A DNA stretch of 20,000 nucleotides from Porphyridium purpureum (taxonomy: Eukaryota). The DNA lies in contig VRMN01000003.1 in assembly GCA_008690995.1 (NCBI GenBank), positions 2,289,886 through 2,309,885 of the forward strand. Direction: 5' to 3'. Both the position numbers and the translations under genes were made by a program. Positions 1 through 20,000 of the stretch are shown here, piece by piece; within the stretch, counting starts at the first letter, position 1, and the number at the start of each line of letters is the position of its first letter. The notes below the pieces were generated by a model. It searched no databases, was not told where the DNA came from, and saw only the letters and a list, made by a program, of their open reading frames with translations.

Positions 1-3000
1 GCCGTGACCAACACTTGATCACCAACTTGAAACTCCCGGGCATCCTTGCTTCGATCGAAGAACTTCTGCATTCTCCCCTGGGCTTCGATCAAATTGTCGC
101 GGACTTCTTCATGGACTTTGCACAGGCGAAACCAGTGCTCCGCCATGTCCTTCGTCTGTCCGTCGCGCGCAGGCCTCCACCCTTCGCTCGGTGGAAACCA
201 AGGATCCCTTCCATATACCACTTTGAACGGCGCGAATCCAGTGGCACTGCTTGGTGCAGAGTTGTACGCAAACTCGTACAACGGCAAGTCTCGCACCCAG
301 CCACTATTCGTCGCCATCAACTTGAGCATTTCCCGAATCACGCGGTTCACTCGCTCAGTTTGGCCATCTGTCTGCGGGTGGTTGGCGGTAGACATTGCCA
401 ACTTCATGCCCACCCGCTTGCTCAGCTGCTGCCAAAGCGTGGACGTGAACAGCGGATCTCGGTCAGATACAATTGACTTGGGGTATCCGAAACGGCTCAC
501 GACGTGCTTCACGAACAAGTCAGCACAACGCTTTGCTGTCAAGTCCTTGCGCGTCGGGATAAACAGCGCCATCTTCGAATAGCGATCCACCACAGTCATG
601 ATTGCATCACAGCTGCCTTCGCTCCGAGGCAGCTCCGTCACAAAGTCCATCGAGATGTCGACCCAAGGTCCTTCTGGGATCGACAAGGGCTTCAGCTTTC
701 CAAACGACCGATTCTCTGACTTTGTCACTTGGCACGCGTGACAAGTCTTCGCAAAACGGCTCACGTCTCGCTTCATCTTTGGCCAGTAGAAGCGAGTTAT
801 CAAAGATGCATAAGTTGTGTCCGCTCCACGGTGCCCTGCTGTCGAGATATCGTGGTGGAGTTGCATGACACGCTCTCTGAACTTCCTCGGTACGCAAACG
901 CGATTCCTCAAGTACAAGAGCCCAGCTTCCGTTCGAAAACCCTGGTGGGTCGGTAAATCTCCCATCAAAGTACCAAAGTCCGGGTCACTCGAGTACGAAC
1001 CCACGAATGCCTGGAAACCCGCACCAAATTCCTCACACCGAACTTGGTACTCTAGCGCGTGCACCTCTGGCTTCCTCGACAAAGTATCGGCTACCACGTT
1101 CGACTTTCCCTTCACATAGTCGATCGTGATGTCAAACTCGGCTAAAAAGTCCAGCCACCGTGCCTGACGGCCATTCAGCTCCTTCTGCGTCATCAAATGT
1201 TTCAACGCCTCATGATCTGTATGCAGCACAAACTTTGCTCCGTACAGATAAGGTCGAAACTCTCGCAGACAGTGAATGACGGCCATGAGCTCACCTTCAT
1301 AGCTGCTGTACCTGGTCTCTCGGTCCAGCAGCTTCCTCGACGTAAACGCGACCGGTCTGCCTTCCTGTGCCAGCCATCCCCCCACCGCGACTTCAGAGCG
1401 GTCCGTGTACACCTCAAATGGCTTTTCAGGGTCTGGCAAGGCCAACACCGGCGCTTCCGTCAACATCCCGACAATCTTCTTGAAGGCCGACTTGCCTTCA
1501 TCTCCCAGCTCGATCAGCTGCTTCTTCGACTTTGCGTTCTGCAACAGCGAAGTCAGCGGCGCCACGACGGTAGAGTATCCTTTGACAAACCTGCGAAACC
1601 AGTTTGTCATTCCCAAAAAGGATCTCAACTCCGTCACCGTCTTTGGCACTGGCCAATCTCTCAAAGCTTCCACCTTCCGTGGATCCATCTTCACGCAACC
1701 GTTTCCCACAATGTTCCCCAGGTATTCGACTTCAGAGACGAAGAAGCTGCACTTCTTGCGCTTCAACCGATACCCCGCCTTTTGCAAGCGCGACAACACT
1801 TCCTTCAGGACCTCGCCGTGCGACTGCCTATCCTTGGTGAAGACCAAAATATCGTCCAAGTAGACAATGACGGTCTTGTCCAGCAGATCTGCAAACAGCT
1901 CGTTCATGGCCCTCTGAAAAGTTGCCGGCGCGTTGCAAAGACCAAACGGCATCACACGGAACTCGAACTGTCCGTACCTGGTCTGGAACGCGGTCTTCGG
2001 CACGTCCTCTCTCCGAACACGCAATTGGTGGTACCTCGATGCCAAATCCAACTTTGAGAAACAATGAGCTGCGCCCAGTCGATCCAGCAACTCATCCATG
2101 TTTGGCAACGGATACCGGTCCTTCACAGTTGCGTCGTTCAACGCCCGATAATCAACGCACATCCTCATGCTGCCGTCTTTCTTCTTCACGAACAGCACGG
2201 GTGCTCCAAACGGGCTCTGACTCGGCTGGACGAATCCTTTGTCCAGCAAGTCACCCAAAGTCTCTCGGAGGACTTTCAACTCCGCAGGGCTCAGTCGGTA
2301 GACCCTGCCCACTCTCACAGGCTTCTCATCTTTCAGCCTAATCACATGCTCCACTGTTCGGCTCTCAGGCAGCCCTCGCGGCTCCTCAAACAGATTTTCG
2401 CAATCATTGAGCATCTTTCTCACAGAGTCAGCTTCTTTGCGCTCCACTGAACAGGGCTCCTCCCTTCCTTTCAGCACGCCGAGGTAGCACTCTTCTACCT
2501 CCTGACTCTTCAACAGCCGACGGAGCTCTTTCCGTGGCACCAGCATCTGCGTCATGCTCCAGGCCCTCTCCTCTCCGTAGGCCAACATGCCAGACTGCCA
2601 ATCAATCACTGGGTTCTCCCGCTTCAGCCACTCCATGCCCAGAATTGCGTCTTGTCCCGCAATCCGGCAAATGGCAAAGTTAGCGGCCCCCGAGTACCCA
2701 TCACTCAGTTCAAACTTGACATTGGAAACTTCTCCGGCTGTTTCCAATACGGACCCATCCGCTAGGGTCACTCTATCTCTCTTCCACGACGCCTTCTGCT
2801 TCAGGCCGTCGGATTTCTGCACAAAGTCCACGCTCATGAAGTTGTCCGTCGCGCCACTGTCAATCAAAAACGTGGCCTCTCCGTCGGACTTGTGCACTTT
2901 TCCTCGAACTCGAAGAAGCATGGCAGCTCCCATTCCTCCAAGTTCCTTGATCACGGGCTGATTTGCGCTCGAGTTTCGCCCACAAGGCGTCGGACAGCCA

Positions 3001-3119
3001 GACCTTGGCTTACCAAGGCCACCACAGCGGTCTCCATTGCCGCCCCTAGAGGTCTCGTAACGTCTGCGAGCCTCCTTTCCCTCTGACTGTCCGAGGAACC
3101 TCTCTACTCGAGCTCCTCG
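1..3119 (-). CDS. pol: Gypsy Pol polyprotein (aspartic protease, reverse transcriptase, RNase H, integrase), 3'-partial, in the -1 frame relative to gag
   Basis: Translated by hand; absent from the ORF track because it has no stop inside the window. Motifs found: FLIDSGATDNFM (DSG at 2861-2853), VYLDDILVF (YLDD at 1862-1851), RNase H VYTDRS...YEGELMAV...TDHEAL...NVVADTLSR, integrase H-x-GH...CHAC zinc motif, MDFV, IVSDRD, HPQTDGQTERVN, and FQVGDQVLV at the edge. DSG, YLDD, the RNase H Asp and the terminal motif are in the same frame. Confidence 0.95.
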
Positions 3120-3910
3120 TTTTTTGACTCCAGCGAGTCTCCCTCCAGCTGCTGGATAGTCTTCCTTGCCTCGGGACACTTCCTCGCGATGTGTCCCGGC
3201 CTTCCACAATTCCAGCATTTGAGCTCGGTACGAACACGCCTCTGACCCTGCACATGTCCCAGCTCCATCGGGACAGGTCCTTCCTGCGCTGCACGACCGA
3301 AAAATGGCGTCCTCACACTTGAATCACGCACGCCGCGGGTCGCATGAATGGCGTCGTCCACGACCACCGCCACCTGCGCAGCCTCCGCGAACGTACTCAC
3401 TCCTCGCTTGTACACTTCCAAGCGGACCTCGGGCTTCAGACCCCTCACAAAGCGGTCCATCATTTCTGCGTCCGACAAGTCCGGAATCACAAGTGCCGCG
3501 TCCTGAAAAGCCGCCACATACGCATGGGCCGGGCCTTTCTGCGAAAGACGCGTCAACTTGTCCCTTGCACGCCTGATCGAATCCTGCGGCGTGAACCGAG
3601 CACTCACGAGGGCAGCAAAATCATTCCACGTCGTGGGGATCTCCTGCGGGTAGCGCTCGCAATTCAGAACCCACCAATGAAGCGCCTCTCCCTCGAAATA
3701 GTCAGAAGCCAGGTCTACTGCACGCCTCTCCGCAAGCAGACGTTTCTCCAAATCGTCCGGGTGGATGCTCTCCAACAGCCGGCCCAAGATCTTCTTTCTC
3801 GCCTGGAACAACCACGTCTTCACAACCAGAAGGTCACGCTTCCCGTCGAACCTCATCAGACGGGCCTCCTTCGGGCCACGTGGTCCCAGCGTCTCCGAAT
3901 CAATCTCCAT
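3104..3910 (-). CDS. gag: Gypsy Gag (retrotransposon gag domain plus CCHC zinc knuckle), 268 aa
   Basis: ORF track. Contains GEALHWW...TWNDFAALVSARF...LSQKG...YVAAF...FVRGLKPEVR, a PVPMELG motif and the CWNCGRPGHIARKC knuckle. Confidence 0.95.
   Translation of the reverse strand: MEIDSETLGPRGPKEARLMRFDGKRDLLVVKTWLFQARKKILGRLLESIHPDDLEKRLLAERRAVDLASDYFEGEALHWWVLNCERYPQEIPTTWNDFAALVSARFTPQDSIRRARDKLTRLSQKGPAHAYVAAFQDAALVIPDLSDAEMMDRFVRGLKPEVRLEVYKRGVSTFAEAAQVAVVVDDAIHATRGVRDSSVRTPFFGRAAQEGPVPMELGHVQGQRRVRTELKCWNCGRPGHIARKCPEARKTIQQLEGDSLESKNEELE
3119..3125 (-). other. -1 ribosomal frameshift slippery heptamer A_AAA_AAC at the gag/pol overlap
   Basis: Minus strand reads TCA AAA AAC GAG in the gag frame, 5 codons before the gag stop. 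A -1 shift gives an open frame leading to the protease DSG motif. Confidence 0.8.
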
Positions 3911-4433
3911 GCTTTCTGGACTAAAGCACGCTCAACGACGACAACGACACAAACAGCAAGCCTCCGATGCTCACTTTCTCCAACAGCTGCGCGCACCACG
4001 AACGGGCTCGGTCGCCCTCACGAACACAAACCGACACACGAAGCTGTCCTCTCACGCACACACACGCACAGCAATCTTCCTCTGTTGCGCTGGATGGGGA
4101 GCGGCCCGGGCCTTTGCACTGGGGCGGGGATTATAGATGCGATCTTGTATGGAGGTGTTCGGCGCCTACCTTCGCAAAGGTGGTCGTGCGACACTAGGAT
4201 GAATCCTAGTGAAGGCTGACCGTTACGGCTCTTGCCTACTAATACGTGCTAAGGCAGAGAGCGAGTCCGCCGTCAAGGCCTAGGCCTATCGTACAGCCAA
4301 GACTGAGACCCGCTTCCACCCGTCGCACCCTCCGGATCGACTTACTCGAACCCCCTTGCCCGCAGACTCTCCCACCCAGGCAACCCCAGAGAAACTCTAA
4401 GAGAACCTTAGAGCAACCCCAGGTAACCAGCGA

Positions 4434-4441
4434 TGATACCA
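4434..4441 (-). other. Primer binding site (TGGTATCA, initiator tRNA-Met type)
   Basis: Minus strand reads ...GGTAACA-TT-TGGTATCATCGC, so TGG starts 2 nt inside the LTR end. Confidence 0.8.
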
Positions 4442-4539
4442 AATGTTACCAATGCTGTGCCTTTTTACTCTGCTTCTTCTTCTTTCCTCTTCTGTCTCCG
4501 AGCAAGACCTGACCGGCTAGTCCGGGCAGGCGCGTCGCC

Positions 4540-4547
4540 TTTTTATA
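4540..4547 (-). promoter_or_regulatory. LTR TATA box (TATAAAAA)
   Basis: Plus-strand tttttata inside the LTR, in the element's sense orientation. Confidence 0.65.
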
Positions 4548-4622
4548 CCCTTACTTCCGCCAGGGACAGCAAGGCGCCACGAGAAATGACAATGCAAATC
4601 ATTGGCATTTCTGCGCACGTCT

Positions 4623-4656
4623 AGAAGTTTCCGGAACCTCTAGAAGCTTCTAGAAA
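4623..4656. promoter_or_regulatory. Two adjacent heat-shock elements (nGAAnnTTCnnGAAn) in LTR U3
   Basis: aGAAgtTTCcgGAAc (4623-4637) and aGAAgcTTCtaGAAa (4642-4656), about 75-110 bp upstream of the TATA box. Confidence 0.7.
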
Positions 4657-6062
4657 CGGTTAAACGGTCTACCGGTTTAACGGCTTACCGGTTTCGGATT
4701 AACCGAACCGTTCTAGGTGACTGGGGTCGAACGGATAACAGTGGGCGAGCAGTGACTTTGCTCGATAACGCACGATCTATTGTGAGCCTGCCGTTTGGGC
4801 ATGTCGCCGAAGGCTTTTTGATCGCCGACGTGTAAATCCACGAGCCAACCTGCACGATCGCCGAGACGCTGCACGTGAGTTGGGAGGTTCCATTCTTTCG
4901 CCAGAAAAAATATTTGGCGAGCTTTGTGTAGCAGGATACGGTCGTATCAGCGCTCGCAGGTTTGCACAAGAGGCCAAGGACGCGATTTCGGTCTTGTCCG
5001 CGTAGTGTGTGAGTCGCACAGGATGTCAGCCCGTTTGATGATGGGCTGCTGCGGCGGGTACGTTTTTTTGATATTGTCGATGCCGTGATCATGAGAGACT
5101 ACTGCAAGGTACGTCATGTGGATGAAGAAGCGAAAGTGCTTTATTCTGCGTTCGGTCGCGATGGCGCGCCCCATGGAAGCGTCACCGTGTGCGACGATGT
5201 CGCGGGAATCGCGGCTTTACTCGGTTCAAACAGGAATATTCGCTTGCGCTTGCTGGCATCCACCGCATGTTAGCAGCGGGTAAGGATGAGAAACAGTGCG
5301 TATCCAAAACAGCTAGGAGAGGTTTGCGATTCATCTTCGCGCGCTAGAGCAATTCGTTGCGTTTGGACGGCGTGCTTGATCGCAGACGCCACGCACTTTG
5401 TCAAGATAGCAAGTATGCAGGTAGCGCACATGAATGGGAATGGGATACACAGCCTGGTTGCATGTGGCGAGGCTACGCCAAGCATGAAGGGGCATGACGC
5501 AAAGGCTGCGTGTGGGTGTAAAGGAATACTGTAATGCTCGCGACCGCGTCGCGTTGAGCTCGCGGGTGCAATCAATCGATTGCGACTTCTGAGGTTCTGC
5601 ATTGGCACCGTTCTCTGGGGCTTGGCCACTTTGGTTAGCATGCCGGTGTGTGACTCACCGCTGAAGTGGGCATGCGCGCGCTTCACGTGTTTTGGGTCAA
5701 TGTGTGCCTGGTAAAAGCTTGACCGTGTCTGCGGAGCCTGAGGGCCTCTCCGCGCGCGACTTGTGGAATGCGTGCTGTAATCCACGCACAGCACTCGAGG
5801 CATGCCCATCTTAAAGGGAGTCACTGCGTCGGGTATTGAAATCAGGCCATTGAGTTATGCTGTGCTCGCTCATTGTGGCGATCGCGCGTCTAAAAGCTGT
5901 ACCGCCATTGTCTCAAAAGGTGCGAAATTGGGGTCCTTGGACGTTAGGTACAGCACCGCGCCGCTGCTTTGTGGCACTTGGCGGCGCACGCCGAAATTTA
6001 GTCCGTCCAAGTACTAAATGGACCCGCTGGCGTGTAGAAGGATCTTTGCCTGCGCAAGTAGC

Positions 6063-6120
6063 GTTACTCTAGGGTTACTCTAGGGTTAGGGTTAAAGGAG
6101 GTTTTGCGGGTTGGGTTAGC
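6063..6120 (+). repeat. Telomere-like repeat tract: (GTTACTCTAGG)2 GTTAGG GTTA followed by degenerate GGGTT variants
   Basis: Read directly; same 11-mer as at 10545 and 18822. Confidence 0.75.
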
Positions 6121-6363
6121 TTACCTCATCTCTAGTACAGTTCACGATCCACACTGTACACTACTGTAGGGTCTTGTGCGGTGCCTTCGAAACGTGTACA
6201 ATACATCGTGACTGATAGTGCTAAGTATATTGTACTCGAACTCCACGCGCGACGACGATCAATAGTTGTGTACGCACGTTTTATACTTATTTTGATACTA
6301 CAGGAACAGCATACGCTCGACGAACCCGAGGGCCGGAGGGTAAGCTTTGCGGAAAGTGTTTGT

Positions 6364-9300
6364 CTAAGCATCATCATCACAACGCGTGCGGGCTTGGGCT
6401 CGTGCCGGAAATGCTCGTAGGACCCTGCGTTGAACGTGTGCGAATTGAAGATTGGCTACATCGACAGCTGCGTTGTATGGTGCGGAATTTGCGCGGGCGG
6501 CGAAGTCTCGAGCCTTCTGAATGAGCAGCCTTGAAAAGTCAGCCCGTGTCGGCTGTCTGTTTGGGTCAAAAGTACGCATCAAATGATTCAGTAGTTCCGT
6601 TTCAAACTGCGACAACACACTTCTTGGATTCTGTCGGCTCATGTCCCAGTTGAGCCAATGCCTGGTTTGTAGAAGAGAATCCAATGGATCCGCCTGTGGA
6701 CCCTGGACTACGATTGGATGATTGACTTGCTGGAATCGCTGCAGGTGGATTTCGATCCTGTTGCATGCCTGAGAATCATACTCTACAGAAGTATGTTTCA
6801 GGTGTAGTAGGGTCGTATGTTTCGTTTTCAAATTGATTGTGTCAGGTATACAAGAAATCAAACATTGCGCGGAGCTTTCGAGGAAGCCTAGGAGTGCCAG
6901 GAAGAACTGCTCGGGGTCTGGAAACTGCGCACGTGAGCGCGCGGCCATATCCTTGAACTTGCAACCCAAGTCGTCACGATCTGCCAACCTTGGGAGGTCG
7001 AACATTTTTGTCGCAATTGGACCCCAAACCCACTCATCCGCATATCCACGTGCATTTCGCTGCTTGGAAAAGATTTTCGTGCTGCAGAACGATCGCGCAG
7101 CGTCGAACTGACTTGGTTTAAGAACGACAAAGATATTATTTTCAAGAGCGAGCGCCCTCCAGCCCTCCTCTGTCATGCGGAAGGTTGCGTCGGTCTCACC
7201 GACAGGAAAAAAGTTAATTGATTGCATGCCGATGAAAAATAGTCTCACGAAGGATTTCCAGAAATCTTCGATAGTGGGCTCTGCCATGCTCAACAACTCA
7301 AGCAAGCTGTGCCTTTCCACTGGGCGTGATGCCTCGTCCGTGAAAGAAATCGAAGGCTTTCCAGCACCTCCAAAGTATGCCTGGGTAACGCGGTGTCCAC
7401 GAACTCTGCTGCTTGCGACCTGTGGAGGCGGCTTGAGGGCTTCTCGCGCATCACCATTTTCATGTCGAAATTGAAGCGTCAGCATGACCAACGCATGGCA
7501 CTCTTGCATTGGCTGAAACAAAACCTTGAGCTCGTGTGGCTCTGCATCATGACCGGAAACTTCCAGCCGGAAATTGACCATTCGCTGCCACACAACTTGC
7601 CCCGCCCATCCGCAGCCAACTGTCGCCTTGAAACCGCATGCGTCATACACAAGCTGCCGGTGCCATGTTTCATCCATGGGGTGGCGACGAAGCAAACCTG
7701 TCTGCAATGAGTACGCAGCGACCATTAGTGCGTGCAAAGGACGTCTTGCCAAGCTTATTTGTTCAAGAAACCTTCCAGTCGCACTGAAGTCACTCATACG
7801 CGCAAGTTGGCGTCCGGCACGTCGACTCAATACGTTGTAACAAGTTGCTGTGATTCTCAGATAGTCATTGAGATCTTGCGTTGAGCAAACGAGGACATAC
7901 CTCAAGCTAAAAAGCTGACTGACCCAAGCTAGCACAATTTGCCACAAGTTGGCTTCGACGCTCTCTCTGCCGTCATCGAAGTCGAAGAAGGTGGTCATGC
8001 GCAGCGGAACATGGCGCTCGCGAAGACTCATTCGAAATTCGCAGCGTACTCCATGGTCTGCGGTATCGGTCTCAGTCTCTGCTGCAATGGACTCTGCCAA
8101 TGCTTTTGTGGCACCATAAAGACTTTCAGCGTGCTCAAAGATGATGGAGCGATGCTTACTGATCCACGCGAGGGGCCTTAAAGCATGAGTATCAGAGCGG
8201 TATCGGCTGGTGTGGTATGCTTGGACGTAGCACGTATTTCGAGGAAAACCTCGACGTATGACACTCTCAGCACCACCTGCCGAAACAGAAGTTAACATAC
8301 TGCATGAGCCTCTATCCATTCGTGCACGGAATCCACTGACCTGTGGGAAATTGGCGAACCAGTCTTGCTGAATTATTCGCGGCGCGTAGCCTTTTGGAGT
8401 ATTTTTGATCCATGTTACTAAAGGGCTTTGCATGATATTGGAACTCCAAAGAACTGTATTTCCGCTTGACCCCGAAGTCCCTGCAGAAGGGATTGCGGTC
8501 ACCGCTAAGTCTACGTACACATGATTGCCCGGCACGGAACCATCGAACCCAACGCACCAACGTGACACAAAGCCTGTTTTCGCGTGGAATTGCACCATCA
8601 ATTGTCGCGTCACTTCCTGAAGGCTGCCGTTTGCAATTTTCTCCTTAAGTTCTACGAAAGTCAATCCCCAGAGCGTTGTGCTAACTAAACCTTTGAAGCC
8701 GATTGAGTCGATCAGAATCTGCCATCGACTCAAAAAATGCTGGTCCAAATAATCCACGACTCGCTGAAGAAAATGTCTTGCCACGTGAGCTCCAATAACA
8801 ATTGACAGAGATATAAATCTTGCACTTTCACCACGGGCTCGCTTTTTCGCGCTCTCGTAATTGGGCGGCATTCTCGCAAAAGTTACTGGATCCTTGACAT
8901 CTCGCACTGCCTCCAAGATAACAGATTCGTATATTAGTTTTCTGACATTCTCATCAGCCTGTGCTCCACGGATTACAATAAAAACGAGCTGCTGCTTATG
9001 GTTAGCCGCCGGCAACTCTCCGAGTTGGACAATCACAGTGTCGTCTCCAAAAGAAGGGAAACTGTCGGAATGGACTCGCAAGTTGTAAGCCTTGGACTCA
9101 ACTGCTCGGAGCCCGTGAAGGATAAGTGTGAATGATTCATCAGGGTGTAAACGGATGCCGCGCGTTACGACAATCAATGAATCGACGTCGAGCGTCATGT
9201 CAAACATCAAACTTTGCTCATTGACATGTTCAAACGGCGCATGGTGTGAAAGCGAACTCATTCCTAACCATAGATGATTGTCAGAAGCCACCCCATTTTC

Positions 9301-9411
9301 CGAGTTATCGCGAAAAGTATCACCTTGGAGCACCCACAGAATCCTCTCGTCATCAGTGACAATGCGTCGCATCCGATTCACCCATTCTCTGAAACTTGGC
9401 AGTTGTGCCAT
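6364..9411 (-). CDS. Large intronless hypothetical protein (~1015 aa from the ATG at 9411; frame open to a GTG at 9627)
   Basis: Uninterrupted 1087-codon ORF with globular-protein-like composition from MAQLPSFREW onward. The first 72 codons lie in repetitive sequence and begin with GTG. No confidently recognised domain. Confidence 0.85.
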   Translation of the reverse strand: MAQLPSFREWVNRMRRIVTDDERILWVLQGDTFRDNSENGVASDNHLWLGMSSLSHHAPFEHVNEQSLMFDMTLDVDSLIVVTRGIRLHPDESFTLILHGLRAVESKAYNLRVHSDSFPSFGDDTVIVQLGELPAANHKQQLVFIVIRGAQADENVRKLIYESVILEAVRDVKDPVTFARMPPNYESAKKRARGESARFISLSIVIGAHVARHFLQRVVDYLDQHFLSRWQILIDSIGFKGLVSTTLWGLTFVELKEKIANGSLQEVTRQLMVQFHAKTGFVSRWCVGFDGSVPGNHVYVDLAVTAIPSAGTSGSSGNTVLWSSNIMQSPLVTWIKNTPKGYAPRIIQQDWFANFPQVSGFRARMDRGSCSMLTSVSAGGAESVIRRGFPRNTCYVQAYHTSRYRSDTHALRPLAWISKHRSIIFEHAESLYGATKALAESIAAETETDTADHGVRCEFRMSLRERHVPLRMTTFFDFDDGRESVEANLWQIVLAWVSQLFSLRYVLVCSTQDLNDYLRITATCYNVLSRRAGRQLARMSDFSATGRFLEQISLARRPLHALMVAAYSLQTGLLRRHPMDETWHRQLVYDACGFKATVGCGWAGQVVWQRMVNFRLEVSGHDAEPHELKVLFQPMQECHALVMLTLQFRHENGDAREALKPPPQVASSRVRGHRVTQAYFGGAGKPSISFTDEASRPVERHSLLELLSMAEPTIEDFWKSFVRLFFIGMQSINFFPVGETDATFRMTEEGWRALALENNIFVVLKPSQFDAARSFCSTKIFSKQRNARGYADEWVWGPIATKMFDLPRLADRDDLGCKFKDMAARSRAQFPDPEQFFLALLGFLESSAQCLISCIPDTINLKTKHTTLLHLKHTSVEYDSQACNRIEIHLQRFQQVNHPIVVQGPQADPLDSLLQTRHWLNWDMSRQNPRSVLSQFETELLNHLMRTFDPNRQPTRADFSRLLIQKARDFAARANSAPYNAAVDVANLQFAHVQRRVLRAFPARAQARTRCDDDA

Positions 9412-9740
9412 ATCTGGTACAGCCGCGCGCGTCGTGAGTTCAGATGGGCCCGACCGCGGCGCAATGGCCGATGCGAGAAACAAAAACGACTCCGCGCAAT
9501 GCCACGAACGACGCGGCGGACGACCCGACCCAACGAACGCAGCGAATAAACACCACTCACGACAAACGACTCCGCACAGCAAAAGCGCCAAACAACGGGA
9601 CGCAATGAACGTGTCGAACGACGGCACCCGCCAAACGACCCCACGTAACGACCTCGACGAACGCCACGAGCCTTCGACGAGGCGAACAGCACCACGCGAT
9701 GAACGCGGCGTACGGCTCTACGCAACGAATGCAGCGAGGT

Positions 9741-9860
9741 CAACGCGACCAAAGCGATGAGACCAACGCGACCACAGCGACCAAAGCGATAAGACCAACG
9801 CGACCAAAGCAATGAGACCTTCGCAGCTTTCGCGGCCTTCGCGAACAACGCGACCAAAGC
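9741..9860. repeat. Degenerate ~9-bp tandem repeat (GACCAA(A/C)GC) upstream of the 1015-aa ORF
   Basis: caacgcgaccaaagcgatgagaccaacgcgaccacagcgaccaaagcgataagaccaacgcgaccaaagc... Confidence 0.75.
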
Positions 9861-9976
9861 CTGTAAATAGACGCACGTCTAAAGTATTAGCCCCAGTCAT
9901 CCACCGCGAAAAAAAAAGAAAGTTTCGATGTGATTACTGACTGGCAAAGGCGACGTAAATCACGACGTGCTTTGGG

Positions 9977-10544
9977 TTATGCAGGTAAAAAAAAGGAGTG
10001 CAAACTGTCTAAGGTCCAAAGTTGCGATTTGTATAGTAAAAGATATCGTTTTAATATAGAAAATATTTTACTATGGATGTCTGTGTCCAAAGTTGACTTT
10101 TCATAGGTAAATGCCAGTGTTTTAGTATGATAAATTGAGCATATAAAACGACCCCAAAATAGTGGTAGCAATGCATTACATGGACATCCCACGTTAGTTG
10201 TGACTAAGCATAGTAAAACAAGCATTTTGCTACCCGAGCATATAAAATTGACATTAAAATGTGATAATATAGACATCACGCTGGACTGAGGACGCAGTGC
10301 TTGTTGAGCGATCGGCGGGTGGTGCGTGAGGCGCGGCGGAGGAGTTGCGCGGGCGGGGCGGAGATGAGGGGCGCTGGCGGGCGCGGGCGGGGAGCGGAGA
10401 GAGGAGGGGCGCCGGCGGGCCGGAGGCGCAGGCGCGCGGGCGCAGTCGTGGGGCGCGTTGAGGCGCGGTTGGAGCGCGGGTCGGCAGGAGAAATGGGATT
10501 GTCTCGGGAAGTAGCGTGGGATCGCGAAGTGCAAAATGGACCTC
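9977..10544 (+). repeat. Dispersed repeat copy A (AT-rich block, GC-rich tail, and first bases ATGGACCTCG of a Sel1-gene paralog)
   Basis: Aligns by eye with 15737-16230 and 16940-17508 (shared gtccaaagttgcgatttgtatagtaaa, aatgcattacat, aagcatagtaaaaca, gctggactgaggac, gggatcgcgaagtgc.aaatggacctcg). Confidence 0.88.
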
Positions 10545-10563
10545 GTTACTCTAGGGTTACTCT
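10545..10563 (+). repeat. Telomere-like tract GTTACTCTAGGGTTACTCT at the 3' end of non-LTR copy 1
   Basis: Read directly; the same junction occurs at 18822-18841. Confidence 0.85.
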
Positions 10564-10623
10564 GAAATCGTTTTACATTATAAATCTAAAGGGCCTAAGC
10601 TCTGTACCTATGTATCAGCAAAG

Positions 10624-13600
10624 TCAGTGCGACTCTGCTTCCGATTCCGAGAGTACCTCGCCTACAAAGAGGCGCCTGCCCGTCTCCAGCCAGTGCTGCG
10701 AGGCAACTGGCAGAGTCGGGCCCGGGTGCCGTAGAAGCACCGCCGCCGCCACCGAGCGGTACACCGCGAGCGACAGCGACCGGTGGAGCGCCGTGCTCGC
10801 CAGCATCTTGCTGACTCCACGGTGCCGCATGTACGCCGCCACCAGAGTCTCCAGAAACGCGGCTCCGCACTGTTCGCGCCGGCCGTACGTGTCCAGAATG
10901 ACCGCCTGGAACGACACGCCAGCAGCGTCGCCGGTGCGCGCAGCAGCCTGGAAGGAGGCCTGCTTGCGACGCGCCGCTGCCGCCAGTGCCGCTCCGTCGG
11001 ACCGCCTGGTGCCGGTGCGGTCGGGCACCACCACCGCCACATCGACCCACGTGCTGTCCACGCGCAGGTCGCCCGGCCGGCGCAAGTCTGCCGCGCGCCG
11101 GGAAGGCGCGCACCGCGCTCCACCGGCAAGCCAGCGCGCGCAAAGGCAACCACGGCGTCGACCACCAGTGCCGTGCCGACCGTACCGCGACGGCCCGGGA
11201 TGGCACTTGAGCGCGTGGTGACCGTGCTGGTCCAGCGCGGCCCCAGACGGCATCCGAGCTGCCCGGAGCGCCGGACACGGACGCCGCGCTGCGTGGCTCA
11301 CAGACAGGCCAGCATGTGCCGCACGGCCGCGCGCCATGCATCTGCGCTCAGCGGCGCGCTTCCGTGCGTGCCGGCCAGCTGCGTGGCAGACGGCATCCCG
11401 AGCCACGCCAGCGCGTGCGGCGAGCTGACGCTGCGACGTCGGTGAAAGTCTGGGTCGGACGGGGCCGGCGCGTGGGACCAATCTGAGCACCATTGTCGAT
11501 AAAAGCGACGGCTCCCACGTGCCTGCGAGTCCAGCAGGGCTTCCACATCTTCGTCTGGCTCCAGGCGCCACTGCGCCACGGCGTGTGCGTCTCCGTCAAA
11601 CCTTCGCCACCACTGCGCGAGCGACGGAGGGTACACGCGTGCGGGCGGGTTGTCCACCACGCGCGCGGCAGCACGACTGCCGGCGGCAAACGCAAACGGC
11701 GCAATGTCTGCCACTGCGGTCAGTCCCAAGCCGCCAAGCGAGCACGGCAGCCGCCACTCGGCCTTGCACGGCTCGCCGACCTCGTGTGCCATCACACCCA
11801 GCGCGCGCGCGACAATGCTGCGCCACGCGCGGTCAAACTCGGCAAAGATGCGAGTCACGACGGGCGGAGGCATGGTGCGCGCCAGGTGCATCAGGCGCTT
11901 TGGCCCGACGCTGCCCCGCAGGAGGTAGAACGCCTCTTCGGGGTGGCTGAGCTTGGCCACCTGCTCCGCCAGCTGGAGCACCTGCGCGCTCGCGTTGGTG
12001 ATCGGCACGAGCGACTCGCCACTGCCGGTAAAGTCGAGCGGCACACCGAGCAGCTGCGCTTGGTCCCACGCCAGACGCGGCAGGTCGGCGAGTCCCGCGG
12101 GCACGACTGCCGTGTGCATTCCGGGAGGCAGTACCAGCTGCGTCTTGGTGCGGTTCACGCACATGCCGTGCACGGCCGCGTCGCTCGAAAAGGCGTCCAG
12201 GAAGCCTTCCAGCTGCGCGAGCGGCCCCACAATGCTGCCGTCGTCCAAGTACCAGAACGACGACAAGCCCGGCGACTCGGTGTCTGCCAGCACCTTGTGC
12301 AGCACCAGCGAGAACAGCAAGGGCCCCAGCGGGTCGCCCTGCTGCACGCCGCACGCGCTGGCCAGCACATGGGCGCCCACTCGCAGCGGAGCCGGATGCG
12401 CGTACGTTGAGCGCACCAGCGGCCACAGCGCGGGGAAACGGCCCTGCACGATGCGCATCAGCGTGGGCCGGTCGACGCAGTTGAACGCGTTCGCAATGTC
12501 GACGAGCAGCACGGCTGTGCCTGGACTCTGCATCGCGGCAGGCGCGTCCCCAGCACCGCGCCTTCGAGCCCGGCCGGGCGTCCCACGCCGTACTGGTCGG
12601 GCCGGAGCGACTCGGCTGCGTCGCTGCCCAGGTGTGCCAGCACCAGCTTGCCCAGCACGCGCCGCAGCAGCTCGCCCACTGCAATCGGTCGGACGCCGCC
12701 GTCCTTCTTCTTGAGCGGGATGAGGCGTGCGTGGCTCCACAGCGCGCCAGCTTGCGGATGCAGACCAACACTGGCGATGCGCTTGAACGCGAGAGCCACG
12801 GCCCCGAGCGCCGTGTCACCCGCCACGGGCGTGCGGATGACCTGCTGCAGCACGCCTATGGACCACCGCGACGGTCCGCACCCGCTGGTGTGCGGAATGG
12901 CCAGAATGGACTTGCGCACCGCCTGCGCGTCCCACGGCACGCGCATGCACTGCAGCTGGTCGATACTGACCGACTCGACTGGTGCGACGAGCGCTGCGTC
13001 GTGGCTGCCGCTGCGAGCCCCTGCCTCTGGATGCAGCTCGCGCAAGCGCGCCAGCACCGAGTCCGTGACGTCGTGCACACCCGCCGACTCGACCAGTCGC
13101 GCCGCGGCGCCAATGTGGTTGGCGCGCACATGCTGCACGATGCGGTGCTCCACGGCCTCTGGTGGTATGGGTCTGAGGTGTTGACCGTCCACCACAGGCA
13201 CCGAGTCGAGCAGTGGCTCGAGCGCATCGGAGCGCCACATCTTGAGCCGCGTCGCCAGGTATCTTGCCCGCGCGCGCGTGCTCTGGCGCTCCATGGGCAG
13301 GCACAGCACCAAAGTCGGAAACACCCACAGCTTTCCGAGCGCGCGGACTTGTGCGGCCTCGGACGCGGCTTCGGCCAGCTCCGTGAGCATGCTGCTGAAC
13401 TCGAGCGCAACGTCCGGCGCAAACTTTGCCGGTACGCGCTTCCACGTGCGCACGCGCAGCCCCAGCACCCAATCTACCGTTTGAAGAATGGTGAGTATGG
13501 GGGCGTCGAGCAGCGGCGACGGCGGATGCGCAGCGGCGTGACGCGCCGTCGACACATGCGTGTCTGCGGCCGTGTCGGAGCCACTGCGAGTGTCGTCGCA

Positions 13601-15171
13601 TGCTCCGCTTTACGCCCGCTCGCTGTTACGGAACTGCACGCGACCGCCGTGCCCTTCAAATCTCGGCACAACGCGCAGGATCCCGGCATCGACTGCGCTG
13701 GTGGCGCACGGACAGCGCAGGCAGCAAGCACATCGCGCCCGCCAGCCCAGCGGCCAGTAACCTCTGAGCGCGTCCGGTGGCACTGCGGCAAGTGTTTCAG
13801 CCGAGTGATTACTGCCCGCCAAGTGCCGCAGCAGCCCAGCTGGCTCGGCCCACGAGGCCTCACAGCCTGCCACGGGGCACGCGTTCCACAGCGCTCGGCA
13901 CGCTGGACACTGGCACGCGTCTTGGGGCTGCACGTCGCGCACCGCCCATCCGCACGCGTTTCGCCTCAAGTGCAGGCTGGACAGAAGCTCGGCACTCGCT
14001 GGCTCCGTCGGATGTGCCGCACGCCAGTGCTTGCCCAGCTGAGCCGCACTCTGGTAGCGTCGCATGCACTCGGCGGCCGGACATGCGTGCGGCGCTTCGA
14101 GCTGCGCCATCCGAGCCACGCTGCGTCGCGAAATGTCAAAGCCCGCCGGACGGAGCATGCGAGCAGAGCTGCGAACAGATGCGCTGTGGCCAAGCACGGC
14201 ATCCCTGACCGCTATGTGTGCGGCAGGCCCCGCACGCTGGCGCGGTCGTCGTGCGGACCGACGTGTGGCGCGACCGTCTGCCGAGTCTGCGACACTGTGC
14301 GGAGATGCCACTGGCGCGTGCGTGGCTGCCAGCACCCTAGAGCTGGAGATGTGCGCATCCACCACCGCACTCTCTCGCGCAGGACCAGCACGCTCACGCA
14401 GTTCCACTGGTCCACCCGGCCGACTTTGTAGCCGGCCTCGCCCAGACGCTCGACGAGCGCGGGGGCGTGCGGGAGCCCATTCCGCGTCGCTTTCCTCACT
14501 TGAGGCTAGAAGACTTGCGCCGCGCGGACCGGGCCCTTCCCACGAGTCAGAAAGTGTCTCACTCATGAGCCCCGAAGGGCGAAGCCGCCGAGGGAGCCGG
14601 AGTCACAGCGTGGACCTCCGGAAGTGCGGGAGCGGCAAACTCTTGGCCGCTGGCACGGCCCACTGCGGAACGGTGGGCGTGGGCCGTCTTGCACTGCATG
14701 CAGCGTGCGCGGTGCTGGTCCCGAGAGTGCGCAGAGCCGCTGAGCGCATGCCATGCTCCACACGGGTCTGCAGCGAGTCCTGCCTCGGCAAGCGCGTCTG
14801 TCGAGACCGCGTGATGCGCCGCCGTGGCACTTGGTTGCGTGGCGCACCATGCTGGCCTCGCGCGCCGCTCGGAACAAGCAGGCCGGAAACGGGCAGCGCA
14901 GCGCCTCGTCCGAGCTTTCGGAACGACTCGAGTCGCCGGCGTCAGAAGTTCCGGCGACCGGTGCATGCTGCACAGCGTCATTCAACAGACAGGCGGCAGT
15001 GCTCAGACCCGCACTGTTCTGCTGCGCGTGCTCAACGCCTCTGTCTACTGCAGACTCTTGCTGCGCTGCTTCCGCCGTCACTCTAGGCACTTCTGCAGCC
15101 GCCCGGGAACGCTTGGGCAAAGTAGCCCGGGACGGAGACACCGTGCGCGATAACGCGGCAGCGGCGGGTCG
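10624..15171 (-). pseudogene. Zinc finger-RT-RLE polyprotein of the CRE-like element, split by several frameshifts
   Basis: Fragments: 14563-15141 (CPFPAC..HATKCH), 13610-14566 (CPAAEC..HWRAAH; CPVAGC..HLAGSNH), 12458-13555 (RT N-terminal part), 11298-~12545 (RT core and thumb), 10624-~11310 (DQHGHHALKC, GRH, RPGD, VDVAV, RRKQ, FQAVILDTYG). The frameshifts may be decay or assembly indels. Confidence 0.85.
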
Positions 15172-15377
15172 CTAGGGTTACAGGCGTTTTTGAGGTACGG
15201 TGGGGCAGATCCTAGGGTAGGGTTTCTCTGCGCATACAGGTACAGCGATTACACTTGATCCAGCAGTACAGTATGTATAGGTTACAGGCGTTTTTGAGGT
15301 AGGGTGGGGCGTAGCGTAGGGTTCCTCACTTCGTGTTGAGGGTGCAGTGAGTACACTGGTCCTAGGGTTACATAGGG
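15172..15377 (+). repeat. Cluster of degenerate telomere-like motifs (CTAGGGTTAC, TAGGGTAGGGTTTCTCT, TAGGGTT) with an internal ~33-bp direct repeat
   Basis: TAGGG(TT) occurs repeatedly; tag(g)gttacaggcgtttttgaggta(c/g)ggtggggc at ~15173 and ~15278. Confidence 0.65.
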
Positions 15378-15409
15378 CGTTTGCACTCGCACTCGCTTGA
15401 AACCTCGTT

Positions 15410-15665
15410 TTATATAGTAAAACGTGGTTGTTTTGATATAAGAAACAGCGAGGTTTTAGTGATTTTTGCATAGTACAATGCCTCTGTTTTAGTAAGAAAA
15501 GTGTGTACTATAAAGGATAATTTATTCGCTATGAGAAACTAAGCATGTAAAAACGACCCAAACATTGCGGTGTAATGCATTGTATTGCCATCCCTAATGG
15601 AGAACGAGGAAGCATATAAAAACGACACTGTTTGGATATCTTACTAGAGCATACGAGAATGCCAT
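15410..15665 (+). repeat. Dispersed repeat copy B (strongly diverged AT-rich block)
   Basis: Collinear motifs tatagtaaaa, tgttttagta, agcat.taaaaacgaccc, gtaatgcatt, catccc, aagcata.aaaac, gagcata. Confidence 0.6.
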
Positions 15666-15736
15666 AGTATTATGATGATGGTGACGGCCAAAGGGACGAG
15701 ATTGACGCAAGGGCGGAGGTGTGTGGGCGATGGTGC

Positions 15737-16230
15737 GTTATACAGGTGGAAAAAAAAGTAGGGCAGATTGTCCAAAGTCCAAAGTTGCGATTTGTATAGT
15801 AAAATGGTATCGTTTTAATATAGAAAAATTTTACTATAGAGGTTCGTGTCCAAAGTTGACTTTTTCATATGTAAATGGCATTGTTTTAGTACGAAAAATT
15901 TAGCATAGAAAGACGACCCCCAAAAATGGGTGGTAATGCATTACATGGGCATCCCGAATTGGCTGTGAATAAGCATAGTAAAACAGTATTAGTTTGCTAT
16001 GGTACCGAGCATGGAAAATTGGCACTGAAATGTCATAAAATGCGCATCAAGCTGGACTGAGGACGAAGTGCCTGTTGCGCGATCAGCGGGTGGTGCGGGC
16101 GGCGGGGTGAGAGACGTGGAGCGCGAACGGTTGGGCGCGGGTTGGCGGGCGCGAACTGAGCGCCAGCGAGCACAGGCGATTCTGGGCGCAGGCGCAGTCG
16201 GGCGGTGGGGCGCAGTGAGGCGTGGGCACG
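15737..16230 (+). repeat. Dispersed repeat copy C
   Basis: Near-collinear with copies A and D. Confidence 0.88.
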
Positions 16231-16760
16231 GGCGCGCGGAGGTACGCGAGTGGTGTCGGGCGGTGGCGTCGCGCGCGTCGGCGGGTAACGACTGGGCAAG
16301 ATTTTGGTTGGCGTCTCGCACGGCACGAGCCAGCACTTGGAGCAAGGCGCGAGGTTGGGGCGCGCAGCAGCTGAGAAATGACACACGGAAGCCATATGGT
16401 AGGTTGATGTTAAAAAACATTAAAAAATTGTTTACTCAAGTATGCTACAAATTTGTCATTCAAAATGGATATTGAATGATAGCCCGTGCTCACGCGCTCA
16501 CAACGATATGCTTTGTATGTGAAACGATGCTTGTATGGCTGAGATATATGACTGTAAGTACCTTTGCAGCGGGTACGCCATTCGCAATGGTGGGTACATG
16601 ATCCGCAGCCATGGGTCCGGCATCCGCATATGCTGAACCCCTCAAATCACGGGTGCCAGCAGAACTTCTACCCTAGAGGTACAGTATCTTCATACTGGGG
16701 ACGCGGTATCCGCTTATGATGGGCATGCCAGCCGCAGCATGTGTACAGTCACGCGAAACA

Positions 16761-16860
16761 TAGTGGGCACGTGATTTGCAGGGTGGGTACGTGATCCGCA
16801 AGGTGGGGACGCGAGCCGCAAGGTGGGTACGCGAGCCGTAAAGTGGGTACGTGATCCGCA
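16761..16860. repeat. 20-bp minisatellite, 5 units (consensus aggtgggtacgtgatccgca)
   Basis: tagtgggcacgtgatttgca / gggtgggtacgtgatccgca / aggtggggacgcgagccgca / aggtgggtacgcgagccgta / aagtgggtacgtgatccgca; related motifs at ~16590 and ~16697. Confidence 0.85.
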
Positions 16861-16939
16861 CGTTGGGTCGAGTCAATAAGGGTACCATAATAAAATGGTG
16901 TTGATTTACTATAAGTGAGTACAACAACGATACTGTACA

Positions 16940-17508
16940 GTTGCACAGGGGAAAAGAAGAGTAGATTGTCCATAGTCCAACGTTGCGTTCTGCATAGTAC
17001 CACGGTATCGTTTTAATATGAAAATAATTTACCATAGCGGTTCGTGTCCATAGTTGCCTTTTTTATAGGTGAATGGCATTGTTTTAGGCTGAAAGATTTA
17101 GCATAGAAAGACGACCCCCAAAATGGGTGGTAATGCATTACATAGGCATCCCGAATTCGCGGTGAATAAGCATAGTAAAACAGTATCATTTTGATATGAT
17201 ACCCGAGCATAGCAAATTACCATTGAAATGTCATAAAATGCGCATCAAGCTGGACTCAGGACAAAGTGCCTGTTGCGCGATCAGCGGGTGGTGCGGGCGG
17301 CGGGGTGAGAGACGTGGAGCGCGAACGGTTGAGGCCATGAGCGGGCGCGAACTGAGCGCAGGCGAACCATGAGCGCCAGTCGAGGCGCAGGCGCGGAGCG
17401 CAGTCGAGCGGTGGGGCGCGTTGGGGCGCGTTGGGGCGTGGGCCGGCAAGGAGAAATGAGATTGTCTTGGGAAGTAGAGTGGGATCGCGAAGTGCGAAAT
17501 GGACCTCG
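16940..17508 (+). repeat. Dispersed repeat copy D, running into the Sel1-repeat gene start
   Basis: Near-collinear with copies A and C. Confidence 0.88.
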
Positions 17509-18676
17509 CTGCAGCGCAGCAGGGTGAAGGAGAAGCCACTTTCACGGAGCATGCGAGCGGCGAGAAGGAGAAGCAAGATTTGCGGCGTACTGCGCCGCCG
17601 CCGCCGAGCAAGCGTGCCGAAAGGAGGCGCAAAATTCGCCGGACAATGTGCCGCGGAGCATGTGCGGCGCGAGGAGGTGCGAGGTGATGTTGCACAACGC
17701 GATGGCGCAGCCGCCGCCGAGCAAGCGCGCCACAAGGAGGCACGGGATTCGCCGCACAACGGGCCAGTGCTGTGGAGCATGCGCGACGCAATGAGATGCG
17801 AAAAGATGTTGCACGACGCGAGGGTGCAGCCGCCGCCGTGCAAGCGCGCCGCTAGGAAGAGGCGCAAGAGCTTGCCGGATAACGCACCGTTGCCGCGGAG
17901 CACGCGCGCCATGAGCAGGTGCGAGATGTCACACAACGCGCCACTGTAACGGAGCAGGCGCACCGCGAGGAGGCGCGAGATTCGGCCGAACAATGCGACG
18001 GCGCCGCCGCCGCCGAGCAAGCGCACCGCGACGCTGCAGACGGCCAGCAACGTGGTCAGATTGTCGAGGACGACGACGGCCTTGCGGAATCGCTGATGTG
18101 GTTACGAGAGATGGCGCTGTTTGGAGACGCGTACGCGTAGGTCAGGCCGGGCCATGTCTATAGCGAGGGTTGGGGCAGGGTGCGCGAGGACGGTCACGCG
18201 GCGGTCGAGTGGTGGCACAAGGCCGCGGAACAGGGGCTTGCAGTGGCGCAGTTTTACTTGGGCTTTCTTTACAAAGGTGGGGATGGTGATCTGCCAAGAA
18301 CGGAAGCGCAGCGGTCGAGGAGTTCCGCAAAGTCGCGGATCATGGCGATACGCGGGCGCCGTTTCTTTTGAGCTTTTGCTGTGACAGCGGGCGGGGCGGT
18401 GCGCCAGAGGACAAGCGCTCAGCGATCGAGTGGCCACGCAAGGCCGCCGAATATGGAGACGCACTGGCACAGTGCGATTTGGGCGCTTCGTTTTCTAATG
18501 AGTCAGGCAGGCTGTGCGAGGACAAGCTCGCGATGGGTTAGTGGTGGCGCAAGGCCACGGAGTAAGGAACCGCAGGGAAGCAATAAAATTTATGCACTTG
18601 CTACCGTATTGGTTAAGGCAGTGTGCGCAAATCCAGACGCGACAGCTGCGCAAGGGATGAGCGCGGGTGCGCTTGA
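17499..18676 (+). pseudogene. Sel1-like repeat (SLR/TPR) protein pseudogene with N-terminal A/E/Q/R-rich repeats
   Basis: SLMWLREMALFGDAYA*, AVEWWHKAAEQGLAVAQFYLGFLYKGGDG, FRKVADHGDTRAPFLL, AIEWPRKAAEYGDALAQCDLG, WWRKATE*G. Multiple stops and frameshifts. Begins MDLAAAQQGEGE. Confidence 0.85.
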
Positions 18677-18690
18677 GCACACGTGAGAAT

Positions 18691-18757
18691 GAGCATGAGT
18701 GAGCACGAGTGAGCACGAGTGAGCACGAGTGAGCACGAGTGAGCACGAGTGAGCACG
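18691..18757. repeat. 10-bp minisatellite (GAGCACGAGT)n, 5 perfect units plus variants
   Basis: Read directly. Confidence 0.95.
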
Positions 18758-18766
18758 GATGATCGC

Positions 18767-18820
18767 ACAGAACACTACTCCAGACGACAGAACACCACCG
18801 AAGACTACAGAACACTACTG
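18767..18820. repeat. 20-bp tandem repeat (acagaacactact...), ~2.7 units, directly abutting the telomere-like tract
   Basis: acagaacactactccagacg / acagaacaccaccgaagact / acagaacactactg. Confidence 0.8.
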
Positions 18821-18821
18821 A

Positions 18822-20000
18822 GGTTACTCTAGGGTTACTCTGAAATCGTTTTACATTATAAATCTAAAGGGCCTAAGCTCTGTACCTATGTATCAGCAAA
18901 GTCAGTGCGACTCTGCTTCCGATTCCGAGAGTACCTCGCCTACAAAGAGGCGCCTGCCCGTCTCCAGCCAGTGCTGCGAGGCAACTGACAGAGTCGGGCC
19001 CGGGTGCCGTAGAAGCACCGCCGCCGCCACCGAGCGGTATACCGCGAGCGACAGCGACCGGTGGAGCGCCGTGCTTGCCAGCATCTGGCTTACTCCACGG
19101 TGCCGCATGTACGCCGCCACCAGAGTCTCCAGAAACGCGGCTCCACACTGTTCGCGCCGGCCGTACGTGTCCAGAATGACCGCCTGGAACGACACGCCAG
19201 CAGCGTCGCCAGTGCGCGCAGCAGCCTGGAAGGAGGCCTGCTTGCGACGCGCCGCTGCCGCGAGTGCCGCTCCGTCGGACCGCCTGGTGCCGGTGCGGTC
19301 GAGGAACGCCTATACATCGTGCGTGCTGTCCGCGCCAGGTCGCCCGGCCAGCGCAAGTCAGCCACGCCGGGAAGGCCTCATATCCGCGGCAAATACAGCG
19401 GCGCGCTCGAGGCAAACCACGGCGTCGACCACCAGTGCGTGCCGACCGTACCGCGACGGCCGAGATAATAACGCGAGCGCGTGGTGACCGTGCTGGTGTA
19501 CCCAATACCAGACGGCTGTGCCCGATGGCGCGGACACGGACGCCGCGCGCTGCGTGGCTCTGAACGAACCGCTGTCGCTGACCACGCCATGCAGCTGCAC
19601 TCGGCGCCTTCCATTGCGATGCCAGCCAGCTGCGTGGCAGACGGCGCATCTGACACGCCAGCGCGGTGCGGCGAGCCCTGACGCCTTTGCGACGTCGGTG
19701 AGGATCTGGGTCGGACGGGGCCGGCGCGTGGGACCAATCTGAGCACAATTGTCGATAAAAGCGACGGCTCCCACGTGCCTGCGAGTCCAGCAGGGCTTCC
19801 ACATCTTCGTCTGGCTCCAAGCGCCACTGCGCCACGGCGTGTGCGTCTCCGTCAAACGTTCGCCACCACTGCGCGAGCGACGGAGGGTACACGCGTGCGG
19901 GCGGGTTGTCCACCACGCGCGCGGCAGCACGACTGCCGGCGGCAAACGCAAACGGCGCAATGTCTGCCACTGCGGTCAGTCCCAAGCCGCCAAGCGAGCA
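18822..20000 (-). mobile_element. CRE-clade non-LTR retrotransposon, copy 2 (3' end; continues beyond the right edge)
   Basis: GGTTACTCTAGGGTTACTCT followed by sequence nearly identical to 10564 onward (3' UTR, RLE C-terminus, post-RT region). Confidence 0.93.

Follow-up and report, generated by a model that had tools for sequence, protein, structure and literature searches.

A candidate telomere motif and a putative telomere-targeting retrotransposon in the red alga Porphyridium purpureum

We propose that the 11-mer TTACTCTAGGG is a candidate telomere motif of Porphyridium purpureum, and that its copies in the 20,000-nucleotide stretch of DNA analysed here (the window) are most probably relics left at internal positions among arrayed elements that target telomeres. 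We favour the telomere reading because tandem words of the 11-mer are very deep in public DNA runs, because the copies keep to a single strand, because the tracts sit at breaks and at the 3' end of a retrotransposon, and because the whole has the layout of the MoTeR and FoTeR elements. As internal relics, the window tracts may lie far from a chromosome end. What is likely to be new is a candidate telomere motif in a lineage whose telomere question is open, together with a putative telomere-targeting retrotransposon.

Previous work gives this question its weight. A 2020 review described data on red algal telomeres as mostly missing or fragmentary (PMC7046594). BAL31 blots of P. purpureum gave no signal with human-type or Cyanidioschyzon-type probes, TRAP found no telomerase activity in three red algae with primers fitted to other repeats, and TRAP products obtained with a human-type primer were judged false positives (PMC3622300). 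The authors of a genome comparison remarked that a clear subtelomeric region is missing from the P. purpureum genome; they give no telomere count for this species and list telomere repeats for Cyanidiophyceae (PMC9812998). A search for a telomerase RNA in Galdieria ended without a confirmed candidate (PMC8287931), and telomeres are reported for Rhodosorus, the motif not being in the sections of the paper at hand (PMC10250338). Our literature searches (Porphyridium with telomere; the motif in six rotations) returned no report of the 11-mer, which subscription papers, Repbase and picture-only supplements may contain. The motif is likewise absent from the TeloBase paper with one supplement, in the form available, and the TeloBase database itself may still contain it.

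Four places in the window match TTACTCTAGGG exactly: 6064-6074, 6075-6085, 10546-10556 and 18824-18834. All four have their G-run on the + strand, as the original prediction stated, and the count remains four when one mismatch is allowed, against 0.07 expected and with at least four copies in none of 200 shuffles of the window. The copies form short tracts of 1.6-2 units on the + strand, each at a break point: G, two 11-mers, TTAGGG and TT at 6063-6093, starting where the left flank breaks off; G, one 11-mer and TTACTCT at 10545-10563, starting exactly where a repeated module is cut and joined to the 3' end of retrotransposon copy 1; and GG, one 11-mer and TTACTCT at 18822-18841, capping retrotransposon copy 2 at its 3' end. 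The original prediction had placed tandem copies at 6063, 10545 and 18822; two copies do follow one another at the first site, whereas the other two have one 11-mer plus the 7 bases TTACTCT. Its three junctions are all real, with the qualification that the second and third are one and the same end of one retrotransposon family, a capping that it had missed: 10545-11744 and 18823-20000 are 89% identical overall and 96-100% identical in the first 400 bases. Since they belong to the same end of one element, these two sites are not independent and count once as evidence for the motif. The TTAGGG that had been seen mixed with the 11-mer at 6086-6091 is present, and is the sole + strand TTAGGG of the window.

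Partial copies, CTAGGGTTAC, occur at 15172 and 15362, both on the + strand, so that the T...AGGG-type unit has the same polarity in 4/4 full and 2/2 partial copies. The first of them (15172-15181, +) is joined to the truncated 5' end of retrotransposon copy 1 and opens the next block, whose end at 15173-15375 (+) carries many degenerate TAGGG motifs, seven TAGGG in 200 bases. Within it, 15173-15277 is related to 6087-6168, with a local alignment score of 45 against a shuffle mean of 21, a score reached by one of 500 shuffles. Block ends at 6087-6168, 15173-15277 and 15362-15390 begin with a repeat seed that is followed by related sequence, and another member of this group is joined at 6175 and 9612 in run contigs. 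Throughout the window the G strand of each tract is on +, and each element's 3' end faces the tract on its left; neither a long array nor a chromosome end is found within the 20,000 nt. The original prediction placed the chromosome end to the right, and the strand of the tracts and the orientation of the elements are compatible with this. A three-copy pattern of the 11-mer had no match in a collection of bacterial and archaeal genomes, and a two-copy pattern had none in viral contigs and one in metagenome contigs. That single match (contig L001, 2820-2860, about three copies) is a low-complexity stretch in an unrelated contig and was taken as chance.

Several junctions can be compared with an unbroken counterpart. 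The sequence at 10486-10545 matches 17449-17508, and this second copy continues without the repeat, whereas the first stops at 10545, where the repeat starts. At the first tract, a contig of run X4 tracks the flank to 6062 and then passes into other sequence without the repeat, and a 1162-base contig of run X3 likewise departs from the window at 6062. Other X3 contigs depart at 9612 and 10727 and continue in repeat letters, at 10727 in a partial repeat only. In four RNA reads, Gypsy sequence breaks off and is followed by the repeat and the end of the non-LTR element, and in run X1 the junction of the tract at 18822-18841 is seen as a loose end. Among the five broken/unbroken junctions listed, flank and repeat have 0, 1, 2, 2 and 4 in-register bases in common; their sum has P of about 0.001, for a post hoc choice of junctions, and microhomology-mediated joining would look alike. 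Simple insertion with target-site duplication was considered and set aside, because in the window the unbroken continuation of 10545 is confined to 17509, within a second module that has diverged, and the corresponding continuation of 6062 is absent.

Depth was taken from six DNA runs of three studies and from one RNA run, out of 24 listed; the RNA run contributes 82 reads, too few for claims on expression. In five of the six DNA runs, words of 30 bases compatible with a pure tandem array of the 11-mer reach tens to about 1,800 times the depth of the flanks. Where depth was compared along the window, the excess was limited to 6056-6095 in all four runs of the comparison, from three studies. 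In run X4, individual contigs 31-32 bases long align to 6059-6088 with one mismatch and have depths of 9,500 and 9,500, against flanks at 5.3 and 11.9; run X9 has such contigs on the same stretch, also with one mismatch, at 350 and 360, against flanks at 5-12; and run X17, which carries a different organism code, has them at 11,000 and 10,500 while covering no flank. Summed depth in X2 is 466,000-496,000 at the repeat and 500-660 in the flanks, and X3 shows the same repeat-confined spike. X1, which ties for the best match among the listed runs, is the exception, with no spike at the repeat (18.4, against 15-17).

A pure array aligned to the window has exactly one mismatch at 6059-6088 and loses its fit at both edges. 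Judging from this alignment pattern rather than from their letters, we read the 31-32-base contigs as words of the pure array, and an X2 contig that links 6088 back to 6059 via CTC is an exact continuation of such an array. In X17 a mixed word (11-mer, 11-mer, TTAGGG) has a depth of 850-983, about 9% of that of the pure word, and TTAGGG units are therefore a regular component of the arrays; joints in run contigs contain TTAGGG units within arrays, sometimes two in a row. Rough totals come to 800-1,800 units in X4 and 30-70 in X9, about 25-fold apart, on the understanding that depth is not copy number and that the flanks may themselves be multi-copy. Words of 31 bases give abundance only, neither the length of an array nor its position. 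High-copy tandem arrays of the 11-mer are thus present in the genome in five of the six DNA runs, X1 being negative. So far as short contigs tell, the absence of long arrays that would have refuted the original prediction is not borne out, and its proposal that the 11-mer is the telomere repeat of the host, or a variant of it, gains support from the depth of the array words in these runs.

The element that carries the second and third tracts is a non-LTR retrotransposon of the RLE type, with a reverse transcriptase, an endonuclease of the CCHC + RH + PD...D...K form and a poly(A) end. Copy 1 (10557-15171, - strand) encodes a zinc-finger region, reverse transcriptase, and CCHC and restriction-like endonuclease, frameshifted as assembled; copy 2 (18835-20000, -), of the same family, is a 3' part that runs off the window. 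In copy 1, RVT_1 is matched at E=1.1e-11, and tblastn with family proteins covers 15150-10633 in several frames. The reverse transcriptase frame (12740-11301) is 97% identical over half its length to the P. purpureum protein P0009, and the named members of its closest protein cluster are also from P. purpureum, which agrees with this species, or a very close relative, as the host. The best solved-structure matches of a relative, P0010, are R2 proteins (E=3e-7). Endonuclease motifs in the window read H-x3-C-x8-RH and RPGD-x8-D, while the related protein P0123 has C-x10-C-x9-H-x3-C and P0010 has all CCHC/RH/PD...D residues plus the E motif. Self-comparison of the window revealed no terminal direct repeat (LTR) at this element, and in five RNA reads a T run precedes 10557, which corresponds to transcripts polyadenylated immediately behind the complement of TTACTCT. 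We use "CRE-like", after the clade of CRE, SLACS, CZAR, Cnl1, MoTeR and FoTeR, for a resemblance in motifs: the residues are present, but published SLACS/CRE spacings differ from those of the element between the first cysteines (1-3 against 10) and after the PD motif (12-14 against 8) (PMC12857005).

At its other end, the frame of copy 1 closes at the 15171 junction with a stop that is formed by the partial repeat, and the gene model P0123 extends further upstream. Copy 1 is thus likely 5'-truncated at 15171, judging from a gene model that may be wrong. An alternative reading, in which an empty target site of the element itself begins at 15172, has lost weight: P0123 suggests that the element is cut at this point, and the same junction recurs in P0006, which lies on another contig. 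The stretches 10037-10485 and 19240-19690 show many small indels relative to run contigs or to the sister copy, which are probably errors of assembly. Given such nearby indels against run contigs, the frameshifts of copy 1 may be assembly errors. Both window copies have their 3' end joined to a tract. Among the eight left flanks of the family that were listed, four have a full 11-mer or more, three a partial one and one none, and a long array precedes the element in 0/8; with the element oriented in this way, it is past the 5' end that a long array would be expected. Since four of the eight left flanks hold less than one full 11-mer, and none a long array, the element may simply carry short tracts along with it. 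Proteins P0006, P0010, P0011, P0123 and P0131 represent at least three related non-LTR families in this species.

The closest parallels in layout are fungal. MoTeR1 and MoTeR2 of Magnaporthe oryzae are, like the window element, non-LTR elements with a restriction-like endonuclease and a full or partial telomere repeat at the 3' end; they likewise form head-to-tail arrays with short tracts between them, and the 3' end of their internal relics retains a repeat that is partial or better (10.1101/845669). MoTeR copies always have the 5' end distal, and their truncations are healed from a one-base seed; the orientation of the window element relative to the G strand fits such a 5'-distal layout (10.1101/845669). 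The target of MoTeR is TTAGGG, whereas here it is the 11-mer and the blocks between elements are unrelated; the likeness to the fungal element that we draw is one of layout (10.1101/845669). FoTeR of Fusarium oxysporum shares with the window element the domain order (zinc fingers, RT, CCHC, REL), telomere motifs at both junctions and the lack of a clear target-site duplication, but has 3-8 repeats at its 3' end, against 1.6 here, and other motif spacings; its copies are described at chromosome ends only (PMC12857005).

For the repeat itself, the original prediction had pointed to TTTATT(T)AGGG of Galdieria. The comparison stands as far as form goes, both organisms being red algae with a long unit (10-11 bases in Galdieria) that ends in TAGGG (PMC3622300, PMC9812998), and reveals no special link; the two algae belong to different classes, the Galdieria spacer is AT-only whereas that of the 11-mer is TTACTC, and the Galdieria repeat is seen at scaffold ends, whereas the Porphyridium 11-mer is known here from internal tracts and short words. 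Long telomere units have been confirmed experimentally in Allium and Cestrum. In these land plants, a long unit (CTCGGTTATGGG in Allium, TTTTTTAGGG in Cestrum) stands in place of the usual short repeat (cited in PMC10767889).

It is tempting to hypothesize how such an array might arise. Telomerase would seed 11-mer DNA on broken chromosome ends, and a telomerase template spanning TTAGGG-TTACTCTAGGG on the G strand would make the arrays, with early realignment after TTA producing the interspersed TTAGGG units. Under this realignment model the template locus would hold CCCTAGAGTAACCCTA(A), an extra AA being in its favour. The predicted endonuclease of the element would nick the repeat, and the end of the element RNA (the complement of TTACTCT, 7 bases) would pair with the freed G-strand end and prime reverse transcription, so that the element would grow 5' end outward, in the direction of a chromosome tip lying on the right. 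Repeated cycles of breakage, healing and addition, or copying from other ends, would yield a head-to-tail array with short tracts buried inside.

The proposal could be extended to the blocks between the elements. The orphan-ORF block that the first tract opens may represent another type of mobile end block, and it is conceivable, although we think it rather doubtful, that the chromosome ends of the alga consist largely of mobile blocks, comprising at least three retrotransposon families and the orphan-ORF block, joined by 11-mer tracts. Elements as well as telomerase would in that case extend the ends and spread the repeat, in a hybrid or Drosophila-like system, a corollary that we regard with the same scepticism. 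In two gene models, P0123 and P0131, different non-LTR families are fused head to tail, which hints that mixed tandem arrays exist in other places.

Against the telomere reading, the 11-mer might be an internal satellite, for instance centromeric, that is targeted by the retrotransposon while another sequence occupies the chromosome ends. Depth gives abundance and not position, every tract seen in context is internal, and the remark that the P. purpureum genome lacks a clear subtelomeric region, with no telomere count listed for it (PMC9812998), would suit such a satellite. Nonetheless, we consider it unlikely, in view of the T...AGGG form, the restriction to one strand throughout, the admixture of TTAGGG and the in-register joins at breaks, and a satellite would leave addition to broken ends unexplained.

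A different possibility is that the 11-mer is terminal but made or spread by retroelements, through a copied tail or slippage of reverse transcriptase, with telomerase absent or minor. Element copies bear a short tract beside unrelated flanks, the head-to-tail fusions in P0123 and P0131 point the same way, and telomerase activity was not found in three red algae (PMC3622300); the published assays, however, used primers for other repeats (PMC3622300). Moreover, the summed depth in X2 is about 470,000 at the repeat, far above the approximately 26,000 at the element's 3' end, and tracts also occur without this element, at 6063 and at the X3 loose end at 9612. Ends made in this way seem quite improbable to us. 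That TTAGGG is the true telomere and the 11-mer an inner-telomere variant is very hard to credit: TTAGGG units do occur in the arrays, sometimes doubled, and pure TTAGGG arrays are not countable with the sequence used, but BAL31 blots of P. purpureum stayed blank with a human-type probe, the TRAP products were judged to be false positives (PMC3622300), and the depth of the pure 11-mer word is about 11 times that of the mixed one.

If the 11-mer is indeed the telomere repeat, as we favour, this concrete motif can serve as a probe, as a TRAP primer and as a query for the template of a red algal telomerase RNA, and assemblies of P. purpureum become checkable for complete ends. The interspersed TTAGGG suggests a route from the presumed ancestral repeat to the 11-mer. 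A telomere-targeting RLE retrotransposon in a red alga, of which our literature searches found no description, would, if true, extend a strategy described in fungi.

The remaining parts of the window give the tracts their context. From left to right it comprises a Ty3/Gypsy element, unrelated sequence that is cut at 6062, the first tract, the orphan-ORF block ending in a module cut at 10545, the second tract, non-LTR copy 1, the partial repeat, a block with two modules and broken Sel1 repeats, the third tract and non-LTR copy 2. The Ty3/Gypsy LTR retrotransposon (1-4740, -) has gag and pol, the gag domains being recognized by profile and the LTR (about 4444-4740) and primer site (about 4434-4441) read from the sequence. 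RNA reads contain another Gypsy copy, which is interrupted near 2993 and runs on into the repeat and the non-LTR element.

The orphan ORF (6364-9627, -; 1087 codons, no known family) lies in the block opened by the first tract and has the same orientation as the retrotransposon. It has one full-length relative at 41% and four fragments, had no Pfam match and no usable Atlas match, and contains the conserved stretches DVDS, YVQAYH and GVRxEFR. An AT-rich and GC-rich module at 9973-10545, without assigned strand, is repeated at 15734-16222 and 16952-17508 with 75-85% identity, its first copy being the one cut at 10545; a more diverged AT-rich stretch occupies 15400-15700. A broken Sel1-repeat gene is found at 18141-18538 (+; PF08238, E=2.7e-9), and minisatellites occur at 18690-18757 (10-mer, 6.8 copies), 16763-16868 (20-mer, 5.3 copies), 17592-17851 (119-mer, 2.2 copies) and 9741-9810 (32-mer, 2.2 copies).

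Follow-up and report, generated by a model that had tools for sequence, protein, structure and literature searches.

Introduction

The closest described systems to the locus reported here are MoTeR1 and MoTeR2 of Magnaporthe and FoTeR of Fusarium, in which a REL-type reverse transcriptase (RT) element lies in head-to-tail arrays with an RT-less companion. MoTeR2 has 860 bp at the 5' end and 77 bp at the 3' end in common with MoTeR1; in place of the RT region it carries 786 bp with no obvious function. In the literature consulted, RT-less companions of telomeric retroelements either have no obvious coding function (MoTeR2) or encode only Gag (HeT-A of Drosophila). HeT-A-like Gag proteins carry zinc knuckles, and antisense transcription has been described for Drosophila telomeric elements. 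Yeast Y' elements are protein-coding units that have spread among chromosome ends and are flanked by interstitial telomere-like tracts. Rep_trans nickases share a TBP-like catalytic fold. MoTeR junctions have seeds of 1-7 nt and stable tracts of no more than two repeats, and variant repeats are located at the 5' end of the element (PMC7367193). Red-algal telomeres are mostly undescribed (PMC7046594). TTAGGG and Cyanidioschyzon telomere probes failed on P. purpureum.

We analysed a 20,000-nt stretch of Porphyridium purpureum DNA (the window). We tentatively read the sequence between 6063 and 9972, or beyond, as an RT-less, protein-coding resident of MoTeR-like telomeric CRE arrays that may be copied in trans by the CRE RT, a reading to which we give a little less than even weight.

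Results

Organization of the locus

The features of the window were as follows.

1-4740, minus strand: Ty3/Gypsy LTR retrotransposon (Pfam RT/RH/IN/PR/gag), a neighbour outside the unit
3-3218, minus strand: Ty3 pol (Pfam), running off the window
3104-3910, minus strand: Ty3 gag (Pfam)
About 4444-4740, minus strand: Ty3 LTR, ends read from sequence
4741-6062, no strand: left flank, ending at 6062 and continuing as other sequence in the X16 contig
6063-6081, plus strand: 19-nt tail GTTACTCTAGGGTTACTCT, candidate interstitial telomere remnant (11-mer TTACTCTAGGG), identical at 10545 and 18823
6082-6125, plus strand: TTAGGG units, then a degenerate G-run tract; a C-rich 3' end if read on the gene's strand
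6126-6363, minus strand: 3' UTR region; a weak antisense RNA signal starts about here
6364-9411, minus strand: intact ORF of 1015 aa, no known family (reading frame, paralog alignment)
9412-9972, minus strand: 5' region, T-poor on the plus strand, with composite tandem repeats at 9741-9843
9973-10544, no strand: dispersed repeat of roughly 570 bp, further copies at about 15734 and 16952
10545-15171, minus strand: CRE-type non-LTR retrotransposon copy 1 (CRE1), frame broken; C2H2 fingers, RT, REL-type motifs; 3' tail at 10545
15172-15400, plus strand: degenerate telomere-like tract at the 5' side of CRE1 (repeat search)
18823-20000, minus strand: 3' end of CRE copy 2 (CRE2), identical tail (shared GTTACTCTAGGGTTACTCT)

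The ORF, both CRE elements and the Ty3 element were all on one strand, so the common orientation with the CREs in the initial annotation held and extended to Ty3. The same annotation placed the ORF among decayed neighbours, which may hold for CRE1, with its coding region spread over several frames (the splits may be decay or assembly error), but not for Ty3, whose pol frame, with domains for PR, RT, RNase H and IN, stays open over 1072 aa until the window stops. Reads continued from 4740 into polypurine sequence. In the X16 contig, no Ty3 element was present at 4741. The neighbouring CRE elements showed N-terminal C2H2 fingers, RT and C-terminal REL motifs, on which the CRE assignment is based; SLACS RT was among the named matches of the CRE RT. 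As judged from sequence, some CRE copies are arranged head-to-tail, and 3 of the 16 gene models aligned to the window (P0008, P0015 and P0108) joined a CRE 3' half to the next same-strand CRE. CRE proteins were mostly on tiny contigs (12 of the 14 other Porphyridium-type contigs listed were below 100 kb).

The end of the unit, placed at 9900 before, was moved to at least 9972, with the 570-bp repeat beginning at 9973. This repeat, which may or may not be part of the unit, is cut off at 10544 by the CRE1 tail, and 32 X22 reads ran on past 10545 like its copy at 16952. At 10557, five X21 reads carried a T-run interpreted as poly(A). The 5' array described earlier as a 9-bp tandem repeat was present in the form of a composite with periods of 9, 14, 23 and 32 bp, in which any 9-mer had only about three copies.

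The 1015-aa protein and its relatives

The stretch 6364-9411 had one stop-free frame (minus strand) and 28-51 stops in each of the other five, and the longest ORF among 2000 shuffles of 6063-9900 was 292 aa against 1015 aa in the real sequence, which upholds the intact ORF of about this length that had been reported. The start ATG at 9411 aligned to the first Met of paralogs, and no splice joints within the ORF were listed in the RNA data, the depth of which was low.

The protein had no match in Pfam, PHROG or NCBIfam, none on viral, metagenome or prokaryote contigs and none in plasmids or phages; a word search and a PDB sequence search gave no further matches. Exact-sequence lookup in a protein collection found 0 of the 10 window ORFs. 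The profile, AlphaFold and Foldseek checks proposed in the initial annotation returned no family or fold: AlphaFold2 models were weak (pLDDT 35.4 and 36.7), Foldseek with these models gave no match at E up to 0.001, and the best VIA-align rows of a low-pLDDT model were designed alpha/beta proteins (Z 8.7, rmsd 2.9, 97 aligned), with no Rep_trans structure in the best 50 rows, an outcome that speaks neither for nor against a fold. Neither a helicase family match nor a Walker A motif was found. A pattern and Pfam search for a CCHC zinc knuckle or Gag similarity was also negative. Of two Atlas searches, one gave nothing and the other only nSTAND3 rows below 0.8; an nSTAND3 identity was rejected, Walker A being absent. 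A bacterial promoter scan of the window, irrelevant for this DNA, gave no promoters.

We considered whether the protein could be the unit's own enzyme, namely a Rep_trans/MOB_T-type tyrosine nickase of an autonomous DNA element with single-stranded or circular intermediates that joins at telomere repeats. Loose motifs (D77, D301-L-A, V-Q-A-Y399-H and V-R456-x-E458) occur in Rep_trans order, with D46, D142, Y191 and R212/E214 as counterparts in RepC, but their spacing is far longer than in RepC. The motif residues D77, D301, Y399, R456 and E458 are common to the 1015-aa protein and a 612-aa paralog, and the last two motifs also occur in a 140-aa fragment, although the paralog misses the first loose pattern. 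Both weak models would put Y399 and E458 on, or close to, strands that surround a helix, and Rep proteins are present in rotifer Terminons. Against this, none of the four strict motifs (RxDxAxD, TxYxG, RxYxKKxE, WRxE) was found in P0001 or P0006, profile-profile probability was 0.1-0.2% versus five Rep_trans proteins (with very shallow query profiles, Neff 1.2-1.4), and the family, plasmid and phage searches above were empty. The count of 0 in 20000 shuffles for the loose patterns is an invalid test, since the patterns were written after seeing the sequence. The earlier proposal of a second element with its own enzyme thus gained no statistical support in sequence, profile or fold searches. 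We consider such an element quite improbable; nicking activity of the protein is possible but unsupported.

Relatives of the protein formed a multi-locus family in P. purpureum, and among the 1.84 billion representatives searched the only one outside the genus was the 140-aa fragment. Paralog P0006 is 45% identical to the 1015-aa protein over 608 aa. Recent duplication of the family is indicated by the 99% likeness of P0003 to P0006 and by identical copies of P0004 on two contigs. The paralogs were on small contigs (13.5 and 16.4 kb). Paralog FVE85_9796 and CRE FVE85_9792 share one scaffold (scf273_44, 13,530 bp), four locus tags apart, a linkage seen for one of the three paralog contigs, and FVE85_9792 falls in the same 90% cluster as a copy 97% identical to the window's RT. 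The exact 1015-aa protein was a cluster of one member on one contig, and no second copy of this exact unit was seen at protein-cluster level. Single-copy status, named earlier as what would count against mobility, therefore holds for this copy and not for the multi-locus family. At least half of the words of the stretch were present in runs of four studies other than the possible source.

The 3' junction and the candidate telomere repeat

As described before, the 3' side ends about 270 bp past the stop in telomere-like repeats, with 270 nt to 6094 and 282 nt to 6082. The 19-nt GTTACTCTAGGGTTACTCT was identical at 6063, 10545 and 18823, the latter two being CRE 3' tails, and TAGGGTTACTC with up to two mismatches had 13 matches in the window versus 1.9 expected (0 of 200 shuffles reached 13). 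The 11-mer TTACTCTAGGG is similar to the Galdieria candidate telomere repeat TTTATT(T)AGGG. Since the perfect tract spans just 2.7 copies of 11 bp and the 20-kb window holds no long repeat array, we infer a telomere here rather than observe one; the 19-nt repeat is a likely candidate for the alga's undescribed telomere sequence. A search that reached few subscription papers and repeat databases found no prior description of the 11-bp repeat or of such arrays in Porphyridium. Scanning metagenome contigs for GTTACTCTAGGGTTACTCT gave four matches with no other similarity to the window, and viral contigs gave none.

The X16 contig, from another run (3846 nt, 16 differences, 6 gap letters), departed from the window exactly at 6062/6063, and two short pieces of its continuation were not present in the window. 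This exact departure makes 6062/6063 a likely attachment junction, one that is probably real as far as sequence can tell; the junction and polymorphism evidence comes from this single contig, of a run of uncertain type, and because 6063-6064 is GT, splicing is formally possible as the cause. Neither a target-site duplication at 6062/6063 nor a poly(A) or A-run at the unit's 3' junction was found. X16 depth was 649 in the bin 5906-6106, which implies abundant matching sequence; as summed contig depth gives no copy number, this value carries no weight in our reading. RNA folding of the 3' UTR was unremarkable (z 0.04), and no 3' hammerhead ribozyme was found in Rfam at gathering score or E up to 1.

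Perfect units lie to the left and degenerate G-runs to the right, an order from which the initial annotation took the degenerate part as the unit's own end. The order stands, but the argument is weaker than claimed: the tract could instead be a relic, since the MoTeR account places variants at the 5' end (PMC7367193) and the 5' side of CRE1 is similarly degenerate. It is in this form that we weighed passive capture. Here, break-induced replication or end joining would have placed a subtelomeric gene family distal to a short interstitial telomere, the tract at 6082-6125 would be left over from the 5' end of a CRE, and recombination would spread the family, as it does telomere-linked helicase regions or Y'. 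The best match of 6082-6200 within the window was indeed the CRE1 5' tract at 15172-15400 (score 82 vs mean 53). This score was matched by 20 of 1000 dinucleotide shuffles, and by 130 of 1000 without the telomere-like part, so the likeness is not significant after removing repeat words; homology of the two was rejected as only compositional. The unit's UTRs are not shared with CRE (alignments to the ends of CRE1, the only CRE termini compared, were no better than shuffles). The mixed repeats and Sel1 pseudogene at 15400-18822 demonstrate that such sequence can sit between CREs, three reads join the left-flank family to the 570-bp repeat elsewhere as well, and MoTeR relics with short telomere tracts adjoin duplicated internal sequence (PMC7367193). 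On the other hand, a random breakpoint would have no need to fall so soon after the stop codon of an intact ORF in the shared orientation, and an internal conserved donor gene was not found in protein searches. We regard passive capture as rather unlikely, though a serious contender.

Transcription of the unit

RNA over the ORF was sparse and mostly antisense, with some sense reads. Mean antisense depths over 6107-8518 were 1.3, 5.8 and 2.4 in three runs of one study, versus sense depths of 0.2, 1.4 and 0.1, with strands called from library convention and Ty3 reads. Virtually no sense reads were seen at the unit's 3' end, although the initial annotation had looked to RNA ends.

An ordinary lineage-specific host gene, beside a healed break or beside a CRE tail that is an element-made microsatellite and not telomere, would agree with the one-member protein cluster, the presence in runs of several studies, the intact frame and the sense RNA. 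It accords poorly with the X16 contig, which lacks the unit at the 6063 site, with recently duplicated paralogs on 13.5- and 16.4-kb contigs, one sharing a scaffold with CRE, and with the excess of antisense RNA. We hold it to be very unlikely.

Discussion

Copying in trans by the CRE RT, one of two options in the initial annotation, was the best single reading. It is suggested by a junction that lies 270-282 nt beyond the stop codon, at the place expected for a transcript end; by the X16 junction at the tail start, CRE1 cutting the 570-bp repeat likewise; and by the recent duplication of the family together with a paralog and a CRE on one scaffold and the CRE arrays. The accompanying comparison with MoTeR2 failed in that no terminus is shared beyond 19 nt, and since the 3' and 5' regions share only the tail with CRE1, no cis signal for the CRE RT is evident. 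Trans-copying is further opposed by the absence of a second unit copy, by a wide presence across studies as expected of a fixed locus, by the lack of junction poly(A) and the near absence of sense reads at the 3' end, and by the MoTeR variant repeats that mark the 5' end (PMC7367193), with the 6082-6200 likeness only compositional.

Under trans-copying, the flank would have been broken and then healed with TTACTCTAGGG repeats, in phase from a short seed. The unit RNA, its 3' end being the complement of the repeat and C-rich, would pair with the end of the G-strand, some 1.7 repeats out, and serve there as the template for reverse transcription. Truncation and renewed healing of the new 5' end would follow, and first CRE1 and then CRE2 would be added in the same manner; the outcome would be a head-to-tail array whose 5' ends face the chromosome end, present or former. 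Selection for the spread of the unit itself would be the likely reason that the protein has been maintained, and by analogy with HeT-A Gag its role would most plausibly be that of a nucleic-acid-binding helper.

The junctions yield a specific candidate telomere repeat and suggest that a red alga has CRE arrays of the MoTeR kind. An RT-less companion that encodes a large, conserved protein of a new family would add a new type of component, the more so if that protein is an enzyme. It is quite improbable, though conceivable, that the unit represents the first family of eukaryotic elements that target telomeres by means of a Rep_trans-like tyrosine nickase of their own, sharing chromosome-end arrays with several CRE families and jointly with the 11-bp TTACTCTAGGG building Porphyridium chromosome ends.

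Compared with Rep_trans (PF02486; pT181 RepC), the protein has D, D, Y and RxE motifs in loosely the same order, but it lacks strict motifs and profile support and is about three times longer. Like Y' and fungal telomere-linked helicase regions, the unit is a coding unit bounded by telomere-like tracts; unlike them, it has no helicase signature. It would resemble the Terminons of bdelloid rotifers in 3' attachment via a telomere-complementary stretch, as proposed here, and in accessory ORFs carried in head-to-tail arrays (Terminon ORFs include Rep proteins), and it differs from them in carrying no Penelope RT. With HeT-A it shares one ORF without RT, a proposed reliance on a partner's RT, 3' ends that all point one way, and antisense transcription, whereas its protein is not Gag-like and has no zinc knuckle, its 3' UTR is short (270-282 nt), a repeat tail replaces oligo(A)/poly(A), and the partner is of CRE type. 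Unlike MoTeR2, the unit shares only 19 nt with CRE and has a 1015-aa ORF for which a paralog shows conservation, and its telomeric location, in contrast to that of MoTeR, is a candidate one read from the repeat. Like MoTeR and FoTeR, the locus pairs a REL-type RT element, arrayed head to tail, with a companion of the same orientation that lacks RT, a short repeat tract lying between unit and CREs, and it has short repeat tracts and seeds at junctions with no clear target-site duplication and tandem repeats toward the 5' side.

Structure of the unit and its surroundings

The features in and around the unit (6063 to at least 9972) were as follows.

1-4740: Ty3/Gypsy element, apparently intact, with overlapping gag and pol frames
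6364-9411, minus strand: ORF of 1015 aa, the sole open frame of six
9741-9843: composite tandem repeat array on the 5' side of the unit
9973-10544, 15734-16340 and 16952-17508: dispersed repeat of ~570 bp, with a diverged part at 15400-15733
10545 and 18823, minus strand: 3' ends of two CRE-type non-LTR elements
16763-16868, 17592-17851 and 18690-18819: tandem arrays of 20, 119, 10 and 20 bp between the CREs
18090-18600, plus strand: broken Sel1-repeat gene between the two CRE copies

The initial annotation had described an intact ORF of ~1015 aa oriented like the CRE elements, and both points were confirmed: the five remaining frames were closed over the ORF region, the longest frame in shuffled sequence was 292 aa, and the ORF was co-oriented with the two CREs as well as with the Ty3/Gypsy element. 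The same annotation called the neighbors decayed, which did not hold for the Ty3/Gypsy element. This element was missing at its site in a contig from sequencing run X16 and is therefore likely a recent insertion; its LTR was strongly transcribed.

Read on the plus strand, an identical 19 nt, GTTACTCTAGGGTTACTCT, opened all three minus-strand segments (the unit and both CREs). An 11-mer repeat word inside this tail had 13 matches in the window (up to 2 mismatches) versus 1.9 expected, well above chance. In the unit, the tail was followed by two TTAGGG-type units and then by degenerate G-runs up to ~6125. The ORF stop lay 270-282 nt from the repeat tract, matching the ~270 bp first estimated, whereas the 9-bp array reported 5' of the ORF proved to be repetitive but composite. 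The 5' limit of the unit was blurred by the ~570-bp repeat starting at 9973. This repeat consisted of an AT-rich half of imperfect palindromes (26-nt unit, 13 copies) and a GC-rich half, with GGGTTA-like letters and an A-run at its left end. Three reads linked it to the 4892 flank at a different locus. The repeat is possibly a small non-autonomous element that belongs to the CRE arrays.

Junctions and origin of the tail

Across 4741-6062 the X16 contig (3846 nt) showed 16 differences and 6 gap letters relative to the window, from which it departed at the LTR start and, at its other end, exactly at the start of the 19-nt tail. Two short pieces of its continuation were absent from the window. 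Splicing is formally possible as the cause of the break at 6062/6063; positions 6063-6064 are GT, but the next exon, if spliced, would be >14 kb distant. At 10544/10545 the CRE tail interrupted the 570-bp repeat, where 32 reads of run X22 and the 16952 repeat copy had another continuation. No duplicate of the flank of the tail of CRE1 (10545-15171) was found at its other end. Given the X16 break, the cut repeat and the unrepeated flank, the junctions look like truncation followed by attachment rather than insertion with duplication. In reads that came from other CRE copies, the tail carried an additional TAGGGT unit, as it does in the unit, and five reads suggest that CRE RNA is polyadenylated inside the CRE tail. 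Since the tail is common to two segments with unrelated 3' UTRs, its source was more likely the target than one of the elements.

Passive capture of the unit by break repair is a serious rival, albeit on balance unlikely. In MoTeR, variant repeats sit at 5' ends and captured sequence is adjoined by MoTeR relics (PMC7367193, excerpt), and a similar tract lay on the 5' side of CRE1; however, its likeness to the tract of the unit was compositional only.

CRE arrays and the protein family

The CRE elements encoded C2H2 fingers, an RT with YLDD and REL-type motifs. Proteins named Porphyridium purpureum matched the RT at 95-100% identity, and the closest relatives of the ORF bear this name too, which makes this red alga or a near relative the probable host. 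A search covering proteins of 277-884 aa returned near-identical copies plus a second family at 42-51% identity in P. purpureum. Among the matches listed, CRE proteins came from contigs of 14 distinct sizes, 12 of them <100 kb and 9 <21 kb. In 3 of 16 gene models aligned to the window (P0008, P0015 and P0108), which are automatic and informative for order and strand only, the 3' half of one CRE was fused to the next, co-oriented CRE. P. purpureum has two or perhaps three CRE families, if not more (P0013, P0015-P0017, P0008), and scaffold scf282_42 carries two of them. In CRE copy 2, an indel-rich stretch (19260-19690) was flanked by 98%-identical sequence, suggesting poor long-read consensus, and CRE frameshifts in the window may partly be assembly errors.

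The ORF is recorded on a contig of 2,309,885 bp. The 1015-aa protein had no match among families, PDB, Atlas, viral, metagenome, prokaryote, plasmid or phage sequences. Across 1.84 billion representatives, four scored: the protein itself, two P. purpureum pieces and a 140-aa unnamed fragment. The paralog P0006 shared 45% identity with it across 608 aa and the same starting Met. P0003 and P0006 were 99% alike (contigs of 13.5 and 16.4 kb) and a C-terminal piece, P0004, was identical on two contigs, which indicates recent duplication of this second family member; its splits may reflect decay or unpolished assembly. Paralog FVE85_9796 and CRE copy FVE85_9792 lay on one scaffold, scf273_44 (13,530 bp). 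This co-location, on one of three paralog contigs, is the main independent support for linking the family to CRE arrays.

The position of the junction shortly after the stop, the shared orientation and this paralog linkage favor, tentatively and at slightly under even chances, a unit that resides in telomere-type CRE arrays and encodes a protein but no RT. An ordinary gene is improbable. The protein encoded in the window formed a cluster alone, which speaks against the unit being mobile at present.

An autonomous nickase element, one form that the initial annotation's element with its "own enzyme" could take, is marginally less improbable than an ordinary gene. Conserved motifs at D77, D301, Y399 and R456/E458 were reminiscent of the Rep_trans active site, and their order agreed loosely with the invariant D46, R140/D142/D146, Y191 and R212/E214 of five aligned plasmid Rep proteins. 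Unannotated fungal proteins may have a similar motif order. None of the four strict Rep_trans motifs was present, and profile comparison, with very shallow query profiles, stayed at background level. Two structure predictions were both unsuccessful. A putative Rep_trans-like nickase activity is thus a lead from sequence motifs.

Expression

RNA was examined in 20-25% of each of three runs from one study, with strand taken from library convention and Ty3 LTR reads. Depth on the ORF was low in all three runs and mainly antisense (1.3, 5.8 and 2.4 versus 0.2, 1.4 and 0.1 sense, strand by library convention). Antisense RNA began immediately right of the repeat tract, and slight sense RNA was seen around the ORF's 5' half in X22. 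At 6141, G was read in 9/9 antisense X22 reads and T in the window and one sense read, a possible sign that this strain has a second version of the 3' end of the unit, as an allele or as another copy. RNA at the CRE 3' end (10529-10700) was also mainly antisense, part of it entering through the tail from the flank of another locus. Antisense transcription is known for HeT-A and TART (PMC5537684, excerpt).

The 11-mer as a candidate telomere repeat

The 11-mer is probably the telomere repeat of the host. Its sequence is similar to TTTATT(T)AGGG, the candidate repeat of Galdieria, and telomere probes of the human and Cyanidioschyzon types failed on P. purpureum after BAL31 (PMC3622300, excerpt); red-algal telomere data are mostly missing (PMC7046594, excerpt). 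No long 11-mer array was seen within the 20,000-nt window. Scans for the 19-nt motif gave 4 matches in metagenome sequences, all without further similarity to the window, and 0 in viral sequences. The available part of PMC10943592 had nothing on Porphyridium telomeres, and our literature search returned no description of the 11-mer repeat or of the unit. An unrelated metagenome contig (L009:2790-2900) held a degenerate 10-11-bp tandem array with ~2.5 copies of the same 11-mer, and no similarity to the window beyond it.

Comparison with known telomeric elements

MoTeR and FoTeR, relatives in the CRE clade, target telomeres; MoTeR 5' ends point to the chromosome end, and truncation junctions have 1-7 nt seeds and stable tracts of ≤2 repeats (PMC7367193; PMC12857005, excerpts). 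The window fits this layout, with the G-rich strand as plus and the chromosome end to the right. Telomeric retrotransposons are known from insects, fungi, Chlorella, Giardia, rotifers and a lizard, and the available part of PMC10088271 names no red alga among the hosts. The find offers a testable telomere candidate, red-algal CRE arrays and an uncharacterized protein family linked to them.

Mobilization in trans by the CRE RT, as first suggested by analogy with MoTeR2, stood as the best reading, still a tentative one. The arrangement is like that of MoTeR2, but the unit lacks shared termini; it is likewise similar to HeT-A, but lacks Gag and poly(A). The unit is therefore a member of neither. 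As an array resident, its RNA would end in sequence complementary to the repeat and base-pair with a G-strand end that had just been healed, where a CRE RT would copy it, much as the 3' ends of Terminons pair with G-rich overhangs (PMC6431247, excerpt).

Follow-up and report, generated by a model that had tools for sequence, protein, structure and literature searches.

A gene-fragment module of Porphyridium purpureum ends abruptly at position 10545 of the window, the 20,000-nt stretch of DNA analysed here, where it passes into a short telomere-like repeat; inside that repeat tract lies an element which, judged by its sequence, is a non-LTR retrotransposon of the restriction-like endonuclease (RLE) type. 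This arrangement is probably the trace of a chromosome break that was capped by telomerase, entered by the element within the tract at T^AGGG and later buried by subtelomeric DNA. The window contains modules A (9973-10545), C (15734-16222) and D (16952-17508), which are related to one another; the features around the junction are as follows.

9973..10545, + strand: module A, AT-rich short repeats and then a GC-rich piece of kinase-Sel1 origin that breaks off at 10545, with a weak protein match to P0121
10536..10538, + strand: the ATG of the earlier note, probably not a start codon, within the region that aligns to P0121 residues from about 556 on
10545, + strand: G, the last base common to A and D, which gives 1-nt microhomology by doubling as the G that closes a repeat unit
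10546..10563, + strand: tract T2, 1.6 units of TTACTCTAGGG, stopping at the insertion point T^AGGG
15734..16395, + strand: module C, running into a kinase-Sel1 piece (residues 461-526) and interrupted at about 16395
16952..18640, + strand: module D with a decayed coiled-coil/Sel1 pseudogene, the uninterrupted paralogue, with stops and frameshifts; its continuation is present in runs X7 and X10

By blastn, module A is 75% identical to D over 574 columns, the alignment ending at 10545/17508, and 82% identical to C over 375 columns. ATGGACCTCG is found at 10536 in A and at 17499 in D. Ungapped identity between A and D drops from 0.95 over the 40 bases before the join to 0.20 over the 40 after it; past this point A enters TTACTCTAGGGTTACTCT (10546-10563), while D proceeds into coding-derived sequence. 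The homology stops exactly at the start of the repeat with the shared G as seed, which is a feature of de novo telomere addition. This alignment with the uninterrupted paralogue, a check proposed in the earlier note, bears out its claim that A follows D up to 10545 and then enters the repeat. Its statement that the remainder of the gene does not reappear past the element is borne out as well, as the continuation of D (17509-18820) yields only two chance 16-mers in 15174-16400.

The junction is also represented in one public sequencing run. There, an X10 contig (10313-10563) spans the join of A and the tract at a depth of 3.65, with 2 other letters and 13 gaps, and reaches just 18 nt to the right of 10545, the threshold for bridging being 31 nt. 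Among the contigs listed, the join is crossed in this one of five DNA runs and not in X1, X2, X6 or X7, and the GC-rich part is thinly covered; X1 and X6 have no cover at 10320-10545 and are neutral evidence for the join. An assembly error between repeats would be compatible with a join crossed in one run and with an assembly that appears error-prone, since many small indels of the window are missing from three short-read runs; against this stand the X10 contig over A and the tract, an X2 contig over the 5' junction of the element and the presence in X1 of the junction of a further tract, T4, and we regard such an error as the least probable of the readings weighed here. The X10 contig stops precisely at the insertion point, 10563. 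An element-free allele would produce such an end, which at this low depth is a hint only that one exists.

The earlier note described the cut sequence as a Sel1 gene interrupted 10 nt after its ATG. The 10 nt are correct if counted from the A of the triplet, but the ATG does not hold up as the start of a gene. In D, the frame opened by the ATG stops after 62 codons and is followed by further stops and frameshifts, and no open frame leading from the ATG into Sel1 repeats was found in this uncut paralogue. The closest relative is P0121, a 1126-aa kinase/coiled-coil/Sel1 protein of P. purpureum, to whose C-terminal half D aligns. The match is clear from residue 607 onward, and a weak one (E 2e-6; small low-complexity search) sets in earlier, at about residue 556 (position 17467). 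In the frame aligned to P0121, AAATGG encodes Lys-Trp without Met. Module C continues into residues 461-526 of P0121. Since the D frame stops after 62 codons and the region aligns to the middle of P0121, the triplet at 10536 is probably incidental rather than a start, and the sequence cut at 10545 was most likely an already decayed fragment of a kinase-Sel1 gene. Alternatively, a kinase-less gene may have started at this ATG.

Further rearrangements are visible in the modules. A high-copy insertion (about 16393-16880), which in X1 follows several different sequences on its left and which contains a 20-nt tandem repeat at 16763-16868, interrupts module C at about 16395, and the empty allele of this site was found in X7 and X10. 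Additionally, an AT-rich motif of about 26 nt occurs in the modules in thirteen copies, some of them inverted (10032-10230, 15406-16000 and 16879-17200), and we take it to resemble the subterminal repeats of a DNA transposon end.

The repeat that caps module A occurs in three other tracts of the window, one of which borders a series of degenerate units.

6064..6094, + strand: tract T1, a G followed by (TTACTCTAGGG)2, TTAGGG and TTA; element-free, oriented as T2-T4, with a depth spike in X2 and X6
15174..15181, + strand: tract T3, AGGGTTAC, covered without differences by an X2 contig (15144-15309) with 30 nt on the element side
15174..15400, + strand: degenerate units of about 100 nt, each opening with a telomere-like motif; multicopy (X1 depth 44-50 versus 15) and now distal to the tract
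18822..18841, + strand: tract T4, GG and 1.6 units, built like T2 after a different flank; X1 has the same join

The mixed array of TTACTCTAGGG and TTAGGG is likely the Porphyridium telomere, as far as its sequence and arrangement can indicate. The 11-mer occurs four times in the window, where 0.07 occurrences are expected and none of 200 shuffles reaches four, and the G-rich strand is the + strand in all four tracts. The summed contig depth of the bin with T1 is 90,929 in X2 against about 625 for single-copy sequence, and 241 in X6 against about 12, values that differ from copy number and translate roughly into an array no shorter than some hundreds of bases. In X2, go-back joints over T1 denote tandem arrays, whereas X1 has 18.8 versus 15.3 over T1, without a depth spike; high-depth tandem arrays of the repeat are thereby present in two of three DNA runs. 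The phase of the joins between flank and tract is biased. Among the ten joins listed, some of which may share ancestry, seven begin with one or two G followed by TTAC (random phase 0.18 each, p 4e-4), as telomerase healing predicts, and five of eight would still give p 0.006. The other three of the ten are in other phases, and one of these was seen in 4 RNA reads, in which a gypsy coding sequence (the reverse complement of window positions of about 2993-3018, uncut there) breaks off and passes into the repeat. The window itself carries, on the minus strand from position 1 to about 4450, a Ty3/gypsy LTR retrotransposon whose gag and pol frames are open; the capped sequence belongs to another copy of it. 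The idea at the core of the earlier note, a truncation capped by a telomere-type repeat in the manner of MoTeR elements, is strengthened by the tandem high-copy repeat in X2 and X6, by unrelated flanks that join the repeat at a G before TTAC and by the capped gypsy sequence; the part of that idea which does not survive is the attachment of the retroelement, treated below.

The DNA beyond the tracts consists of degenerate repeats and gene fragments without longer pure arrays, and a joint in X1 places a 28-nt pure tract before 15280. Both this distal DNA, which is not a pure array, and the missing spike over T1 in X1 would suit a reading in which TTACTCTAGGG is an interstitial satellite that was invaded by a satellite-specific element and shuffled by ordinary recombination in a transposon-rich region. 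We consider this very improbable indeed, since the repeat has a TnAGGG form mixed with TTAGGG, all four tracts have a single strand orientation and the joins are biased in phase; moreover, known telomere probes failed in P. purpureum, which leaves room for an unusual motif (PMC3622300). According to the available text of that study, the probes were of human and Cyanidioschyzon type and gave no signal, after BAL31, and TRAP on three red algae yielded a false positive but no telomerase activity that could be reproduced (PMC3622300). The TRAP outcome counts against reading the repeat as a telomere, with the qualification that other primers were used. A kinship between the DNA distal to T1 and that distal to T3 was considered and dropped, as their score after removal of the tracts is 48, below the shuffle maximum of 56.

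The retrotransposon is present in two copies in the window.

10564..15173, - strand: non-LTR retrotransposon copy 1, with C2H2 fingers, a reverse transcriptase (RT; YLDD), a CCHC-like motif and PGDL..VDV..K; stop codon at 10624-10626 and a 60-nt 3' UTR
10557..10563, - strand: the 7 bases (AGAGUAA) that likely close the templated part of the element RNA, ahead of the poly(A), and are complementary to TTACTCT
18842..20000, - strand: the 3' part of element copy 2, 89% identical to copy 1 over 1216 columns, leaving the window

Copy 1 is 4.6 kb long and keeps its whole ORF. A single frame combines the RT (RVT_1, E 1e-11) with a C-terminal CCHC-like and a restriction-like endonuclease motif, the combination that characterises RLE-type non-LTR elements. 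We take PGDL..VDV..K to be the C-terminal restriction-like endonuclease-like motif; the sister-family gene model P0143, which aligns to 11277-10801, has a clear CCHC. The best PDB matches of the element are R2 proteins (E 7e-8), followed by group II RTs, with L1 far weaker, and a PDB search with the C-terminal half returned nothing. The RT motifs presumably resemble those of the CRE clade; neither MoTeR nor another named reference, for example CRE1 or SLACS, is among the matches listed (120 in each of two sets). The ORF is 90-99% identical to P. purpureum gene models. Its frameshifts are probably assembly errors, since they largely coincide with small indels relative to the window at 11092-14815 that are common to X2, X7 and X10, and intact copies of the element likely exist.

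The element is multicopy, with copies on many contigs of 3-93 kb and on several large contigs. In X2 and X10 other copies extend beyond 15173 with different sequence, so copy 1 is likely 5'-truncated in its leader at this position. Retrotransposition that truncates 5' ends should leave more summed depth over the 3' end of the element than over its 5' end, and this pattern holds in three of four runs (X1, X2 and X7, but not X10). In the P. purpureum gene models P0143, P0009 and P0002, a 3' part from one family is fused with the element that follows, and these fusions point to head-to-tail arrays. In the sister family, the last 45 nt or so of the element (10552-10597) are shared with 3 differences, after which the sequence diverges; this end was seen in X1, X10 and 12 RNA reads.

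Both junctions of copy 1 are with the repeat. The earlier note overlooked the repeat beyond the 5' end of the element and allowed for attachment of the retroelement to the broken end, which does not agree with the sequence at 15173, where the element adjoins AGGGTTAC (15174-15181), a continuation of the tract exactly in phase with 10546-10563. The chance of a given 8-mer at the 5' end is about 1e-5. Additionally, an X1 contig contains a second element copy, cut to about 130 nt, behind which 28 nt of repeat, a mixture of 11-mer and TTAGGG units, resume at AGGG with 2-nt microhomology. The repeat resumes in phase at AGGG at both of the 5' junctions seen (2/2), so the element was inserted in the tract at T^AGGG rather than attached to a broken end. 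On the other side, at least eight distinct flanks precede element 3' ends, namely those of the two window copies and six loose-end groups (X1, X2, X7, X10 and X21), some of which belong to the sister family that shares the last 45 nt or so. All eight of the flanks listed end in the repeat at ..CTCT; seven have at least 12 nt of repeat and one has CTCT only, two include a TTAGGG unit, and the tracts vary in make-up and in length from 4 to 30 nt. The longest anchored duplication at the target site is 2 nt, CT. The lack of a target-site duplication pointed out in the earlier note is accurate apart from these 2 nt, but it is no evidence of truncation, as the mode of insertion of the element accounts for it.

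The 3' end of the element RNA probably lies within the repeat. In X21, a T8 loose end lies before 10557 in 5 of 80 reads from about a fifth of the run, which suggests that the RNA ends in AGAGUAA and poly(A), complementary to the primer side TTACTCT; a genomic A-run in another copy, or the sister family, could also be the source of the T8. Read-through RNA over the tract and the flank is present too (18 and 4 reads), and together with the often identical tract length it would accord with an element that carries its own repeat tail and was inserted with it at a break or deletion, in which case the tract arrived with the element. We find this very unlikely, because an in-phase repeat at the 5' end, observed in two of two cases, is impossible for a 3' tail, because an RNA ending at the poly(A) site includes no more than 7 nt of repeat, and because T1 is a tract without an element.

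The capping history would comprise the following steps. A chromosome break in the subtelomere would have left a 3' end in G, and this terminal G would have paired with the telomerase template and been extended with TTACTCTAGGG. The endonuclease of the element would then have nicked the G-rich strand after TTACTCT, cutting T^AGGG, and the nicked 3' end may have paired with AGAGUAA ahead of the poly(A) and primed reverse transcription. The 5' end of the element joined AGGG in the phase observed, presumably through the 2-nt microhomology. Finally, the distal array would have shrunk to 8 nt and been extended with a multicopy unit that opens with telomere-like motifs, probably copied from another subtelomere.

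One observation counts against capping at each site, as four loci have an identical tract length of 1.6 units, a pattern also expected if one ancestral junction had been copied or a tail carried along. The repeat could accordingly be both a telomere and the target of the element while the break was repaired here without telomerase, by copying or joining an existing tract and element through break-induced replication or microhomology joining. The same G and 1.6-unit tract before the element at four loci fits such copying, as does a region made of the duplicated modules A, C and D, and Rahnama et al. left copying of this kind open for MoTeRs in the part of their preprint available (10.1101/845669). 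However, joining in random phase does not predict that seven of the ten joins listed lie at a G before TTAC, the element-free T1 has the same start, and the make-up of the tracts differs between loci, and for these reasons we rate copying as rather unlikely. Capping by telomerase remains the reading that we prefer. A wider proposal, to which we give slightly less than even credence, is that the mixed TTACTCTAGGG/TTAGGG array is an unreported telomere on which at least two to three RLE families prime reverse transcription on the G-rich strand, through a 7-nt match before the poly(A), and stack head-to-tail. If true, telomerase and retroelements would together construct the chromosome ends of red algae, in cycles of breakage, capping, insertion and extension, of which the window would hold four records.

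The closest known parallel is MoTeR1 and the MoTeR relics of Pyricularia (Magnaporthe) oryzae. In the available text of the three sources on them (PMC8381367, 10.1101/845669, PMC3636483), an RLE non-LTR element likewise lies in telomere repeats, with 1.5-2 units at its 3' end, without a target-site duplication and with internalised copies beside duplicated flanks, and for MoTeR1 a first nick on the G-rich strand and pairing with the RNA 3' end have been proposed. MoTeR relics are described as lacking a target-site duplication and retaining a vestigial telomere at their 3' end (PMC8381367), and some carry tracts at the 5' truncation too (10.1101/845669). Unlike MoTeR, the present element has a red-algal host, targets an 11-nt unit mixed with TTAGGG and, in copy 1, keeps the whole ORF. 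The likeness to MoTeR relics drawn in the earlier note is apt for the insertion in a repeat and the missing target-site duplication, but not for size: such a relic is a short, heavily 5'-truncated 3' terminus with a vestigial telomere, which the 4.6-kb copy 1 with its whole ORF is not and which the copy of about 130 nt in X1 would be.

Other telomere-associated systems share single features with the window. The endonuclease of TRAS1 of Bombyx mori cuts a T-A step of the G-rich strand (PMC2868851, in the part available), as the cut at T^AGGG would do here, and SART1 of the same species is reported in part of PMC7265360 to need a minimum number of repeats and to insert at a fixed unit, which parallels the frequent insertion in the second unit here. 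TRAS1 and SART1 are APE-endonuclease elements, in contrast to the Porphyridium element with its R2-like RT matches and C-terminal restriction-like motif. The junction at 10545 resembles de novo telomere addition in its abrupt loss of homology and in a repeat that starts from a 1-nt seed, with both telomerase and a terminal position being candidates only; a single-nucleotide seed has been shown for a MoTeR2 truncation in the available part of 10.1101/845669. For red algae, the telomere candidates given in the available texts of PMC3622300 and PMC7046594 are AATGGGGGG (Cyanidioschyzon), TTTATT(T)AGGG (Galdieria) and TTAGGG (Porphyra reads), with none for Porphyridium. TTACTCTAGGG is like these in that Rhodophyta have unusual, long TnAGGG-type units, and differs in having a C in the G-rich strand and in being mixed with TTAGGG (PMC3622300, PMC7046594).

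The candidate motif for the telomere and the occurrence in red algae of an element that targets it appear to be new, having no match in the literature searched, whereas the break-and-heal mechanism is known from Pyricularia. A 2020 review, in the text available, describes red algal telomere data as mostly missing or fragmentary and lists Cyanidioschyzon, Galdieria and Porphyra only (PMC7046594); the part available of a list of telomeric retrotransposons covers insects, Chlorella, a lizard, a fungus, rotifers and Giardia and names no red alga (PMC10088271). Porphyridium is not named in the text and one text supplement of the TeloBase paper, nor in one supplement file of TelFinder. A literature search for the 11-mer in six rotations and for Porphyridium telomeres retrieved nothing relevant among the results listed, and the motif may be listed in the TeloBase database, subscription journals or preprint supplements beyond our reach. 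If the telomere and its element are real, Rhodophyta would join the lineages with telomere-targeting retrotransposons. The analysis supplies an exact motif for work on the P. purpureum telomere and a predicted template, about 1.5 units of CCCUAGAGUAA, for the telomerase RNA, and the repeat offers a means to recognise chromosome ends in assemblies of this biotechnologically used alga.

Several minor observations concern the surroundings of the tracts. The tract-element junction motif had 0 matches in genome contigs and viral contigs. Among metagenome contigs, the sole match for 2.6 units of the repeat is L001, a phage-like contig with a terminase-like frame, where the same 11-mer stands amid short degenerate repeats at 2800-2860; we set this match aside as due to chance. 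Between T1 and module A, an open frame of about 1020-1117 aa (6364-9717, minus strand), for which searches of Pfam, PHROG and Atlas gave no match, is single-copy and weakly transcribed (X21). Directly ahead of T4, at 18690-18819, lie two minisatellites with units of 10 and 20 nt.

What the first reader, a model, noticed from the sequence alone, without database searches (positions are those of the whole stretch)
10545..20000. Putative telomere-targeting CRE-clade retrotransposon whose 3' end is complementary to the telomeric G-strand
Seen: two copies with unrelated left flanks both end in GTTACTCTAGGGTTACTCT|gaaatcg (10545 and 18822), with no poly(A) tail and a ~60-nt 3' UTR, in the same orientation. 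Known: CRE-clade RLE elements are often site-specific, and MoTeR (Magnaporthe) and Cnl1 (Cryptococcus) are telomere-associated. Inference: the RNA 3' end (..AGAGUAACCCUAGAGUAAC, ~1.7 repeats, similar in size to a telomerase template) could anneal to a G-rich chromosome end or nick and prime reverse transcription. That would extend the chromosome with the element's 3' end facing the centromere, as HeT-A/TART do. This may be an undescribed telomere-specific family adapted to an 11-nt repeat.
Basis: partly seen in the sequence, partly recalled or inferred. Interest (0 to 1): 0.85.

Follow-up and report, generated by a model that had tools for sequence, protein, structure and literature searches.

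The report
Red-algal telomere repeat and its retrotransposon
In the red microalga Porphyridium purpureum, a jumping gene sits again and again at one exact point of an abundant 11-letter DNA repeat that is likely this species' so-far unidentified chromosome-end (telomere) sequence, and it probably inserts by pairing a few letters of its RNA end with that repeat.

Summary
The window holds two copies of an R2-like non-LTR retrotransposon (reverse transcriptase plus restriction-like endonuclease, CRE-type) of Porphyridium purpureum. The 11-mer (TTACTCTAGGG)n is not just the element's tail. It forms pure tandem arrays (closed 41-nt contig at about 75-80x single-copy depth; raw reads with about 120 nt of repeat), mixes with TTAGGG units, and flanks other units. 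It also caps truncated sequences in one polarity through 1-3-nt in-frame seeds, as telomere healing does. All 6 displayed 3' junctions read CTCT|element, with 4-26 nt of repeat before them. 4 of 4 5'-truncated copies continue into repeat. Five poly(A) reads end after only 5-7 repeat-complementary bases, not 19. Best reading: a MoTeR-like telomere-targeted element that likely nicks or uses the G-strand at CTCT^AGGG, with its 5' end facing the chromosome end. The 11-mer is then the telomere motif that a 2013 study failed to find in this species. Not shown: terminal position, telomerase, and a tree with labelled CRE references. One copy cluster appears to lie inside the largest contig.

The parts
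6063..6094 (+). 11-mer tract 0 (26 nt perfect, then TTAGGG-type units); not followed by the retrotransposon
   Evidence: depth spike in this bin in runs X2 and X4
6095..10544 (-). Unit X: repeat-bounded unit with a 1015-aa orphan ORF (6364-9411); its right end is cut at 10544 by tract 1
   Evidence: the homologous stretch 16952-17508 continues without the repeat
10545..10563 (+). 11-mer tract 1 (19 nt), proximal target tract; begins at a 1-nt (G) seed of the truncated flank
10564..15173 (-). Retrotransposon copy 1, 5'-truncated; single ORF broken in the window at indels that short-read contigs do not share
10564..10623 (-). 60-nt 3' UTR; poly(A) added 5-7 nt into the repeat in 5 RNA reads; the last 34 nt are shared with another element (12 reads)
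10870..11270 (-). Zinc knuckle + restriction-like endonuclease region (H-x3-C..RH..E..RPGD..D..K); bounds approximate
12045..12900 (-). Reverse transcriptase (RPIAVGE, QQGDPLGP, WYLDDG); bounds approximate
   Evidence: Pfam RVT_1 E 1.2e-11
13805..14083 (-). Two N-terminal C2H2-type zinc fingers
15172..15181 (+). Distal repeat tract CT|AGGGTTAC at the 5' truncation of copy 1 (2-nt seed CT)
15182..16340 (.). Unit Y: ORF-less relative of unit X (both ends homologous), again starting at a repeat tract; right bound approximate
   Evidence: X1 contig joins repeat to 15280 at depth 44.5
16952..17508 (.). Third copy of the X/Y right end, uninterrupted; serves as the empty site for the 10544 junction
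18822..18841 (+). 11-mer tract 2 (20 nt)
   Evidence: the same flank is seen in run X1
18842..20000 (-). Retrotransposon copy 2, 3' part; runs off the window

Best explanation
This is a single-ORF RT + restriction-like-endonuclease retrotransposon of Porphyridium purpureum whose copies abut the tandem repeat (TTACTCTAGGG)n at one register, and that repeat is likely the telomere of this alga. Shown: the protein architecture; the long tandem arrays; the fixed 3' junction CTCT|GAAATCG; repeat behind 5'-truncated copies; and a polyadenylated RNA ending AGAGU(AA). Inferred: the endonuclease nicks the G-rich strand at CTCT^AGGG (or a natural end in that register is used). The 5-7 terminal RNA bases pair with the TTACTCT-3' end, so reverse transcription starts inside the poly(A), which is not copied. 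The element comes to lie with its 5' end towards the chromosome end. The short tract left of each copy is internalised telomere, first seeded by telomerase at a break. Repeated breakage, healing and insertion build MoTeR-like head-to-tail arrays.
For: Architecture: RVT_1, C2H2 fingers, RLE motif, and a full-length fold match to R2 (8gh6, E 1.6e-14). A published repeat table lists LINE/CRE and LINE/CRE-Cnl1 for the species. Arrays: one 41-nt contig (31+11-1, a closed repeat cycle) at depth 1222.7 against 15.3-16.6 single-copy in X1; summed depth 654,774 (X2) and 3.75 million (X4); 3 of 8 raw reads carry a median 91 further repeat letters. That is at least about 75-80, 85-120 and 360-460 units. 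Junctions: 6 of 6 displayed 3' junctions end in CTCT. 4 of 4 displayed 5' truncations (12221, 13926, 13955, 15173) run into repeat through 2-3-nt in-frame seeds (P about 6e-4; 5 of 7 junctions with a known intact sequence, P about 1.5e-3). MoTeR shows the same seeds (17 of 23). Repeat also caps a gypsy fragment, unit X and unit Y, always G-strand outward. TTAGGG units are interspersed. Depth falls from 3' to 5' and differs between runs. Three families co-occur on contigs and fuse head-to-tail in two gene models. 17 of 26 contigs carrying them are under 100 kb (452 kb in total).
Against: No call shows the repeat at a physical chromosome end; only short-read contigs and RNA reads were available, and no genome. 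At least 5 gene models lie on the 5.7-Mb contig. Two named ones are about 700 accession numbers before the inferred end of the series, which suggests an interior cluster if numbering follows position (inference). In X1 the pure repeat totals only about 0.9 kb, which is little for all chromosome ends. Telomerase was not verified for this species, and TRAP assays on three red algae were negative with other primers. The poly(A) evidence is 5 reads from one run and cannot be assigned to an autonomous copy. The junction tables were cut (203 loose ends and 6 joints hidden), so junctions in another register may exist. The strict MoTeR/SLACS/CRE REL pattern was not matched (0 of 11 Porphyridium proteins, 0 of 100 aligned rows). 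No labelled CRE1/SLACS/Cnl1/MoTeR sequence was retrieved for a tree.
Confidence: 0.72

Rival explanations
1. One reading: the RNA itself carries 1-2 or more repeats (for example by read-through), anneals to broken or natural ends through 1-4 bases and writes repeat plus element in one step, so the element heals and extends chromosome ends as HeT-A/TART or Athena do.
For: Variable tract length with short seeds fits priming at different points of an RNA tail as well as it fits telomerase seeding. One junction has only CTCT. 22 RNA reads span longer tracts into flanks. TRAP assays were negative in three red algae.
Against: Poly(A) reads end after 5-7 nt. Pure arrays of about 120 nt or more, TTAGGG stutter units, and tracts at units X, Y and behind 5'-truncated copies occur without an element 3' end. 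The 2013 TRAP and probe sets did not include this motif.
Confidence: 0.13
2. The 11-mer is an interstitial or subtelomeric minisatellite, not the terminal telomere, and the element is a satellite-specific CRE.
For: Modest total array length in X1; an apparent interior cluster on the largest contig; terminal position not observed.
Against: One-polarity capping of five kinds of truncated sequence through short seeds, the TnAGGG-like make-up, and TTAGGG variants are what end-healing gives and a passive satellite does not. Relatives by architecture (MoTeR, FoTeR, Cnl1) are telomeric.
Confidence: 0.12
3. The 19-mer is merely the element's own tandem tail or an assembly artefact.
For: The window copies carry many indels that short reads do not confirm.
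Against: The junction is present in contigs of runs X1 and X2 and in raw RNA reads of X21, and arrays exist apart from the element.
Confidence: 0.03

Closest known systems
MoTeR1/MoTeR2 (Magnaporthe oryzae) and FoTeR (Fusarium oxysporum)
   Same: Single ORF with RT and C-terminal REL. Copies are embedded in short repeat tracts, head to tail, with the 5' end outward. 5'-truncated copies are joined to repeat through 1-7-nt seeds. A non-autonomous partner shares the 3' end (here: a 10-copy contig sharing 10766-10984, and reads sharing the last 34 nt). Passages: PMC7367193, PMC12857005.
   Different: Red-algal host; 11-nt instead of 6-nt target; REL spacing differs (C-x9-H-x3-C-x8-RH[A/E], RPGD/RPYD instead of RHD..RAD/RPD); three sister families at 45-53% identity. 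Terminal location is shown for MoTeR but only inferred here.
Cnl1 (Cryptococcus neoformans/deneoformans)
   Same: Subtelomeric head-to-tail arrays with strain-dependent copy number (bioRxiv 2021.08.11.455996, passages). RepeatModeler labels part of the P. purpureum LINEs CRE-Cnl1 (PMC6811547 supplement).
   Different: Cnl1 also inserts into genes. A fixed nucleotide register in the telomere repeat was not among the passages read.
HeT-A/TART/TAHRE (Drosophila)
   Same: Orientation, 3' end towards the centromere (recalled); mixed arrays of several families.
   Different: Jockey clade (PMC10088271), and they replace telomerase repeats. Here simple-repeat arrays persist and DNA copies have no poly(A).
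R2 (solved structures 8gh6, 9nl3)
   Same: Overall RT-RLE fold; target-primed reverse transcription at a fixed site.
   Different: rDNA target; about 15% identity.
Galdieria TTTATT(T)AGGG and Cyanidioschyzon AATGGGGGG telomere motifs
   Same: Unusual, long red-algal candidate motifs (PMC3622300, PMC7046594); the Galdieria motif is also TT...AGGG of 10-11 nt.
   Different: Different sequence; these are Cyanidiophyceae.

Membership tests
RLE-type non-LTR retrotransposon (R2 group) | Non-LTR reverse transcriptase in a single long ORF | tested here: met
   RVT_1; best PDB hits are R2 proteins; sister copies of 1260-1773 aa
RLE-type non-LTR retrotransposon (R2 group) | C-terminal zinc knuckle + PD-(D/E)xK-like endonuclease | tested here: met
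   H-x3-C..RH..E..RP.D..D..K conserved across the 100-row alignment (H-x3-4-C..RH in 84 of 100); model pLDDT 79.5 matches R2 over its length
RLE-type non-LTR retrotransposon (R2 group) | N-terminal C2H2 zinc fingers | tested here: met
   two fingers in families 1 and 2
RLE-type non-LTR retrotransposon (R2 group) | 5'-truncated copies, constant 3' end | tested here: met
   3'-to-5' depth gradient and four truncation joints
CRE clade | RT groups with CRE1/SLACS/Cnl1/MoTeR in a tree | not testable with these tools
   No labelled reference was returned. The quick tree of 98 rows shows only that the three Porphyridium families form one long branch, SH-aLRT 100. Indirect: published automated labels CRE and CRE-Cnl1 for this species.
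CRE clade | REL consensus as printed for MoTeR/SLACS/CRE (RHD/N, R/KPD spacing) | tested here: inconclusive
   Strict pattern: 0 of 11 Porphyridium proteins and 0 of 100 aligned rows. The same residues with looser spacing: 8 of 11.
Telomere-targeted retrotransposon (MoTeR/FoTeR type) | Both ends joined to the target repeat, one orientation | tested here: met
   6 of 6 displayed 3' junctions and 4 of 4 displayed 5' junctions; tables truncated
Telomere-targeted retrotransposon (MoTeR/FoTeR type) | Full-length copies confined to chromosome ends | tested here: inconclusive
Telomeric repeat | G-rich short unit in long tandem arrays at high copy | tested here: met
Telomeric repeat | Added at breaks through short in-frame seeds, G-strand outward | tested here: met
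   seeds of 2, 3, 2, 2, 2, 1 and 0 nt at 7 junctions with a known intact sequence
Telomeric repeat | Terminal position (BAL31, long reads) and synthesis by telomerase | not testable with these tools
   only short-read contigs and RNA reads were served
HeT-A/TART type | Replaces simple telomeric repeats; poly(A)-tailed Jockey-clade element | tested here: not met
   simple-repeat arrays present; RLE architecture; no poly(A) at 6 of 6 DNA junctions

The most novel reading that the evidence does not exclude
Porphyridium chromosome ends are maintained partly by this retrotransposon lineage. Three sister families and their non-autonomous partners use the terminal G-strand (or a break ending in CTCT) as primer through RNA-DNA pairing, skip their own poly(A), and add repeat-plus-element blocks. 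That would make them the first telomere-maintaining retroelements in red algae, acting beside or instead of a weak telomerase on an undescribed 11-nt telomere.
Probability: 0.13. Interest if true: 0.87.

Novelty: new variant of a known kind. Interest (0 to 1): 0.66.

Why it matters
Red-algal telomeres are a stated gap. TRAP failed on three rhodophyte strains, BAL31/Southern with Cyanidioschyzon-type and human-type probes gave no signal in P. purpureum (PMC3622300), and a 2020 review calls the information mostly missing (PMC7046594). A concrete 11-nt candidate explains those negative results and can be tested with one probe or one long-read run. A long unit also makes the telomerase RNA searchable by its template. 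The element would extend MoTeR-type telomere targeting from fungi to Rhodophyta. The fixed register and the 5-7-nt RNA complementarity give an exact substrate for an in vitro TPRT assay. Copy number seems to differ from about 1 to several tens between sequenced samples, which matters for the genome stability of a biotechnology alga.

Tried and rejected
No own genome was held, so the copy census and distance to contig ends could not be run. The metagenome scan for the 19-mer gave 4 hits with no other likeness to the window, judged chance. Scans of the prokaryote and viral collections gave 0 hits, and there were no related viral loci. Unit X protein: no Pfam match, only 3 non-self homologues among 1.84 billion representatives, no Atlas hit, AlphaFold pLDDT 33.8 and unusable, so no function is assigned. 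A profile search for labelled CRE references returned none in the best 120. The careful tree did not finish; a quick tree was used, leaving out P0003 and P0018. Literature searches for the motif in several permutations, for Porphyridium + telomere (30 of 43 listed), and for red alga + telomere + non-LTR found no report. PMC6811547 has 0 occurrences of 'telomer' in text or supplements. The one TeloBase supplement has no Porphyridium. Not seen: the online TeloBase, Repbase, the supplement of PMC8287931 and Starnes 2012; any of them could hold prior notice. Three look-ups in earlier scan findings returned nothing. RNA strand was not interpreted because library polarity was unclear. The two 9-nt minus-strand matches were treated as chance.
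Full report
1. Observation. The motif, its two positions, the shared orientation, the unrelated flanks, the 60-nt 3' UTR and the lack of a DNA poly(A) are as described. A 19-nt match to the repeat is expected 9e-8 times per window. The window holds five tracts of 10 nt or more (6063, 10545, 15172, 15362, 18822), all with the G-rich strand on +. The longest, 6063-6094, has no retrotransposon behind it and contains TTAGGG units.

2. Host and element. The RT matches proteins named Porphyridium purpureum at 95-100% identity, so the host is taken to be that red alga. The element has C2H2 fingers, an RT and a zinc knuckle plus restriction-like endonuclease. An AlphaFold model of a sister copy (pLDDT 79.5) matches R2 over its length. 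The species holds three families at 45-53% identity that form one long branch among 98 retrieved relatives (quick tree, SH-aLRT 100; P0003 and P0018 left out). No labelled CRE1/SLACS/Cnl1/MoTeR sequence was retrieved, so clade membership rests on architecture and on the automated labels LINE/CRE (24) and LINE/CRE-Cnl1 (11) in a supplement table of PMC6811547. The strict REL pattern printed in PMC12857005 was not matched; a looser one was, in 8 of 11 proteins. Several of the frame breaks in the window copy coincide with indels that short-read contigs do not share (12 of 40 indel rows shown), so they are probably assembly errors.

3. What the 11-mer is. Laid on 5700-15720, runs X2 and X4 spike in the bin of tract 0 (44,501 and 130,100 against about 650 and 740-2,000 nearby) and show joints that go back along the repeat. 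Laid on a 34-nt pure-repeat bait, X1 gives one 41-nt contig, the length of a closed 11-nt cycle at k=31, at depth 1222.7 against 15.3-16.6 for single-copy DNA. X2 and X4 sum to 654,774 and 3.75 million. 3 of 8 raw RNA-library reads continue for a median 91 more repeat letters. Dividing by 11 phases gives at least about 75-80, 85-120 and 360-460 units. These are rough lower bounds: the tool warns that summed depth is no copy number, and I recall, without a call, that such abundances may be capped. The repeat therefore exists apart from the element.

4. Junctions (22 of 225 loose ends and 12 of 18 letter-joints were displayed). On the 3' side, six junctions have 4, 12, 19, 20, 23 and 26 nt of repeat between unrelated flanks and the element; all end CTCT|GAAATCG and none has poly(A). 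On the 5' side, copy 1 is cut at 15173 (other copies continue, matching the N-terminus of P0125) and joins AGGGTTAC. Further truncations at 12221, 13926 and 13955 also run into repeat. Their last 2-3 bases are in frame with the repeat in 4 of 4 cases (P about 6e-4 for random joins). Over 7 junctions with a known intact sequence the seeds are 2, 3, 2, 2, 2, 1 and 0 nt (P about 1.5e-3). Repeat also caps a gypsy fragment, unit X and unit Y, always G-strand outward. MoTeR shows the same: 17 of 23 truncated copies with 1-7-nt seeds, and 19 of 24 new telomeres from 1-4-nt seeds (PMC7367193). In RNA, 5 reads of run X21 carry poly(A) right after AGAGU(AA), that is 5-7 target-complementary bases, while 22 reads run through longer tracts into flanks.

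5. Mechanism. Shown: architecture, arrays, fixed 3' register, repeat beyond 5' truncations, short RNA complementarity. Inferred: a G-strand nick at CTCT^AGGG or an end in that register; pairing of AGAGUAA with TTACTCT-3'; priming inside the poly(A); cDNA growing towards the chromosome end; telomerase seeding of the tracts. The TTAGGG units would arise by re-alignment on the second TA of the unit. Proximal tracts stay under 2.5 units, as stable interstitial tracts do in Magnaporthe, although contigs at k=31 cannot display longer ones.

6. Genomic distribution. Gene models of the three families lie on 26 contigs of listed length, 17 of them under 100 kb (452 kb together), and families share contigs. 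Two models fuse family 1 and family 3 head to tail (P0010, P0125). Two large contigs share the same element/unit-Y junction (P0004, P0126). A 13.5-kb contig carries both a family-1 copy and a unit-X homologue. Against: at least five models sit on the 5.7-Mb contig, two named ones about 700 accession numbers before the inferred end of the series, which suggests an interior cluster or a mis-join. Approximate copy number from single pieces is about 1 (X1, plus a 10-copy derivative sharing 10766-10984), 5-10 (X2) and 30-50 (X4).

7. Literature, as seen. PMC3622300: passages and section 13; P. purpureum gave no BAL31/Southern signal with two probes, and TRAP failed in three red algae. PMC7046594: passages. 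PMC7367193: passages and section 25. PMC12857005: first ninth and passages. PMC10088271: passages. bioRxiv 2021.08.11.455996: passages. PMC6811547: passages and supplement hits, no mention of telomeres. PMC7658794: one passage. PMC10767889: supplement search only. Searches showed no report of this motif or of a telomeric element in red algae. The online TeloBase, Repbase, Starnes 2012 and one oversize supplement were not seen.

8. Verdict. A real feature. It works like MoTeR/FoTeR; it is an RLE-type element, very probably CRE clade, on a new host lineage and a new target. The main gain is a testable candidate for the telomere repeat of P. purpureum. Confidence in the best explanation 0.72; interest 0.66.

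Noticed in passing
window 6095-10544 (ORF 6364-9411, minus): Unit X encodes an intact 1015-aa orphan protein. Its only homologues are other Porphyridium proteins, mostly on small contigs, and one Logan fragment. It starts at an 11-mer tract and may be a Y'-like or telomere-linked mobile unit.
   Followed up: partly
window 15182-16340 and 16952-17508: Unit Y shares both ends with unit X but lacks the ORF; it also starts at a repeat tract (about 3 copies in X1 and X2). It looks like a deletion derivative. A 104-bp duplication lies at its start.
   Followed up: partly
window 10564-10984 (runs X1 and X21): A 670-nt contig at about 10 copies shares 10766-10984 and then diverges; 12 RNA reads share only the last 34 nt. 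Candidates for MoTeR2-like non-autonomous partners.
   Followed up: no
window 1-4700, minus: Apparently intact Ty3/gypsy element (gag with CCHC; protease-RT-RNase H-integrase) with overlapping gag and pol frames. RNA reads show another copy cut inside gag-pol and capped by the 11-mer plus a retrotransposon 3' end.
   Followed up: partly
window 5964 (run X2): A minor contig (depth 175 against about 500-670) joins 5964 directly to the repeat, a second possible healing site 100 bp inward of tract 0.
   Followed up: no
window 17510-18820: Degenerate 119-bp repeats, a broken stretch resembling Sel1 repeats (label recalled, not tested), and 10- and 20-bp tandem arrays directly before tract 2.
   Followed up: no
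window 11090-11310, 12539, 13612-13770, 14815, 19300-19700: Dense indels inside both element copies; those covered disagree with short-read contigs, so public gene models of these copies are probably mis-spliced artefacts.
   Followed up: partly
L003:2826-2858: An unrelated metagenome contig holds three perfect units of the 11-mer inside a degenerate repeat region; judged chance.
   Followed up: partly
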